In this document: in pieces, positions 1-54,907 of the stretch | Numbering within the stretch: position 1 is the stretch's first letter | Layout: every line of letters begins with the position of its first letter | From: Candidatus Dormibacteria bacterium | Lineage (GTDB): Bacteria > Chloroflexota > Dormibacteria > Aeolococcales > Aeolococcaceae | Direction: 5' to 3' | Assembly: GCA_050012735.1 (NCBI GenBank) | Contig: JBEKGP010000005.1 | Coordinates: forward strand, 1 to 54,907 | Length of the DNA stretch: 54,907 nt | Position numbers and translations under genes: made by a program | The notes under the pieces: generated by a model | Seen by the model: the letters and a program-made list of their open reading frames with translations, nothing else | Told to the model about the DNA's origin: nothing | Databases searched by the model: none

Positions 1-273
1 GCCGGCTGGGACCCGGCCAGCATCGACCACTACGTCCCCCACCAGGCCAATCAGCGCATCATCGAGGCCGCCGCAAAACGGATGGGCATTCCGATGGAGC
101 GAGTGGTGGTCAACATCACGGATACCGGCAACACCAGCTCCGCCTCGATCCCCCTCGCCCTGGCCGGCGCCGCTGCCCAGGGGCGCTTCAAGCGAGGCGA
201 CAGGGTGGTGGTGGCGGCCTTCGGCGCGGGCGCGACGTGGGGCGCCGTCGCCTGGGAGTGGAACGCGGACTGA
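1..273 (+). CDS. fabH: 3-oxoacyl-ACP synthase III, C-terminal part (5' end outside window)
   Basis: Frame open from base 1; motifs PHQANQRII, GNTSSASIP and AFGAGATWG; stop overlaps the next start (TGATG). Confidence 0.93.
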   Translation, partial: AGWDPASIDHYVPHQANQRIIEAAAKRMGIPMERVVVNITDTGNTSSASIPLALAGAAAQGRFKRGDRVVVAAFGAGATWGAVAWEWNAD

Positions 274-2156
274 TGCTGGGACGCTTCACCGCTGCGGGGA
301 CGCCCCGCGAGCGGCCACTTCAGGCACCCGGTCCCCGGCTCAAGCCGGTCGCCCGGTCGGGAAGCGTCGCCTGCAAGGGGTGCGGCCGCCGCTTTGTCCT
401 GGAGAGGTACGAGGGGGCACTCCGGGTCTGCCCGTGGTGCGGGCACCACGGCCAGATGCCCGCCGCCGCGCGGGCCGCCCAGCTGGCCGACCCGGGGAGC
501 GTCCAACCGATCGAGATCCAGCTCGCCGACCGCGACCCGCTCGGTTTCGACGATGGGCGCCCATACCCGGCGCGCGTCGCCGAGGCCCGCCAGAAGACCG
601 GGTTGGACGAGGCCTTCCTGATCGCCCGGGCGAGCATCGGCGGCGTTCCGGCCATCCTCGCCTGCATGGACTTCGGTTTCCTGGGCGGTTCGCTGGGATC
701 CGCGGCGGGTGAGATGTTTGCCCAGGCTTGCGAGCTGGCGGTGGCCGAGCGCCGCGCGCTGGTGGCCGTCTCCAGCAGCGGCGGCGCCCGGATGCAGGAG
801 GGGATCGCCTCGCTGGCTCAGATGGCCCGCTGCACGGCCGGGGTCAGCACGGTCGCCGACGCGGGCCTCCCCTACATCTCCGTGCTCGCCGACCCCTGCT
901 TCGGGGGCGTCACCGCATCCTTCGCCGCCCAGGGCGACGTGATCCTGGCCGAGCCCGGCGCCCGGATCGGCTTCGCCGGGGGACGGGTCATCGAGCAGGC
1001 GGCCCACGAGGCCCTGCCCGAGGGTTTCCAGACCGCCGAGTTTCTGCTCAGCCACGGCATGGTGGACCAGGTCGTCGACCGGCGGGAGCTGCGGGAGCTG
1101 ATCGCCGGCCTCCTCCGGGCGCTCACGGCGGGGGGCGCCGACCGCGATCTCCGGAGCCTGGCGGCAGTCGCGGCGGAGGCGCCGGACGGCGATGTCGTGG
1201 CAGCGACGGCGGCGGGAACTCTCCGGGCGTCTTCCAGCGGCGACGCGCTGCACGCGCCAGAGGCGCCGGCCACCGGCGTCGGTGAACGCGTCCCCGCCGG
1301 ACCGGGGCCGTCGGTCGCCGACACCCTCTCCACCGCCGAGCGGGAGAGACAGGCCTTCACCGCGGTCGAACTGGCCCGCAACCCGGGACGCCCGCGCACG
1401 CTCCAGCTGCTGAGGACCCTCTTCCACGACTTCACCGAGCTGCGCGGAGACCGGCTCTTCGGCGACGACCGGGCCGTGATCGGCGGGACCGCGCAGCTGG
1501 GCGGGTCGGGGGCCACGCCCGCTGACGACGTCTGGGTGATGGTGATCGGCCAGGAGAAGGGCAACGACGCCACCTCCCGAGCCATCCACAACTTCGGGAT
1601 GCCCCACCCCGAGGGGTACCGCAAGGCCACCCGGTTGATGCGCCTCGCCGAGAAGTTCGGGCTCCCCGTCATCTGCCTGGTGGACACCCCGGCCGCCGCA
1701 CCGGGCGTGGGCGCGGAGGAGCGCGGGCAGGCATGGGCGATCGCCGATTCACTCTTGACACTGCTGCGGCTCCGCACCCCGGTCATCTCCTGCGTGCTCT
1801 CGGAGGGGGGGTCGGGAGGTGCCCTGGCCCTCGGTATCGCCGATTGCGTGCTGGCCCTGGAGAACGCCATCTACTGCGTGGCCCCTCCCGAGACGGTGGC
1901 CGCCATCCTCTACCGCGACGCCGCCCAGAAGGCGCGTGCCGCCGCCGCCCAGCGCCCGTGGGTTGGTACCGCCTACCACCTCGGGCTGGTGGACGAGCTG
2001 ATCCCCGAGCCCGCCCCCGGCGCCCATGCCCATCCGCAAGTGGTGGCGGGAGCTCTCCGGGGCGCCCTCCTCCGCCACCTCGCCGCCCTCCGCCCGCTCC
2101 CTCTCGACGTGCTGCTGCAACGCCGCGCCGAGCGCTACCGCCGGGTGGGGGACTGA
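273..2156 (+). CDS. accDA: Acetyl-CoA carboxylase carboxyltransferase, fused beta (AccD) + alpha (AccA) subunits
   Basis: N-half has CKGC...CPWC zinc finger, MDFGFLGGSLG, SSSGGARMQEG, IGFAGGRVIEQ, LPEGFQTAEFL. C-half has ELRGDRLFGDD, NFGMPHPEGYRKA, DTPAAAPG..AEERGQ, SEGGSGGA. ATG at 273 is coupled to the fabH stop. Confidence 0.93.
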   Translation: MLGRFTAAGTPRERPLQAPGPRLKPVARSGSVACKGCGRRFVLERYEGALRVCPWCGHHGQMPAAARAAQLADPGSVQPIEIQLADRDPLGFDDGRPYPARVAEARQKTGLDEAFLIARASIGGVPAILACMDFGFLGGSLGSAAGEMFAQACELAVAERRALVAVSSSGGARMQEGIASLAQMARCTAGVSTVADAGLPYISVLADPCFGGVTASFAAQGDVILAEPGARIGFAGGRVIEQAAHEALPEGFQTAEFLLSHGMVDQVVDRRELRELIAGLLRALTAGGADRDLRSLAAVAAEAPDGDVVAATAAGTLRASSSGDALHAPEAPATGVGERVPAGPGPSVADTLSTAERERQAFTAVELARNPGRPRTLQLLRTLFHDFTELRGDRLFGDDRAVIGGTAQLGGSGATPADDVWVMVIGQEKGNDATSRAIHNFGMPHPEGYRKATRLMRLAEKFGLPVICLVDTPAAAPGVGAEERGQAWAIADSLLTLLRLRTPVISCVLSEGGSGGALALGIADCVLALENAIYCVAPPETVAAILYRDAAQKARAAAAQRPWVGTAYHLGLVDELIPEPAPGAHAHPQVVAGALRGALLRHLAALRPLPLDVLLQRRAERYRRVGD

Positions 2157-2212
2157 CCGGGGAGCTACCCGTCGGGCCCGCGGGGGCGGCCCTCCACCGT
2201 AGGATCGCCGGC

Positions 2213-2947
2213 GTGAAGGCAGAGACCAGCGGTGCGACAGGAGCGCTGCCGGAGAGCACGAACCACGTCATCTGGGACTGGAACGGCACCCTGCTGGACG
2301 ACGTGGCAGCAGTCCTCGAGGCGACAACGGTCACCTTCCGGCAGGCCGGCATCCAGGTCGAGGTGACCGGGGAGACCTACCGGCGCACCTTCACCCGCCC
2401 GATCCGCGTCTTCTACGAACGGCTGCTGGGGCGGCCGATCGGTTACGACGAGTGGGTGCGGCTGGACCACGCCTTCCACCTCGAGTACGCGCGGCTGGAC
2501 GAGCGGTCCACGCTCGCCGCCGGAGCCCGGGAGGTCCTCGACGAGATCCGGGAGCTGGGCTGGAGCCAATCCGTCTGCTCGATGCTGCCCGAGGAGTACC
2601 TCCTCCCCGCGGTCGAGCGCCAGGGCATCGCCCACCATTTCGTGCGCATCGACGGGCTGCGCGGGGCGGAGCGGGGCGGGGTCAAGCTCAAGAACCTGAT
2701 CGCCCACCTGGAACATCTCGGCGTCGCAGCGTCGGGAACGGTGATGGTCGGTGACACCGTCGACGACGCAGCGGCCGCGCGCGGCGCCGGCATCGCCTGC
2801 ATCCTCCTCGACAGCGGAGCCGGCCTCCACGACTCGGCGAGCATCCGCGGTGCCGGCGTCCCCGTGGCCACCGGGGTCCCGGAGGCGCTGGCCCTGCTGC
2901 GCCCAGGGGCCACCGGCCCGCAACGGGGGCAGGCACGGGCGCGCTAG
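2213..2947 (+). CDS. HAD-superfamily hydrolase (phosphatase)
   Basis: Motif I WDWNGTLLDD and motif IV MVGDTVDD. GTG start chosen 7 nt after TAGGAT (2200-2205). Confidence 0.88.
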   Translation: MKAETSGATGALPESTNHVIWDWNGTLLDDVAAVLEATTVTFRQAGIQVEVTGETYRRTFTRPIRVFYERLLGRPIGYDEWVRLDHAFHLEYARLDERSTLAAGAREVLDEIRELGWSQSVCSMLPEEYLLPAVERQGIAHHFVRIDGLRGAERGGVKLKNLIAHLEHLGVAASGTVMVGDTVDDAAAARGAGIACILLDSGAGLHDSASIRGAGVPVATGVPEALALLRPGATGPQRGQARAR

Positions 2948-2957
2948 ATTGAGCCGC

Positions 2958-3407
2958 ATGGAAAAGGGTGATCTGGTCAACGACTTCGAACTGGAAGACG
3001 AGACCGGCACGCCCCGCCGTCTCTCCGAGTTCCTCGCCAAAGGTCCGGTGGTGCTCTTCTTCTACCCGGCGGCGATGAGCGCGGGCTGCACCCGGGAGAG
3101 CTGCCACTTCCGCGACCTGGGCGGCGAGTTCACTGCCGCCGGGGGTCAGCGGATCGGCATCAGCCACGACACCGTCGCCAAGCAGCGCGAATTCGCCGAG
3201 CGCCACTCACTCGGCTATCCCCTGCTCTCCGACCCCGACGGCACGGTCGCCCGGCAGTTCGGGGTCAACACCCGCTTCGGCATCATGCCGGTCAAGCGCT
3301 GGACCTTCGTCATCGGCAGCGATGGCCGCGTCCGCGAGGTGATCAAGAGCGGGGTCAACATGAGCGTCCACGCGGACCGCGCCCTGGAGGTGCTGAGGCA
3401 GTCATGA
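2958..3407 (+). CDS. bcp: Peroxiredoxin, Bcp/PrxQ family
   Basis: VVLFFYPAAMSAGCTRESCHFRD active-site region, LLSDPDG and KRWTFVI. ATG lies 7 nt after TAGATT. Confidence 0.9.
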   Translation: MEKGDLVNDFELEDETGTPRRLSEFLAKGPVVLFFYPAAMSAGCTRESCHFRDLGGEFTAAGGQRIGISHDTVAKQREFAERHSLGYPLLSDPDGTVARQFGVNTRFGIMPVKRWTFVIGSDGRVREVIKSGVNMSVHADRALEVLRQS

Positions 3408-4060
3408 GGATCGGGATCATCGGCGCCGGCAACATCGGGGGCAACCTCACCCGGAAGCTGACAGCTCTGGGCCATGAGGCCGTGGTCTCCAACTCGCGCG
3501 GCCCCCAGACGCTTGAGGATCTGGCGGAGGAGACCGGCGCCACCGTCGCGCTCGCGTCGGTCGCCGCCGAGGGCGCGGAGCTGGTGATCGTGACCATCCC
3601 GGAGCGGGCGATCCCCCTGCTACCCGCCGGCATCCTCGACGGCGCCGCACCGGGCGCCCCGATCATCGACACCGGCAACTACTACCCGCAGCGGGATGGG
3701 CGGATCGCCGAGATCGAGGACGGCATGACCGAGTGCCGCTGGGTGAGCAACCAGCTGGGGCGCCCGGTGGTCAAGGCGTTCAACGGCATCCAGGCCCAGC
3801 ACCTGCTGGAGCGGGGGCTGCCTCCGGGCACGCCGGGCAGGATCGCGCTGCCTGTGGCCGGCGACGAGCCAGAGGCCAAAGCGCTCGTCATGCGCCTGGT
3901 CGACCAGCTCGGATTCGACCCGGTGGACGCCGGGGGAATCGACGATTCCTGGCGGCAGCAGCCGGGCACCCCGGTCTACGGCGCCGACCTCGACGCGGCA
4001 GGGGTGAGGGAAGCGCTGCGCCAGGCCAGTCCGGAGCGGCCGCCCGGGTTCCGGGGCTGA
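3404..4060 (+). CDS. NAD(P)-binding oxidoreductase, F420-dependent NADP oxidoreductase family
   Basis: GAGNIG Rossmann motif, NSRGP, IIDTGNYYPQRDG, VVKAFN, SWRQQPGTPVY. Confidence 0.87.
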   Translation: MRIGIIGAGNIGGNLTRKLTALGHEAVVSNSRGPQTLEDLAEETGATVALASVAAEGAELVIVTIPERAIPLLPAGILDGAAPGAPIIDTGNYYPQRDGRIAEIEDGMTECRWVSNQLGRPVVKAFNGIQAQHLLERGLPPGTPGRIALPVAGDEPEAKALVMRLVDQLGFDPVDAGGIDDSWRQQPGTPVYGADLDAAGVREALRQASPERPPGFRG

Positions 4061-4075
4061 GAGCGCGCCTCCGGC

Positions 4076-6403
4076 TTACCCTCCGCCCTGAGTGCCGACG
4101 GCGATCCCGTTGCCAAGGGTGGTGACGTACACCGTGCCGTCGCCTCCGACCGCCAGCGCTGTGGCGTTGCCGGCGACGGTCGCGTAGTACGGATCGTCCA
4201 CCTGGGTGACCGCGGGACAAGCACCGGCGCAACCGGTGACCTGCACCTGCCAGAAGGACGGCTGGGTGCCGCCCCCGGCCATGTCGATGCCGTCTTCGCC
4301 GGTGCCGGCGAACGCCGCCAGCGGGCCTCCGACACCGCTCGTGCCGCCGCTCGCGATCACCCAGGCCGGCGCGCAGTCACTCGCGCAGGCACTGGTGTCG
4401 ATCGCCCCCAGCCCATTCGAATCCGCAACCCACACCTGTGCCGGCGTGGTGGGGTCACCGGCCACCCAACCCCGCCCGGCGCCGAGGCTGGTGTTGGCGT
4501 ACAGCTCCACCCAGGGGGAGAAGACACCCCCCGTGACACTCGACATCCAGACCGCGTGCGTGCCCTCGTCGTACATGTACATGGCGCTGCCGTCCTCCGC
4601 CCAGGACAGGCTCACACCGTGGATGTCGCCGGGCGACACCGTCGGTCCGCCGAGGGCAGGGGACGGGATCAGCGTCCAGGCGCCGCCCGTGCCGGAGCCG
4701 GTGTACACAAAGACGCTGGCGTCCTGGAAGGCCGCCACCAGCATGTAGGTCCCCGGTCCGGTCGCCTCCGCGTCGAGCGCGATCGGCCGGGCGGTCACCC
4801 CCGCAGGCAGGGGGAGAGAGGTCCAGCCGCCACCGCTCGCCCACGCGGCCGAGTACCAGATCGAGCCGAGGGAGTCGGTGTTCCGAGCGCCTCCGGAAAC
4901 GATGAGCGCCGATGGAGAGACGCTCGCGTCCCACGCGATGCCGAGGCTCGTGGCGCTGACCGAGGCGAGCAGAGGTGGGCTCACCAGGTCGTCGACGCTC
5001 GCGAAGTCGTCGGTCGAGGTGAGCACGCCCCAGTCGGCGTCCGCGACCGCGACATTCGAGCTGTCGGCGGGGTCGACCGCGACGGCCGGATCGAACGTCG
5101 AGGCGAGCCCCCGGACCGCGGGGCTCCACTCCGGAGAGGTCAGTGGATCGTAGTCCCACACCCCGGAGCGACCGGCGACGAGCAGGGGGTCGAGCCCGCC
5201 GCTCTCACTGAGCATGACGATGCTGGAGCCGGCGAAGACGTCGGCGGTGCTCCCGTCACAGGCCGCGAGCGTCGACGACGGACAGCCCCCGACCATCGCG
5301 GACGGCCCGAGATTGGAGCCGGCCGACCCGGCGGCGGTCGCCTCCCACCAGCCGGTCGAGGTGCCGTCGATGGTGCTGGCGACGCTCCCCTGGGGAACCA
5401 GCGGCGTGATGGCGGTCGCAGTGCCGGTCACCACCAGCCGCTCGACGTCCGATGCGCCATGGCCGGCGTAGGTCGCCGCGTAGAGGACATCCACCGGGAC
5501 CGGCCCGGCTGCGGTCTCGTAGCCCGTCAGCGTGTACCAGTTCGCGGACGCGTCCAGGGTCGACCACGACCCGCCACTCCAGTAGCCGATGCCGTGAGCG
5601 CCGGCGGCGTAGACGCGGGTTCCCAGATGGAGGAGCTCCTGCACGCCGGTCGAGATCCCCTTCTTGGCACTGAGCGACTTCGCCTTGGCGCCTGGCCCGA
5701 GGCCGGTGACCTCGTACACGCCCTTGCTCGCGCCGATCCTGCTGATCACGGAGACGAAGGCGTCGCCCCTGCCGTCGAGGACCATCGAATCGAGGTACGA
5801 GGTGCACAGGGCCACGCACTGCCACCCCGCAGCCGGGCTGCGCGAGTCGAGTGGCCAGCGCTCCAGGCCGCGGCCGAAGGAGGCCGCGTAGAGGTAGGTG
5901 CCGTCGCTCGCCAAAAGGTCGCCGGTGGCGCGCGGCTGCCCTTGCTGAGTGGGGAGGTTGGCGCCGTCGAACGATGGCGGGGTCCCGGTCCCGGCGTGAC
6001 CGGAGTACGACCAGGTGAGACCGTCGTCGGCGGAGGTGGCGATGCCGCCGTTCGAGCCCTCGCCCACCGCCGCGTACCAGGTGCTCCCCTGGTCGAGAAG
6101 GGCGGCGACGTCGTAGGCGGGAGCAGGCAGGCCCTGGTTCTGCGCCGTCCAGGTCACCCCACCGTCGACGGAACGGAAGAATCCCTGGGTATCGCCACCT
6201 GCGATCAGGGTGCCATTGGGCGATTGCGCCAGGACGCTCACGAATCCGCCGCCGTCGACTGCTGAGTTGCCGAACGACAGCCCCGACGCCTGCGCCGTCG
6301 CGGCCGCAAGCGGCGCGACCGCGGGGCCCAGCACGGCGCCCGTCAGCGGGATGGCGAGCAGGCAGATCAGCCAGGAAGGTCCAGGTCGCGGCCCCGTCAC
6401 CAT
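4076..6403 (-). CDS. Secreted Asp-box/BNR beta-propeller protein (GH74/sialidase-like)
   Basis: 775 aa; N-terminal hydrophobic signal ending AQA; Asp-boxes SVDGGVTW and SADDGLTW; GGGFVS blade start; GGAGGGGAG SD upstream. Confidence 0.7.
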   Translation of the reverse strand: MVTGPRPGPSWLICLLAIPLTGAVLGPAVAPLAAATAQASGLSFGNSAVDGGGFVSVLAQSPNGTLIAGGDTQGFFRSVDGGVTWTAQNQGLPAPAYDVAALLDQGSTWYAAVGEGSNGGIATSADDGLTWSYSGHAGTGTPPSFDGANLPTQQGQPRATGDLLASDGTYLYAASFGRGLERWPLDSRSPAAGWQCVALCTSYLDSMVLDGRGDAFVSVISRIGASKGVYEVTGLGPGAKAKSLSAKKGISTGVQELLHLGTRVYAAGAHGIGYWSGGSWSTLDASANWYTLTGYETAAGPVPVDVLYAATYAGHGASDVERLVVTGTATAITPLVPQGSVASTIDGTSTGWWEATAAGSAGSNLGPSAMVGGCPSSTLAACDGSTADVFAGSSIVMLSESGGLDPLLVAGRSGVWDYDPLTSPEWSPAVRGLASTFDPAVAVDPADSSNVAVADADWGVLTSTDDFASVDDLVSPPLLASVSATSLGIAWDASVSPSALIVSGGARNTDSLGSIWYSAAWASGGGWTSLPLPAGVTARPIALDAEATGPGTYMLVAAFQDASVFVYTGSGTGGAWTLIPSPALGGPTVSPGDIHGVSLSWAEDGSAMYMYDEGTHAVWMSSVTGGVFSPWVELYANTSLGAGRGWVAGDPTTPAQVWVADSNGLGAIDTSACASDCAPAWVIASGGTSGVGGPLAAFAGTGEDGIDMAGGGTQPSFWQVQVTGCAGACPAVTQVDDPYYATVAGNATALAVGGDGTVYVTTLGNGIAVGTQGGG

Positions 6404-6540
6404 CTCCCCTCCCGACTCACGCTGCCCATGAGCAATGTAACCACGCGGGTGGCCGTTGGCTCAAGGTGGCACGGGGAGGAGCGGTTGACCTGGGCCGACG
6501 CCCCTGGTAGGGTCAATCGCGAACTGACGTTCGACACCAG

Positions 6541-7716
6541 ATGACGTACCGACTCCTCCACCTGGCCGACCTGCACCTCGATCGCCCCTTTGCCCAGATG
6601 GGCTGCCACGGGGAGCTGGCACGGCGCCGCCGCCAGGGGCTGCGCGACGCCCTTCGCCGGGCCGGCGAGGCCGCCCAGGAGCACGACTGCGACGCGGTGA
6701 CCATCGCCGGCGACCTCTTCGAACACGAGCGGGCCGGCGCCGATACCGCCCAGTTTCTGGTCGAGACCTTCGCCGCCTGGCAGCCGATGCCGGTGCTGCT
6801 CGCCCCCGGAAACCACGACCCGCTGGTGCCGGGAAGCCTCTACCTGCGAGCCCGGTGGCCCGCCAACGTCCACCTCTTCGAGGGCACCCGCCTAGAGCCG
6901 TACGAGCTCGCCGATGGGCTGACCGTCTGGGGGCTGGGCCACCATGAGCCCGCCTGGACGGGCGACCCGCTGGAGGGCGTCCTGGGGGCCGACGGCGGCG
7001 GGCGCCGCGGCAGGAGCAGGGAGGGCATCCACCTCGCCCTCTTCCACGGGGCCGAGACCGGCAGCCGCCCGGCGGGCAAGGGGGTGCACGGCCCGTTCGC
7101 GGCCGCCGAGATCCGGGAGCGCGGGTACCACCTCGCCCTCTGCGGCCACTACCACGCCCGCCGGATCGACCTCGGCGCCCGGCTCATCTATCCGGGCAGC
7201 CCGGAGCCACTCGCCTTCGACGAGAGCGAGCCGCGGGGTCCGGTGGTCGTCGAGATCTCCGACCGCGGCGATGTCCGTTGCGCGGCCCTGGAAACCAACC
7301 GGTGGCACGCCCGCATCATCGAATGCCCCATGGATGGGGTCACCAGCCTCACCGCGACCGTCGACCGGGTGAGCGCCGAGGTGCTGGCCGCCACGGCAGG
7401 ATTGCCCCTGGAACGGACGACGCTGCGCGTGGACCTGGTCGGGACCGTGCCCCCCAGCCTCGGGATCGACATCTTCGACTGCGAGAGCGCGGTGCGGGAC
7501 GCGACCGGCGGCGGTGCCGTGCGGATCCGCGACCTCACCACTCACGAGACCGATCTCGAGACGCTGGCCCAGGAGGGGACCACCCGGGGCGCCTTTGTGC
7601 GGGTGGCCCTGGCGGAGCTGACCGCGGCCGACAGCCCCGCGGCCAAGTCGGTGCTGAGCGATGCCCTCCGCTACGGGTTGGAGGCCTTCGCGGGTGGCGA
7701 GGTGGGTCTCCGATGA
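6541..7716 (+). CDS. Metallophosphoesterase, SbcD/Mre11/YhaO family DNA repair nuclease
   Basis: HLADLHLD, IAGDLFE, PGNHD, LFHG, LCGHYH and YPGSPE motifs. Confidence 0.9.
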   Translation: MTYRLLHLADLHLDRPFAQMGCHGELARRRRQGLRDALRRAGEAAQEHDCDAVTIAGDLFEHERAGADTAQFLVETFAAWQPMPVLLAPGNHDPLVPGSLYLRARWPANVHLFEGTRLEPYELADGLTVWGLGHHEPAWTGDPLEGVLGADGGGRRGRSREGIHLALFHGAETGSRPAGKGVHGPFAAAEIRERGYHLALCGHYHARRIDLGARLIYPGSPEPLAFDESEPRGPVVVEISDRGDVRCAALETNRWHARIIECPMDGVTSLTATVDRVSAEVLAATAGLPLERTTLRVDLVGTVPPSLGIDIFDCESAVRDATGGGAVRIRDLTTHETDLETLAQEGTTRGAFVRVALAELTAADSPAAKSVLSDALRYGLEAFAGGEVGLR

Positions 7717-10586
7717 GGCTGGAGCGGCTGGAGGTCACCGGGTTTGGCCGGCTGCACCAGCGTCGCTTCGACTTCGGGGAGCGGATCACGGTCGTCCTCG
7801 GCCCCAACGAGTCCGGCAAGTCGACCCTGCACCGCGCCATTCGCGCCGCCCTCTACGGCCTGGAGGCGGGTGGTCCGGGGCACCCGCGCGACCGGAGCGA
7901 CTGGGCGCGCTGGCTCCCCTGGACGTCGGGGCGCTTCGGGCTGACCCTCACCTACCGCCTGGACGGTGGGCGGCGCCTGCGCGTGGCCCAGACCTTCGAC
8001 CGAGACAGGGTGCAAGCCCAGGTCCAGGAACTGGGCGGCGGTGACGTAACCCAGCAGTTCCGGGTGGGGCGCACCGTGTGCCCGGGCCGATTCCACCTCG
8101 GGGTCGACGAGGCGGTCTTCTGCGCCGCCGCCTGGCTGGGCGAGGAGGGCCTGCAGCTCTCCTCGACCGAGGCCGCCCCCCAGCAGGCCGGGCGCATGCG
8201 TGAGGCGCTGGAGCGGCTGGTCGATGCCGGCGCCGAGGGAACCACCGCCGCCGAGGCGACCAAGAGGCTGACCGATGCCCTCCAGCGGGTCGGATCGGAG
8301 CGCCGGGTCACCAGCCCCCTCGGGGTCGCCATCGCCCAGGCGCGCCGCCTCGAGGGGGAGATCGAGGCAGCCGAGCACCGGCTCGCCTCGTTTGCCGGCG
8401 AGGAGGCGCGACTCCGCGAGCTGGAGATGGAGGCGCGGCTCTCCGCGGAGACGGCCGTGGCAGCCCAGCGCGACTGGATCCGCGGCCGCATCGCCCAGCT
8501 GGACGCCCAGGAGGCGGAGATGCGCAGGGCCACCGAGGAGGCGGCCGAGCTGTCCGGGGCGCTGGAGGCCGAGGCGGCGTACGCCGGCTTCCCCACCGAG
8601 CGTGAGGCCGCGGTCATCGCCCTCGGGGGAGAGCTGCACCAGGCGGCGCGCGCCGCGGCCGAGGCGGAGGCGCGCTGGACCGCGGTCCAGGAACCGCTCG
8701 GCGCCCTCCGCCGCCGGCGCGCCGAGATCTCCGCCGGCCTCCAGGCGATGCCGGAGGCGAGCCCGATCGGCGAGCGGGAGACCGCCGCGGCGAGCGCCCT
8801 GCGGCGCCGGGTCGACGTTTCGGCGGCGATCGCCCATCGCGACGAGGAGATGGCCGCCACGGCCCGTGGCGAGGCTCTCCGGCGCGAGATCGCGGTCACC
8901 GGGCTGGGCGGTGTCGAACCCGGCGAGCTGGAGGCCGTGGTGCCCCTGGTCACCAGGGCACGGACCGCCGGTGTGCGCGCCCGGGCGGCTCTGTGGTGGC
9001 TCGCCGCGGTGGCGGTGCTGGGCGGAGCGGCGGCGGGCGCCCTGGCCGCGACCGGCCGGCACGGGCCTGCCGCCCTGCTCGGAGCCGGCTGCGTGCTGGT
9101 GGTGGCAGCCCTGGCGGGCCTGGCCATCTTCGCCCTCCGGAGAGCTGGCACGGCGAGGTCCGAGCTGTCAGGCCGCCTCCCGGGGATGGACCTCAGCCCC
9201 TCCGGCCTGGATCGGCTCGGAGCCAGCCTCCCGGCTGCCCGCAGCCTCCACGCGGAGAGCCGGCAGCAGGCCGCCATCGTCGAGGTGCACCGCGCCGAGC
9301 AGATGCGCGCCCGCGGGGAGCTGGACGCGGCGGTTGACAGCTGCCTGGCCCTGGCCCGCGAGTCGGGTCTGAGCGTGCCCGCACGGCCGCCCGCCGGATG
9401 CCGCGTCGAGGTGCTGCTCGAAACGGCGGCCGCCGCGCTCGCGACCGTCGACGAGGCGGTCCGGCTCTCCATCCGGCGGCGGGAGCTGGAGGTGGAGGAC
9501 GCCCGTCTGGCCGACCGGGAGACGCAGTACGCCGAGCTGGGGCAGGAGGCGGGCCGTGACCGGGCCTCCGCCCAGGCGGTGGAGGCCCGGATCCGCGTGG
9601 CAACCGCGGCTGGACGCCTCGACGCCGGGCTGCCCCCGCTCGAGGCGGTGGCAGCGTTCCGCGACGCCTGCCGCCACCGGCACGAGTACGACCGCCTCGC
9701 CGCCGGCCTGGTCGAGGGCCGCCGCCGCCAGCGCCTCGGCGGCTCCGACATCGAGACGCTCAGCCATCGGCGGATCGAGCTGGTGGCCGACCTCCGACGC
9801 CGCGGTGGCGACCCCGAGAAGGCCGCTGACGACGTCCCGACCGACGCGGCCGGCCTGGCCCGGCTCGAGCGGGAGGCCATGGCCGCCCAGGAGCGGGCCG
9901 CCTCGGCGGCCTCCATCATCCAGGGTCTCGGGGCCCGGATCGAGGGGTTGACCGGAAGCCTCCCCTCCCTCGCCGATCTTGAGGACGAGCGGCTGACCGT
10001 GACCGCCGCCCGAGATCGGGCGCTCCACCAGCAGGAGGCTCTGCAGCGGGCCATCGTCATGATCGAGACCGCCGGTCGGGATGTCCACGGGCGGCTCGCA
10101 CCCCGCCTGGCGGCCTCCGTGTCAGAGCGTCTGGCCCTCCTGACCGGCGACCACTACTCCGAGGCCAACGTCGACATGGACCACTTCGCGATCGCTCTGG
10201 CGTCGGCCGATCGCGACCAGCTGGTATCCCTCGACCTCGTCTCCCACGGCACCCGCGACCAGGTCGCCCTGCTCCTCCGGCTGGCCCTCTGCGACGTGCT
10301 CGGCGACGCCGGTGAGTCGATGCCCCTGCTCCTGGACGAGCCCCTCGCCTCCGCGGACCCGCGCCGCGGTCGCGGGCTTCTCGAGTTCCTGGCACAGCTG
10401 TCGGCGACCAACCAGGTGGTGGTCACGACCAGCGATCCGGGCATCGCCGCCACCCTGGTGGGGCTGGGCGATCCGGCGACGACGGCCGTCATCGACCTCG
10501 GCACGGGCGACGAGGAGCTTGGCCCGGACGTCGCCGTGCCCGACCACCCGGTCAGAAGGGTGCGGAAGAACCCCCGACGGTCCTGA
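7713..10586 (+). CDS. SMC/Rad50-like coiled-coil ATPase (YhaN/SbcE type) with internal membrane segments
   Basis: MRLERLEVTGFG start with ATGA overlap; Walker A GPNESGKST; long coiled coil; signature VSHGTRDQ; Walker B LLLDEP. Confidence 0.88.
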   Translation: MRLERLEVTGFGRLHQRRFDFGERITVVLGPNESGKSTLHRAIRAALYGLEAGGPGHPRDRSDWARWLPWTSGRFGLTLTYRLDGGRRLRVAQTFDRDRVQAQVQELGGGDVTQQFRVGRTVCPGRFHLGVDEAVFCAAAWLGEEGLQLSSTEAAPQQAGRMREALERLVDAGAEGTTAAEATKRLTDALQRVGSERRVTSPLGVAIAQARRLEGEIEAAEHRLASFAGEEARLRELEMEARLSAETAVAAQRDWIRGRIAQLDAQEAEMRRATEEAAELSGALEAEAAYAGFPTEREAAVIALGGELHQAARAAAEAEARWTAVQEPLGALRRRRAEISAGLQAMPEASPIGERETAAASALRRRVDVSAAIAHRDEEMAATARGEALRREIAVTGLGGVEPGELEAVVPLVTRARTAGVRARAALWWLAAVAVLGGAAAGALAATGRHGPAALLGAGCVLVVAALAGLAIFALRRAGTARSELSGRLPGMDLSPSGLDRLGASLPAARSLHAESRQQAAIVEVHRAEQMRARGELDAAVDSCLALARESGLSVPARPPAGCRVEVLLETAAAALATVDEAVRLSIRRRELEVEDARLADRETQYAELGQEAGRDRASAQAVEARIRVATAAGRLDAGLPPLEAVAAFRDACRHRHEYDRLAAGLVEGRRRQRLGGSDIETLSHRRIELVADLRRRGGDPEKAADDVPTDAAGLARLEREAMAAQERAASAASIIQGLGARIEGLTGSLPSLADLEDERLTVTAARDRALHQQEALQRAIVMIETAGRDVHGRLAPRLAASVSERLALLTGDHYSEANVDMDHFAIALASADRDQLVSLDLVSHGTRDQVALLLRLALCDVLGDAGESMPLLLDEPLASADPRRGRGLLEFLAQLSATNQVVVTTSDPGIAATLVGLGDPATTAVIDLGTGDEELGPDVAVPDHPVRRVRKNPRRS

Positions 10587-10643
10587 CGCCCCCATCCTCG
10601 GCGACGCGTGCGTCGCCTCCTGCGGGGGCTCTTAGGCACCCTG

Positions 10644-11825
10644 TCAGAGCGCCGCGGCCACCTGCACGAGGCCTTCGAGGGCGCTCACCGGAGCGGTGAT
10701 GAGCGGCACCTGGACGGCGACGACGTCGGTGAGCCGCTCCAGCCGGGCGAGCTGGCGCGCATCCCGCTGGGCGAGCTCAAAGAAGAGCCGGTAGCTGCGC
10801 CCCAGAGCCGCGGCGGCGGCGCCGTCCACCGGGGCGCCGATGGCGCGGCTCAGCGCCTGGATGCCACGGTGGTCGTCGGCGAGCACGTCCGCGGCCCGGA
10901 GCGCCGCCGGGTCGGCGAGGAAGCCGGGGAGCACCCGGTTGACCACGACGCCACGGAGCGGCATCGCCAGCTCCCGAAGCTTGGTGGCGAAGTGCTCCGC
11001 CTCGGCGAACGCGGCCGGCTCCAGGGTGGTGACGACGACGAAGCCGACGCGGGGGCTGCGGAGCAACCGGCCAACGGCCCGGGCACGCCGCTGGACCCCC
11101 TCATAGAGGGTCTGGAGGTCACCGACGAAGTCGCCGAGCTCTCCCAGCACCTCGCCGCCGAGCAACCGGTCGGCGATGTGCAGGAGCGGTGCGGCGGCGA
11201 AGTTCATGGCGTGGAAGCCGACCCGCGAGGGGTGGGCGAGCCACGAGAGGAGTCGCGCCCCCACGAAGTCCGAGATTCGCTCCGGAGCCTCCAGGAAGTC
11301 GATGGCGCTGCGCGACGGCGGCGTGTCGACGATCAGGCAGTCGTACTCACCCTCCTCGTGAAGCTCGTACAGAGCCTCCATGGCGGCGTACTCGTGGCTG
11401 CCGACGAAGGAGTCGCTGATGCCCTGGTAGAAGCGGTTGTCGAGAATTCGCTCGGCGACGTGGCGGTTGGGGGCATAGCGCTCCACCATGCGGTCCCATA
11501 CCGACTTCTGGTCGAGCATGGCCGCGACCAGCTCGCCGCGCAGCGGGAGGCCGGCCTGGCGCATGCGCGCGGCGGACACCGTCACCGGATCGGCTCCGAT
11601 CCCGGTCATGCCCAGCGCGCTGGCGAGCCGCCGCGCCGGATCGATGGTGAGCACCATCACCCGGCGGTCGGCGGTCGAGGCGATGGCCGCCGCCAGCGCG
11701 GCGCTGACCGTGGTCTTGCCCACCCCGCCGCTCCCGCAGCAGACGACCACGTCGAGGCCGCCGAGCACCTCGGCGAGGCGCCGCCCGCGGGCGGTGCGCA
11801 CCAGCTCCTCCGGCGCCTTCCTCAC
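10644..11825 (-). CDS. ArsA/Get3-family ATPase (Rv3680-like)
   Basis: CCGSGGVGKTT, TIDPARRLA, GSHEYAAME, VDTPPSR, VVVNRV. Confidence 0.88.
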   Translation of the reverse strand: MRKAPEELVRTARGRRLAEVLGGLDVVVCCGSGGVGKTTVSAALAAAIASTADRRVMVLTIDPARRLASALGMTGIGADPVTVSAARMRQAGLPLRGELVAAMLDQKSVWDRMVERYAPNRHVAERILDNRFYQGISDSFVGSHEYAAMEALYELHEEGEYDCLIVDTPPSRSAIDFLEAPERISDFVGARLLSWLAHPSRVGFHAMNFAAAPLLHIADRLLGGEVLGELGDFVGDLQTLYEGVQRRARAVGRLLRSPRVGFVVVTTLEPAAFAEAEHFATKLRELAMPLRGVVVNRVLPGFLADPAALRAADVLADDHRGIQALSRAIGAPVDGAAAAALGRSYRLFFELAQRDARQLARLERLTDVVAVQVPLITAPVSALEGLVQVAAAL

Positions 11826-11826
11826 C

Positions 11827-12852
11827 TCAGCCCGCGGCCTCCAGCGCCGCCGCGATCGCCCGGGTGGTCGCCAGCCCCGGCCGGGCGGCGACGAGGGGGA
11901 CGGGCACGACCGGAACGGACATCCGGGTGGAGAGCCGGCGCGCGAAAGGCTGGGCGAGCCGGCTCAGGTCGTCGGCCAGCCGGATCCCGGCGAGCAGCCC
12001 GTCTATCCCCTCCCCGAGCACCGGCGTGGCCGCCCGCGCGGTGGCGGGGTCGGCAAGCAGCTCCACCAGCCGGCGCTGCCGTGGGGCGGACACCGGGGTG
12101 ATGCAGCGGTTGAGGAAGCAAGGGCCGAGACCGATGCCGGTATCCTCCAGCACCTCGTCGTGAAGCTCGAGCGCCTCGGCGACGGCCATCTCCTCAGCGA
12201 GGGCGCAGATGCAGAGCGCCGTCTTGCGGTGGTTGGTGACCATGGCGTCGACGAAGTCCACCTGGGAGCGGAGCATCCCGCCCCGCACCAGTCGCCGCAT
12301 CGACCGGGCCGCGGTGAGCTGGGGCAGGATCTGGCCGCTGGAGGTCGCATCGACCACGATCAGGTCCCAGATCGGCTCCCCGTCCGCCTCCCGGCGGCGC
12401 TCCTCGTGGGCGATCTTGCCCACCATCAGCATGTCCCGCGGACCGGGCACCCCGGTCGCGACGAAATCGAAGACTCCGGCTAGGGGGGTGAGGCGGGTGA
12501 AGCGGGGGACCTTGAAGAAGATCGCCAGGTATTCCTGGAAGGAGTCCTCGGGATGGAGGGCGAGGACCGAGAGGTTGCGCTGGACGACCACCGGCTGGAA
12601 GCCGACCGGGGGATGGCCGAGTGCCTCGGGAAGGTCTCCTTTGGCGTCGACCTCGACGAGGAGGACCCGGATGCCGCGGCGGGCGGCGATCAGCGCCAGG
12701 GCCGCGGCGATGGTGGTCTTTCCCGTGCCCCCCTTGCCGGTGACGAAGATGACCCGCTTGCTGAGGAGGTCATCGAGGCGCGGGCGCCCGCCCGGACGCT
12801 GGGGCCGGGTCAGGGCTCGTGCCAGAACAGGTGGCGCAGATGCGCCGGCCAT
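11827..12852 (-). CDS. ArsA/Get3-family ATPase (Rv3679-like)
   Basis: FVTGKGGTGKTT, VLLVEVD, VPGPRDMLMVGKI, VVDATSSG, LAEEMAVAE. Start codon uncertain. Confidence 0.86.
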   Translation of the reverse strand: MAGASAPPVLARALTRPQRPGGRPRLDDLLSKRVIFVTGKGGTGKTTIAAALALIAARRGIRVLLVEVDAKGDLPEALGHPPVGFQPVVVQRNLSVLALHPEDSFQEYLAIFFKVPRFTRLTPLAGVFDFVATGVPGPRDMLMVGKIAHEERRREADGEPIWDLIVVDATSSGQILPQLTAARSMRRLVRGGMLRSQVDFVDAMVTNHRKTALCICALAEEMAVAEALELHDEVLEDTGIGLGPCFLNRCITPVSAPRQRRLVELLADPATARAATPVLGEGIDGLLAGIRLADDLSRLAQPFARRLSTRMSVPVVPVPLVAARPGLATTRAIAAALEAAG

Positions 12853-12889
12853 ACCGCCGAGGCCAAGGCAGCGTCGAGCACCGCCGCGC

Positions 12890-13369
12890 TCAGTCCTGGT
12901 CCGGGGCGCCCTGGACGGCGGCGAGGACCTGGCTGGCGTGCCCCTGGGGTTGGACCTTTCGCCATTCACGCTGGACCCCGCCGTCCGGCCCGATCAGGAA
13001 CGTCGAGCGTTCCACGCCCATGTAGCTGCGACCGTATCGCTCCTTGGTGGTCCAGAGCTCGAAGAAGTCGATCAGGAGGTGGTGAGGATCGCTGACCAGG
13101 GGGATGCCCAGATCGCACTTGGCTGCGAAACGATCGTGGCTCTCACCGGAGTCGGGCGAGACCCCGTAGACGAGCACGCCGGCACGTTCGAACTCGGGCA
13201 GCAACCCGGTGAACTCCCGGCCCTCCAGGGTGCAGCCGGGGGTGTCGTCCTTGGGGTAGAAGTAGAGGACGGCACGGCCGCCCAGTAGGTCGGAGCGCCG
13301 GAGCCGTCCGCCTCCGCTCACGGCCAGGTCGAAGTCGGGCAGCTCTGTCGTCGTCTCGCCCACCGGCAC
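12890..13369 (-). CDS. bcp: Peroxiredoxin, Bcp family
   Basis: VLYFYPKDDTPGCT, GVSPD, YMGVERSTFLI; SD AGGAGGA directly upstream. Confidence 0.92.
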   Translation of the reverse strand: MPVGETTTELPDFDLAVSGGGRLRRSDLLGGRAVLYFYPKDDTPGCTLEGREFTGLLPEFERAGVLVYGVSPDSGESHDRFAAKCDLGIPLVSDPHHLLIDFFELWTTKERYGRSYMGVERSTFLIGPDGGVQREWRKVQPQGHASQVLAAVQGAPDQD

Positions 13370-13448
13370 TCCTCCTGGTTGCAGGTACGTGCCACCTACT
13401 CTACGAGCCGGATCGTCCCGCGCGGCGTTCGGCCGGGGTGCCTTCGCG

Positions 13449-14240
13449 TCAGTTCAGGAAGGCGCGGAGTCTCCCCACCACCTCGTTGACGTGCCCGCGG
13501 TCGGGGGCCTCCGGCGCCGCTCGGGCGAGGTAGTCTCCGAGGTCGTGGAGCGCCCCCTGGGGCCGCCCCATCTGCCAGAGCAGCAGCCCCCGGTCCCGGC
13601 GCTCACCGGGCTCGTCGGGGAGGAGGTCGACGCAGCGATCGGCGGCCTGGAGCGCCAGCGGCCAGTTCTCCAGGCTCGCGTAGCAGCCCCGAAGGTTGCG
13701 GGACATCCGGGCCAGGATGCGCCGCGGCGAGGCCGGCTCCAGCCACCGCGGCTCGACGCGCTCCGGCTCACGGCCGAGGTGGCGGGCCGCGGCCTGGCGG
13801 AGGTCCTCGTCCTCGAGCGGCTCTCCGGAGCAGGCGTCGACCACCAGTCCCTCGACACGAACCGCGAAGTGCCCGGGGAGGGCGATGCCCTCGACCCGTA
13901 TGCCGGCCCGCCGACCCACCCCCATCCAGATCGCGCCGCAGGCGATCGGGGTGCCCACCCCACGCTCCAGGACCGAGTTCAGGTAGTGGGCTCGGGGGTC
14001 GCCACCCCCCGCCCCCCGCAGGTTGAGGCGGGAGCGGAGCAGGGAGGCGACCACCTCGGAGGGCCGCTCCGCCGCAGTGCGGTCCACCTGGCCGGCGAGG
14101 TCGTCGAGCAGATTCAGCCAGGGCCCGGGATCCATCGAGGGGGCGTCCTCGACGGCGATCCAGAGGGCCGCCTCGGCGATGTCGGAGGCCGGGTCGGCCG
14201 CGGCGGCGAGGACGAGGTTGCGGGCGTCTGCGCGCTCCAT
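13449..14240 (-). CDS. SirB1/YchA-family protein (transglutaminase-like core + TPR)
   Basis: YLNSVLERGVGTPI, GIALPGHFAVR, RILARMSRNL, ERRDRGLL. Confidence 0.85.
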   Translation of the reverse strand: MERADARNLVLAAAADPASDIAEAALWIAVEDAPSMDPGPWLNLLDDLAGQVDRTAAERPSEVVASLLRSRLNLRGAGGGDPRAHYLNSVLERGVGTPIACGAIWMGVGRRAGIRVEGIALPGHFAVRVEGLVVDACSGEPLEDEDLRQAAARHLGREPERVEPRWLEPASPRRILARMSRNLRGCYASLENWPLALQAADRCVDLLPDEPGERRDRGLLLWQMGRPQGALHDLGDYLARAAPEAPDRGHVNEVVGRLRAFLN

Positions 14241-14315
14241 CGCCGGGTATGATGCCCGGCCGGGCACCCCGCACCGCCCGGAGGGCGGGATCAGAGCGAA
14301 TACACTGGGCCAGGG

Positions 14316-16196
14316 ATGCTGCTTGACGAGATCACCTGTCCCGACGACCTGCGCGGGCTCAGCCCCCAGGACCTGAACCGGCTCTGCGCCGAGATCCGGG
14401 AGTTCCTGGTGGCCGCTGTCGCCCGAACCGGGGGCCACCTGGGGCCGAACCTCGGGGTGGTGGAGTTGACCGTGGCCCTCCACCGCACCTTCCACTCGCC
14501 GCGCGACGCCCTGGTTTTCGACACCGGGCATCAGGCCTACGTTCACAAGATGCTGACCGGGCGGCTGGCGGCCTTCGGCGGGCTTCGCCAGCGGGGGGGC
14601 CTCTCCGGCTATCCCAACCGAGCCGAGTCCGAGCACGACATCGTCGAGAACTCCCACGCCTCCACGGGCCTCAGCTACGCGGTGGCGCTGGCCACCGCCC
14701 GCCAGCTGACCGGGGAACCCGGCAAGGTGGTCTGCGTGGTCGGTGACGGCGCGCTGACCGGCGGGATGGCCTACGAGGCGCTCAACAACATCGGCCACCT
14801 TCAACCCGAGCTGATCATCATCCTGAACGACAACGGACGTTCCTACGCGCCCACCATCGGCGGCCTCGCCGCCAACCTGGGCCAGCTCCGCCTCTCCCCC
14901 ACCTACGAGGCGGCGAAGGGCGCCACCGGCCGCACCCTGCGGCATCTCCCCCTGGTCGGCGACTCCGCATACCAGGCCGCCAAGCGGGTCAAGGATTCGC
15001 TCAAGCAGCTGGTCGCCACCACCTCGCTGTTCGAGACCCTCGGGCTCAAGTACGGCGGCCCCATCGACGGGCACGACGTGGCCGCCCTGGAGCGCGCCCT
15101 GCGCGACGCCGCCGCCTACCGAGGACCCGTGGTCATCCACGTCGTGACCAACAAGGGCAATGGTTATGCCCCCGCAGTTCAGGACGACATCGACAAATAC
15201 CACGGAGTGTCGACGTTCAATCCCAAGGACGGGAGCTTCGCCGTCAAGGCCCCGTCCTGGACCGATCTCTTCGGCGACGCTCTGCTGGAGGCGGCCGAGA
15301 AGGATGCCCGGATCGTCGCCATCACGGCGGCGATGGCATCATCCACCGGCCTGCTCGCCTTCGCCGAGCGCTTTCCGGACCGCTTCTTCGATGTTGGCAT
15401 CGCCGAGCAGCACGCCGTCACCTTCGCCGCCGGACTGGCGATGAAGGGGCTCCGGCCCGTGGTGTGCATCTACTCCTCATTCCTGCAGCGCGCCTTTGAC
15501 CAGATCGCGTGCGACGCCTGTCTCCATCGGCTCCCGGTCACGTTCGTGCTCGACCGCGCCGGCATCACCGGCGACGATGGGCCGTCCCACCACGGGATGC
15601 TCGACCTCGCCTTCCTGCGCTGCATTCCCAACCTGGTGGTGGCGGCGCCGAGCAGCCCCGACGAGATGCGCAGGATGCTGGCCACCGCGCTGGCCCACGA
15701 CGGGCCCTTCGCCTTCCGTTACCCGCGGGGGACGGCACCGACCGCCGGGACGGCGCCGCTCAAACCGCTCGTGATCGGGCGGGCGGCGGTCCGGCGCGAG
15801 GGGACGGACATCGCCATCATGGCCGTGGGGAAGATGGTTCGGGTGGCCCTCGAGGCGGCCACTCAGCTCAAGGCGGAGGGCGTGAGCGCCACGGTGGTCG
15901 ATGCCCGCTTCATCAAGCCGCTCGACCCCCATCTCGCCGATATCGCGGCGGCGCACCGCGCCGTCCTGACCGTCGAGGACGGGACGCGCGTGGGAGCGTT
16001 CGGGAGCGCCGTCGCCGAATTGCTGGGGGACTGTGGGGTGACGGTGCCCCTGCACCGGCTGGGCATCCCCGACCGCTTCGTCGAGCACGGAAACCAAGCG
16101 CTCCTGCTCCGCGAGCTGGGACTGGACGCGGACGGCGTTGCCCGGTCGGCACGTGAGCTGCTGGCCACGGTGCGACCCGTCCACGCCCTGGCCTGA
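14316..16196 (+). CDS. dxs: 1-deoxy-D-xylulose-5-phosphate synthase
   Basis: GGHLGPNLGVVELT, DTGHQAYVHK, GDGALTGGMAYEALNN (TPP motif), DVGIAEQHA, DRAG, DGPSHHG, RYPRG. Confidence 0.97.
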   Translation: MLLDEITCPDDLRGLSPQDLNRLCAEIREFLVAAVARTGGHLGPNLGVVELTVALHRTFHSPRDALVFDTGHQAYVHKMLTGRLAAFGGLRQRGGLSGYPNRAESEHDIVENSHASTGLSYAVALATARQLTGEPGKVVCVVGDGALTGGMAYEALNNIGHLQPELIIILNDNGRSYAPTIGGLAANLGQLRLSPTYEAAKGATGRTLRHLPLVGDSAYQAAKRVKDSLKQLVATTSLFETLGLKYGGPIDGHDVAALERALRDAAAYRGPVVIHVVTNKGNGYAPAVQDDIDKYHGVSTFNPKDGSFAVKAPSWTDLFGDALLEAAEKDARIVAITAAMASSTGLLAFAERFPDRFFDVGIAEQHAVTFAAGLAMKGLRPVVCIYSSFLQRAFDQIACDACLHRLPVTFVLDRAGITGDDGPSHHGMLDLAFLRCIPNLVVAAPSSPDEMRRMLATALAHDGPFAFRYPRGTAPTAGTAPLKPLVIGRAAVRREGTDIAIMAVGKMVRVALEAATQLKAEGVSATVVDARFIKPLDPHLADIAAAHRAVLTVEDGTRVGAFGSAVAELLGDCGVTVPLHRLGIPDRFVEHGNQALLLRELGLDADGVARSARELLATVRPVHALA

Positions 16197-16212
16197 CCGG
16201 AACCGGGGCCCC

Positions 16213-16788
16213 GTGGGAGCCGTGCTGGTCACCGTCGCCGGTCCGACGTCGCGGATGGACCTCTCTCTCCCCACCGACGCGCCGCTGGGGGAGCTTGTAC
16301 CGGCTCTGGTGGAGCGCTGCGAGCCCGGGCCGAAGCCCTGGAGCCGCTGGGCGCTCGGGCCGGCGGGAGGCGCACCATTCGCGCCCCAGCGGACGCTCGC
16401 CGAGCTGGGTGTGGTCGACGGCACGGAGCTGCAATTGCGCGACATGGTCGCCGGCGACGGCGCCAGGGGTGAGCCGCCGGACACCGGGCCGGTGGGAGCG
16501 GCCGCGGAGGCCGACCAGCGGCGGCGGAAGATCTCCGACCTGACCGAGCGGCTGATCGACGACATCGGCCGCCTCCGCGCGGGGAAGAACCCGCTGCTCG
16601 AGTATGCCGCCCCCGAGGCTCGGCGGTGTCTCCGAGCCCTGGCCCCGGGGCCCTTCGACCGCGCGGCGGAGCGGGGCGCCTCCGATCTCAGCCTTGCAGT
16701 GAGCTGGCATCGCGACCCGCGGGCACCCGTGGAGGCGCTCGCCGGCTTCACGGAGGTCGCAGCGGACGCCGGCGGCCCCGGTCGCTAA
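16213..16788 (+). CDS. EsaB/YukD ubiquitin-like domain protein with unknown C-terminal domain; possibly disrupted at the 3' end
   Basis: VTVAGPTSRMDLSLPTDAPLGELVPAL...W.L...G.PF....TLAELGVVDGTELQL matches the YukD / EccD N-terminal pattern. Protein-like sequence continues past the TAA to 16907. Confidence 0.68.
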   Translation: MGAVLVTVAGPTSRMDLSLPTDAPLGELVPALVERCEPGPKPWSRWALGPAGGAPFAPQRTLAELGVVDGTELQLRDMVAGDGARGEPPDTGPVGAAAEADQRRRKISDLTERLIDDIGRLRAGKNPLLEYAAPEARRCLRALAPGPFDRAAERGASDLSLAVSWHRDPRAPVEALAGFTEVAADAGGPGR

Positions 16789-16943
16789 CAAGACGGTCCC
16801 ATCCCCAGCGCGACGCCGGTCCGGCGGGTGAGCGTCAGGATGACCTCGACGCTCACTGCCGTTACCTTCTCGACGTCAGCGTCGCCGCCGACCCGCCGCC
16901 ACTCTGACCCGGGGTTGAAGAACGCCGTGGGCCGGGACGGGCG

Positions 16944-17897
16944 TCAGGTCACCTGGACCGGCGCGCTCTCCGGGATGACCACCCGCTCCTGGCCAAGGTC
17001 GCCGAGCACCTGGACACCGACCGGGTAGGTGCCCTGGGCCCCGGCAGAGGAGAGTACCTGGGCATCGAAGTCGATGGTCAGCCTGCCGGGGCTGGATCCA
17101 CTCTCGGCGGGGACCACGAAGCCGTCGAAGAAGGGGAGCGTGGAACCCTCCAACGGATTGGTGCCGCCGATGCGACCTGAGTTCCCGGTGATCGTCACCG
17201 AACCGTCGAAGATGAAGACGGGCGGTAGGGTCACCAGCACACTGACTTCGTTGGCGGGGCCGGTGCCCTGATTGATGACGCTCACCCTGTAGGTGACGTC
17301 CTCCCCCGGAACGGCCAGGCTGGGGCTGACCGTGACCAGCGCCGAGAGCTGGGGGGCGGCGGTCAGCTTGACCGGCAGTCCGTTGCTCTGAGTGGTCGAA
17401 GCCGTCGACGCGGAGGCGCTCGCGGTCATGGTGTAGGTGTTCGGACTGCCCAGGGCAAGAGCGTCGAAGTCGATCGTCACGTAGTCCTTGTAGCCGCTCA
17501 ACTCCCAAACTCCCCAGGTCGGCTGGTGGCTCTGACCCTGGGCGTCGACCGGCGAGGTTCGCACCGCGCTGCCGCCCAGGCCCGGGGTATCCGTGTAGCG
17601 GAAGTCCGCCGGCAGGTTGGCGGTGACGGTGAGCCCCGCCGTGCCCGCCGCGCCGATATCCGTGACCCTGATGACGAACTCGATCGTCTGATTGGCGGCG
17701 ACGGTCGTGCTCGGGTCAACCGTTGCCAGGGTGACGCCCAGCGACGTGTGATTGGCTCCGCACCCGGCCGCCGCCATCGCGCCGAGGATGGCCGGAAGGA
17801 CGAGCAGGCGGGAGAGCTTCGGCAGCCACGCGGCACGCCCACCGCCGGCCGGGCCATGCCCTCGGCCTGCCGGCGCCGGATCCCACTCGGATGTCAT
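16944..17897 (-). CDS. DUF11 / CARDB-like Ig-fold repeat lipoprotein
   Basis: Lipobox-like AMAAAGC; two repeats of the form (F/Y)xIxVxN/DxG...A.xV.V...LP..F.(Y/F). Confidence 0.72.
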   Translation of the reverse strand: MTSEWDPAPAGRGHGPAGGGRAAWLPKLSRLLVLPAILGAMAAAGCGANHTSLGVTLATVDPSTTVAANQTIEFVIRVTDIGAAGTAGLTVTANLPADFRYTDTPGLGGSAVRTSPVDAQGQSHQPTWGVWELSGYKDYVTIDFDALALGSPNTYTMTASASASTASTTQSNGLPVKLTAAPQLSALVTVSPSLAVPGEDVTYRVSVINQGTGPANEVSVLVTLPPVFIFDGSVTITGNSGRIGGTNPLEGSTLPFFDGFVVPAESGSSPGRLTIDFDAQVLSSAGAQGTYPVGVQVLGDLGQERVVIPESAPVQVT

Positions 17898-17935
17898 CCG
17901 GCCCTGCGAGACCCGCAGGCCCACACCGAGGCGGG

Positions 17936-18682
17936 TCACACCCTCTGGGCGGCGCGCATCGGCGCCAGCGGACGGCGCTCGCGTCGCGGCGGCGTCAGCG
18001 GGACATCGGTGGCTCTGGGAAGCGGATCCGGGTAACCGGCCTCGGCGAGTAGACGCAGGGTGAGGGCGACGTCCAGCCCGACGACGGTGTCGACCCGACC
18101 ACTCACCGCCTCGACGAAGTCTCCACCGGCCCCCTGCACCGCGTACGCGCCGGCCTTGTCGAGGGGCTCGCCGCTCGCGACGTAGGTGATCAGGTCCTGC
18201 TCGGAGAAGTCGCGCATCTTGACCAACGAGCGCGAGACGGCGAGCGCCTCGACGTCGGTGCCGGTTCTCAGGACGCAGACCCCGGTGAGGACCGTGTGAC
18301 GCCGGCCGCGCAACTCGGTCAGCATCCGGAGTGCCGCCTCCGGCGTGCCTGGCTTGCCGAGGGGGCCGCGCGGCCCCACCACGACGGTGTCCGCCGCCAC
18401 GACGAAGCTGCCGGGCTCGACGCGCTCCGCGATCTCCACCGCCTTCTGACGGGCGATGAGCTGGCAGCCGAGGTCCGCACACATCCCGGGGGGAAGGGGC
18501 GGATCCGGCGAAGGCTCCACGACGGCGAAGCGGATCCCGGCTCGGACCAGCAGTTCGCGCCGGCGGGGGCTGGAGGAGGCGAGGACGATGCGTACCAAAG
18601 GTGCGCTGGAAACCCGGGGTGCAACGTGCCTGAACGAGGACGGCGCCCGAACGCCCGGAAGTTGCTCGTCTGAGTCGGTCAT
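17936..18682 (-). CDS. maf: Maf family nucleoside triphosphate pyrophosphatase
   Basis: IVLASSSPRRRELL, VVAADTVV, LGKP, GEPLDKAGAYAVQG. Confidence 0.93.
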   Translation of the reverse strand: MTDSDEQLPGVRAPSSFRHVAPRVSSAPLVRIVLASSSPRRRELLVRAGIRFAVVEPSPDPPLPPGMCADLGCQLIARQKAVEIAERVEPGSFVVAADTVVVGPRGPLGKPGTPEAALRMLTELRGRRHTVLTGVCVLRTGTDVEALAVSRSLVKMRDFSEQDLITYVASGEPLDKAGAYAVQGAGGDFVEAVSGRVDTVVGLDVALTLRLLAEAGYPDPLPRATDVPLTPPRRERRPLAPMRAAQRV

Positions 18683-18842
18683 GCGCCCCTCAGCAACGTG
18701 CGTGATTTCTCGGTCCTCTCCCCCGCGTACGACCCCACCCGGGAACGATCGTACCATCGTCCGAGGGGTGAGCCGAACCTGAGCTTCCCGATTGCGCTGA
18801 TTGATCGCTTATTCTGACACTGTCCCCATCCGATCTGCCGGC

Positions 18843-19556
18843 TCAGCGGAACGCGACCACGAGCGAGATCGAGGCGGGGACCAGGGCGAGCAGTCCCAGG
18901 GCCGGCCCGGCGACCATCACCAGACGGCGGCTCACCCCGATGAGACCGGTGTAGACGAGCACCGAGCAGGCACCGAGACCGGCCACCACGGGGGCGGAGA
19001 TCCCGGCGAGAGGCGCGAACCCGGCCAGAGAGAAGCAAGCGAGGCCGATGGCGGCAACCAGTGCCGCCCGCCCCAGCCGCGCGGTGTGGGGGTCGAAGGG
19101 GCGGACGAGGGCAGGCAGCGCCATCAGCACGGCGAGGACGGCCCAGGGTCGGCCTGCGGCCACCGATCCGCCGGCGGCCGCAATGGTGCCCAGGTCCAGC
19201 GTCTTCGCCACCGAGGCAAGCCCGAGGAGGGGAGCGACCGCCGCGGCAACCGCCGCCAACCGCTGCCAGGGCCACCTCTCCGCGCTGCCCCAGGCGATGC
19301 CCGCAGCCAGGGCCGTGACGACTACCACCAGGCTCACGCCCGTGGGCAGGCCGAGGAGGGGGGAGCCGGGGAAGGCCAGCAACCCACAGGCGGCGCTGAC
19401 GCCGACGGCGACCATCAGTTCGTCGAGCTGGGCGGGGCGGAGCCCGGCGGGGATGCGGCCGCCGATGGCGACCACGGCCGCCACCAGGCCCGCAAAGGCC
19501 GCGCCGGGGAATATGGCCACGGCCACGATGGCGCTCAGCACGGCCAGCGGGTTCAT
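18843..19556 (-). CDS. Integral membrane protein, distantly NuoH/HyfC-like
   Basis: Many hydrophobic segments; N-terminal AIFPGAAF and LPALVRPFD resemble NuoH/HyfC motifs; ATGA overlap with the upstream gene. Confidence 0.5.
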   Translation of the reverse strand: MNPLAVLSAIVAVAIFPGAAFAGLVAAVVAIGGRIPAGLRPAQLDELMVAVGVSAACGLLAFPGSPLLGLPTGVSLVVVVTALAAGIAWGSAERWPWQRLAAVAAAVAPLLGLASVAKTLDLGTIAAAGGSVAAGRPWAVLAVLMALPALVRPFDPHTARLGRAALVAAIGLACFSLAGFAPLAGISAPVVAGLGACSVLVYTGLIGVSRRLVMVAGPALGLLALVPASISLVVAFR

Positions 19557-20782
19557 GCCCCAGCTCCGAAGACGAGGTGAACGGCTCCCATCGGGAGCAG
19601 GCCCACGGCCAGCGCCACTGCGGCGATCAGCCAGGCGGCGGCGACCCGGTAATGCGGCGCCGGCGCCCCGTCACCGGGTTCGCCCTGAGCGACGCTCAGG
19701 ACGGCGGTCACGGTCACCAGCCCCCCGGCGAGCAGGCAGGCGGCGGCGACGCTTGGGTTGAAGGCGACGCACGCCTGGAGGATGAGGAACCGTCCCCAGA
19801 ACGCCGGGGAGGGGGGCAGCCCGCAGATGGCGAGCCAGACCATGCGGCGGGGTGGACCCAGACCGGGTCGCGGCGTCTGCAGGAGGATGGGGGCAACGAC
19901 CAGGTGGGTGAGGATGAGCAGCAGCCCCCCGGCGACGGCGGCAGTCTCCCCGGTGCCGATGGCGGCGGCGACGAGGCCGAGGTCACCGACAGCCACCCGG
20001 CCGTAGCGGGTGGCCGGCCCGGCGCGGAGGCTCATCACCCCGGCCCAGACCGCACTGATCAGACCGCAGGTGAGGATGGTGTGATCGAAGGCGAGCCTGG
20101 CGAGAAGGGGGAGCGGGCCGGGGATCGCGAAGGCGGCGAGCAGGACGGCGGGCGCAAGCAGCACCAGCCAGGTGGCGATCTCGGGAGCGGGCAGGTCGGC
20201 CAGGGCACCGGCCACCCATCCACCGAGCGGCACGACCGCGGCCAGAGCGAGGATCCCGACCACCAAGAGGCCGCCCACCATGCCCGGCTGGCCACCGGAG
20301 GCGGCAGCGGGAAGGAGCAGGCTGACGGCGAGCAGCGCGGCCGCCCCCGTGCCGGCGACCCGGGCGGCGGCCAGGCTGGCTCGCCCCGGCGCCACCGAGA
20401 TCCAGCGAAGGCTGAGGGCGGCGACGGCAAGCATGGCCGCGACCCCGAAGAGGAGGGGGGAACCGGTCGAGAGGAGGAGCACCACGGCCCCCCCGACGGT
20501 CCCCATCCCGACGATCTCGCGGCCGTCCAGGTGGTCGGCGAGGAGCAGGCACAGCCAGAGGGCGGTGGCCGACGCGGAGAGGAGGCCGCCGGCTTCGCGG
20601 GGCAGCACCGGACCACCACCGCCCAGCCCGTCCGGTCGCGCGCCGCCCTGCACCGTGGCGAGGGTGAGAGCGACGAGCAGGAGGGGCGCGATCAGGGCGA
20701 TCGGACGGCGAAAGCGGGTCGGGCCGAGCCCGGCGATGATTCCGATGCCGGCCCAGGCAGCGGCCAGCCACACGGCGTTCAT
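19553..20782 (-). CDS. Degenerate antiporter-like membrane subunit (NuoN/MrpD/HyfF-like)
   Basis: Highly hydrophobic; remnants VVPLGGWV, ILTHLVV and LAICGLPPSPAFWGRFLIL; ATGA overlaps at both ends. Confidence 0.6.
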   Translation of the reverse strand: MNAVWLAAAWAGIGIIAGLGPTRFRRPIALIAPLLLVALTLATVQGGARPDGLGGGGPVLPREAGGLLSASATALWLCLLLADHLDGREIVGMGTVGGAVVLLLSTGSPLLFGVAAMLAVAALSLRWISVAPGRASLAAARVAGTGAAALLAVSLLLPAAASGGQPGMVGGLLVVGILALAAVVPLGGWVAGALADLPAPEIATWLVLLAPAVLLAAFAIPGPLPLLARLAFDHTILTCGLISAVWAGVMSLRAGPATRYGRVAVGDLGLVAAAIGTGETAAVAGGLLLILTHLVVAPILLQTPRPGLGPPRRMVWLAICGLPPSPAFWGRFLILQACVAFNPSVAAACLLAGGLVTVTAVLSVAQGEPGDGAPAPHYRVAAAWLIAAVALAVGLLPMGAVHLVFGAGA

Positions 20783-21411
20783 CGACCCGCCCCGGGGGCC
20801 GCGGGCCGGTGCCGGCCGGCCAGCCACCCCTCCAACACCGCCGCGACGGGGACGAGGGCGATGACGCCGGCCACGTCCGGCAGGGGGCCGCTGCCACCCC
20901 GGAGCAGCCAGCCCACGCTCACCGCGAAAGCGAGTGCGACCACGCCCACGGAGAGGTCCGTGACACTGCGGGCGAGGAGGACGCGGAGCACACCGCACGT
21001 GAAGATGAAAGCGACCGGGAAGAGCGCACCCTGCACGGGGGCGACCGACCCGACCGGCACGTTGAAGCTGACCCACGAGGCCGCGATCAGGGCGATGACG
21101 CCGGCGGCCACGCGAGCGCTGCGCGGCCCGAAGAGCCCCTCGTGCGGTGTCGCGACCGAGTGGAGCGGGTCGATCCCGGAGCGCGGGCCCAGCCGTCTGG
21201 CGATGGTCCTGACCAGCGGGCTGGCGGCGGCACCGGCCGCACCGGCTCCGAGGACGACGAGCGCCGCCCAGCCGCCGCCATAGATCGCCGCCGCGGGAGA
21301 GAGACCGAGAGCAATCGCGATGCAGGTGACGAGGACGGCGCGCCGCCGGTCGACCGTGACGGCGACAGCCCCGGCAGCGAAGGCGATGAGGTCCAGGAGC
21401 GGCTGGTTCAC
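20779..21411 (-). CDS. Integral membrane protein (size and position like HyfE)
   Basis: About 210 aa with 6-7 hydrophobic segments; GTG start overlaps the upstream stop (GTGA). Confidence 0.55.
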   Translation of the reverse strand: MNQPLLDLIAFAAGAVAVTVDRRRAVLVTCIAIALGLSPAAAIYGGGWAALVVLGAGAAGAAASPLVRTIARRLGPRSGIDPLHSVATPHEGLFGPRSARVAAGVIALIAASWVSFNVPVGSVAPVQGALFPVAFIFTCGVLRVLLARSVTDLSVGVVALAFAVSVGWLLRGGSGPLPDVAGVIALVPVAAVLEGWLAGRHRPAAPGAGR

Positions 21412-23174
21412 AGGTAATGGAAACCGAGGAGTGCGGCGAGCGCCACGACCACCGTGAAGACGAGGCCGGGCTGGGTCACCAACCACGCGTCGAGGCGGCT
21501 CAGCCCGCGTCCGAGGCCGCCGGCGGGACGTCCGAGAGCCCGGCGGGCCCCGACGGCGGCGACCCAGGCGGGCCGCGGGCGCGGACCCCGCTCGCCGTGC
21601 GCGGGGTGGGGGAAGGGGACCCCGAGGGCCAGCCCACCGCTCACGACCGCGAGCAGGACCACCAGGAGCGCGAGACTGAGGTAGCCGCCCGGCCAGGGCC
21701 CTCCCGGCCCGTGCAGGGTGGCGGCGTCGATGGCGACGGGGGCCCCGCTGCCCACCAGGGGACCCAGCAGCACCGCGCCCACGACCCCCGGGAGGAGCGC
21801 AGCAGCGGCCCCCAGCACAAGAGCCACGGCGGCATCGGGCCGTGGCAGCACGGCGCGCCGGAGCAGCCCCGGGGGTCGTGCCCCCGCTCCGACCGGGGAG
21901 CTCTCACGGAGGGGTGTGACCTCCCCGTCGCCGGATGGCGGGAATGCCGTGGCCTCCCCGGAGAGGAGGGCGGCGAGCCCGATCGCCTGCCGTGCCGCGA
22001 CCACCCCCCCCCCAGCGGCGATGACGGCGGCCATCCCCAGGGCGAGCAGGAGCGGCGCGTACGGACGGCCCAGGGAGGAGACCGCGCCGAGCTCGAGAAC
22101 GATGGCCGTGGTCCCGAACCCGATGGGCAGCCCGCCTGCGGCGGCCAGCGCGGTCGCGGCGAGTGCGCGGCCGCGGCGGGTGGGCAGGGTCGGCCTGCTC
22201 CAGGCGGGCGCCGCCAGCAGGGCCAGCTCGAGGGCCACCACCCCGGCCGCAAACCCACCGGCACCACCGGGAAGCCCGGCGACGGCGACCAGAGTCCCCG
22301 CCGAGGCGGTGAGCAGCGCCCTGCCCGCACGGCGCGACTCGTGCTTCCACCGCCAGGCAGCGACGGCACCCCACAGGGCAGCGGCGGCCCCGAGGGTGGC
22401 GAGAACCACCGTAAAGCCGGGGTCCGCCGCGCCCCCGGTGGCCGCTCCGAGCCGGAGCAGGGTCGCCGCGCCGCACGGAACCGCCCCGATGGCGAGCCAG
22501 CTCCTGGTCGACCGCCCTCCGGCGGCTCCAGGCCACCACCCCGCGGCGAGCAGACGCCCAGCCCCAGCCAGGCCCCAGGGCAGCGCCACCGCGATACCGG
22601 CCGCACCCGGGGGAACCGCATAGGGATCGCTCGTCCCGGTGGTCACGATGAGCTCGACAGCGGCCACCAGCAGGCCCAGTGCGAAGACGTGCTGGATCGT
22701 GAAGGCGGCGGCGGCCCCCCGGCTGACCCGCTCTCGGCCCGCTGTCGCCAGCAGCAGGCCACCGAGGCTGGCGATCTCCGCACCGGCGAAGAGCATCACC
22801 GCATTGCCGGCCAGAGCGGCGAGCACCGCACCGGCGGCGGTGACCAGGAGCGCCGCCTCCTCGCCGGGCCGGCGGTCAGCCGCACCGAGGGCAAAGAAGG
22901 TGGCCACGAGGGCGAGCAGGACCAGGGCCAGCCCGGTCTGATCTGCGCGGAGGGTGAGCTGGACCCCCGATACCGCCTGTCCGAAGGTGGTGACAATCGG
23001 GCCGTTGGTAGTGATCGCGGCGATGCTGAGGGCTGCCCACCCGGCGAGCAGCAGGACCCCCGCGCTGAACAGCCGGCGCGTCCGCCGCCACGGAGCGGGC
23101 AGCAAAGAGGCGACGAGCGCCCCGGCGAGGAGTAGGGCGAGGACCAGGGCGGACCGGTTCCCCACGCTCAGCAA
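21408..23174 (-). CDS. Degenerate proton-conducting transporter subunit (MrpA/D, NuoL/M, HyfB-like)
   Basis: LTLRADQTG, AGNAVMLFAGAE, TTGTSD, GWWPGA, LLRL and AGGLPIGFG follow the motif order of Proton_antipo_M proteins. Confidence 0.62.
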   Translation of the reverse strand: MLSVGNRSALVLALLLAGALVASLLPAPWRRTRRLFSAGVLLLAGWAALSIAAITTNGPIVTTFGQAVSGVQLTLRADQTGLALVLLALVATFFALGAADRRPGEEAALLVTAAGAVLAALAGNAVMLFAGAEIASLGGLLLATAGRERVSRGAAAAFTIQHVFALGLLVAAVELIVTTGTSDPYAVPPGAAGIAVALPWGLAGAGRLLAAGWWPGAAGGRSTRSWLAIGAVPCGAATLLRLGAATGGAADPGFTVVLATLGAAAALWGAVAAWRWKHESRRAGRALLTASAGTLVAVAGLPGGAGGFAAGVVALELALLAAPAWSRPTLPTRRGRALAATALAAAGGLPIGFGTTAIVLELGAVSSLGRPYAPLLLALGMAAVIAAGGGVVAARQAIGLAALLSGEATAFPPSGDGEVTPLRESSPVGAGARPPGLLRRAVLPRPDAAVALVLGAAAALLPGVVGAVLLGPLVGSGAPVAIDAATLHGPGGPWPGGYLSLALLVVLLAVVSGGLALGVPFPHPAHGERGPRPRPAWVAAVGARRALGRPAGGLGRGLSRLDAWLVTQPGLVFTVVVALAALLGFHYL

Positions 23175-23211
23175 CGGCGCAGTCTCCCGTCAGCGTCCCG
23201 TGGGGCACGCA

Positions 23212-23703
23212 CTAGTGCGGTGCGGGCGCCCTGGGGGGAGCCGTGGGCAACGCGTGGGCACCGACCTCGGTGGCGCAGTACGGGCAGACCGGCCAGCCCA
23301 GCCGCAGCCGCCGCTCGCAGACGGTGCACCTGCGGGCAAACTGGGTGCGGCAGTACGGGCAGATGACGAAGTCCTCTTCGATGTCGCGCCCGCAGGTTGG
23401 GCACGGGCGGGTGTCCGGCGTGCCGGTGGGGGGCTCCTCGAGGATCTGCTGCTCGAGAGCCAGGGAGCGCTCCTCCGCGAGCGTCCGCGGCGGGCGGACG
23501 ACCAGGTAGATGAGGGCCCCCAGGAAGGGGGGTACGAAGGCGAGCAGGAAGGCGAATATCGCAAAGGGGATCGACGTGGAGCGCCGCCTGGCATCCCGCA
23601 CCACGTTGTAGGCCAGCGCCACCAGGAGCAGGGCCACATAGAGGATGAGCAGGAGGATGCCGAGGAAGATGAGCGAGCCGCTGGTGTCGGCGAGAAGCTT
23701 CAT
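23212..23703 (-). CDS. Membrane-anchored double zinc-ribbon protein
   Basis: N-terminal TM helices with DARRR and LIYLVVRP; CPTC, CPYC, CTVC and CPYC; ATGA overlap with the valS stop. Confidence 0.85.
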   Translation of the reverse strand: MKLLADTSGSLIFLGILLLILYVALLLVALAYNVVRDARRRSTSIPFAIFAFLLAFVPPFLGALIYLVVRPPRTLAEERSLALEQQILEEPPTGTPDTRPCPTCGRDIEEDFVICPYCRTQFARRCTVCERRLRLGWPVCPYCATEVGAHALPTAPPRAPAPH

Positions 23704-26321
23704 TCGGAGATCCCTAAGCGACGGCGCAGGGTCTGCGCCTGCAGCTCCACCTCGCGGAGCTGGTCGGTGGCCTTCTTGACCACGCTTTCGGGGGCACGCT
23801 CCCGGAACGCGGTGTTGGCGAGCTGCGCGCGGAACCGGACGGCCTGGCGCTCGACGTCGTCGAGCTGGCGGCGCAGCTTCTCCTCCCCTCCTCCCCCGAG
23901 GTGCAGCTCGGCCTCGAGGCTGCCGGCGATCACCAGCTGGGCCTCGCCAGCGTCATCGCCGTCGGCGACCCGAACGCGGACCAGGGCCTCGAGAATGCGA
24001 CGGCGGTCGGCGGCCGATAGGGAGGGGTTGCCGCCCCGGATGACGACGGGATGGAGGGTCTTGTCGGCCGCGCTGATGCCCGCCTCCTGGCGTCGAGCGC
24101 GGAGCTGTCCGACCAGCAGGAGCAGCTCGTCGACACCGTCACGGGCGCCGGCCCATTCCGTTGCACCCCACTCGGGCAGGACGGTAGGCCAGGAGCGATG
24201 CTGGAGGGTCGGAGCGGGGTCGGGTAGCCGCTGCGCGCACTCCTCGGTGACGAAGGGCATGAACGGGTGGAGGAGGCACAGTGCGGAGTCGAGCACGGTG
24301 ACCGCGGTCGCCGCCGCCGCCTCGCGCCCCTGCCCGTCCCCGCTGTTGCGCAGGCGCATCTTCACGATCTCCATGTAATCGGAGCAGAAATCCTGCCAGA
24401 TCACGCTGTACAAGCGGTCCATGGCGTCGTGGAAGCGGTACTGGGTCATGGCCTGATCGACGGTGGCCACCGCGTCGGCAAGACGCCCGAGGATCCAGTG
24501 GTCCTCGGCGAGGAGCGCCGCGACCGGGACCGCCGGCGGCCTCACCACGATCCGATCACCGTCACCGATGGCCGTGACCAGGAGGCGGGTGACATTCCAG
24601 AGCTTGTTGGCGAATCGCTGGTAACTGGCGACCCGCTCCTCGTCGTAGCGGACGTCCTGCCCGCTCGTGCCGACCGCTCCGGCCCAGGCGCGGACGGCGT
24701 CGGAGCCGTAGCGCCCGATGATGTCCAGAGGGTCGACCGCGTTGCCGCGCGACTTCTGCATTCGGGTGCCGTCGCGGGCCATGATCGTGGACGTGATGAT
24801 CACGTCGGCGAAGGGCTTGCGGCCGGTGAACCTGAGGCCGGTCATGATCATCCGGGCCACCCAGAGGTTGATGATCTCGCGCGCCGTCACGAGCACCTGG
24901 GTGGGATAGAAGCGGCTCAGATCGCGGGTTTCCTCCGGCCAGCCGAAGATGGCGAACGGCCAGAGGGCGCTCGAGAACCAGGTGTCGAGGACATCGGGAT
25001 CGTGCTCCAGCCGGTCGCTACCGCAGTTGGGGCAGATCTCCGGCGTGTCCACCCAGGCGAAGCGATGGCCGTTGCCGCAGCGGCTCACCGGGATCGCGTG
25101 GCCGAGCCAGATCTGGCGGCTGATGCACCAGTCCCGAATGCCACGCATCCAGGTCATGTACTGATCCCCGTAGCGCTCGGGATGGAAGGAGACCTCCCCG
25201 CTCTCGACCGCGGCGATGGCAGGCTCGGCCAGGGTCGTCATACGGACCCACCACTGCTCGCTCACGAGCGGCTCGATCACGTGATGACAGCGATCGCAGT
25301 GGCTGACCTCGTGGACGTAGGGCTCCTCACCGCCCACCGCCCCCTGCTCGCGGAGGGCCTCGGTGACCTCGCGCCGAGCGTCCTCCACCGTGAGACCGTG
25401 GAAACGGGGGAGATCGGGGACGTCCATGGTCCCATCCAGCCCGATCACGTTGACGATCGCGAGCCCGTGGCGGACGCCGATCTCGTAGTCGGTGGGATCG
25501 TGGCCCGGGGTGACCTTGAGCGCACCGGTGCCGAAGGTCACGTCGACGGCCGCGTCGGCGACGATCGGGACGCGCCGGCCGGTGAGCGGAAGGATGACGT
25601 GACGGCCCACCAGGTCCCGGTAGCGGGGGTCGTCGGGATTCACCGCCACCGCGGAGTCGCCCAGCATCGTCTCGGGACGGACCGTGGCCACGACCACCTC
25701 GCCGCCGCCCTCCACGGGGTAGCGCAGGCGAGTGAGGGTGTCGTGGTGCTCGATCCACTCGACCTCCTCATCGCTGATGGCGCTGCGGTCATGGGGGCAC
25801 CAGTTGACGATGCGGGGGCCCCGATAGATCAGTCCCTCGTCGAAGAGGGCCTTGAAGACGGTGCGGATGGCCCGCACGTAGGGCTCATCGAGGGTGAATC
25901 GCGAGCGCGACCAGTCGCACGTAAAGCCGAGCCGGCGCATCTGCTCGTAGATGCGGCCGCCACATTCCTCATACCAGGCGTCCACCCGGACCTGGAAGGC
26001 GGCGCGTCCGATCGCCTCGCGGCTGGTGCCCTCCGCGACCAGCTGGCGCTCGATCACCGCGTTGGTCGCGATGGCGGCGTGATCGGTGCCGGGGCACCAC
26101 TCGACCTCAGCGCCCCGCATCCGCCAGTGGCGGGCCAGGATGTCCTGGACCGAGAAGCCCATGGCGTGACCCATGTGCAGCGGGGCGGTGATGTTGGGAG
26201 GTGGCAGGGCGATGGTGAAGCTGGGACGGTCCGACGCGGCGTCCGCCCGGCCCACCTCCAGCTCCTCCCACCGGAGGCGCCAGCGGGGCTCGACCTCCGC
26301 CGGCTCGAACTTCGATTCCAT
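23700..26321 (-). CDS. valS: Valine--tRNA ligase
   Basis: PPPNIT..LHMGHA, GTDHAAIAT, GTGALKVTPGHD, DWCISRQIWLGH, DVLDTWFSS, RMQKSRGN (KMSKS variant), C-terminal coiled coil. Confidence 0.96.
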   Translation of the reverse strand: MESKFEPAEVEPRWRLRWEELEVGRADAASDRPSFTIALPPPNITAPLHMGHAMGFSVQDILARHWRMRGAEVEWCPGTDHAAIATNAVIERQLVAEGTSREAIGRAAFQVRVDAWYEECGGRIYEQMRRLGFTCDWSRSRFTLDEPYVRAIRTVFKALFDEGLIYRGPRIVNWCPHDRSAISDEEVEWIEHHDTLTRLRYPVEGGGEVVVATVRPETMLGDSAVAVNPDDPRYRDLVGRHVILPLTGRRVPIVADAAVDVTFGTGALKVTPGHDPTDYEIGVRHGLAIVNVIGLDGTMDVPDLPRFHGLTVEDARREVTEALREQGAVGGEEPYVHEVSHCDRCHHVIEPLVSEQWWVRMTTLAEPAIAAVESGEVSFHPERYGDQYMTWMRGIRDWCISRQIWLGHAIPVSRCGNGHRFAWVDTPEICPNCGSDRLEHDPDVLDTWFSSALWPFAIFGWPEETRDLSRFYPTQVLVTAREIINLWVARMIMTGLRFTGRKPFADVIITSTIMARDGTRMQKSRGNAVDPLDIIGRYGSDAVRAWAGAVGTSGQDVRYDEERVASYQRFANKLWNVTRLLVTAIGDGDRIVVRPPAVPVAALLAEDHWILGRLADAVATVDQAMTQYRFHDAMDRLYSVIWQDFCSDYMEIVKMRLRNSGDGQGREAAAATAVTVLDSALCLLHPFMPFVTEECAQRLPDPAPTLQHRSWPTVLPEWGATEWAGARDGVDELLLLVGQLRARRQEAGISAADKTLHPVVIRGGNPSLSAADRRRILEALVRVRVADGDDAGEAQLVIAGSLEAELHLGGGGEEKLRRQLDDVERQAVRFRAQLANTAFRERAPESVVKKATDQLREVELQAQTLRRRLGISE

Positions 26322-26408
26322 GGGTGGCCCGAAGTATACGGGCCACGCTCGGGGCCCCACGGCCCGCCCTGGGCGCCAGGGCACCCGGCGGCGGCCTGGG
26401 GGCCGCCG

Positions 26409-27704
<1,296 letters not shown>

Positions 27705-27727
27705 GTCCTCACCCGCATCGCGTGCCC

Positions 27728-28420
27728 CTAGCGGGCGGCAGCGCCGCCCCCGGTCTCGGGACCATCCGCCGACTCACTGCGAGTGGGCCTCGGACCGCCG
27801 CCCACTCCCCGCGGTGAGGAGCCGTCACCGGTGCTCTTGGTCCGGCCCTGAATGATCTCGTCGACGATGCCGTACTCCTTGGCCTCGTCGGAGCTCATGA
27901 AGAAGTCGCGATCGGAGTCCCGGTGCACCACCTCGATGGGCTTGCCGGTGTGGTGCGAGAGGATCTCGTCGATACGGCGGCTGACCCGGAGTATCTCCTG
28001 GGCGTGGATCTGAATGTCAGCGGCCTGACCGCTGAATCCGCCACTCGCCTGGTGGATGAGGATCCGGGTGTTGGGCAGGGAGTACCGGAGGCCGGGCGCG
28101 CCCCCGGCCAGCAGGACCGCCGCCATGGAAGCGGCCAGGCCCATGCAGATGGTGCCGACCCGCGGCTCCACGTACTGCATGGTGTCGTAGATGGCGAGGC
28201 CGGCGTAGACCGACCCCCCCGGCGAGTTGATGTAGAGCCAGATGTCCTTCTCGGGGTCCTCGCCGGCCAGGAAGAGCAGCTGGGCCATGACCACGTTGGC
28301 CACCTGGTCGTCGATGGGAGTGCCGATGAAGATGATCCGGTCCTTGAGCAGCCGGGAGTAGATGTCCATCCCGCGCTCACCCCGGTTGGTGGTCTCGATG
28401 ACGTAGGGGATCAGGGTCAT
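27728..28420 (-). CDS. clpP: ATP-dependent Clp protease proteolytic subunit
   Basis: [37 protein letters not shown]. Confidence 0.98.
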
Positions 28421-28559
28421 TGCCAGGCCAGTATACCCACGGGCCGTCGCCGCGCCCTCCGGGGGGGTCCGAGGCGCGGACCGACCCCCTGGAGAGATCG
28501 GGCGCCCCCCCGTCGGAGCGCCTCTGCCAAGCCCCCGAACCGTCCCCGAGTCGAAGGTA

Positions 28560-28588
28560 TTGCTGATACTGACAGTATCAAGTATATT
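28560..28588 (+). promoter_or_regulatory. Sigma70-type promoter (TTGCTG-17 bp-TATATT) overlapped by a perfect palindrome TGATACTG-A-CAGTATCA (28564-28580)
   Basis: AT-rich island in a GC-rich background; hexamers and inverted repeat read directly; 39 nt upstream of the ATG at 28628. Confidence 0.7.
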
Positions 28589-28627
28589 GACACTCCTGGC
28601 TGGGAGACAAGGTGGAGGGAGTCGGCC

Positions 28628-28825
28628 ATGGCCCGAAAGTACAAGCCCGTCGAGCTATCCCTTCGCACGGTCCCGATGGACCTCGCGGAGGAGCGCGCCC
28701 GGTGCCCGCTCTGCGATAACCACAACTCCGGTGTGATCGGCCGCCTCGGTCTCCGCCTCGTGTTCCGCTGCGAGCAGTGCCGGGTCCGCTTCTACCGTCC
28801 CTCGGCAGCCCTGCGGTTCGGCTGA
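28628..28825 (+). CDS. Small (65 aa) C4 zinc-finger/ribbon protein
   Basis: CPLC...CEQC; SD GGAGGGAG; own promoter; fills the gap between clpP and tig. Confidence 0.8.
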
Positions 28826-28826
28826 T

Positions 28827-30113
28827 TCAGGCGCCTCCGGCGGCGATCTCGTAGGCACGCTCGGCCGCCGCCCGGCGGAGGAGGTCGACGTGCGCTGCGG
28901 CGTGGAGGCGGCGGCGGTCCTGCCCGGAGAGCCGGCGTCCCGCACCGATCCGATCGACCTCATGCTCGACCTGCGACTCGTCGACATCGAGCTGCTCGGC
29001 GGTGGCCAGGGCACCCAGGGCCAGCTCCAGCCGGACGCTGTCCCCTGCCGCCGGGCGCCGCTCCGCGCGGAGCTTCTCGAGACTGCCCCCGGTGTACTCC
29101 AGGTAGCGGTCGAAGCGAAGGCCCAGCTCGGCGAGCCGGACCTCCATGTCGGCGAGCTCGCGGTCAAGCTCGCGCTCGACCATGGCCGCCGGCAGGTCGA
29201 CCTTGACCCGGTCCCGGAGGGCCTTGAGGACGTCGGACTGGAAATGCTCCTCGTCGCTCTGGGCGGCGGCCTCGACCAGCCGGACCCGGTAGCGGTCGCG
29301 CATCTCTTCGACCGTCTCCCCGCTGCCGTCGCGCTGAGCCAGGGCGTCGTCGAGAGGCGGAAGCACCCGCTCGCGAATGGCGAGGATGTGGGTTTCGGCC
29401 TCAACCGTCACTCCCCGCAGCTCCTCCTGCGGGTAATCGGCGGGAAGGGCGAGGGGAAACTTCCTCTCGTCGCCAGGCGTGAGCCCGAGGAGGGCGTCGA
29501 CCAGCCCGGGGACGAGGCGCTCACGATCCAGCTCCAGGTCGCGCTCGTCTCCTCCGGAGAGCACCTCCTCGCCGCGCCGCATCACCAGGGTGCAGCGCAG
29601 GACATCGCCGGCCTGGGCCGGCCGGCTCACCTCGGTCAGGTCGGAGAAGCGCCGCTGGACCTCCTCGAGGGCGGAGTCCACGTCCGAGTCGCCGATCTCG
29701 GTGTGTGGCCGGTCGATGCGCAGGGTGCGGTAGTCGGCGAGGTCGACCACCGGGCGGACGGTGACCTCGACGGTGAACGTCACGGGCTGGCCGCGCTCGA
29801 CCGTCCCGAGGGTGACCGAGGGGTCGCCGACCGGGTCGAGGTCCTCCTGGTCGACGGCACGAGCGTAGAGCTGCGGGACGAGCTCCTCGGCCGCGGCGTT
29901 GCGCAGAGCCTCCCAACCGACGGCACGCTCGACCAGCCCGGCGGGCGCCTTGCCCGGCCGGAACCCCGGGATGCGGAGCCTAGCTCCCAGCTTCCGGCCC
30001 GCCATCTCGAGCGCCCGGTCCAGCTCTTCGGGGGGGGCCTCGACGGTGAGTTCGACAATCCAGCCCGGCTTGCGCTCGACGAAGACGGACAGCTCGGAGG
30101 TTGCGGTGGTCAC
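28827..30113 (-). CDS. tig: Trigger factor
   Basis: IPGFRPGKAP signature, FKBP-like middle domain, upstream of clpP-clpX; SD GAGGAG. Confidence 0.95.
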   Translation of the reverse strand: MTTATSELSVFVERKPGWIVELTVEAPPEELDRALEMAGRKLGARLRIPGFRPGKAPAGLVERAVGWEALRNAAAEELVPQLYARAVDQEDLDPVGDPSVTLGTVERGQPVTFTVEVTVRPVVDLADYRTLRIDRPHTEIGDSDVDSALEEVQRRFSDLTEVSRPAQAGDVLRCTLVMRRGEEVLSGGDERDLELDRERLVPGLVDALLGLTPGDERKFPLALPADYPQEELRGVTVEAETHILAIRERVLPPLDDALAQRDGSGETVEEMRDRYRVRLVEAAAQSDEEHFQSDVLKALRDRVKVDLPAAMVERELDRELADMEVRLAELGLRFDRYLEYTGGSLEKLRAERRPAAGDSVRLELALGALATAEQLDVDESQVEHEVDRIGAGRRLSGQDRRRLHAAAHVDLLRRAAAERAYEIAAGGA

Positions 30114-30188
30114 GTGGTCTCCTCAGGTGTCACAGGCCCGCCATTCTGAACGACGGGACGGCTTGGGCGGTGGCGCCGGCCGCCCACG

Positions 30189-30270
30189 TGCGCGGGCCGA
30201 GACTCGAACTCGGACGGGTCACCCCACGGGATCCTAAGTCCCGCGCGTCTACCGGTTCCGCCACCCGCGC
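30189..30270 (-). tRNA. tRNA-Leu (anticodon TAG), CCA not encoded
   Basis: GCGCGGG/CCCGCGC acceptor stem, D arm, CGGGA-CTTAGGA-TCCCG anticodon arm, long variable arm, CCGAG-TTCGAGT-CTCGG T arm, discriminator A. Confidence 0.96.
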
Positions 30271-30506
30271 CGGTCCTGGCAGGCCCAGGGCGAGTGTAGC
30301 ACCGCCATTTGCGACGATCGGGAGGCCGACGGAACCCGGCGCCAGCCGCCGCCCCGAGAGGTCGACAGGGGGCGGTGCCTCCCGCTGGTCGACCCTCAGT
30401 CCCGGGCGACCAAAAGCCCTGGACACGGCCCGCGCAGACCCCTAGGCTTGACCTCATTCCGGCCAGCGGCCGGTTCACCGATCGCCATCCGCACGGAGGT
30501 CGACGT

Positions 30507-30731
30507 ATGGAGCCTAGCCAGTCAGCCGCAGCGGTCGAGGCCCCGCAGGAGATCGTTGCGAAGATCGATCAGAAGGCTGTGAGGCTTTCTGCGCTGCTGC
30601 GGGACATCGACAATCACCCCATCGAGCTGTCCGCGGAGCTGGTCGAGCGGCTCGATGAGATCCTTGAGATGCTCGGCTGCCGGATCTCCGCGACCCGAGC
30701 CCTGCTCCGCCAGCCGGCGTACCTGACGTAA
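30507..30731 (+). CDS. Hypothetical small helical protein (74 aa)
   Basis: SD GGAGG before ATG, TAGGCT -10-like at 30443-30448, amphipathic helical composition. Confidence 0.68.
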   Translation: MEPSQSAAAVEAPQEIVAKIDQKAVRLSALLRDIDNHPIELSAELVERLDEILEMLGCRISATRALLRQPAYLT

Positions 30732-31010
30732 GGGATGAGCGTGGCCTGAGCCGGCATCGCCGTTACCCGGGGCTGCTCGGGTGAGGGCCGGTGGCGTTCA
30801 CTGGATGGGCCGTCCCGCCCGCGGTGGCGGCGACCACGGGCTGCTCGGCAGCGGACGTGGCATGCGCCACCTCCCCGGGGGTTCGAGCCCGGCGGTACAG
30901 TGACGTGTGAGCAGCCACCGTTCGGAACCTGGCGGCCGCACTCTCGCCTCCTCGCCAGCCGCGCCAGTGGCGTGTCCCCCGACCGTTCGCCTCAACAGGA
31001 GAGATGCCCC

Positions 31011-31382
31011 ATGGCCGCCAAGGAGCACTGGAAGACCGAGCCCGACGATCACGATTACCCGGCCGCCTCCGACTACCTGAGCCTGATCATGGACAAGGGA
31101 GAGGTCAGCAACGCGGTGGCGGCACTGCGCAAGGCCGCGATCACCCACTACAAGGCCAAGGATCTGTTGAGGGCCAGCCGCCTGGAGCTGCTGCCGGCCG
31201 ACAACGTCCATGTCAAGAAGGACCTCGGCAAGGTCCAGGCTGGGAACCTCCTCTCGCCGGTCCTGCTGATACGTGGTCGGGTGGATGCCGACGTACCGCT
31301 GACGGTCGCCGATGGGTTCCACCGGATCTGTGCCAGTTACCACCTGGACGAGGACGCGGACATCCCCTGCCGGATCGTCTGA
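31011..31382 (+). CDS. Conserved hypothetical protein, ParB/sulfiredoxin-like fold
   Basis: SD AGGAGA; LSPVLLIRG...VADGFHR matches the ParB/Srx DGxHR motif; typical codon usage. Confidence 0.75.
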   Translation: MAAKEHWKTEPDDHDYPAASDYLSLIMDKGEVSNAVAALRKAAITHYKAKDLLRASRLELLPADNVHVKKDLGKVQAGNLLSPVLLIRGRVDADVPLTVADGFHRICASYHLDEDADIPCRIV

Positions 31383-31605
31383 CCTCGGGGGTTCGCCGCC
31401 GGCCCGCGCGTCCTATGAGCCGTCCTGCAGCGCGGCTCGCCGTGGTCTCCGGCGTGGTGCACGGTACGCCGTGGTTTCAGGCGTCGTATCGCTGCGCGAT
31501 ACGACGAACGCACTTCGCTCGGCCGGGGCGCTCTCGCGCCCCCTCGCGGTCTCCGCCCTACCCGAGCGCTCGCGGTTGGCGCGGCGCCCGGGCGGGCGGC
31601 GGCCT

Positions 31606-31629
31606 GGGCACGCCTCAGCAGGCGTGCCC
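31606..31629. terminator. GC-rich hairpin just downstream of glnA (likely terminator)
   Basis: GGGCACGCCT-CAGC-AGGCGTGCCC, a 10-bp perfect stem 13 nt after the glnA stop; no U-tract. Confidence 0.5.
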
Positions 31630-31642
31630 GGCCTCGCTCCGT

Positions 31643-33085
31643 TTAGGCGTCGTAGTAGAGGAGGAACTCGTAGGGGTGCGGGCGGAGGGCCACCGGGTCC
31701 ACCTCGTTCTCGCGCTTGTAGGCGATGTAGGTCTCGATCACGTCGGGGGTGAAGACGTCCCCCTTGAGCAGGAAGTCGTGGTCGGCCTCCAAGGCGTCGA
31801 GGACCTCGGGCAGCGAGCCCGGGAGATCCTTGACCTGGGCGGCCTCCTCACCCTCCAGCTCGTAGAGATCGGCCTCGATCGGCTTGGGCGGCTCGATCTT
31901 GTTGGCGATGCCGTCCAGACCCGCCATCAGCATCGCGCTGAACGCGAGGTACGGGTTGCAGGTGGGGTCGGGAGAGCGGAACTCGAGGCGCCGCGCCTTG
32001 GGCGAATCGCTGTAGGTCGGGATCCGGATGCAGGCGCTGCGGTTGCGCGCGCTGTAGGCGAGCTTGATGGGTGCCTCGTAGCCGGGGACCAGCCGGCGGT
32101 ACGAGTTGGTGGTGGGCGCGGCCAGAGCGAGCAGTGCCGGAGCGTGCTTCAGCAGGCCGCCGATGTACCAGCGACCGAGGTCGCTGAACAGCGCGTAGCC
32201 GTTCTTGTCGTAGAAGAGCGGGACGCCACCCTGCCAGAGCGACTGGTGGACGTGCATCCCGCTGCCATTGTCACCAAAGAGCGGCTTGGGCATGAAGGTC
32301 GCGGTGTAGCCGTTCTGAGCGCAGACGTTCTTGACGATGTACTTGAACTGCAGAACGTTGTCGGCCATCATGGTGAGCGGGCCGAAGCGCATGTCGATCT
32401 CGGTCTGCCCCGCGGTGCCGACCTCGTGGTGGTGCACCTCGATATCCAAACCGGACTCGAGCATCTTGAGGACGATGCGGCTGCGCAGGTCCTGGAGCTG
32501 GTCGGCCGGCGGGACGGGGAAGTACCCCCCCTTGAGCTTCGGACGGTAGCCGAGGTTGGCACCGTCGCGACCACTGTTCCAGATGCCCTCATCGGAATCG
32601 ATGTGGTAGTAGCCCTCGTGGGAGTTCTGGTCGAAGCGCACCGAGTTGAAGATGTAGAACTCGAGCTCCGGGCCCCAGTACGAGAGGTCCGCCACACCTG
32701 ACTTGGCCAGGTAGGCCTCAGCCTTCTTGGCGATGTAACGCGGGTCGCGCGAATACGGTGCCCTGGTCAGCGGGTCCTTGACGTCGCAAACGATCGCCAG
32801 GGTCGGGACTTCCAAGCACGGGTCGATGAAACAGCGAGTCGGGTCCGGGAAGAGGAGCATGTCGCTCTCGAAGATCTTCTGGAACCCGCGGATCGAGGAG
32901 CCGTCGAAGCCGATCCCGTTCTCGAAGAGGTCGTCGTTCAACTCGCTCACCGGGATGCTGAAGTGCTGCCACGTGCCGGGCAGGTCGGTGAAGCGCACGT
33001 CCACGAACTTGACGCCCGCTTCCTTGGCCCGCTTGATCACGTCCTTCGGGGTGGCCCCGCCTGCTTGTTTGGTCTCGTCTGCCAT
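31643..33085 (-). CDS. glnA: Glutamine synthetase type I (GSI-beta)
   Basis: [19 protein letters not shown]-beta insertion, [47 protein letters not shown] adenylylation-site motif. Confidence 0.97.
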
Positions 33086-33220
33086 CCACTTCCCCTTGCA
33101 AACCGCTGGCCGCCGGCACGGCCCATGGGGCCGAGCCTCTGCTATCACAACTGAGTGAGCCTACCGAGTTACAGGACGGATCCGCCATGGACTCTGAGGA
33201 CGAGAGGCGGGATTGGGGGC

Positions 33221-33270
33221 TTGTGCGCCGAGCACAAAAGGGTGCCCGGCGACTTGCGTTGATTGCACAG
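33221..33270. promoter_or_regulatory. Two TTGTG-N7-CACAA-type boxes upstream of glnA
   Basis: TTGTGCGCCGAGCACAA (33221-33237) and TTGCGTTGATTGCACAG (33254-33270); minus-strand -10 TAGGCT at 33158-33163. Confidence 0.68.
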
Positions 33271-33344
33271 ATGTCGGGATCGCCTCGACCGCCGGACGGG
33301 AGGCGCTTCAGGCCGCGCGATGCAGTCTGGCGGCGGCCAGGGCG

Positions 33345-33632
33345 CTAGGCGCGCGGCTTGATCTCGTCGAGCTTGGCCCGGGCTCCCGCCTTGTCCTTGA
33401 AGTACAGCTTGTTGATGTCGACGTAGGCGATCTGAGCCGTCGGGACATCCTCCTCGGCGAAGATCGCGTCGACGGGGCACGGATCGACGCATGCGCCACA
33501 ATCGATGCATTCATCGGGGTCGATGAACACCATGCGGTCGTCGTCGGTCTCGTGGATGCAGTCCACGGGGCAAACCTCGATGCAGGCCTTGTCCTTGAGG
33601 TCAACGCAGGTTTCGGTGACGATGTAGGTCAT
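33345..33632 (-). CDS. fdxA: Ferredoxin (FdxA-type, 3Fe-4S/4Fe-4S)
   Basis: [23 protein letters not shown]...[22 protein letters not shown]. Confidence 0.93.
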
Positions 33633-33717
33633 TGCAGCCGGAGTCTAGCAAAGGCCGGCTCGGAATTCGGCCGGCGACCGGGGAAGGCCCCCTGCCCGGC
33701 ACGGGTACGCCGCCCGG

Positions 33718-34086
33718 TCAGTGGCCCCAGTGCTCGGCCTCGAGGTGGCGGATGGTCAGGTCCCCCCGCTCCCCGGTCCGGATGCGCACGGCCTCGTCGA
33801 CCGGGAGGATGAAGATCTTGCCGTCGCCGATCTCGCCGGTGCGGGCGGCCGCGGCGATCGCCTCGACGACCGCCTCGACCCTGGAGTCCACCACCACCGC
33901 CTCGACCTTGACCTTCCGCTGCAGGGAGATGTGGACGCGGGTGCCCCGGTACATCTCGGTGTAGCCACGCTGACGGCCGCAGCCCAGCACCTCGGTGATC
34001 GTCAGCCCGGACGTCCCCAGAGTGTCGAGGGCGTCCTGGACGGCCTGGAGCCGATCCGGCCGGATGATGGCCTCCACCTTCCTCAT
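33718..34086 (-). CDS. glnK: P-II family nitrogen regulator
   Basis: EAIIRP, G.GRQRG.TEMYRG T-loop, TGEIGDGKIF, RIRTGE; ATGA overlap with amtB. Confidence 0.95.
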   Translation of the reverse strand: MRKVEAIIRPDRLQAVQDALDTLGTSGLTITEVLGCGRQRGYTEMYRGTRVHISLQRKVKVEAVVVDSRVEAVVEAIAAAARTGEIGDGKIFILPVDEAVRIRTGERGDLTIRHLEAEHWGH

Positions 34087-35552
34087 CTCGTCGTCTCTCC
34101 TGGGACTGCGGCGAGTCGCTGACGAGTCGCCCCGGCAATAGCGTCAGGGTGAATATAGGCCCCTCCGGGCACCGGCATGAAGCTCTCCGGGTAACCCCAC
34201 ATGCCGTGCTCGCTGATGTCGAGGCCCTCGATCTCGTCGCGCTCGCTCGCCCTCAGCCCAACCGTCCTCTTGATGATCCAGAAGAGACCGAAGGAGAGGC
34301 AGAAGACGGTCGCGAAGATGGAGAGCACCGCCGCCGCCTGGGCGCCCAGCTGGGCCCAGTTCCCCGTGTAGAAGAGCCCGCCCCGGCCGACGCCGTCGAC
34401 CTTGGCGAGCAGGGGGTCGGCGAAGAGGCCGCAGGAGAGCAGGCCCCAGACGCAGGCCAGTCCGTGGGCGGAGAGGGCTCCGAGGGGGTCGTCGATGAAC
34501 TTGTCGATGAAGTAGACACCGAAGACGACGATCACCCCGGCGATGGCACCGATGATCAGGGCGGCCAACGGCTGAACAAATCCGGACGGAGCCGTGATGG
34601 CGGCCAGTCCCGCGATCGCCCCGTTGCCGATCATGCCGACATCGAGGCTCTTCTGCCGGACGTAGATGACGGTCATGGCGGAGAGCGCCCCGGCGGCCGC
34701 CGCCAGGTTGGTGACGATGAGAACGTCGGCGAAGTGCAGGTTGAGGGCCTCGAAGGTGGAACCCGGGTTGAAGCCCATCCACCCGAACCAGAGGATGAGC
34801 ACGCCGAGCTGGGCGAGCGGCATGTTGTGCCCCGGGATCGCGTTGGGCTTGCCGTCGCGGCCGTACTTCCCGATGCGCGGCCCGAGCAGGAGGAGCCCGG
34901 CGAAGGCGGCACTGGCACCGGTGAGGTGGACCACGCCCGAACCGGCGAAGTCCTGCACCCCGAGGCCGGCACCCAGCCAGCCACCACCCCACACCCAGTG
35001 GCTGATCAGAGGGTAGATGAAGCCGGCAAAGGGGATGGCGAAGAGGATGTAGACGATGAACTTCGTCCGCTCCAGCATCGTCCCCCAGACGATCGCGAGG
35101 GAGATGGCGCAGAAGACGAACTCAAAGAAGAATTTGGCCGCCGCGGGGACGTCCGACCCGCGAAGGGCGGGCAGATCCAGTGTCGAGCCCGGGGTGAACG
35201 AGGGGAAGAAGCCTGCCCCGCCGCCGATGAGGTGGCCGAGGAATCCGCTCCCGGCGCCGAAGGCGAGGGCGAAGCCCACACCCCACCACATGATCGAGCT
35301 GATCGAGAGGTTGACGATGATCTTGGCCACCACGGTGCCGACGTTCTTCATGCGGGAGAAGCCGACCTCGAGCATGGCGAAGCCGGCCTGCATGAAGAGG
35401 ACCAGCATCCCGGCGAGGATCACCCAGACGGTGTCGACGGCGACGCCCGCGCTCTGGGCCGTCACCTGAGTGGCGGCATGGGTGACGAGCGGGAAGGTGG
35501 CCCCGACGATGGCCAGGCTGCCGCCGGCGCGAACGCGCGCGATTGGTCGCAA
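34083..35552 (-). CDS. amtB: Ammonium transporter
   Basis: FMQAGFAMLEVG, HWVWGGGWL, DFAGSGVVH, WFGWMGFNPGS, IDDPLGALSAHG. TTG start inferred from a GGAG SD. Confidence 0.95.
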   Translation of the reverse strand: MRPIARVRAGGSLAIVGATFPLVTHAATQVTAQSAGVAVDTVWVILAGMLVLFMQAGFAMLEVGFSRMKNVGTVVAKIIVNLSISSIMWWGVGFALAFGAGSGFLGHLIGGGAGFFPSFTPGSTLDLPALRGSDVPAAAKFFFEFVFCAISLAIVWGTMLERTKFIVYILFAIPFAGFIYPLISHWVWGGGWLGAGLGVQDFAGSGVVHLTGASAAFAGLLLLGPRIGKYGRDGKPNAIPGHNMPLAQLGVLILWFGWMGFNPGSTFEALNLHFADVLIVTNLAAAAGALSAMTVIYVRQKSLDVGMIGNGAIAGLAAITAPSGFVQPLAALIIGAIAGVIVVFGVYFIDKFIDDPLGALSAHGLACVWGLLSCGLFADPLLAKVDGVGRGGLFYTGNWAQLGAQAAAVLSIFATVFCLSFGLFWIIKRTVGLRASERDEIEGLDISEHGMWGYPESFMPVPGGAYIHPDAIAGATRQRLAAVPGETTR

Positions 35553-35619
35553 GTGAAGATCTCCGTGCCAGACCTGATCCTGCGGCGCCCAACCTAGCCG
35601 AGTTGGCCCACGGAGGACG

Positions 35620-35670
35620 GTGGGCGCCGCGCACCAAATGATGGCCAGGTTTTCTGGACGCAACGCACAA
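35620..35670. promoter_or_regulatory. Degenerate TTGTG-N7-CACAA-type boxes upstream of amtB
   Basis: GTGGGCGCCGCGCACCA (35620-35636) and CTGGACGCAACGCACAA (35654-35670); minus-strand -10 TAGGTT at 35591-35596. Confidence 0.55.
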
Positions 35671-35764
35671 AGGCCGCCCCCGGCCCTCCACCGCTGAACG
35701 GGGAGGGTCGGGAGTGCGGCCATGTGGAGGCGAGGCGACGGGGCGCTGCGCGCGCCCCTCCCAG

Positions 35765-37372
35765 CTACGAGGCCACGGCAGAAGGGTGGGGGTGACGCAC
35801 CCGGGCCGGCCGTCCGAGGCGGCTGCTGTTCCAGGCAAACCAGGCCGCTCCGGCGAAGAACCAGACGACGACGATGAGGACGGCGGTCAGCGCGTCGCTC
35901 TGCGTCTGCGAGCCCACCACGGGCACGCCGTTGACCTTGAGGTTGCCCGCCGTGAAGGCCAGGTAGAGAACGCCGAGCAGCATGGCCAGGTTGGCGACCG
36001 CCCCGAGGAAGGGCACGGCCCGGTGCTTGATGAAGCCTCGCTCATGGGCGCTCCAGAAGGCGACCAGGGCGATGACGTTGGTCGCGCCGTAGACGAGGAA
36101 GGTGCCGATGTTGGAGCCGTAGATGATGACCGCAAGGTGGTCGGTGTTGACGACACCGTAGATGCCGAGCAGGGCGCTGACCCCGCCGAGGATCCAGACC
36201 CCCATGTGGGGGGTGGCGAACCGGCCGTGGAGCATGCCGAGGATGGAGGGCATCTCCTTGTCCCGACCCATCGCGTAGGTGATCCGGACGCCGGTATTGA
36301 GGCAGGCGAGCATGGTCCCGAAGAGGGCGATGAGGACGGTGGCGGCCACGATCAGGGCGAGCACCGTGCCCACGCTGCCTCCGAAGACGATGTCGCCCAT
36401 GTTTTTGATCATGGTGCCGATCGGGGCCGAGTCGGCGGCCGCGGCGGAGTAGCCGGTGAGGCTGCCGCCGCTCACCGACCTGCCCACCACCATGTTGGCG
36501 GCGAAGTACTCGAACATGTACATCACCAGTCCCTGGATGGCGAGCGACAGCAGGATGCCGCGGCGGATGTCCTTCTTGGGATTCTTTGCCTCGGCCCCGA
36601 GCGAGGTTATGGACTCGAATCCGACCAGGAGCAGGATGGCGATCGTGCCCTGACCGAGGATGCCTGTGAAGCTGTGGTTGCCGGTCAGCACGGAACCGAT
36701 GGTGTTGTCGTAGTGCAGCCCCGGGTGGGTGACCCGGAAGACGATGGCGAAGAGGGCAAAGGAGACCAGCGCGACCAGCTGGATGACGTTGATCACGATC
36801 GCGGTCATGGTCGACCCGCTGATGCCCCGGAAGGCGACGTAGGTGTTGAGCAGGGTGAAGATCAGGACCACCCCGATCAGCAGCCCCGTGGAGGGCGAGT
36901 GCCCGGAGGCGATGCTGTAGAGGTATCCGAAGAGGATGCCGCCGAAGGCGGCCATGATCCCGGGGTAGATCCAGTAGTAGAGGTGGGCCAGCCAGCCCAC
37001 CGAGAACTTGGCCACCCGGGCGAGGCTGCGGTGGTGGGCCTTCTCCTTGTCGAGGAGCGCGGCCTCGGCGAAGTAGTAGGAGGACCCGGTCCCGGCCCGC
37101 GGATAGCGGTTGGCCAGCTCGGAGTACGAGTACGCGGTGAGGAAGGCCAGGATCAATGCGAAGGCGAGGCCGATCCACATGTCGCTCGCCGTCGCCACGC
37201 CGCCGACCGACTGGCCCGCCTGACTCTGGAAGGTGGTCCAGAGAAAGGCTCCGGGCGCGATCAGGGCCATGGCGTTGACGGTGACGCCGGTCAGGCTGAG
37301 CGTCTGCTTCATCCCCCCCGTGCCGCCAACCGCGCTGGGACCGGCCTCCACTTGTCTGGTCTCGATAGCCAC
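35765..37372 (-). CDS. APC-family amino acid/amine permease
   Basis: About 12 TM segments; MALIAPG, YSELA..YP.AG, LLLVGFES...GAEAKNPKKDI, R.TYAMGRD...P, HGRFATP; SD GGAGG. Confidence 0.92.
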   Translation of the reverse strand: MAIETRQVEAGPSAVGGTGGMKQTLSLTGVTVNAMALIAPGAFLWTTFQSQAGQSVGGVATASDMWIGLAFALILAFLTAYSYSELANRYPRAGTGSSYYFAEAALLDKEKAHHRSLARVAKFSVGWLAHLYYWIYPGIMAAFGGILFGYLYSIASGHSPSTGLLIGVVLIFTLLNTYVAFRGISGSTMTAIVINVIQLVALVSFALFAIVFRVTHPGLHYDNTIGSVLTGNHSFTGILGQGTIAILLLVGFESITSLGAEAKNPKKDIRRGILLSLAIQGLVMYMFEYFAANMVVGRSVSGGSLTGYSAAAADSAPIGTMIKNMGDIVFGGSVGTVLALIVAATVLIALFGTMLACLNTGVRITYAMGRDKEMPSILGMLHGRFATPHMGVWILGGVSALLGIYGVVNTDHLAVIIYGSNIGTFLVYGATNVIALVAFWSAHERGFIKHRAVPFLGAVANLAMLLGVLYLAFTAGNLKVNGVPVVGSQTQSDALTAVLIVVVWFFAGAAWFAWNSSRLGRPARVRHPHPSAVAS

Positions 37373-37385
37373 GGGAGCCCTCCAT

Positions 37386-37498
37386 TTGTGCGGTGGACAC
37401 AACTGACCACGTGGCAATGAGACTAGCTGGAGGACCCCACCGATCAGAACGCCACTTTAGCCCCAAGATCCGGCCGTTATTTTGGGCGCTCTGCCCAA
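37386..37498. promoter_or_regulatory. Two TTGTG-N7-CACAA-type boxes flanking the APC permease promoter
   Basis: TTGTGCGGTGGACACAA (37386-37402) and TTGGGCGCTCTGCCCAA (37482-37498); minus-strand -10 TAGTCT at 37420-37425. Confidence 0.68.
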
Positions 37499-37598
37499 CG
37501 TCGGATCAAATGGGCCTGGCATCGTGATGGTTTCAGCCTCAACGATGCTGCTGCGAGACCGCCACGCTGAGCCTGCCGCCGGGGTCCCCTGAGGGGGC

Positions 37599-38933
37599 TC
37601 AGAGGTAGCGGTCGAGCTCCCAGTCGGTGACATGAGCCGAGAACTGCTGCCACTCCAGTCGCTTGGCCTCGGCCAGCCGCTCGACCAGCTCCGAGCCCAG
37701 GGCGTCGACGATGACGTCGTCGCTCACCAGGGCCGCGACCGCCTCGTTGAGCGAGCTGGGAAGGGAGCGGACGTAGCGGCTCTCCACCGCCTCGGGGTCG
37801 AACTCGTACGCCTGCTCCTCGAGCGGAGGGGACAGCGGAAGCTCCCGCTCGATGCCGTCCAGGCCGGCGGCGAGCATGGCAGTGAAGGCGAGGTGGGGGA
37901 TGCAGGCGGCATCGGGGCAGCGCAGCTCCACCCGAGTGTCGGTGCCCTCGGCCGGGCTCACCCGGGGGACGCGGATCAGAGCGCTCCGGTTGTTGTGGGC
38001 CCACGTGATCTGGGCGGGCGCCTCGTAGCCGGCGATCAGCCGCTTGTAACTGTTGACGACCGGGGCGGTGACCGCGGCCAGCGCGGGCGCGTGCTCGAGC
38101 TGGCCGGCGATGAAGTGGCGGGCCAGCGGCGAAAGGTGGTACCGATCCTCCGCGTCGAAGAACAGGTTGGCGCCATCGCTCGTGCGGAGCAGCGTCTGGT
38201 GAGTGTGCAGACCGCTCCCGCTCACGCCGGCGAGGGGCTTGGGCATGAAGCTTGCACGCAGCCCGTGGGTCCCGGCCATGGCCCGCGCTGCGACCCGCAG
38301 CAGGAGGACCGCATCGGCGGCGGCGAGAGCCCCCTGGGAGGCCAGGTCGATCTCGTGCTGACCGCCGGCCACCTCATGGTGGCTGCTGCCGACGTCGATG
38401 CCCAGCTCCAGCAGGGTCGTCACCAGCTGGTCCCGGGCGCGGGTGCCCGCGTCGAGCGTGTCATCGAAGTAGCTGGCGGTGTCACTGGAGCGTGGCCGGC
38501 CACCCTCGGCCAGATCAAAAAGGAAGAATTCGACCTCACAGCCGACGTGGTAGGCAAAGCCGAGGTCGGCGGCGCGCTGGAGCTGCCCGGCCAGCACGGC
38601 CCGTGCGTCACCGGAGAAGATCTCGCCGTCCGGAGTCCGGAGGTGGCAGAAGACGCGCATCACCGGGCCGCCGTCCGCCACCTCCCAGGGCACCGCGGTC
38701 AGCGTCGCGGGATCGGGAACCAGGTACATGTCACTCTCGAGCACCCGGGCGAAACCCTCGATGGCCGAACCGTCGAACCACGCTCCCCGCTCGCAGACCT
38801 CGGCGAACCGCGAGGCGGGGACGTTGACACAGTTGACGGTGCCGAAGAGGTCGACGAACTGCAGCTGCAGGCGCCGAGCTCCCGCCTGCTCGAGGCGGTG
38901 CACGGCGGCGGCGACGTCGTCAGGCTCGTTCAT
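37599..38933 (-). CDS. Glutamine synthetase family protein (GSI-alpha-like paralogue)
   Basis: FDGSAIEGFARVLESDM, CEVEFF, HHEVAGGQHEI, KPLAGVSGSGLH, KRLIAGYEAP, NRSALIRVP, VELRCPD. Confidence 0.92.
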   Translation of the reverse strand: MNEPDDVAAAVHRLEQAGARRLQLQFVDLFGTVNCVNVPASRFAEVCERGAWFDGSAIEGFARVLESDMYLVPDPATLTAVPWEVADGGPVMRVFCHLRTPDGEIFSGDARAVLAGQLQRAADLGFAYHVGCEVEFFLFDLAEGGRPRSSDTASYFDDTLDAGTRARDQLVTTLLELGIDVGSSHHEVAGGQHEIDLASQGALAAADAVLLLRVAARAMAGTHGLRASFMPKPLAGVSGSGLHTHQTLLRTSDGANLFFDAEDRYHLSPLARHFIAGQLEHAPALAAVTAPVVNSYKRLIAGYEAPAQITWAHNNRSALIRVPRVSPAEGTDTRVELRCPDAACIPHLAFTAMLAAGLDGIERELPLSPPLEEQAYEFDPEAVESRYVRSLPSSLNEAVAALVSDDVIVDALGSELVERLAEAKRLEWQQFSAHVTDWELDRYL

Positions 38934-39925
38934 CGATGCTCCAGAAGGATGGTGATGACCACGGCAAGGACGATGAACAGCGTGAAGCCGGCACCGATCA
39001 GACCGCCGAGGAGAAGTATCCGCCGATCGGTCATCGTCGAGCCGGCGCGCTCCGGACCGAGCACGAACTGGGCCAGGTCGATGTCGTCGAGATGCTCGAG
39101 GTCGTGGAGCATCTCTGCGGCCGACTGGTAGCGCTCCTCCGGATCCTTGCGGATCGCCTTGTGGATCACCGCGCCCAGGGGCGGCGACACGGCTCGATTG
39201 CGTTCGTGGAGAGGCGTCGGCGGATCGTGGACGGTCTGGCTCATGACGGCCAGCGCGTTATCCCCCACGAAGGGCACCTGGCCGGCCAGGAACTCGTAGA
39301 GCATGATGCCAAGCGCGTAGACATCGGTCCGCTGGTCCCCCCGCTTGCCCTCTATCTGCTCGGGCGCCATGTAGTCGGGGGTGCCCAGGCGGTCGTTGAG
39401 ATATCGCCACGTCACGCGCCGCGCGCCCGCCATCAGGGCGATGCCGAAATCGAAGAGCTTTAGCTGCCCCTGCGCGGTGACCAGGACGTTCTCCGGCTTG
39501 AGGTCGCGATGGGCGATGCCGTGAGCATGGGCGTGAGCCAGCGCGCCGGCGAGCTGCCTACCGTATCCGACCGCCTCATCGACACCGAGTGGCAGCCGGC
39601 CCCGCAGGTTCTGGCGGAGGGTCTCGCCCTCGACGTACTCCAGCACCAGGTACGGACGGCTGCGGTCGTCGCCCACGTCGAGAGAGCGCTGCACGTTCGG
39701 ATGGTCCAGGCGGCGTGCGATGGCCGTCTCTCTGCGAAAGCGCTCGAAGGTCTGCGGGTCCCCGATGATTGCGAGTGACGGCACCTTGAGCACCACCCGC
39801 ACCTGGGTGCGCTCGTCGATGGCCTCGTAGGCCTCGCTGAAGCCGCCCTCACCCAGCCTCCGCACGATGCGGTAGTGATCGACGACGGAGCCTGCGCTCA
39901 GCTGGCCCTCGGATGCCACCGTCAT
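38930..39925 (-). CDS. Hanks-type Ser/Thr protein kinase with a C-terminal TM anchor
   Basis: LGEGGFS, VVLK, HRDLKPEN, DFG, GTPDYMAPE, DVYALG; terminal hydrophobic helix; ATGA overlaps at both ends. Confidence 0.95.
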   Translation of the reverse strand: MTVASEGQLSAGSVVDHYRIVRRLGEGGFSEAYEAIDERTQVRVVLKVPSLAIIGDPQTFERFRRETAIARRLDHPNVQRSLDVGDDRSRPYLVLEYVEGETLRQNLRGRLPLGVDEAVGYGRQLAGALAHAHAHGIAHRDLKPENVLVTAQGQLKLFDFGIALMAGARRVTWRYLNDRLGTPDYMAPEQIEGKRGDQRTDVYALGIMLYEFLAGQVPFVGDNALAVMSQTVHDPPTPLHERNRAVSPPLGAVIHKAIRKDPEERYQSAAEMLHDLEHLDDIDLAQFVLGPERAGSTMTDRRILLLGGLIGAGFTLFIVLAVVITILLEHR

Positions 39926-40755
39926 CTCCACGGAAGCCAGCGCCGCCCACGGTCCGGGGCCCGCGCCTCGACGGGCCCCGCGATCCGGGCGACAATCACG
40001 CTGACATTATCCGGAGCCCCCCTGGCGATCGCAACCTGGATCAGAGAGGCGGCGACGGCCCCGGGGTCGAGGTCGGCGGCCACCTCGTTGACGATCTCCT
40101 CACGGGTCAGCTCGCTCCACAGGCCGTCACTGCAGAGCACGAACACGTCGCCCTGCTGAATCGGGCGGCGGCTGATGTCGACGTTCACAAAGAGTTCGGC
40201 GCCCAGGCTGCGGGTCAGCTGGTTGCGAGCCGGATGATGAACGGCCTGCTCCGCGGTGATGATGCGCAGCCGGAGCATCTCCATGGCCTGGGTGTGGTCA
40301 GAGGTGCACTGAACGATGACGCCGTCGCGGATGAGGTAGACGCGGCAGTCCCCGACATGGCCGATCAGCGCCTCGTGGGCGGTGAGCACCAGGGCGGTGG
40401 CGGTGGACTGGAGATTGAACGCCTCCGGGTGGCTCTGCGAATGATTCCAGATCGCGAGGTTGGCGGCGTTGAACGCCTGGCGAAGCCAGCGCTCGGGCCG
40501 GTCGGGACTGGGTTGTCCCTCGGCCAGAGTTTCGACGACCAGGTGGCTGGCGACCTCCCCCGCCCGGTGACCGCCGAGGCCGTCAGCGACCGCGAAGACG
40601 TGGAAACCGCATTCCGGATCACTGCGGACGAGCACCGCGTCCTCGTTGTTCTGGCGGCAGGGCCCGGTATCCGTGCGCCCCGCGGCACGCACCGTGGGCA
40701 CGGAGGCGAAGGGTCCCGCCGGTCTCGCCGTTTCCGTGCCGGGAGCGAGCCGCAT
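39922..40755 (-). CDS. PP2C/PPM-family Ser/Thr phosphatase
   Basis: RQNNEDA, VADGLGGH.AGEVAS, HVGDCR, LTRSLG, LCSDGL, DNVS; ATG 7 nt after TAGGGT. Confidence 0.94.
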   Translation of the reverse strand: MRLAPGTETARPAGPFASVPTVRAAGRTDTGPCRQNNEDAVLVRSDPECGFHVFAVADGLGGHRAGEVASHLVVETLAEGQPSPDRPERWLRQAFNAANLAIWNHSQSHPEAFNLQSTATALVLTAHEALIGHVGDCRVYLIRDGVIVQCTSDHTQAMEMLRLRIITAEQAVHHPARNQLTRSLGAELFVNVDISRRPIQQGDVFVLCSDGLWSELTREEIVNEVAADLDPGAVAASLIQVAIARGAPDNVSVIVARIAGPVEARAPDRGRRWLPWR

Positions 40756-40874
40756 CCCGCCAACCCTAAGGACCGGCGCCCCGGGCGGGCTAGGGTCTTC
40801 GCGTCCCACCGGTGGGGGCCCGGGGATGGGCGCAACGCCCAACACGCGCAGGACGACCGGCTTGCTCGCGCCGG

Positions 40875-42497
40875 TCAAGCCGAAGCCTGGAGGACGTCGC
40901 GAATGCGCAGGCAGAGCTGGAGATTGAGCCGGGTATCGGGATCGCTGAGGCGGAGATGTCCCACGTCCTCGATGCGCCGGAGCCGGTAGAGGACCGTGTT
41001 GCGATGCAGCTTGAGCCGCTGAGCGGTCTCGGTGGGAGAGCCATGGCACCGGAAGAATGCGTCGAGGGTGCGCAGCAGGTCCCCTCCCCCCTTCTCGTCG
41101 TAGTCCATGAGCGCACCGATGCTTTCCCGATAGAACTCGTGCACCTCGGGGTGCTGGGCCATCGAGTAGAGGAGGCGGTGGAGACCGAGATCGGCAAAGG
41201 ACACCACGCTCGCCGTGCCGTCGAGCTTGAGCCCCATGCCCAGGGCCTGTTCGGCCTCGCGGTGCGAGTTGCGGACGCCGCCGAGCCCATGCTTGGGCCG
41301 GCCGATGCCGACCGCGACGGGGACACCCCCGACCGCCGAGCGGCAATCGGCGGCGAGCTCCAGGGCCGCGCGGCGGAGGTCGCCGAGGTCGGCGCCGGCG
41401 ATGACGGCCACCGCGCCCTGGTGAGCGGCGGCGAGCACGGTCAGCTGGCGCCGCTGGGCCCAGCGCTGTACCGAGCGGACGCCGCTCTCCGGCCAACCCT
41501 GAGGGGCGGGACCCGCGGGGCGCGCTGACGGGCGCACCACCATGACGACGGACTCGTCACCCAGCGAGGCGCCGACGCGGCGCGCCCGCTCCAGCATCGA
41601 CGCCTCCGACCCGTAGGCGCCGGTGAGGAGTGCGGTGGCGAACTCCCCCTCCAGGTCGTCCCGGGCGGCGAGAACTGCCCGCTCCCGGTCCAGCTCGATG
41701 GCGCAGGCCGAGGCTGCCCGGGCGCAGCCGAGCCGGGCCAGCTGTCCCAGGTCCCCCTCCGCTCCGAGGACGGAGATGAAGCCCCCGATGCCGTCGCGGA
41801 GAGGGATGGGAGCCACCACCCGGGCAAAACCCGGAGCGCCCACCGAGAACTCGCGAACGGGAGGATTGGCCGCGAGGACGACCGAGGAGTCTGCGAAGCG
41901 GCGCACCGCCGGCATCTCCTCAGCCCACGGCCCGGCCGCCACCGCGGCGGGAATGGCTCCAGCTTCGTGGCGAAGCTCTCCCGACTCGTCCTGCCACGCG
42001 GCGGCGAGCTCCAGAAGCTCGGAGAGACGGTCGACGATGCCGGCCGGGCCGGCACTGTTGAGCGCCAGCTCCATCAGCTCGGTCTGCAACTCCTGGGCAC
42101 GGTCGTGGAGCGCGGTCCGCTGGTCCAGGATGAAACGCGTGGTGGCCTGCTGCACGTCGGCGAGGTGGGCCTGTTCGGGCAGCAGCAGCAGGGGAAGCAT
42201 CAGGCGGTCGGCCAGCTCGATCGAGGCGGCGGCCACGTCGCCGACGACAGCCGCAGCCACCCCACCCTTGTCGGCGAAGCTCTCCAGGACCCGGGTGAGG
42301 TCAAGGCGCTCATCGAGCAGCTTGATCGAGCGCACCGCGATGAAGGCGATCTCCCCTCCCTTGATCGCCTCGAAGGCGGGCGGCCGGGTGCGCAACGAGG
42401 TGGCCCAGTCGACCTGCCGCTCCAAGCCCGCCCGGCCTCCGAGCAGGTCGGTGCCAGCGGGCAGGGCACCGCGCCAGAGGTCCATCACCGTGATCAC
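40875..42497 (-). CDS. PucR/CdaR-family transcriptional regulator
   Basis: N-terminal ITVMDLW...GRAGLER.V.W PucR domain; GGDEF-like middle; C-terminal LLRTLDAF...TAQRLKLHRNTVLYRLRRI HTH. Confidence 0.93.
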   Translation of the reverse strand: MITVMDLWRGALPAGTDLLGGRAGLERQVDWATSLRTRPPAFEAIKGGEIAFIAVRSIKLLDERLDLTRVLESFADKGGVAAAVVGDVAAASIELADRLMLPLLLLPEQAHLADVQQATTRFILDQRTALHDRAQELQTELMELALNSAGPAGIVDRLSELLELAAAWQDESGELRHEAGAIPAAVAAGPWAEEMPAVRRFADSSVVLAANPPVREFSVGAPGFARVVAPIPLRDGIGGFISVLGAEGDLGQLARLGCARAASACAIELDRERAVLAARDDLEGEFATALLTGAYGSEASMLERARRVGASLGDESVVMVVRPSARPAGPAPQGWPESGVRSVQRWAQRRQLTVLAAAHQGAVAVIAGADLGDLRRAALELAADCRSAVGGVPVAVGIGRPKHGLGGVRNSHREAEQALGMGLKLDGTASVVSFADLGLHRLLYSMAQHPEVHEFYRESIGALMDYDEKGGGDLLRTLDAFFRCHGSPTETAQRLKLHRNTVLYRLRRIEDVGHLRLSDPDTRLNLQLCLRIRDVLQASA

Positions 42498-42537
42498 CTG
42501 GATCTCCAAACCGGGGGGCCGCCATCCCGATCGTTCA

Positions 42538-43878
42538 TCAGGCGCGCTCCAGGTACTGCTCCTGCTCCCACGGAGTGACCTGAGTGCGGTACTCCTTCCA
42601 CTCCAGGGCCTTGACCTCGAGGAAGCGCTCCGACAGCGTGTCTCCCAGAGCGTCGAGCACCACCTCATCCGCCTCGAGGGCGGTGATGGCGTCCTTGAGG
42701 TTGTCGGGGAGGAGCCCGACGTTGCGACGCTCCAACTCGACATCGTCGAAGCCGTAGAGGGACTCCTCGACCGGAGGCGGCAGGGGCAGGCGGCGCTCGA
42801 TACCGTCGAGCCCGCAGCGGAGCATCACGGCGAATGCCAGGTAGGGATTGCAGGACGGATCGGGAGAGCGCAGCTCCACCCGGGTGACCTCGGGACGGCC
42901 GACATGGGGGACCCGGACCAGGGCGCCACGGTTGGTGCGGGCCCAGGAGACGAAGACCGGGGCCTCGAACCCGCGCACCAGGCGCTTGTAGGAGTTGATG
43001 AGAGGCGCCAGCACCAGGCACATCCCGGCGGCGTGGTGGAGCTGGCCGGCGATGAAGTGCTTGGCGACGTCGCTCAGCCCGTAGTCGTCGTCGCCCGCGA
43101 ACGCGTTGCCGCCGTCGCCGGTCCGGGCCAGCGACTGATGGACGTGCATGCCGCTCCCCGGCTGTCCCTGGAAGGGTTTGGGCATGAAGGTGGCGGTGAG
43201 ACCGTGCTGCTGGGCGATGGCTCGGAGCGTGTAGCGGAAGGTGACCACGTCGTCCGCCGCTTTGAGCGCCTCCTGAGCGCCCACGTCGATCTCGTGCTGC
43301 CCGCACCCCACCTCGTGGTGCAAGGTGTTGACCTCGAGCCCCATGGCCCGGAGCTGCTCGGCCATGGTCTGGCGAACCGCCACGGTCGGGTCGGTGGCGA
43401 AGTCGAAGTAGCTGCCTCGGTCGTGGCGGGGCTGCACCGGCCGGCCCAGCTCGTCGCGCTCGAGCAGGTAGAACTCGATCTCCGGCCCCACCCGGTATTC
43501 GAAGCCGAGCGCCGCCGCGCGCTCGGTCGCCCGCCGCAGCGCTCGCCGGGGATCGCCCGGGTAAGCCTCTCCCTCGGGGGTCGTGAGCCAGCAGATCATC
43601 CGCCCGGTCGGCGCCTCAGCCCACGGCAGGACGGCAAACGTGGTCGGGTCGGGTACCAGATACATGTCCGACTCTGCGGTGCGGGCGACCGACTCCACCG
43701 ATGAACCGTCGAACCACACCCCGTGCTCCAGCGCCGAGGCCAGCTGGTCGGCGGGAATGGTCACCGTCTTGACCGACCCGGTGACATCGGTGAACTGGAG
43801 ATCGAGGTGGCGGATGCCGGCTGCCTGGGCTGCGGCGACTGCGTCGGGGATCTCGGGGCGGTGGCGGGGGGAGGCCAT
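42538..43878 (-). CDS. Glutamine synthetase family protein (GSI-alpha-like paralogue)
   Basis: FDGSSVESVARTAESDM, GPEIEFY, HHEVGCGQHEI, KPFQGQPGSGMH, KRLVRGFEAP, NRGALVRVP, VELRSPD; SD GAGGTG. Confidence 0.92.
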   Translation of the reverse strand: MASPRHRPEIPDAVAAAQAAGIRHLDLQFTDVTGSVKTVTIPADQLASALEHGVWFDGSSVESVARTAESDMYLVPDPTTFAVLPWAEAPTGRMICWLTTPEGEAYPGDPRRALRRATERAAALGFEYRVGPEIEFYLLERDELGRPVQPRHDRGSYFDFATDPTVAVRQTMAEQLRAMGLEVNTLHHEVGCGQHEIDVGAQEALKAADDVVTFRYTLRAIAQQHGLTATFMPKPFQGQPGSGMHVHQSLARTGDGGNAFAGDDDYGLSDVAKHFIAGQLHHAAGMCLVLAPLINSYKRLVRGFEAPVFVSWARTNRGALVRVPHVGRPEVTRVELRSPDPSCNPYLAFAVMLRCGLDGIERRLPLPPPVEESLYGFDDVELERRNVGLLPDNLKDAITALEADEVVLDALGDTLSERFLEVKALEWKEYRTQVTPWEQEQYLERA

Positions 43879-43994
43879 GAGCACCTCGGATGGCAGAGGC
43901 TCCTGACCAGAGCCTCCTGATTCGTACCCTGCGCCTAAGGATATCGGACGCCAGCTCAGGATGTCTAGAGGGAGCCCGGCCATCTTGCGCCGTC

Positions 43995-44023
43995 CCGCGC
44001 ACCAAATGAGACGGGACGCACAA
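43995..44023. promoter_or_regulatory. Putative regulator sites upstream of the GS-PucR operon
   Basis: CCGCGCACCAAATGA (43995-44009) is identical to 35627-35641 upstream of amtB and is followed by ACGCACAA as there. Confidence 0.55.
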
Positions 44024-44220
44024 GGCCCTCACGCGCCCGTGCCGGCGGGGGCGCTGCGACGGCCCCACATCCGTCCGGTGACGGCCGGACACCGCGGGAT
44101 GACGAATCGCACCAATGGGTGCAGGTGCACTACAGAACTTTGGCGTCCGTTGCTCTTGGGCGTCCCAGACCGGCCCCGGAGAATGAACCCATCCAATCGC
44201 GCTCCACGAAAGAAAGAGAC

Positions 44221-46035
44221 GTGAGCCTCCCCCATCCGACCCTCCTCAGCCCCCCCATCTCCCCGCCCTGGGCGCACCCCAGCCCGCGGGGTTCCCGTCG
44301 CGGCAACCGCCTGGACCGGATCCTGGAGGCCATGACCCGGATCAGCGCGGAGAGGGATGTCGACTCGGTGCTGGCCGCCGCGGGCGGAGCCGTCGTCGAA
44401 CTCCTCGAGACCCGCAGAGCGTCCCCGGTGATCGCCCGGGTGTACAGGATCGAACGCGACAGGATGATGGTCGTCAGCGAGCACGGCGCAGCAGCCGATG
44501 CCACCACCGTCGGGGAGAGCCGTCTCCTGATCGCCGATCCACTCATCCTGGCTGCGGTCACCGGGGACCGCACCCTGGCCGAGGCGGGAGCCTCCCCCCG
44601 CCGGATCGCAAGCCCCGTCCACGCCGGGACCGTGATGCGGGCAGTGGTGCTCGCCGAGCGGCGGGGCCGGGCGTTTCGAGACTCCGAGGTCACCATGGTC
44701 GAGGGGCTGAGGGGGATCGTCACCCTCGCGGTCTCCAACCTGGTCCACTCCCGCGGGATCGCCGGGGCAGCGGAGGAGCCGCCCGATGCGGTCACGGGCG
44801 TGATGGGCCGCGCTGCCTTCGAGCGGCACTGCCGGGAGGTGCGCGAGTCCTTCGCGATCATCTCGGTCGACGTCGACCATCTCAACCAGCTCAACAACGC
44901 CCTGGGTTGGGAGGCCGGCGACAACGCCCTTCGCTCCGTGGCCCGCGCTCTCCAGGCATCGACGAGGGAGCGTGACGTGGTCGGCCGCACCGGCGACGAT
45001 GAGTTCACGATCCTCACCATCGGGGCGGCCACCGCCGTGGTTGGCAGCGTTGCCGAGCGCATGCGTGCCGCGGTGTCCGAACTCGTCACCGGAGCCCTCC
45101 CGAGTCGGGTCAGCGTCGGCTGGGCGGTGGGCGCGGCCGGCGAGGACGCCGGCGAGGTGTGGACTCGGGCGGACGCAGCGCTCGGCCGCGCCAAGCGCCA
45201 GGGACGCAACCGCGTGGCCGGGTCGATCACCGGCCGCCCGGGGGCGGCCCCCGGAAGAGGATGGACAACCCTGCTCAGCCGGACCCTGGCCTCACAGCAG
45301 ATCCACCCTGTGTACCAGCCGATCGTCACCCTCCCGGAGGCGCGCATCGTGGCCTACGAGGGGCTGGCGCGGCCCGTCAACCTGGACGGGGCGGACAGCG
45401 TCGAGGAGTTCTTCGCCACGGCGCAGCGGCTGGGCGTGACCAATGAGCTGGACTGGATCTGCAGGCGCGCCGTGGTCCGCGGTGCCGAGGGCATCCGCAG
45501 CGACGCGCAGCTCTACCTCAACATCGACCTCTCCGCGGTCTCCGACGTTGACGAGGACGTCGAGCAGATGCTCAGCCTTCTGCGCTGGATCGGCCGGCCT
45601 CCCGCCAACGTGGTCCTGGAGATCGCCGACGCCGGCCGCTTCACCAATCTCGGTCAGCTCTCCGCTCGCGTCGACGTCTACCGCCGGGCGGGGTTCAAGA
45701 TCGGCATCGACGATGCCGGCCGGCCCGGGATTGGGGTCGACCTGCTTTACGCGACGCGCCCCGAGATCATCAAGATCGATGCCAGCGTGACCAATCGCTG
45801 CGAGGAGGTCGGGGCCCGGTCGCTCATCTTCGAATGCATCGCGCTCGCCGAGCAGATCGGCGCCGATGTCGTGGCCGAGGGCATCGAGCAGCTGAGCGTC
45901 GCCACTGAACTGATGAAGCTGGGAGTGAACCGAGCCCAGGGCTTCCTCTTTGGCAAGCCGGAGTCGCTCACCGGACCGAACCGCGAGCTCGAAGGGGAGC
46001 CCGCGTTCCTCCGGGCGGTCGCCGTCACGCGCTGA
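44221..46035 (+). CDS. GAF-like + GGDEF + EAL domain c-di-GMP metabolism protein
   Basis: DVDHLNQLN..LG..AGD, RTGDDEF, YQPIV, YEGLAR, IDDAG, IKID, AEGIE, QGFLFGKP. Start codon uncertain. Confidence 0.9.
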   Translation: MSLPHPTLLSPPISPPWAHPSPRGSRRGNRLDRILEAMTRISAERDVDSVLAAAGGAVVELLETRRASPVIARVYRIERDRMMVVSEHGAAADATTVGESRLLIADPLILAAVTGDRTLAEAGASPRRIASPVHAGTVMRAVVLAERRGRAFRDSEVTMVEGLRGIVTLAVSNLVHSRGIAGAAEEPPDAVTGVMGRAAFERHCREVRESFAIISVDVDHLNQLNNALGWEAGDNALRSVARALQASTRERDVVGRTGDDEFTILTIGAATAVVGSVAERMRAAVSELVTGALPSRVSVGWAVGAAGEDAGEVWTRADAALGRAKRQGRNRVAGSITGRPGAAPGRGWTTLLSRTLASQQIHPVYQPIVTLPEARIVAYEGLARPVNLDGADSVEEFFATAQRLGVTNELDWICRRAVVRGAEGIRSDAQLYLNIDLSAVSDVDEDVEQMLSLLRWIGRPPANVVLEIADAGRFTNLGQLSARVDVYRRAGFKIGIDDAGRPGIGVDLLYATRPEIIKIDASVTNRCEEVGARSLIFECIALAEQIGADVVAEGIEQLSVATELMKLGVNRAQGFLFGKPESLTGPNRELEGEPAFLRAVAVTR

Positions 46036-46071
46036 GGCAGGCCCGACGAGCGGAGGACCCACGCGGGTGCT

Positions 46072-46104
46072 CCGGCGCGGGGATCACGCCGGCGCGGGGA
46101 TCAC
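46072..46104. repeat. 16-bp tandem direct repeat CCGGCGCGGGGATCAC x2 at the GH1 3' end
   Basis: Copies at 46072-46087 and 46089-46104 read directly. Confidence 0.75.
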
Positions 46105-47379
46105 CCCGGTGCGGCAGATGCCGGCGAAGACCTCCGCGCTTGGCTTGGGCCGGCGCTCGAGGGTGGCTCGGTCGACCGCCACCAGACCAAACTTGGCTCC
46201 GTATCCCTCCAGCCACTCGAAGTTGTCGAAGCCGGTCCAGTGGAGGTAGCCGAGCACATCGACGCCGTCGTCGATCGCCTCGACCACCGCTCGCAGGTGG
46301 TCGACGAGGAACTCGGAGCGGAGCTCGTCATCCTCGTCGGCGACCCCATTCTCGGTGACCATCACCGGCAATCGGAACTCCTCGCTCAGCGAGACCAGGG
46401 CACGGCGCAGGCCCCCGGGGTCGATGCTCCAGCCAAGGCTGTTCCTGGTCAGCGACGGGTCCGGAACGGGGCTCACGAAGAGGCGCGAGGAGGCGCGCCA
46501 GTCGAAACGGACCCGCTCGTCGGCGTAGTAGTTGAGGCCCAGGTAGTCCAGGGAGCCCCGTAGTCCGGGCACCACCTCGCCGCTGCCGGCAGGCGGAAGC
46601 ACCCGGCCGCGCATGCAGCTCCAGAGGAACCAGCGGTTGAAGAGGAGGTCCGGTGCCCACGCCACGGAGCGGGCGGCGAGGGAGCCGGGAACTGGCCGGA
46701 AGGGCCGTTCGTGGTGGGCGATCGAGACCATCGCAGGCCGGCCGCGGGCGGCACCGCTCTGATGGAGGGCGGTCGCCGCGGCGGCGTGCATCCGGAGCAT
46801 CCCGGCGGCGGCCCGCAGGGCGAGCGCCTGCGACCGGCGGTGAGGCGGCCACTGCCCCTCCGCGTAGCCGAGGGCCATCAGGACGTTCGGCTCGTTGAGC
46901 GTCAGCCACCAACGGACCTCCTCGCCGAACGCCTCGGCGCAGGCAGCCGCGTAGCGGGCAAAGAGGCGCGGCGCTTGCGGGTCGAGAAGGCCCCCGCGGT
47001 CCGCCAGCCAGACCGGCAGCGTGAAGTGGTGAAGAGTGACCACGGGTTCCATCCCCAGCTCGCGGCAGGCGGCGACCACGGCGGCGTAGTGGCGGAGCGC
47101 GGCGAGATCGAAATGGCCCGGCTCGGGCTCCACGCGAGCCCACTCCACCGAGAACCTCTGAGCCGTGTGACCCATGCCGGCGAGCAACGCCAGGTCTTCG
47201 CGATAGCGGTGGAAGTGGTCGATGGCGACCGCCGCCGAGTCGCCGCTCTTGACCCGCCCCGGCTCGTCCCGCTCCATGCGCATCCAGTCGTTCCAGAGTC
47301 CGCCCTCAACCTGGTGGGCCGCGCTGGCGGTGCCGATCAGGAAGCCGTCTGGGATGCGCAGCGAACGGCCGGGCACCAC
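46084..47379 (-). CDS. Glycoside hydrolase family 1 (beta-glucosidase)
   Basis: GTASAAHQVEG, RFSVEWAR, TLHHF, TLNEP (acid/base), VTENG (nucleophile), DNFEW..G. Confidence 0.95.
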   Translation of the reverse strand: MVPGRSLRIPDGFLIGTASAAHQVEGGLWNDWMRMERDEPGRVKSGDSAAVAIDHFHRYREDLALLAGMGHTAQRFSVEWARVEPEPGHFDLAALRHYAAVVAACRELGMEPVVTLHHFTLPVWLADRGGLLDPQAPRLFARYAAACAEAFGEEVRWWLTLNEPNVLMALGYAEGQWPPHRRSQALALRAAAGMLRMHAAAATALHQSGAARGRPAMVSIAHHERPFRPVPGSLAARSVAWAPDLLFNRWFLWSCMRGRVLPPAGSGEVVPGLRGSLDYLGLNYYADERVRFDWRASSRLFVSPVPDPSLTRNSLGWSIDPGGLRRALVSLSEEFRLPVMVTENGVADEDDELRSEFLVDHLRAVVEAIDDGVDVLGYLHWTGFDNFEWLEGYGAKFGLVAVDRATLERRPKPSAEVFAGICRTGVIPAPA

Positions 47380-47382
47380 GGC

Positions 47383-47634
47383 TCAGGACGCTGAGGGCGC
47401 CGGACGGCGGAGGACGAGCCGGGTGCGTTCACCCTCCGTCCGCTCCTCGAGGACCTCGCCGCCCACCCTGCGGCTCCAGGCCCGGATGCCGAAGAGATGC
47501 TCGGCGACTCCCGTCACCACCTCCAGGCGCTGGCCCGGTGCCAGATTCCCATAGGCGCGACGCACCCGGCCCATGGCACTGTCGCCGCACTCTTCCTCAG
47601 CGGTGGCGAGATCGAGGTGGGACGTTTCCATCAT
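47383..47634 (-). CDS. TusA/SirA-like sulfur carrier protein (divergent)
   Basis: LDL.....CGD, L.PGQRLEVV, I.AW....G pattern of the TusA fold; next to a sulfurtransferase. Confidence 0.65.
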   Translation of the reverse strand: MMETSHLDLATAEEECGDSAMGRVRRAYGNLAPGQRLEVVTGVAEHLFGIRAWSRRVGGEVLEERTEGERTRLVLRRPAPSAS

Positions 47635-47654
47635 GGGCAGAGTCTACGGCCGCG

Positions 47655-48533
47655 TCAGACTAGGACTGACCCTGCAGCCTCGGCGCCAGGCTTTTCCACC
47701 GGGACACCCACCGCGTTGCCCCACTCGCTCCACGAGCCGTCGTAGTTGGCGACCCGCGGGTAGCCGAGCAGGCAGGTGAGGACGAACCAGGTGTGGGAGG
47801 AGCGCTCGCCGATCCGGCAGTAGGTCACGATGCTCTTGTCGGGGGTCACCCCTCTGCTCTGGTAGAGCTCACGGAGCTGGTCCGCCGGCTTGAAAGTGTC
47901 GTCATCCTGGATCGCCTGCGCCCAGGGGATGTTGACGGCGCCCGGGATGTGACCGCTGCGCTGTGCGCCCTCGTTCTGATACTCGGGCGGCGCGGAGATC
48001 GCCCCGCTGAATTCCGCGGGAGAGCGGACGTCGACCAGACCGTGGTCGGAGCGGCCGAGGATGTCGCGGACCCCGGGAAGGAACTGCCGGAGGCCCGCGA
48101 TCGCCTCCGGAGCCGGGTACGAGGCCGCCGCGAACGCCGGGACGGTCTCGGTGACCGGCCGATCCTCCTCGAACCACTTCCTCCGGCCGCCGTTGAGCAG
48201 CCGGATGTCGGCATGCCCGTGGATCCGGAAGGTCCAGAAGGCGAAGGCGGCGAACCAGTTGCGCATGTCGCCGTACAGAACCAGGGTGGTCTCCGGGGTC
48301 ACCCCGAGGCGCTCCATGAGGTTCACGAACTGGTTCCGGGAGAGGATGTCGCGGCGCACCGTGTCGTTGATGTCCCTCTTCCAGTCCACCAGCGCGGCGC
48401 CCGGGAGGTGCCCGAGCTCGTAGGCGGATGCGGGGTCCCAGTCCACCTCCAGGATGCGGATGGCGGGGTCCTCGAGCCGCGCCGCCAGCCACTCCGTGCT
48501 GACCAGGACCTCGGGGTGGGCGTAATCGGTCAC
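47655..48533 (-). CDS. Tandem-rhodanese sulfurtransferase (CysA/SseA family)
   Basis: YAHPEVLVSTEWL, GHLPGA, LLNGGR, DVRSPAEF.G, GHIPGA, YCRIGERS active site, YDGSWSEWG. Confidence 0.95.
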   Translation of the reverse strand: MTDYAHPEVLVSTEWLAARLEDPAIRILEVDWDPASAYELGHLPGAALVDWKRDINDTVRRDILSRNQFVNLMERLGVTPETTLVLYGDMRNWFAAFAFWTFRIHGHADIRLLNGGRRKWFEEDRPVTETVPAFAAASYPAPEAIAGLRQFLPGVRDILGRSDHGLVDVRSPAEFSGAISAPPEYQNEGAQRSGHIPGAVNIPWAQAIQDDDTFKPADQLRELYQSRGVTPDKSIVTYCRIGERSSHTWFVLTCLLGYPRVANYDGSWSEWGNAVGVPVEKPGAEAAGSVLV

Positions 48534-48696
48534 CGTGGCTCTCCTCAGACTGTGGTCTCCACCAGAATTCCGACGATTCTAATGACGTTTTCGTGAGCGG
48601 GGGTCAGCCGTTCGGGAAGACGCCTCGACGTCGCCCGCGGCGCCCATTGGCGGGGCGGCGGGCCCACGGCCCGGCGACGGCCGAGCAACCGGCTCC

Positions 48697-48788
48697 GCGG
48701 GGGTAGGCGCGCATCGTCTGCGCGCCGAAGGGGGGCGAGAGCCCCCCTGAGGGGCGGCGAGCCCCTGTCAGAAATGGAGGGCCCCCGC
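48697..48788 (+). ncRNA. Miniature lysine-riboswitch-like five-way-junction RNA
   Basis: Five stems P1-P5 can be paired by eye, and the junction words AGGCGCG, CGCCGAAG, CUG, CUGUCA and UGGAGGGC occur in lysine riboswitch order. Confidence 0.6.
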
Positions 48789-48883
48789 CGCCACATGCGC
48801 CGCGGGGAGAAGCCCCCGCGCGGCCTGCGGCGTGGGGAAGAAGCGTAGGATTGCGCGGCCCGCAGCGCTTGGGGAGAAGAGCG

Positions 48884-49132
48884 ATGGAGATGACGTCCGC
48901 GGCGGCGAGTGAGCCGCCCAAAGAGACAGAGGTGAGAGGTACGGTCGATCTGGTCACCGAGCGACCGATCGTCCTTCCCCGTCAGGACGGGCCGCGCGCC
49001 CGCATCGAGGACTTCCTCGGCCGCCGCCCACTGCTGGTGCCCGCGGTGCTGCTCGGAATCGTCGCTCTTCTCCTCCTGCGCCGGGGACCGCGGATCGTCG
49101 TGGTCCGCCCTCAGAGCCAGCGCGACTCGTAG
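48884..49132 (+). CDS. Hypothetical small membrane-anchored protein
   Basis: 82 aa with one hydrophobic helix (PLLVPAVLLGIVALLLLRR); purine-rich SD; TAGGAT at 48846-48851. Confidence 0.62.
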   Translation: MEMTSAAASEPPKETEVRGTVDLVTERPIVLPRQDGPRARIEDFLGRRPLLVPAVLLGIVALLLLRRGPRIVVVRPQSQRDS

Positions 49133-49175
49133 CCCGGCGCCTCGCCGGGCGCGCCAGGCCCCTGCCCGCCCGGGC

Positions 49176-50219
49176 TCAGGCCCCGATGCCGACCGCCGCG
49201 AGCAGGGCTCCGTTCTGCTCGGGCGACCCGATGCTGATTCGGAGCCGGTCGCAATGGTCACCGTCCGGAAAATGGCGGACCAGGATGCGCTGCTGCTTCA
49301 GTTCGATGGCGACACTCGCGGCATCGCCCCGCGGGGGCCTGCCGAGGACGAAGTTGGCCTGTGACGGGATCACGTCCCATCCCGCCCCACGCAGCGCCGC
49401 GACCAGGCGCTCGCGCTCGCTGACCACCATTCCAACGATGCGCGCATGGTGGGCCTGGTCGTCGAGAGCGGCGGCGGCGGCCGCGAGGGCAAGCCGGTCG
49501 ACGGGGTAGGTTTCGATCACGGCAGCGACGTCGGCGATCACATCGGGATGCCCGAGCGCGTAGCCGACACGGAGCCCGGCCAGCCCGTAGCTCTTGGCGA
49601 AGGTGCGCACCACGAGCCAGTTGGGGTGGCCGGCGAGCAACGGGACGCACGACTCGGGGGCAAAATCGCAATACGCCTCGTCGATGACAACGACGGAGTC
49701 GACCCCGACCAGCGCCTCGGCCAGACGGACGGGCGGCGCCCAGCTCCCCGTCGGTGAGTTGGGATTGCAGAGGAGCCGCATCACCCCCGGGATGGTGGCG
49801 AACGCCTCCGGGATCGAGCCTCCGTCGTCCAGAGGAACGGAGACGACTCGGGCTCCACTGAGGCGGGCGAGCACCGAGAGCAGGGAATACGTCGGCCGGG
49901 TGAGCACGACGGCATCACCGGGATCGGCAAACGCCCGGAAGCAGGTCTCCAGGATCTGGTCGGCACCGTTGCCAAGGACCACGGACGAGGGGCTCACCCC
50001 ATGGTGCCGGGCCAGCGCCGAGCGGAGCGGCTCCCCCTGGGGGTGCGGGTAGCGGTGAAGCGCGGCCACCGCCGCCTCGACCGCCGGGCCCACGCGCGGC
50101 GATGGGGGCAGGGGAGATTCGTTGGTGTTGAGCTTGATCCAGTGGGTACCGTCGGGTGGCTGCTCGCCGGGCACGTAACCGGATCCGGAGCCCAGAGACG
50201 CGCGCCGGTATCGGGACAT
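49176..50219 (-). CDS. hisC: Histidinol-phosphate aminotransferase
   Basis: YVPGEQP, KLNTNESP, GNGADQ, NPNSPTG, IDEAY, RTFAKSYGLAGLRVGY, SQANF, RISIG. Confidence 0.92.
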   Translation of the reverse strand: MSRYRRASLGSGSGYVPGEQPPDGTHWIKLNTNESPLPPSPRVGPAVEAAVAALHRYPHPQGEPLRSALARHHGVSPSSVVLGNGADQILETCFRAFADPGDAVVLTRPTYSLLSVLARLSGARVVSVPLDDGGSIPEAFATIPGVMRLLCNPNSPTGSWAPPVRLAEALVGVDSVVVIDEAYCDFAPESCVPLLAGHPNWLVVRTFAKSYGLAGLRVGYALGHPDVIADVAAVIETYPVDRLALAAAAAALDDQAHHARIVGMVVSERERLVAALRGAGWDVIPSQANFVLGRPPRGDAASVAIELKQQRILVRHFPDGDHCDRLRISIGSPEQNGALLAAVGIGA

Positions 50220-50389
50220 GGTCGGAGTATGCGAGAGCCGGGGCTGACGGGGTGCTGAAGAACCCCGCCGCAGCGTGATCGGGACGGGTCCCGGTTTGAA
50301 GCTTCCTGGAGACATCGCCCCGGGCGAGGAGACCGTCGGCCGGGGCAGTGGGGTCGCGCGGGTGGTCCGGCTGCCAGATGGGCTTGCCC

Positions 50390-53300
50390 CTACCCCTCGG
50401 CGAAGCCCCAGTACACGTCGAGGCGTCGCACCTCACCGGTTCGCTCGAAGATGGCGCCACTGGTCGCGAGGTCCAGAGCCAGGCTGGTGATCACTCGACA
50501 GGGGCCTTCGCGAGGAGTGAGCTCGATCCGCGACGGCCCCGCCCGATGGGCGAGAACCGGGACCTGGCACAGGGTGAAAGCCAGCGTCCCGACCTCGAGA
50601 TGCAGGCTGGTCTCCTGGCCGTCGACGTCGATGAAACGGAAGGTCCGGGCCTCCGAGAGGAACTCCGCCCGGGTGGCGAGGTCAGGCTGGAAGATCAACC
50701 GCCCCTCCTCCACCCCAACCCCCATCTCGCCGCGCCTGATGATGAGGTCTTCCTTCACCTGCCCGGTCATCCCCGGCTGCTGCGCCCCGGCGAAACTGGG
50801 CGTGTGGGAGTAGGGATCGATCGGCATGGCACCGTAGACCTCGGGAGGCTTGTGGAGACCAAGTCCAGATTTGATTCCGGTGTACTGCTTCCACAGCCGC
50901 TCAACCAAAGCCTTCTCTTCAGGGTCGTCCGCGACCGAGGCCATCACCTCCTGAACCGACAAGAGCAGCTTGGAGACCATGTGCCAGTAGATGCACCCGA
51001 GACCCTCGTATTTGTAGAAGGCTCCGGAGCGGCCCGTGAACGCCCGATGATGAAAGACGGACTCGTACAAGGCCAGGATCTCCGCGACCTCAGCCTCCGA
51101 CAGGTCACGTTCGGCCAGGGCCCGGGCGAGGAGGTGGCCGTTGTGCAAGTCGGCGCGGAAGTGGACGGCTCCGTTCACGTCCCGTACCAGGATCGGGTCG
51201 TCACCGTCTTCAACCATGCTCGCCACGATTGCCGAGCCCAGCACCGCATCCGGCGCCAGGTTGTTCTTCTCGAGGAACCCGGGGAGCTTGCGGTCGGGGT
51301 AGAGGAGATAGCTGTCCTGATCGGCGCGGTACAGCCTGCTCTCCCGAAGCGCATCGAGGACGTCGGCACACTCCCGCGCGGAGAGGGCGCCAGACCCGAG
51401 CACCGCCGCCTGACCCTCCAGCATCTCGTCGAGACGGCGGATCGCGATCCCGTCCTCGGAGACCTCCATGAGGTTGTAGGCATGGTAGAGGCCGTCGCCA
51501 CGCCGGTTGGCACGAATCGAGTGGTCGATGTGACGCAGGGTAACGTCGCAGAAGGATCCGAGCTCAGCAACGGTCAGGTAAGCTCGTTCACCCGAGAATC
51601 CCCCCGCGTAGATTCGCTGTCGATATTCGTCGCCCGCCGTGCCCAGACCGTCGAGCACGCTCCTGCGCTCGCGGTCGGAGGTCGGGCCGTCAGCGCGCGC
51701 GGGGTGCCGTCCGAGCACGTCGGCAACCTGCCGCAGCGCATCAGCCACCTCCGACGCCACCTCGAACTCCCCGAGATGCGTCGCTCGGAAGAACCTTTCG
51801 CAGAAGGCCACGAGACGGCGCAACTGGCAAAGCGTCACGACCGAGACGCCGTTTCCGACCAGGGCGTTGTTGGCATCGTTCCACTCCGGTCGCTGAGTGT
51901 TCATCCAGATGCCGGCCTCGGGTACGTAGTTGAACAGCCTGGCCAGCATGGAGATGAGCAGCTTCTCCGCAAGGTTCGCGTGGTAGGGCGTCCCATCGGG
52001 TGCGGGAAGCAGCTTGCCGTCAGATCCAAGGCTCGCGGCGCGACTCCGGATCTGCTGATCGAGGCTGACGTCGAAGTCGATGGTCCTGAAGGGGTCGCGA
52101 AGCATGGACGTGTGGGGCTTGATGCGATAGGGGAGGTCTGCGAACGCGAAAACGCGTCGATTCAGCAGTCGCTCGAGCGCTCCGGTGTGATGGCGGGCCG
52201 AGACCTCGAGCAGCCGCAGCAGGTAGACGACTTGATGGTCTCCCCAATACCCGATGTGCGACCACGGGTCGGCGGGATCCACCACCTGCCAATCGAACCC
52301 CACGCGTGCGATGTGGTACGGGTTGTAGCCGTCGGCCGTCGACGCGTCGAGGAACTTGAAGATCATGCTTTCGACATAGCCGGGGAATGACAGGGCCAGC
52401 GCCTCCCAGTTCTGGAAGATGTCGCGCCAATTCCCCTCATAGTTGAGAAGCCGGCCACCGTCCGCCGCCTTCAGCTCGATGGAGAACAGGTTCCAGGGGC
52501 GGCTGGGATCGCCGTGCCGTCGGCTGAAGCTCAGCGGCAGGTACTCATTGACCAAGCGCTCCAGGTCAGGATTCTCGGCCACTCCCGGCAGCTCGAGCAG
52601 GCTGCGGTGCGAGAGCATCTCGGGGAGCCCCTCGAGGAAGGCCGCGCTCCGCGCCGATACCGCCTGGCTCGCTGAACGAAGATACGACCTCAGATCCGAG
52701 CTCGAGATCTCGTATCCAGTGCCTGGTACACCGCCGCGCATGGCGTTGAACAGGGCATTGGAGAAGTGCCGCCAGCTGGCCAGCTCGTCGGCGGTGAGTT
52801 GAAGGCCGTCGACGCCGGCCACGATGCGCATCAGGTTGTGGGTACCGAGCTGGATGTCCCCCTCCAGCCCGGCGCGGAGGTCGGCATTCGACGTGAGGAG
52901 CCGGATGAGCTCGGCGACTGACGTCGCATCCTGCCCCACGTCGGCCACCATGTTCCACCCGCGCTGTTCGTCTTCCGACAGCTCGATCCGCGCGCCGACC
53001 AGGTACGCGCCCCGCCGACCGCGGATGAAGGTCTCGTCCTCGAGCTCATGGCCCTCGCGGAACCGGTCTAGCTGTGCCGAGCAGAGAAGCCGGTGGGCGG
53101 GGTGGATGCCCTCGGACCAGACGGTGGTCGTCCTCAGTGCCTCGTTCGGCTCATTGCGATCCGTGGGGATTGCGCTCAGCCGGAACAGGGCCAGCCCACT
53201 CGAGGGGTCGAGCTCGCTCTCCTTGTAGGCATCCGCGAGAGTGCTGAACTCCATTTGGAACGCACGCGTCAAGCCATCGGGGAGTACGTTCTGGATACCG

Positions 53301-53830
53301 TCCACCACGTCGAGCTCCACGGACCCCGGTGCCACGTTGAGGATGGCCGTTCGCCGGACGAAACCGAAGCGTTCGCTGGTCAGCCAGGCGGCGGTGAAGG
53401 AGAGGCCGAGGTCGTGGTTCACCTCCTCGAACACCACGCGGTTGCCGTACACGCTCTTGGCGACACTGCGGGTGATCTCGTAGAGCCCCGCGTATCGTGG
53501 GGAGAAGGGCTCCCAGAGATGAACCCGGCCCCGCCGCCTGACTCGCAGGATGGTCTTGCCGCCCACCTGGTCTTGACTGTCGTGAATACGGTCGTCGGTC
53601 TGGTAGGGGAAGAGCGCGTGATCAGGGTCGCCACGCCCGGCGGTGAGGGCGCCGTTGCTGGAGAGAAAGATCCAGTGGTTGGAGTCGCTCACCATGCTCA
53701 TCAGGAAGGGAGGCATCGCATCGTGATTGGCGATGCGGTAGAACACCTCGCCACCGACCTCGACCAGACCTCCCACCGGGTCCGCGGTCCGGAACTTGAG
53801 GCGTGAACTGCCGGCATACTGGCGTGTCAT
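50390..53830 (-). CDS. Large glycoside phosphorylase, probably GH149 (beta-1,3-glucan phosphorylase)
   Basis: About 1150 aa; FSRRHGDPSRPWN, GNWRDIFQNWEAL, NTQRPEWNDANNALVG, YEGLG.IYWHMVSKL, QQPGMTGQVKE. Alternative start at 53851. Confidence 0.78.
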   Translation of the reverse strand: MTRQYAGSSRLKFRTADPVGGLVEVGGEVFYRIANHDAMPPFLMSMVSDSNHWIFLSSNGALTAGRGDPDHALFPYQTDDRIHDSQDQVGGKTILRVRRRGRVHLWEPFSPRYAGLYEITRSVAKSVYGNRVVFEEVNHDLGLSFTAAWLTSERFGFVRRTAILNVAPGSVELDVVDGIQNVLPDGLTRAFQMEFSTLADAYKESELDPSSGLALFRLSAIPTDRNEPNEALRTTTVWSEGIHPAHRLLCSAQLDRFREGHELEDETFIRGRRGAYLVGARIELSEDEQRGWNMVADVGQDATSVAELIRLLTSNADLRAGLEGDIQLGTHNLMRIVAGVDGLQLTADELASWRHFSNALFNAMRGGVPGTGYEISSSDLRSYLRSASQAVSARSAAFLEGLPEMLSHRSLLELPGVAENPDLERLVNEYLPLSFSRRHGDPSRPWNLFSIELKAADGGRLLNYEGNWRDIFQNWEALALSFPGYVESMIFKFLDASTADGYNPYHIARVGFDWQVVDPADPWSHIGYWGDHQVVYLLRLLEVSARHHTGALERLLNRRVFAFADLPYRIKPHTSMLRDPFRTIDFDVSLDQQIRSRAASLGSDGKLLPAPDGTPYHANLAEKLLISMLARLFNYVPEAGIWMNTQRPEWNDANNALVGNGVSVVTLCQLRRLVAFCERFFRATHLGEFEVASEVADALRQVADVLGRHPARADGPTSDRERRSVLDGLGTAGDEYRQRIYAGGFSGERAYLTVAELGSFCDVTLRHIDHSIRANRRGDGLYHAYNLMEVSEDGIAIRRLDEMLEGQAAVLGSGALSARECADVLDALRESRLYRADQDSYLLYPDRKLPGFLEKNNLAPDAVLGSAIVASMVEDGDDPILVRDVNGAVHFRADLHNGHLLARALAERDLSEAEVAEILALYESVFHHRAFTGRSGAFYKYEGLGCIYWHMVSKLLLSVQEVMASVADDPEEKALVERLWKQYTGIKSGLGLHKPPEVYGAMPIDPYSHTPSFAGAQQPGMTGQVKEDLIIRRGEMGVGVEEGRLIFQPDLATRAEFLSEARTFRFIDVDGQETSLHLEVGTLAFTLCQVPVLAHRAGPSRIELTPREGPCRVITSLALDLATSGAIFERTGEVRRLDVYWGFAEG

Positions 53831-53850
53831 CGGTCCCCCTCGGTTGGGCA

Positions 53851-54907
53851 TCACTCCCCGACGACCGCTTCGACGTCCACGGTGGCTCCGGCGGGGGCGA
53901 GGGGCATCAGGGTGCCCTCCACCCTGGCGCCGCCGACGATGAGATGGGTGACGCGCCCGGTGGTCCCACCCTGCTTGATGACGGCGATCCGGTAGGTGGC
54001 CCCGCGGAAGCGCCGGGTGGCGCGGAAGCCCGGCCAGTTCGCCGGGATCACCGGATCCACCCGCAAACCCCCGTGCTCGGGCCTGATCCCAAGGATCCAC
54101 TGGGTGATGGCCACGTAATTCCAGGCGGCGGCGCCGGTCAGCCACGAGTTCTTGGCCTCACCGTGGCTGGGGGCGTCGCGGCCGGCGATCATCTGCGCGT
54201 AGACGTAGGGCTCGCAGCGATGGACGTCGCTGATCGCCTCGCGCGCGGAGGGATTGGTCCGCCGGTAGACATCGAAGGCGCCATCCCCGTCACCGGTCAT
54301 CGCCTCGGCGATCATGATCCACGGGTTGGTGTGGCAGAAGATGCCGGCGTTCTCCTTGTACCCGGGCGGATACGAGGAGATCTCTCCCAGCTCGATGCGG
54401 TAGCGGGCGTAGGCGGGTTGCTGCAGCATCACCCCGTGTTCGGTGAGGAGCCGGTCGCGCACGCTGTCGAGGGCCTGACGGGCACGGCCATCCTCGATCC
54501 CGACCCCGGCCATGACGCAGATCCCCTGGGACTCGACGAAGATCTGTCCCTCGTCGCACTCCTTGGACCCGACGGGACTGCCGAAGAAGTCGTAGGCGCG
54601 CCGGAACCAGGCTCCATCCCAGCCATGCTCGGCGATGGTACCGGCCATGGCGGCGGCTCCGGCGAGAAGCCGTGAGCCCTCCTCGACCTCACCGCGCAGG
54701 CTCACGACGGCGGCGAGCTCGCGCGCAGCCATGACGAACTGACCGGCGATGAAGATCGACTCGGCGACCCCTCCGCTCTTGTTCTCGGTGGTCTGGAAAG
54801 GCTCGCCCGGGGTGTCGGAGAAGCAGTTGAGGTTCAGGCAGTCGTTCCAGTCCGCGCGCCCGATGAGCGGGAGGCCGTGGGGGCCGAGCCGGTCCAGGGT
54901 GTAGGCG
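53851..54907 (-). CDS. GH94 cellobiose phosphorylase-like protein, C-terminal part (5' end outside window)
   Basis: [60 protein letters not shown]. Confidence 0.92.

Follow-up and report, generated by a model that had tools for sequence, protein, structure and literature searches.

A conserved 17-bp dyad upstream of ammonium-assimilation genes in Candidatus Dormibacterota, the probable operator of a PucR-family regulator

Global nitrogen control is exerted by NtcA in cyanobacteria, by GlnR (OmpR type) in actinomycetes, by TnrA/GlnR (MerR type) in Bacilli, and by AmtR (TetR type) in corynebacteria. Together with NtrC and NrpR, these regulators have glnA, amtB-glnK, and the transporters of nitrogen sources as common targets (accessible part of PMC9397018). 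According to the accessible part of PMC7652997, most characterised PucR-type regulators are activators, and the PucR of B. subtilis can activate as well as repress. PutR (PrcR) of B. subtilis activates putBCP, binds a 17-bp inverted repeat, and has a small-molecule effector (PMC7652997, same part). GabR from C. glutamicum, an octamer, is a positive regulator with signs of autoregulation, and its strong binding depends on both members of a pair of inverted repeats located upstream of the promoter (PMC7652997, same part). In addition, a 24-bp site has been published for IppR, which by our own reading contains ATGCG-N5-CGCAT (accessible part of PMC13599513). Among the listings and abstracts of our literature search, no paper reported control of glnA or amtB by a regulator of the PucR type. 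The listings contained no paper on nitrogen regulation in Dormibacterota and described no nitrogen regulator there.

The locus compared here with these systems lies in a window of 54,907 nucleotides, the whole stretch of DNA that was analysed, from a Candidatus Dormibacterota MAG (2,603,987 bases, 87% complete). Profile searches confirmed the PucR-family gene within the cluster and the other gene identities of the original prediction, including two GS-like genes (Table 1). The gene order glnA-fdx-glnK-amtB-PucR-GS3 was kept across the family f1, and GS3 adjoined PucR in all f1 loci examined. The PucR protein belongs to the same family as PutR, with which it shares the GGDEF-like and C-terminal HTH_30 domains. 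However, it is not a PutR orthologue, and its neighbours are GS-like, amtB, and glnK genes rather than genes of the putBCP type. PutR acts locally, on a single catabolic operon, whereas the candidate targets here belong to the core of ammonium assimilation (glnA, amtB-glnK, and amt). GabR is likewise of the PucR type, with two inverted repeats upstream of the promoter as is proposed here, but it has no GGDEF-like domain, its 21-bp repeats lie directly upstream of the -35 element, and its role is a local one in GABA use. Compared with the known global nitrogen regulators, the PucR protein would serve the same target set from a different protein family. The presence of a GS-like gene and a regulator in one operon resembles the glnRA operon of Bacilli, as a resemblance only.

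Table 1. Positions of the genes, dyad boxes, and -10-like hexamers in the window
Feature	Position	Strand	Remarks
glnA, type I glutamine synthetase	31643..33085	-	480 aa from ATG at 33085; Pfam Gln-synt_N + Gln-synt_C; TIGR00653 646.8 bits (cut-off 429)
-10-like hexamer TAGGCT of glnA	33158..33163	-	66 bp from a box centre
Main glnA dyad TTGTGCGCCGAGCACAA	33221..33237		Exact match; PWM 25.2, top-scoring site of the genome
Distal degenerate glnA box	33254..33270		33 bp from main dyad; 2 mismatches; kept within genus; PWM only 4-8
glnK (P-II)	33718..34086	-	Pfam P-II 101.1 bits; NCBIfam P-II models
amtB, ammonium transporter	34083..35552	-	TTG start at 35552; Pfam Ammonium_transp; TIGR00836 394 bits
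-10-like hexamer TAGGTT of amtB	35591..35596	-	66 bp from centre of distal dyad
Proximal amtB box, variant TGGTGC-N5-GCxCxC	35620..35636		3 mismatches; centre 32 bp from -10; PWM 9.6; kept in genus
Distal amtB dyad	35654..35670		3 mismatches here, PWM 14.7; near-consensus in relatives
APC-family amino-acid permease	35765..37372	-	GTG start at 37372; Pfam AA_permease_2
Permease-leader dyad	37386..37402		Exact; adjoins ribosome-binding site; PWM 18.4; kept at -72 in 4/5 loci
-10-like hexamer TAGTCT of permease	37420..37425	-	65 bp from centre of 37482-37498 box
Permease upstream dyad TTGGGCGCTCTGCCCAA	37482..37498		2 mismatches; PWM 16.2
PucR-family regulator, 540 aa	40875..42497	-	PucR N-terminal + GGDEF_2 (GGDEF-like) + HTH_30 domains; proposed binder of the dyads
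GS3 (GS-like), first gene of GS3-PucR operon	42538..43983	-	Pfam; TIGR00653 466.8 bits; real start may be ATG at 43878
Half-conserved site before GS3-PucR, TTGTGCGTCCCGTCTCA (gene strand)	44007..44023		One half-site only; left half kept in genus

All coordinates of the original prediction were correct. The box form that it gave, TTGTG-N7-CACAA, was exact in two of the boxes, but the others were degenerate, and the refined consensus of the 17-bp palindrome was TTG(T/G)GC-N5-GC(A/C)CAA. The PutR box reportedly has the same 6-N5-6 layout as the dyad here, with TTGTG...CACAA in common. The odd-length spacing of GTG-N7-CAC differs from that of the CRP/NtcA-type and TnrA-type boxes. For PutR, the quoted 17-bp inverted repeat was found in the accessible part of PMC7652997, but the exact sequence TTGTGG-N5-CCACAA was not found in the literature searched.

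The two exact copies in the window compared with a shuffle mean of 0.00 (0/100 shuffles had two or more), and they were the only two in the whole genome, at glnA and the APC permease. With up to two mismatches, the window had 6 matches against 5.21 expected, and 45/100 shuffles reached 6, so within this single window the number of degenerate boxes was no higher than chance would give. They were taken as real because they were conserved in relatives. The count at two mismatches is what would be expected if the similarity of the boxes were a by-product of chance or base composition with no regulatory role; this is hardly credible, given the two exact copies against 0.00 expected and the kept arms, variable spacer, and fixed -10 distance across two families. 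In the 2.6 Mb of the genome, four of the nine best PWM matches (scores of at least 14.7) lay within the window, and eight of the nine were outside coding sequence by manual reading. The best matches outside the window preceded an SBP_bac_3 ABC transporter, nuoA, and an SBP_bac_5 gene. Matches of 14.2 and 12.7 were both located upstream of a second ammonium-transporter gene.

Conservation in relatives was assessed within 350 bp upstream at up to two mismatches to TTGTGC-N5-GCACAA. A site was present upstream of glnA in 15/15 loci, of amtB in 12/15, and of the permease in 5/5. The amtB exceptions were the window itself and L046, with three mismatches each, and L036, which had no site. The control regions were empty (0/17 upstream of fdx and 0/21 upstream of the PucR coding start). 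At the glnA, amtB, and permease loci, the arms of the dyad were kept and the 5-nt spacer was variable. The expected conservation of the motif upstream of the orthologues was thus observed for these three genes. The PucR operon had also been said to carry its own box; the site before GS3 is half-conserved and degenerate in this genome, and the same position is near-consensus in relatives. When five f1 genomes were scanned with TTGKGC-N5-GCMCAA at one mismatch, fewer matches were obtained than with a control pattern, and zero-mismatch matches alone were taken further. A genome-wide scan of f2 with TYGTGT-N5-ACACRA was not enriched over the control pattern.

The promoter geometry was similarly constant. 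A box centred 65-66 bp upstream of a TAGnnT -10 hexamer had been claimed at glnA, amtB, and the permease, and measurement bore this out (Table 1). At glnA, the dyad centre was located 64-66 bp upstream of the only TAnnnT within the 40-90 bp range in 33/34 genomes of f1 and f3 (15/15 first-set loci, where the distance was 65-66 bp, 8/9 new f1 genomes, and 10/10 f3 genomes). At amtB, the distal dyad was 65-66 bp from the -10 hexamer in 12 of the 13 loci having a site. The GS3 promoter did not share this geometry, with 47-59 bp to a TAGACA in close relatives only. From the sequence, no -35-like hexamer was evident at the glnA, amtB, and permease promoters. Metatranscriptome contigs of three runs (4 examined) extended from glnA across the proposed -10 and ended at 33226 and 33283, having reached the dyad, which indicates that some RNA or carried-over DNA spans the proposed promoter; these contigs derive from relatives (93-99% alike) and, as contigs, are uninformative on starts, strand, or level.

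The reading that we favour, with a probability of about two in three, is that the dyad serves as operator for the PucR-family protein, an activator that would bind near -77 and control glnA, amtB-glnK, a second gene for an ammonium transporter, other transporters, and the operon in which it is itself encoded. Judged from sequence comparison, the PucR-type gene as the regulator is supported by the motif conservation, the fixed -10 distance, the co-occurrence with the orthologue described below, the site before its own operon, and the failure to find a sigma-54 activator (NtrC type) or NrpR, all of which favour it. The regulator, as a dimer or higher oligomer, would bind a dyad whose centre is 64-66 bp upstream of a promoter that has only a -10 element (TAnnnT), and a weaker second site about 33-34 bp away (one or three helical-turn multiples) may aid binding. 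From this position it would activate transcription under nitrogen limitation, probably through an effector. The proposed targets are glnA, amtB-glnK, the second amt gene, the APC permease, and the ABC transporter for polar amino acids, together with the GS3-PucR operon itself. The label "master" regulator is too strong as yet, and no site was present upstream of gltB in this genome.

At the permease, by contrast, expression might be lowered by the exact copy of the dyad in the leader. This dyad adjoins the ribosome-binding site, and the PucR genes of f3 also have a second site in their leader. Such positions, together with the dual role described for B. subtilis PucR, would suit a protein that binds the dyads but, when nitrogen is in excess, chiefly represses its targets or regulates them in both directions, rather than activating them. 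We regard this as rather improbable. The centre of the best-conserved site falls 64-66 bp upstream of the -10 hexamer, a position typical of activators, and the promoters have no evident -35-like hexamer. Furthermore, most of the characterised family members activate (accessible part of PMC7652997).

The distribution of the dyad was compared with that of the PucR gene, a strong glnA site being defined as a PWM score of at least 15.5 within about 600 bp upstream. Among the f1 genomes with a PucR orthologue, a strong site was found in 28/29, the exception (G016) scoring 13.3. It was also found in 10/10 genomes of f3, in which the orthologue was 39-42% identical. In comparison, the strong site was absent from the three f1 genomes having no orthologue (G021, G048, and G055; 0/3, maximum 11.1) and from f2 (0/12, maximum 14.4), f4 (0/12, maximum 13.3), and f5 (0/6, maximum 14.1), so that 0/30 genomes of these three families had it. 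Since f2 shares its order with f1 while f3 does not, the dyad appears to track the gene and not the taxonomy. In this way, the link between the PucR protein and the motif drawn in the original prediction was strengthened. The genomes are related, so these tallies overstate independence. In addition, the three f1 genomes with neither gene nor motif were small (1.5-2.0 Mb), so that both may have been lost together in the course of a general reduction of the genome.

Alternatively, the dyad could be a real nitrogen-regulon operator of another transcription factor, with the PucR gene as one of its targets, like pucR under TnrA in Bacillus. We consider this unlikely, though it accounts for several observations. 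G045 from f3 (91% complete, 110 contigs) had a perfect glnA dyad, but a search of its assembly gave no type-A orthologue. At glnA in f2, f4, and f5, all having no type-A orthologue, GTG-N7-CAC dyads of the same geometry lay 31, 65, and ~109 bp from the -10 hexamer. Moreover, f2 had no close PucR orthologue, and the three PucR-family genes of G037 (f2) had no dyads nearby; because the dyad geometry is nevertheless shared, a class-wide factor of another family is conceivable. A site before the regulator's own gene is also to be expected from a different master regulator controlling the PucR-type gene, and the literature, as far as its listings and abstracts go, has PucR as a target of GlnR or TnrA. 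The genome further contains 12 OmpR-type genes. However, the motif type followed the PucR orthologue, present in f1 and f3 and missing from f2, f4, and f5. PucR-lineage genes with dyads were found by nitrogen genes in four families of differing gene order, and the recognition helix was identical where the motif was identical. OmpR-type factors generally recognise direct repeats, not palindromes of 17 bp, and two other candidates, the CRP-family factor and the second PucR paralogue, failed the phyletic test.

The PucR protein preferred here as the binder reached 76.4 bits for HTH_30 (cut-off 27), 60.2 for the GGDEF-like domain (24.5), and 43.1 for the N-terminal PucR domain (33.5). Among the NCBIfam models, no equivalog was reached, and there were partial sub-threshold matches to AdeR, CdaR, Rv1453, and PmfR, the best being AdeR with 60.3 bits against a cut-off of 700. 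A PDB sequence search gave a single, weak match, 9f80_A (E = 2.4e-07, 33.1 bits), covering residues 283-513, that is, the GGDEF-like and effector/HTH region. The closest solved structure is accordingly that of MabR (Rv2242) from M. tuberculosis, which regulates mycolic-acid synthesis (accessible part of PMC11617747). A 38% homologue from another Chloroflexi MAG (L095) was uninformative. The predicted complex of PucR and GlnK scored 0.00 against a mark of 0.32, which is no evidence either way.

The recognition helix HRNTVLYRL was identical in seven f1 and six f3 sequences, the families sharing the motif, and it differed in f4 (HPNTLRYRL) and f2, in which the dyad flanks also differ. The f3 orthologue is flanked by rsfS and a lipase gene and is remote from nitrogen genes. 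Directly upstream of it, TTGTGC-N5-GTCTnA, the same type of site as that before GS3 in the window, was found together with a second site in 6/6 loci. The f3 type-B paralogue did not adjoin gltB and had no dyads nearby.

Other candidate regulators were also considered. One good CRP-family gene was present (54.9 bits), and it was rejected as the binder, its orthologues occurring in 23/37 f1 genomes but in 1/35 f3 genomes, both families having the motif. The second PucR paralogue, on contig C19, was rejected because it was kept in the motif-less G048, G055, and G146. Rex was considered because a site precedes nuoA, and no Rex DNA-binding domain was found in the genome. A check for the absence of GlnR, NtrC, and NrpR had been suggested, and for NtrC and NrpR the genome bore it out. 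The NrpR regulatory domain (PF01995) had 0 matches in the 87% complete genome. Sigma54_activat (NtrC type) had no convincing match in it. The best reached 32.8 bits across a portion of the model, and since all 14 control genomes matched too, the similarity is of the generic AAA+ kind. A GlnR could be among the OmpR-type genes noted above. An Rfam scan of 30000-47000 gave a tRNA as the sole match, and the conserved intergenic block on contig C4 had no Rfam match.

The dyad is thus most likely a docking site of the PucR regulator, whose family has not previously been linked to the control of core ammonium-assimilation genes. If this is true, a new family would join NtrC, NtcA, GlnR, TnrA, AmtR, and NrpR among the global nitrogen regulators, with an operator of defined sequence and promoters of constant layout. 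The question would be testable without cultivation, by means of cloned protein and synthetic promoter DNA. The motif could also be applied to predict nitrogen-responsive genes in peat and permafrost metagenomes, which bears on nitrogen sensing and response in uncultured soil and peat phyla.

For the class Dormibacteria as a whole, it is conceivable, at somewhat less than even odds, that a PucR-type lineage serves as the principal nitrogen regulator. The -10-only geometry (31, 65, ~109 bp) would have stayed constant, while the families would have diverged in the flanks of the half-sites, in the sensor domain (PucR N-terminal or GAF), and in the neighbourhood (GS-like and amtB, gltB, glnA). The regulator may learn of the nitrogen status from the co-transcribed GS-like protein, much as GlnR/TnrA in Bacilli are informed by glutamine synthetase. 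Elsewhere in the class, related PucR-type genes had dyads of the same class upstream of themselves. In 4/5 loci the f4 paralogue was located directly upstream of gltB; in L167, the remaining locus, it was also upstream, at a distance of about 1.4 kb. In f5, a GAF-GGDEF_2-HTH_30 regulator was found 4-11 kb upstream of glnA in 5/5 genomes, with dyads in front of it in three of the four assessable loci. The APC permease orthologues of two f5 genomes adjoined the PucR-like gene in divergent orientation.

Two exact copies of the box originally predicted at nitrogen genes, TTGTG-N7-CACAA, were found in the window, against 0.00 expected from shuffles, and no copy was found in the genome outside it. 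The other boxes named in that prediction carried 2 to 4 mismatches, and their count alone was no higher than in shuffled sequence. When upstream regions were aligned by gene, the arms were conserved and the 5-nt spacer was free, and therefore the consensus was refined to TTGTGC-N5-GCACAA, with G allowed at the fourth position. The motif proved to be conserved upstream of orthologues, since sites with at most two mismatches were present at glnA in 15/15, amtB in 12/15 and the permease gene in 5/5 loci. The control regions, upstream of fdx (0/17) and at the PucR coding start (0/21), had no such sites. At both amtB and GS3, the second GS-like gene, the box was weak in the window genome, and the relatives had a near-consensus or half-conserved box at the identical position. 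The dyad sites are almost certainly real and positionally conserved, marking a nitrogen-assimilation regulon. In one relative (G014, locus L036), the amtB upstream region was swapped, apparently by insertion or rearrangement, for unrelated, AT-richer sequence with a GTAATTAC-type inverted repeat, and the dyad was absent.

The window genome (2.6 Mb, 122 contigs, of which the window is C5; 87% complete, 70% G+C) has as close relatives MAGs of Candidatus Dormiibacterota / Dormibacteria, sampled in peat, fen and permafrost. The PucR-family gene was confirmed to lie inside the nitrogen gene cluster, as had been claimed. The syntenic region was taken from 20 relatives, among which the unpublished G017 bears no conclusion, and the order glnA-fdx-glnK-amtB-PucR-GS3 was kept across f1, the family of the window genome. 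The permease-GS2-kinase-phosphatase block (37599-40800 plus the permease gene) has been inserted between the PucR and amtB genes, and only in the window and 4/20 loci; a fifth locus, L049, stops inside the kinase gene. The inserted genes overlap and may share a transcript with GS3-PucR. GS3 is divergent from a GGDEF-EAL gene, and between the two (about 44090-44140) lies a block of about 60 nt with high genus-level conservation. It holds GTGCA-N2-TGCAC and TTGGTGCG elements and probably serves the GGDEF-EAL gene as its promoter or operator.

Genes of the cluster, all on the minus strand, and those of the nine best matrix matches in the genome that lie outside it
Feature	Position	Strand	Source
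glnA	31643-33085	-	gene calls + profile search
Ferredoxin gene (fdx)	33345-33632	-	gene calls + profile search
glnK	33718-34086	-	gene calls + profile search
amtB	34083-35552	-	gene calls + profile search
APC permease	35765-37372	-	gene calls + profile search
GS-like gene GS2	37599-38933	-	gene calls + profile search
Ser/Thr kinase	38930-39931	-	gene calls + profile search
PP2C phosphatase	between Ser/Thr kinase and PucR-family gene	-	gene calls + profile search
PucR-family regulator	40875-42497	-	gene calls + profile search
GS3, second GS-like gene	42538-43983 or 42538-43878	-	gene calls + profile search
Top-nine site	upstream of polar-amino-acid ABC transporter		PWM scan
Top-nine site	within aminotransferase gene directly before polar-amino-acid ABC transporter		PWM scan
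Top-nine site	upstream of nuoA		PWM scan
Top-nine site	upstream of SBP_bac_5 gene		PWM scan
Top-nine site	contig C4, 600-bp gene-free gap		PWM scan

From the centre of the best dyad, a TAnnnT hexamer was reached after 64-66 bp in the downstream direction, and no other TAnnnT lay 40-90 bp downstream of the centre. At glnA this spacing was found in 15/15 loci of the first set, 8/9 further f1 genomes and 10/10 genomes of f3, a family of another order, and at amtB in 12/13 loci with a site. The fixed distance of 65-66 bp predicted at these two genes was recovered, as 64-66 bp, including in relatives; at the GS3 promoter, the 65-66 bp spacing was not seen. Additional boxes were a variant 34 bp closer to the promoter at amtB, a weak one 33 bp farther out at glnA, and an exact copy in the permease leader, adjoining the ribosome-binding site. 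Position and family precedent suggest that activation would occur from about -77. Metatranscriptome contigs from four runs, derived from relatives (93-99% alike), covered glnA, glnK, amtB and the permease gene, and three spanned glnA and the proposed -10 into the dyad; such contigs show no starts, strand or level. A CTCGTC-containing element was conserved in the glnA promoters of f1 and f3 (window 33175-33215). It sat between the dyad and the -10, some 20 nt from the dyad, and may either mark a second site of protein contact or belong to the promoter.

An orthologue of the window PucR was present in 33/37 f1 genomes and, at 39-42% identity, in 33/35 f3 genomes. At E <= 1e-40 it was found in 0/16 genomes of f2, which belongs to the order of f1, and in 0/9 of f5, and 14/53 f4 genomes had matches of about 30% identity. 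Strong glnA sites, scoring at least 15.5 with a position weight matrix (PWM), occurred in 28/29 f1 genomes with the orthologue and in 10/10 f3 genomes. They occurred in 0/3 orthologue-less f1 genomes that have a glnA match, and in f2 (0/12), f4 (0/12) and f5 (0/6). G023 and G105 were left out of this tally, their regions being too short. Because the first 15 f1 loci served as the training set for the matrix, the independent test consists of the other 14 f1 genomes, of which 13 pass, and f3. The exception was G045 (f3, 91% complete), with a perfect glnA site and no orthologue found in the assembly. The PucR recognition helix was identical between f1 and f3, and those of f4 and f2 differed from it. 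The f3 orthologue was relocated between rsfS and a lipase gene, where it had the half-conserved type of site seen at the GS3-PucR operon of f1 and a second site. On indirect evidence, the adjacent PucR-family protein is a well-supported candidate for binding the dyads, with a probability of about three in four. For this known regulator family the proposed role, in an uncultured phylum, would be new, and it could be tested with cloned parts.

The orthologue and family tallies include some or all of the unpublished G017, G027, G032, G036, G066, G103, G113, G117, G123, G125, G138, G154 and G157, on which no conclusion depends; G017, one row in the amtB and GS3 tables, bears none. Three small f1 genomes of 1.5-2.0 Mb (G021, G048 and G055; loci L060, L119 and L120) were without the regulator, the dyad and an orthologue of the window amtB. 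In G021, fdx was followed directly by glnA, with a gap of about 30 nt.

Other binders were also considered. The sole good CRP-family gene was present in 23/37 f1 and 1/35 f3 genomes and so does not track the motif, and a second PucR paralogue was retained in motif-less genomes. The check for NtrC and NrpR proposed earlier gave no NrpR and no convincing sigma-54 activator in the genome, and Rex was not found in it. As described in PMC7652997, PutR binds a 17-bp inverted repeat, in agreement with the size and symmetry given in the original prediction, AdeR a 24-bp inverted repeat, and GabR two 21-bp repeats as an octamer; the PucR-type regulators characterised so far were mostly activators. The IppR site is 24 bp (PMC13599513) and, by our own reading, contains an x-N5-x palindrome. 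Known nitrogen regulators are summarised in PMC9397018. Among the titles and abstracts searched, no PucR-type regulator of glnA or amtB was found, and nothing on nitrogen control in the Dormibacteria lineage.

In f2, f4 and f5, GTG-N7-CAC dyads also stood in the glnA promoters, but their flanks were different; their distances to the -10 were 31, 65 and about 109 bp. A dyad at 31-32 bp was found in 9/12 f2 genomes, one at 65-66 bp in 6/12 f4 genomes, both in 3/6 f5 genomes, and neither in two motif-less f1 genomes. A paralogous PucR-type gene, type B, was present in 53/53 f4 genomes, with TAGTGn-N5-nCACAA in its own upstream region. In 4/5 loci it directly preceded gltB, and in the fifth it lay about 1.4 kb upstream of that gene. 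Furthermore, a GAF-GGDEF_2-HTH_30 regulator lay 4-11 kb upstream of glnA in 5/5 f5 genomes. Dyads preceded it in 3/4 assessable loci, and in two its neighbour was a divergently oriented orthologue of the window permease. Together with the glnA dyads, these genes make one regulator lineage across the whole class, with diverged specificity, the most economical reading. It is possible that some other factor binds the dyads, as no PucR-family gene could be tied to them in f2. In the f5 regulator (L197/G047 2333-4180 and other f5 loci), a GAF domain replaces the PucR N-terminal domain, indicating that the sensor module varies between families and the HTH_30 end is retained.

The PWM, built from 35 distinct orthologous sites, gave 58 matches scoring at least 9 in the 2.6 Mb genome. 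The top nine (at least 14.7) comprised glnA, two permease sites, amtB and five elsewhere. Two matches (14.2 and 12.7) lay upstream of a second gene for an ammonium transporter, located at the edge of a contig; the counterpart of this gene in G022 had a site scoring 20.7. The ABC-transporter site was also found in G013 and G015, and gltB (contig C52) had no dyad site. The dyad upstream of nuoA, the first NADH dehydrogenase gene, occurred in the window genome (C2:33711) and G015 (C2:335828), which hints at a link of nitrogen status with respiration. In addition, a block of about 110 nt with a strong GC hairpin was near-identical in the window genome (C4 about 3700-3860; L051 3700-3860) and G015 (L179, about 2560-2680). 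The gap that holds it is gene-free, 400-600 bp long and flanked by a cytosine/purine-family permease gene and an AlkZ-like gene. The block had no match in an Rfam search. In each of the two genomes a regulon-type dyad lay about 150 bp upstream of the block, which may represent a small RNA or small ORF governed by the same regulator as the dyads.

Follow-up and report, generated by a model that had tools for sequence, protein, structure and literature searches.

The stretch of DNA considered here (the window, 54,907 nucleotides) comes from an uncultured soil bacterium of the Dormibacteria with a 2.6-Mb genome. The question raised by its locus is whether two glutamine synthetase (GS) paralogues, together with the regulator, phosphatase and kinase genes that they bracket, form a single GS-based signalling module, as an earlier note had proposed. 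The genes concerned are the following:

42538..43878, minus strand: GS-A, GSI-alpha-type glutamine synthetase paralogue of a Chloroflexota clade (446 aa, intact)
40875..42497, minus strand: PucR-family regulator (540 aa; PucR domain, GAF-like middle, GGDEF-like domain, HTH_30)
39922..40692, minus strand: PP2C-type Ser/Thr phosphatase (catalytic motifs present; start codon approximate)
38930..39925, minus strand: Hanks-type Ser/Thr kinase (331 aa; catalytic motifs intact; single C-terminal membrane helix)
37599..38933, minus strand: GS-B, GSI-alpha-type paralogue of a cassette lineage (444 aa)
35765..37372, minus strand: APC-family permease (no second copy in the genome; belongs to the accessory cassette)
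34083..35552, minus strand: ammonium transporter amt (start approximate)
33718..34086, minus strand: PII protein (overlaps the amt stop)
33345..33632, minus strand: small putative ferredoxin-like gene (assigned by its Cys pattern)
31643..33082, minus strand: glnA, GSI-beta (18/18 classical residues)

All five genes of the run from GS-A to GS-B are intact and lie on the minus strand of the window, with 40 bases between GS-A and the PucR gene, about 182 between the PucR and PP2C genes, and 4-base overlaps at both the PP2C/kinase and kinase/GS-B junctions. The 5' side of glnA ends at 33082, 4.5 kb from GS-B. Both paralogues have the GSI-alpha features (about 445 aa, no GSI-beta insertion, closest solved structures GSI-alpha), and the composition first described, two such proteins around PucR, PP2C and kinase genes with an intact GSI-beta glnA about 4.5 kb off, is thus confirmed. 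Purifying selection acts on all tested genes (dN/dS 0.045-0.18 over 13 comparisons), and the five-gene arrangement is not due to chance. Metatranscriptome contigs from relatives of 90-99% identity span most of the cluster in four runs, as small shares that may include DNA carry-over and that carry no transcript starts; a terminator scan gave nothing above shuffled controls.

When relatives are compared, GS-A and the PucR gene emerge as a conserved pair. Orthologues of each are present in 23 of 24 family relatives, the same genome lacking both, and in 10 of 13 genomes of a phylum sample, where the same three are again without both; the two genes lie side by side in 19 of the 20 regions retrieved. 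Outside the class, adjacency is found in 18 of 64 Chloroflexota genomes and is missing from the other 46, and in four of five apparent exceptions the GS-A orthologue is immediately preceded by a PF13556 gene of more distant kinship. Family f4 shows weak PucR matches in 9/10 genomes and GS-A matches in 0/10. The synteny check proposed in the earlier note therefore divides: the GS-A/PucR pair is conserved, whereas the full five-gene run is kept in only 6/41 relatives.

The remaining genes behave differently. PP2C, the membrane-anchored kinase, GS-B and the APC permease constitute an accessory block in 6/41 relatives, with permease, kinase and GS-B present in the same six genomes, whilst 18 of the 23 family relatives with both GS-A and PucR have neither GS-B nor the kinase and phosphatase. 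Since GS-A and PucR are a conserved pair and the block is separate from it, the run consists of two units rather than one GS-bracketed module. The 78 loci of kinase relatives contain PP2C in 63 cases, the permease in 51, a GS in 41, amt in 21 and PII in 10; the block of the window likewise unites an APC permease of the same subfamily, PP2C, a tail-anchored kinase and a nitrogen gene, in a different order with the permease last. Such cassettes are widespread without this PucR protein or its putative operator, and a literature search did not find a permease-PP2C-kinase-GS cassette described in print. The cassette is likely a separate, mobile element that was added to PucR control later.

These distributions bear directly on the idea of a single hetero-oligomeric sensor, built from GS-A and GS-B, that acts with the kinase and phosphatase to control PucR. 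The collinearity of the five genes extends to five relatives and to one further locus (L056), and the 50% identity of GS-A and GS-B is compatible with mixed rings. The idea is nevertheless very improbable, given the 18 family relatives with the pair but without GS-B, kinase or permease, the many cassettes elsewhere, and a putative operator and promoter that divide the run between the PucR and PP2C genes. The GS phylogeny that had been suggested as a check also speaks against the bracketing pair: a joint GS-A and GS-B clade, as expected from local duplication, is rejected (p 0.023), and GS-B groups instead with GS proteins of similar cassettes (support 95/93).

At the residue level, the motifs of GS-A and GS-B are FDGSSVESVARTAESDM and FDGSAIEGFARVLESDM, GFEAP and GYEAP, and QPGSG and VSGSG, respectively. 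GS-A keeps 17 of the 18 classical GS residues (N264P), GS-B 16 (S53A, N264S) and glnA all 18; the Bacillus and Paenibacillus GS references also reach 17/18 (H271N). Against the TIGR00653 cut-off of 429.15, GS-A scores 467 bits and GS-B 428, just under it. The FDGS Asp, flap Glu, Arg and replaced Asn are as originally reported, but S53A in GS-B had been overlooked. The Asn replacement loses its value as the mark of a sensor, as Asn264 is kept in 4/20 family orthologues of GS-A and in 21/25 other Chloroflexota orthologues, and is lost also in GlnA2 polyamine glutamylases.

This last likeness leads to a different reading, in which GS-B, and perhaps GS-A, would act like GlnA2 as a gamma-glutamyl ligase whose substrate, an amine or polyamine, is imported by the permease, with the kinase and phosphatase tuning the scavenging. 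Streptomyces GlnA2 retains D50 and E327 without S53 and N264 (PMC8998196, in excerpt), which removes the flap Glu as an argument against amine glutamylation. The S. coelicolor GlnA2 pattern (S53 and N264 lost; D50, Y179 and E327 kept) is complete in GS-B, and S53 and N264 are lost in 5/5 of its closest cassette relatives as well; GS-A shares only the N264 change, with the same Pro as both actinobacterial GlnA2 references. The co-occurrence of permease, kinase and GS-B also favours such a ligase. Against it, many cassette GS proteins keep both Asn and Ser (18/18 in L291 and L313), the cluster contains no oxidase or dehydrogenase gene, and no full-length PuuD-type hydrolase (PF07722) was found in 5/5 genomes, which hold partial C26 matches only. 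PauA7 and GlnA3 have lost D50, Y179 and E327 (PMC5403932), all of which are kept here, and NF045547 scores are 318 and 290 bits vs 650, so identity with PuuA, PauA7 or GlnA3 was rejected. Neither paralogue clusters with actinobacterial GlnA2 in trees, in which GlnA2 is represented by Tsukamurella and Nonomuraea rather than S. coelicolor itself, and a joint clade of GlnA2 with GS-A, the only paralogue to which this test applies, is rejected (AU p 0.012); two of the GS trees exclude long-branch references and another is a quick tree. Besides forming a separate clade, GlnA2 lies beside glnE in a reference locus (L241), whereas GlnE was found in none of the five genomes searched here. Taken with these points, the ligase is a possibility to be held tentatively.

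What joins the two units is a palindrome, TTGTGC-N5-GCACAA or a variant of it, which precedes glnA, amt-PII, the permease and the PP2C operon; the sites (given without strand) and promoters are as follows:

33221..33237: putative operator of glnA (perfect arms; TAGGCT starts 57 bases on, at 33163)
33254-33270: weaker second site of glnA
35654..35670: putative operator of amt-PII (TAGGTT 57 bases on, at 35596)
35620-35636: second site of amt-PII
37482..37498: putative operator of the permease (TAGTCT 56 bases on, at 37425)
37386..37402: second permease site, directly ahead of the ribosome-binding site
40826..40842: putative operator variant TTGGGC-N5-GCCCAY of PP2C-kinase-GS-B (TAGGGT 57 bases on, at 40768)
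43922..44023, minus strand: GS-A/PucR promoter (weak operator 44007-44023; weak second site 43922-43938), with its own -35 TAGACA (43967) and a -10 TATCCT 63 bases past the operator

The region is thus a nitrogen-assimilation cluster with one palindrome ahead of every transcription unit. Within two mismatches, the palindrome is found upstream of glnA in 19/19 cases, amt in 15/17, the permease in 6/6 and GS-A in 11/25, compared with 0/25 for PucR, 0/22 for ferredoxin, 0/19 for PII and 0/11 for tig as control genes, and with 4/600 random windows of 333 bases. Its arms are conserved and its spacer is free to vary. A TAnnnT starts 56-57 bases after the operator in 41/43 promoters, with three matches at other distances (20 to 74), and the PP2C promoter keeps this spacing in 6/6 genomes. 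The window itself supplied the consensus; the matrix was built on relatives, which are not independent of one another. Perfect TTGTG-N7-CACAA sites number two in the 2.6-Mb genome, both inside this cluster, whilst a genome-wide matrix scan yields 12 sites scoring at least 15 vs 1-12 for shuffled matrices, so that the matrix alone defines no regulon. Sigma-54 (PF04552) is found in 0/5 genomes of 87-93% completeness, which argues against NtrBC/sigma-54 control, and an NtrC-type reading of the sites was set aside.

The PucR protein is quite probably the activator that binds this palindrome, and hence a predicted, previously undescribed nitrogen master switch. Its PF07905, PF17853 and PF13556 domains, all above cut-off, are the set of B. 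subtilis PutR and of other activators such as AdeR, GabR, CdaR and PucR, and its fold matches the C-terminal parts of Rv2242 and BAD_0249. Scores of 33-60 bits against the NCBIfam equivalogs of characterised subfamilies (AdeR, CdaR, PmfR, Rv1453; cut-offs 600-800) lead to rejection of membership in any of these, and its HTH recognition helix is common to unrelated PucR-family paralogues, so that the helix does not single the protein out. The case for PucR as the binder comes from the 17-base inverted repeat, like that bound by PutR, and from its position upstream of the promoter, typical of an activator; nearly all PucR-type proteins studied so far are activators (PMC7652997).

The palindrome could instead be bound by another regulator, the PucR protein being a local substrate-specific activator placed in the cluster by chance. 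The attribution to PucR relies on co-occurrence, other regulator families, such as OmpR-type GlnR or TetR-type AmtR, are candidates, and in one genome (G203) glnA is preceded by a perfect operator and none of the three PF13556 genes adjoins a GS; moreover, 19 of 30 perfect sites fetched lie without any query gene within 1.5 kb. This alternative is unlikely, since loss of the operator goes with loss of both the PucR orthologue and GS-A: the nine genomes without GS-A and PucR orthologues have no upstream glnA site within one mismatch, their glnA matrix scores staying at or below 10.6 vs 20-27 (a comparison that leaves out L027, at a contig end, and L026, from the same genome as L390). In other classes (L154, L155, L157, L162) the palindrome often precedes the PucR gene itself. 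In genus g13 of family f2, 4/6 genomes have the related TTGTGG-N5-CCACAA, which is also the site sequence of PutR, at a distance of 3-5 kb from another PucR paralogue.

With PucR as the probable binder, the observations are best accommodated by a scheme in which nitrogen shortage, a signal suggested by the target genes, would cause the PucR protein to bind the palindrome and switch on glnA, amt-PII, the permease and PP2C-kinase-GS-B. Activation of these four units, with the separate cassette having acquired the PucR operator, is a probable reading of the sequence evidence. The expectation of a nitrogen-signalling region accordingly stood the comparison: the link between the PucR gene and GS-A extends over the phylum, and a plausible regulon can be predicted for the protein. 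The weak step is the passage of the signal to PucR, for which direct binding of a small molecule by its own sensor domains has slightly less than an even chance, the glutamine-bound state of GS-A is doubtful, PII is an unlikely route and any other route a still more unlikely one.

Should GS-A be the sensor, feedback-inhibited GS-A would bind PucR and stop activation, which would refine the scheme just given. The tight phylum-wide pairing and joint loss favour this, although they are equally explained by a regulator lying beside its own target, and GS-A-like matches occur in 222/301 phylum genomes vs 102 with PucR matches. With a complete GSI-beta present, GS-A need not serve as the main enzyme, and the GS-A/PucR promoter, with its own -35 and shifted operator, is what might be expected if the pair were made in all conditions. 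GS-A also keeps the equivalents of Arg62 and Glu304, which hold glutamine in feedback-inhibited GS (PMC9249791, in excerpt), but Arg62 is retained by nearly all GSI-alpha proteins and by GlnA2. The unconserved C-terminus of PucR lacks a GlnR-type SRF tail, and in place of the D50-loop aromatic residue that stacks against the Arg of GlnR (same excerpt), GS-A has Val. A complex prediction for one copy each of GS-A and full-length PucR gave a score of 0.00 (mark 0.32) and weighs on neither side; the known regulator site on GS needs several subunits. On balance, the sensor role of GS-A is possible but doubtful.

The comparison with the Firmicute GS-GlnR/TnrA system is instructive in this respect. 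A GSI-alpha gene shares an operon with a nitrogen regulator in both, and the Arg62/Glu304 equivalents are kept. However, GlnR and TnrA are MerR-like proteins whose C-terminal tail (SRF in GlnR) inserts into the GS active site (PMC9249791, in excerpt), whereas the window encodes a PucR-type regulator that lacks this tail, together with a GSI-alpha protein that is additional to a GSI-beta. Membership of that system was rejected on these grounds, the MerR-like matches (contig C7) lying far from any GS. Those matches are presumably HspR-like. A rather doubtful extension would have a Chloroflexota PucR-type global activator, not described before, use a dedicated feedback-inhibited GSI-alpha as a moonlighting glutamine sensor, so that the logic of Bacillus GS-TnrA/GlnR would have arisen twice independently, and some Dormibacteria would have plugged a mobile permease-kinase-phosphatase-GS phosphorylation switch into the regulon through the operator.

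A literature search found no nitrogen regulator described for Chloroflexota, a large phylum of soils and sediments, and the gap becomes testable now that the protein can be named, the operator given exactly and the promoters predicted. Known PucR-family members mostly control one catabolic operon and respond to its substrate, whereas here there is a tie to a GS paralogue and a predicted set of core ammonium-assimilation targets; if true, the reach of the family would extend from local catabolic activation to global nitrogen control, and a Ser/Thr kinase cassette would be wired into a nitrogen regulon.

Phosphorylation is linked to nitrogen or amino-acid status in PknB-PstP and PrkC-PrpC pairs and in the actinobacterial PknG-GlnH-GlnX-GarA system. 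As in the former pairs, the membrane kinase of the window adjoins a PP2C; it differs in carrying no PASTA or other extracellular sensor domain, in kinase/PP2C scores under the Stp1 and Stk1 family cut-offs, and in its constant partners, an APC permease and a GS, Amt or PII gene. Thr49 of PII was rejected as a kinase target, being found in cassette-less relatives and replaced by Ala in two cassette-bearing ones. Judged by gene linkage, the most likely target of the kinase and phosphatase would be the permease or GS-B, and a position of the cassette under a nitrogen-regulon operator would, if true, give independent support to a role in nitrogen scavenging.

The locus is real and conserved: a predicted nitrogen regulon, likely undescribed, under a regulator from a known family, with an uncharacterised kinase cassette attached. 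In a search that covered subscription literature only thinly, no published description was found of either a Chloroflexi PucR nitrogen regulon or a permease-PP2C-kinase-GS cassette. The genes concerned include the only three glutamine synthetase (GS) genes of the whole genome and are all found on the minus strand of the window:

42538-43878, minus strand, GS-A (GSI-alpha paralogue)
40875-42497, minus strand, PucR-family gene
minus strand, PP2C phosphatase
minus strand, Ser/Thr kinase
37599-38933, minus strand, GS-B (GSI-alpha paralogue)
minus strand, APC permease
minus strand, amt
33718-34086, minus strand, PII
minus strand, ferredoxin-like gene
31643-33082, minus strand, glnA (GSI-beta)

When considered across genomes, this region divides into two units. 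Among 40 relatives (24 of the family and 16 of a sister family), GS-A and PucR orthologues are each present in 23 of the 24 family genomes, the same single genome lacking both, and neither was found at orthologue level in the 16 sister-family genomes. Of 20 fetched regions, 19 have the two genes side by side; the remaining one is a 2.7-kb contig. The kinase, the permease and GS-B are confined to one identical set of 6/41 genomes, and the cassette is inserted between PucR and amt. The five-gene run from GS-A to GS-B, read in the earlier note as a possible signalling module, is collinear here but not a single unit. In phylogenetic trees, GS-A is placed within the Chloroflexota GSI-alpha clade and GS-B groups with the GS proteins of other permease-PP2C-kinase cassettes (support 95/93), both being separate from actinobacterial GlnA2. 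A joint GS-A and GS-B clade is rejected by the AU test (p 0.023), as is a clade of GS-A with GlnA2 (p 0.012), both rejections being only moderate because GS-B is a long branch. A GGDEF-EAL gene (44119-46035), transcribed divergently from GS-A, is kept adjoining it across the genus.

The predicted operator was first spotted by eye as a palindrome upstream of the permease. The pattern TTGTG-N7-CACAA occurs twice in the window, against 0.16 copies expected, and these are its only perfect copies in the whole genome. Counting one locus per genome and allowing up to two mismatches to TTGTGC-N5-GCACAA, the operator lies upstream of glnA (19/19), amt (15/17), the permease (6/6) and GS-A (11/25), and upstream of none of the control genes (PucR 0/25, ferredoxin 0/22, PII 0/19, tig 0/11, clpP 0/6); GS-B, listed alongside the controls, has it in 1/7. 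The PP2C promoter carries a three-mismatch variant at an unchanged position in 6/6 genomes. The operator arms are conserved and the spacer is not. Among 43 promoters that cleared a filter (matrix score no lower than 8, distance to the start no shorter than 75 bases), 41 have a TAnnnT hexamer starting 56-57 bases past the operator; other distances gave only 3 hits. A promoter scan returned no sigma-70 -35/-10 pair at the glnA, amt, permease and PP2C promoters. An operator at a set distance from a promoter devoid of such a pair is the layout of activator-dependent promoters, and these four may be read as belonging to that type. The GS-A promoter is unlike them, having a -35 and a -10 with a weak operator 63 bases from the latter; the 56-57 base spacing is present at just 3/19 GS-A promoters. 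GlnE and sigma-54 were found in none of the five genomes searched; glnA nevertheless retains the Tyr397 equivalent.

Several observations bear on PucR as the likely protein binding this operator. Nine genomes without the GS-A and PucR orthologues have no site within one mismatch upstream of glnA (one has a site at two mismatches), and their glnA-promoter matrix scores peak at 10.6, versus 20-27 in 18 family loci that are mostly the matrix's own training loci. Outside the class, operators recur by PucR, glnA, amt and GS-A, and a PucR match lies within 1.5 kb of the GS-A orthologue in 18 of the 64 genomes with both positions listed, in seven families; 98 of 301 phylum genomes have a perfect site. 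Family f13 looked like a contradiction, with the site in 15/15 genomes and a PucR match at 1e-35 in 0/15. In the two f13 genomes that were examined, however, and likewise in two further genomes, a more distant PF13556 gene stands directly upstream of the GS-A orthologue; the fifth genome tested (G203) has none there. In two f13 loci (L377, L378) a perfect operator separates the PucR-type gene from the GS gene, and the frame holding the PucR-type gene spans only ~365 aa versus the 540-aa form. Counted against PucR are a matrix that is not selective genome-wide, a recognition helix common to the whole family, and 19 of 30 fetched perfect sites with no query gene nearby. According to PMC7652997, the PutR site is a 17-bp inverted repeat and the PucR-type proteins studied are activators, save the dual-acting PucR. 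The model of the PucR-family protein (pLDDT 88.7) matches PucR/CdaR-type structures and GAF domains, and the protein could therefore itself sense a metabolite.

Operator-like sites were also noticed elsewhere. Tandem ones are directly upstream of a polar amino-acid ABC transporter (PF00497, PF00528, PF00005) in the same genome (G000:C37:11431-11454, L219), a candidate regulon member, and others accompany a second ammonium transporter gene (G000:C51:393-506, L224). Relatives (loci L032, L033, L037) have an additional amt in the cluster with a one-mismatch site. Four sister-family contigs (G029:C47, G030:C22, G031:C78, G038:C58) carry a palindrome of the TTGTGG-N5-CCACAA type at 3-5 kb from another PucR paralogue. 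Sister-family glnA promoters (L025, L028, L029, L030) have in common a degenerate TGGTGT-N5-GCACGA-like site, 96 bases upstream of the start, which may be an operator that has drifted to serve a different paralogue.

GS-A and GS-B had also been proposed as a joint glutamine sensor acting on PucR. The motifs cited for them are correct; of 18 classical GS residues (PMC8394153, Table 2), 17 are kept in GS-A, 16 in GS-B and 18 in glnA, and the nearest solved structures to both paralogues are GSI-alpha enzymes. Arg62 and Glu304 serve glutamine feedback and GlnR binding (PMC9249791); GS-A keeps the equivalents of both, a trait shared with GlnA2 and the majority of GSI-alpha proteins. Of 20 family orthologues of GS-A, 15 have Pro at the N264 position, 4 have Asn and 1 has Ser; among 25 other Chloroflexota orthologues, 21 have Asn. 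The loss of Asn is therefore recent, and the GS-A/PucR pairing predates it. A GS-A-clade enzyme is the sole PF00120 match in one Anaerolineales genome, which suggests that the clade contains working enzymes. The PucR protein has no GlnR-like tail, and a role of GS-A as its glutamine sensor is possible but less likely than not.

GS-B lacks S53 and N264, as do its five nearest cassette relatives; other cassette GS proteins have canonical residues. The same two losses are seen in Streptomyces GlnA2, which glutamylates polyamines and retains D50 and E327 (PMC8998196). In contrast, the residues missing from PauA7 and GlnA3 (PMC5403932) are retained in GS-B, and none of five genomes searched yielded a PuuD-type hydrolase of full length. 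GS-B might glutamylate an amine, which is possible if somewhat doubtful; otherwise it would be a phosphorylation-tuned GS variant.

The cassette itself is widespread. The best 80 metagenome loci of kinase relatives came to 78 once two near-identical ones were removed. Of these 78, 63 contain PP2C, 51 the permease, 41 a GS gene, 21 amt and 10 PII, and 35 of the 37 loci of at least 8 kb have one or more of GS, amt, PII and permease. The commonest order is permease-PP2C-kinase-GS. Taxon names place one cassette contig in Chloroflexi and one in Gemmatimonadales, and permease relatives in Methanoregula and Actinomycetota. The Gemmatimonadales locus (L109) shows, in this order, what may be a porin-like gene, the permease, PP2C, the kinase in inverted orientation, a residue-altered GS variant and glnA. 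Since none of the 78 loci carries an operator within one mismatch, the cassette likely acquired it in the present lineage. The catalytic motifs of both the kinase and the phosphatase are intact. The kinase carries a single membrane helix at one terminus and lacks any outer domain, which makes the permease its likely sensing partner.

The PII T-loop has Thr49 and Val51 and so lacks the Tyr used for uridylylation; Thr49 does not correlate with cassette presence. Between tig and glnA lie a tRNA-Leu (30188-30270) and two small ORFs (30508 region; 31011-31382), the second with no Pfam match. Elsewhere in the genome (G000:C7, L401:1134-2358), a response regulator gene stands between a tandem pair of small MerR-like genes, which we take from their motif to be HspR-like.
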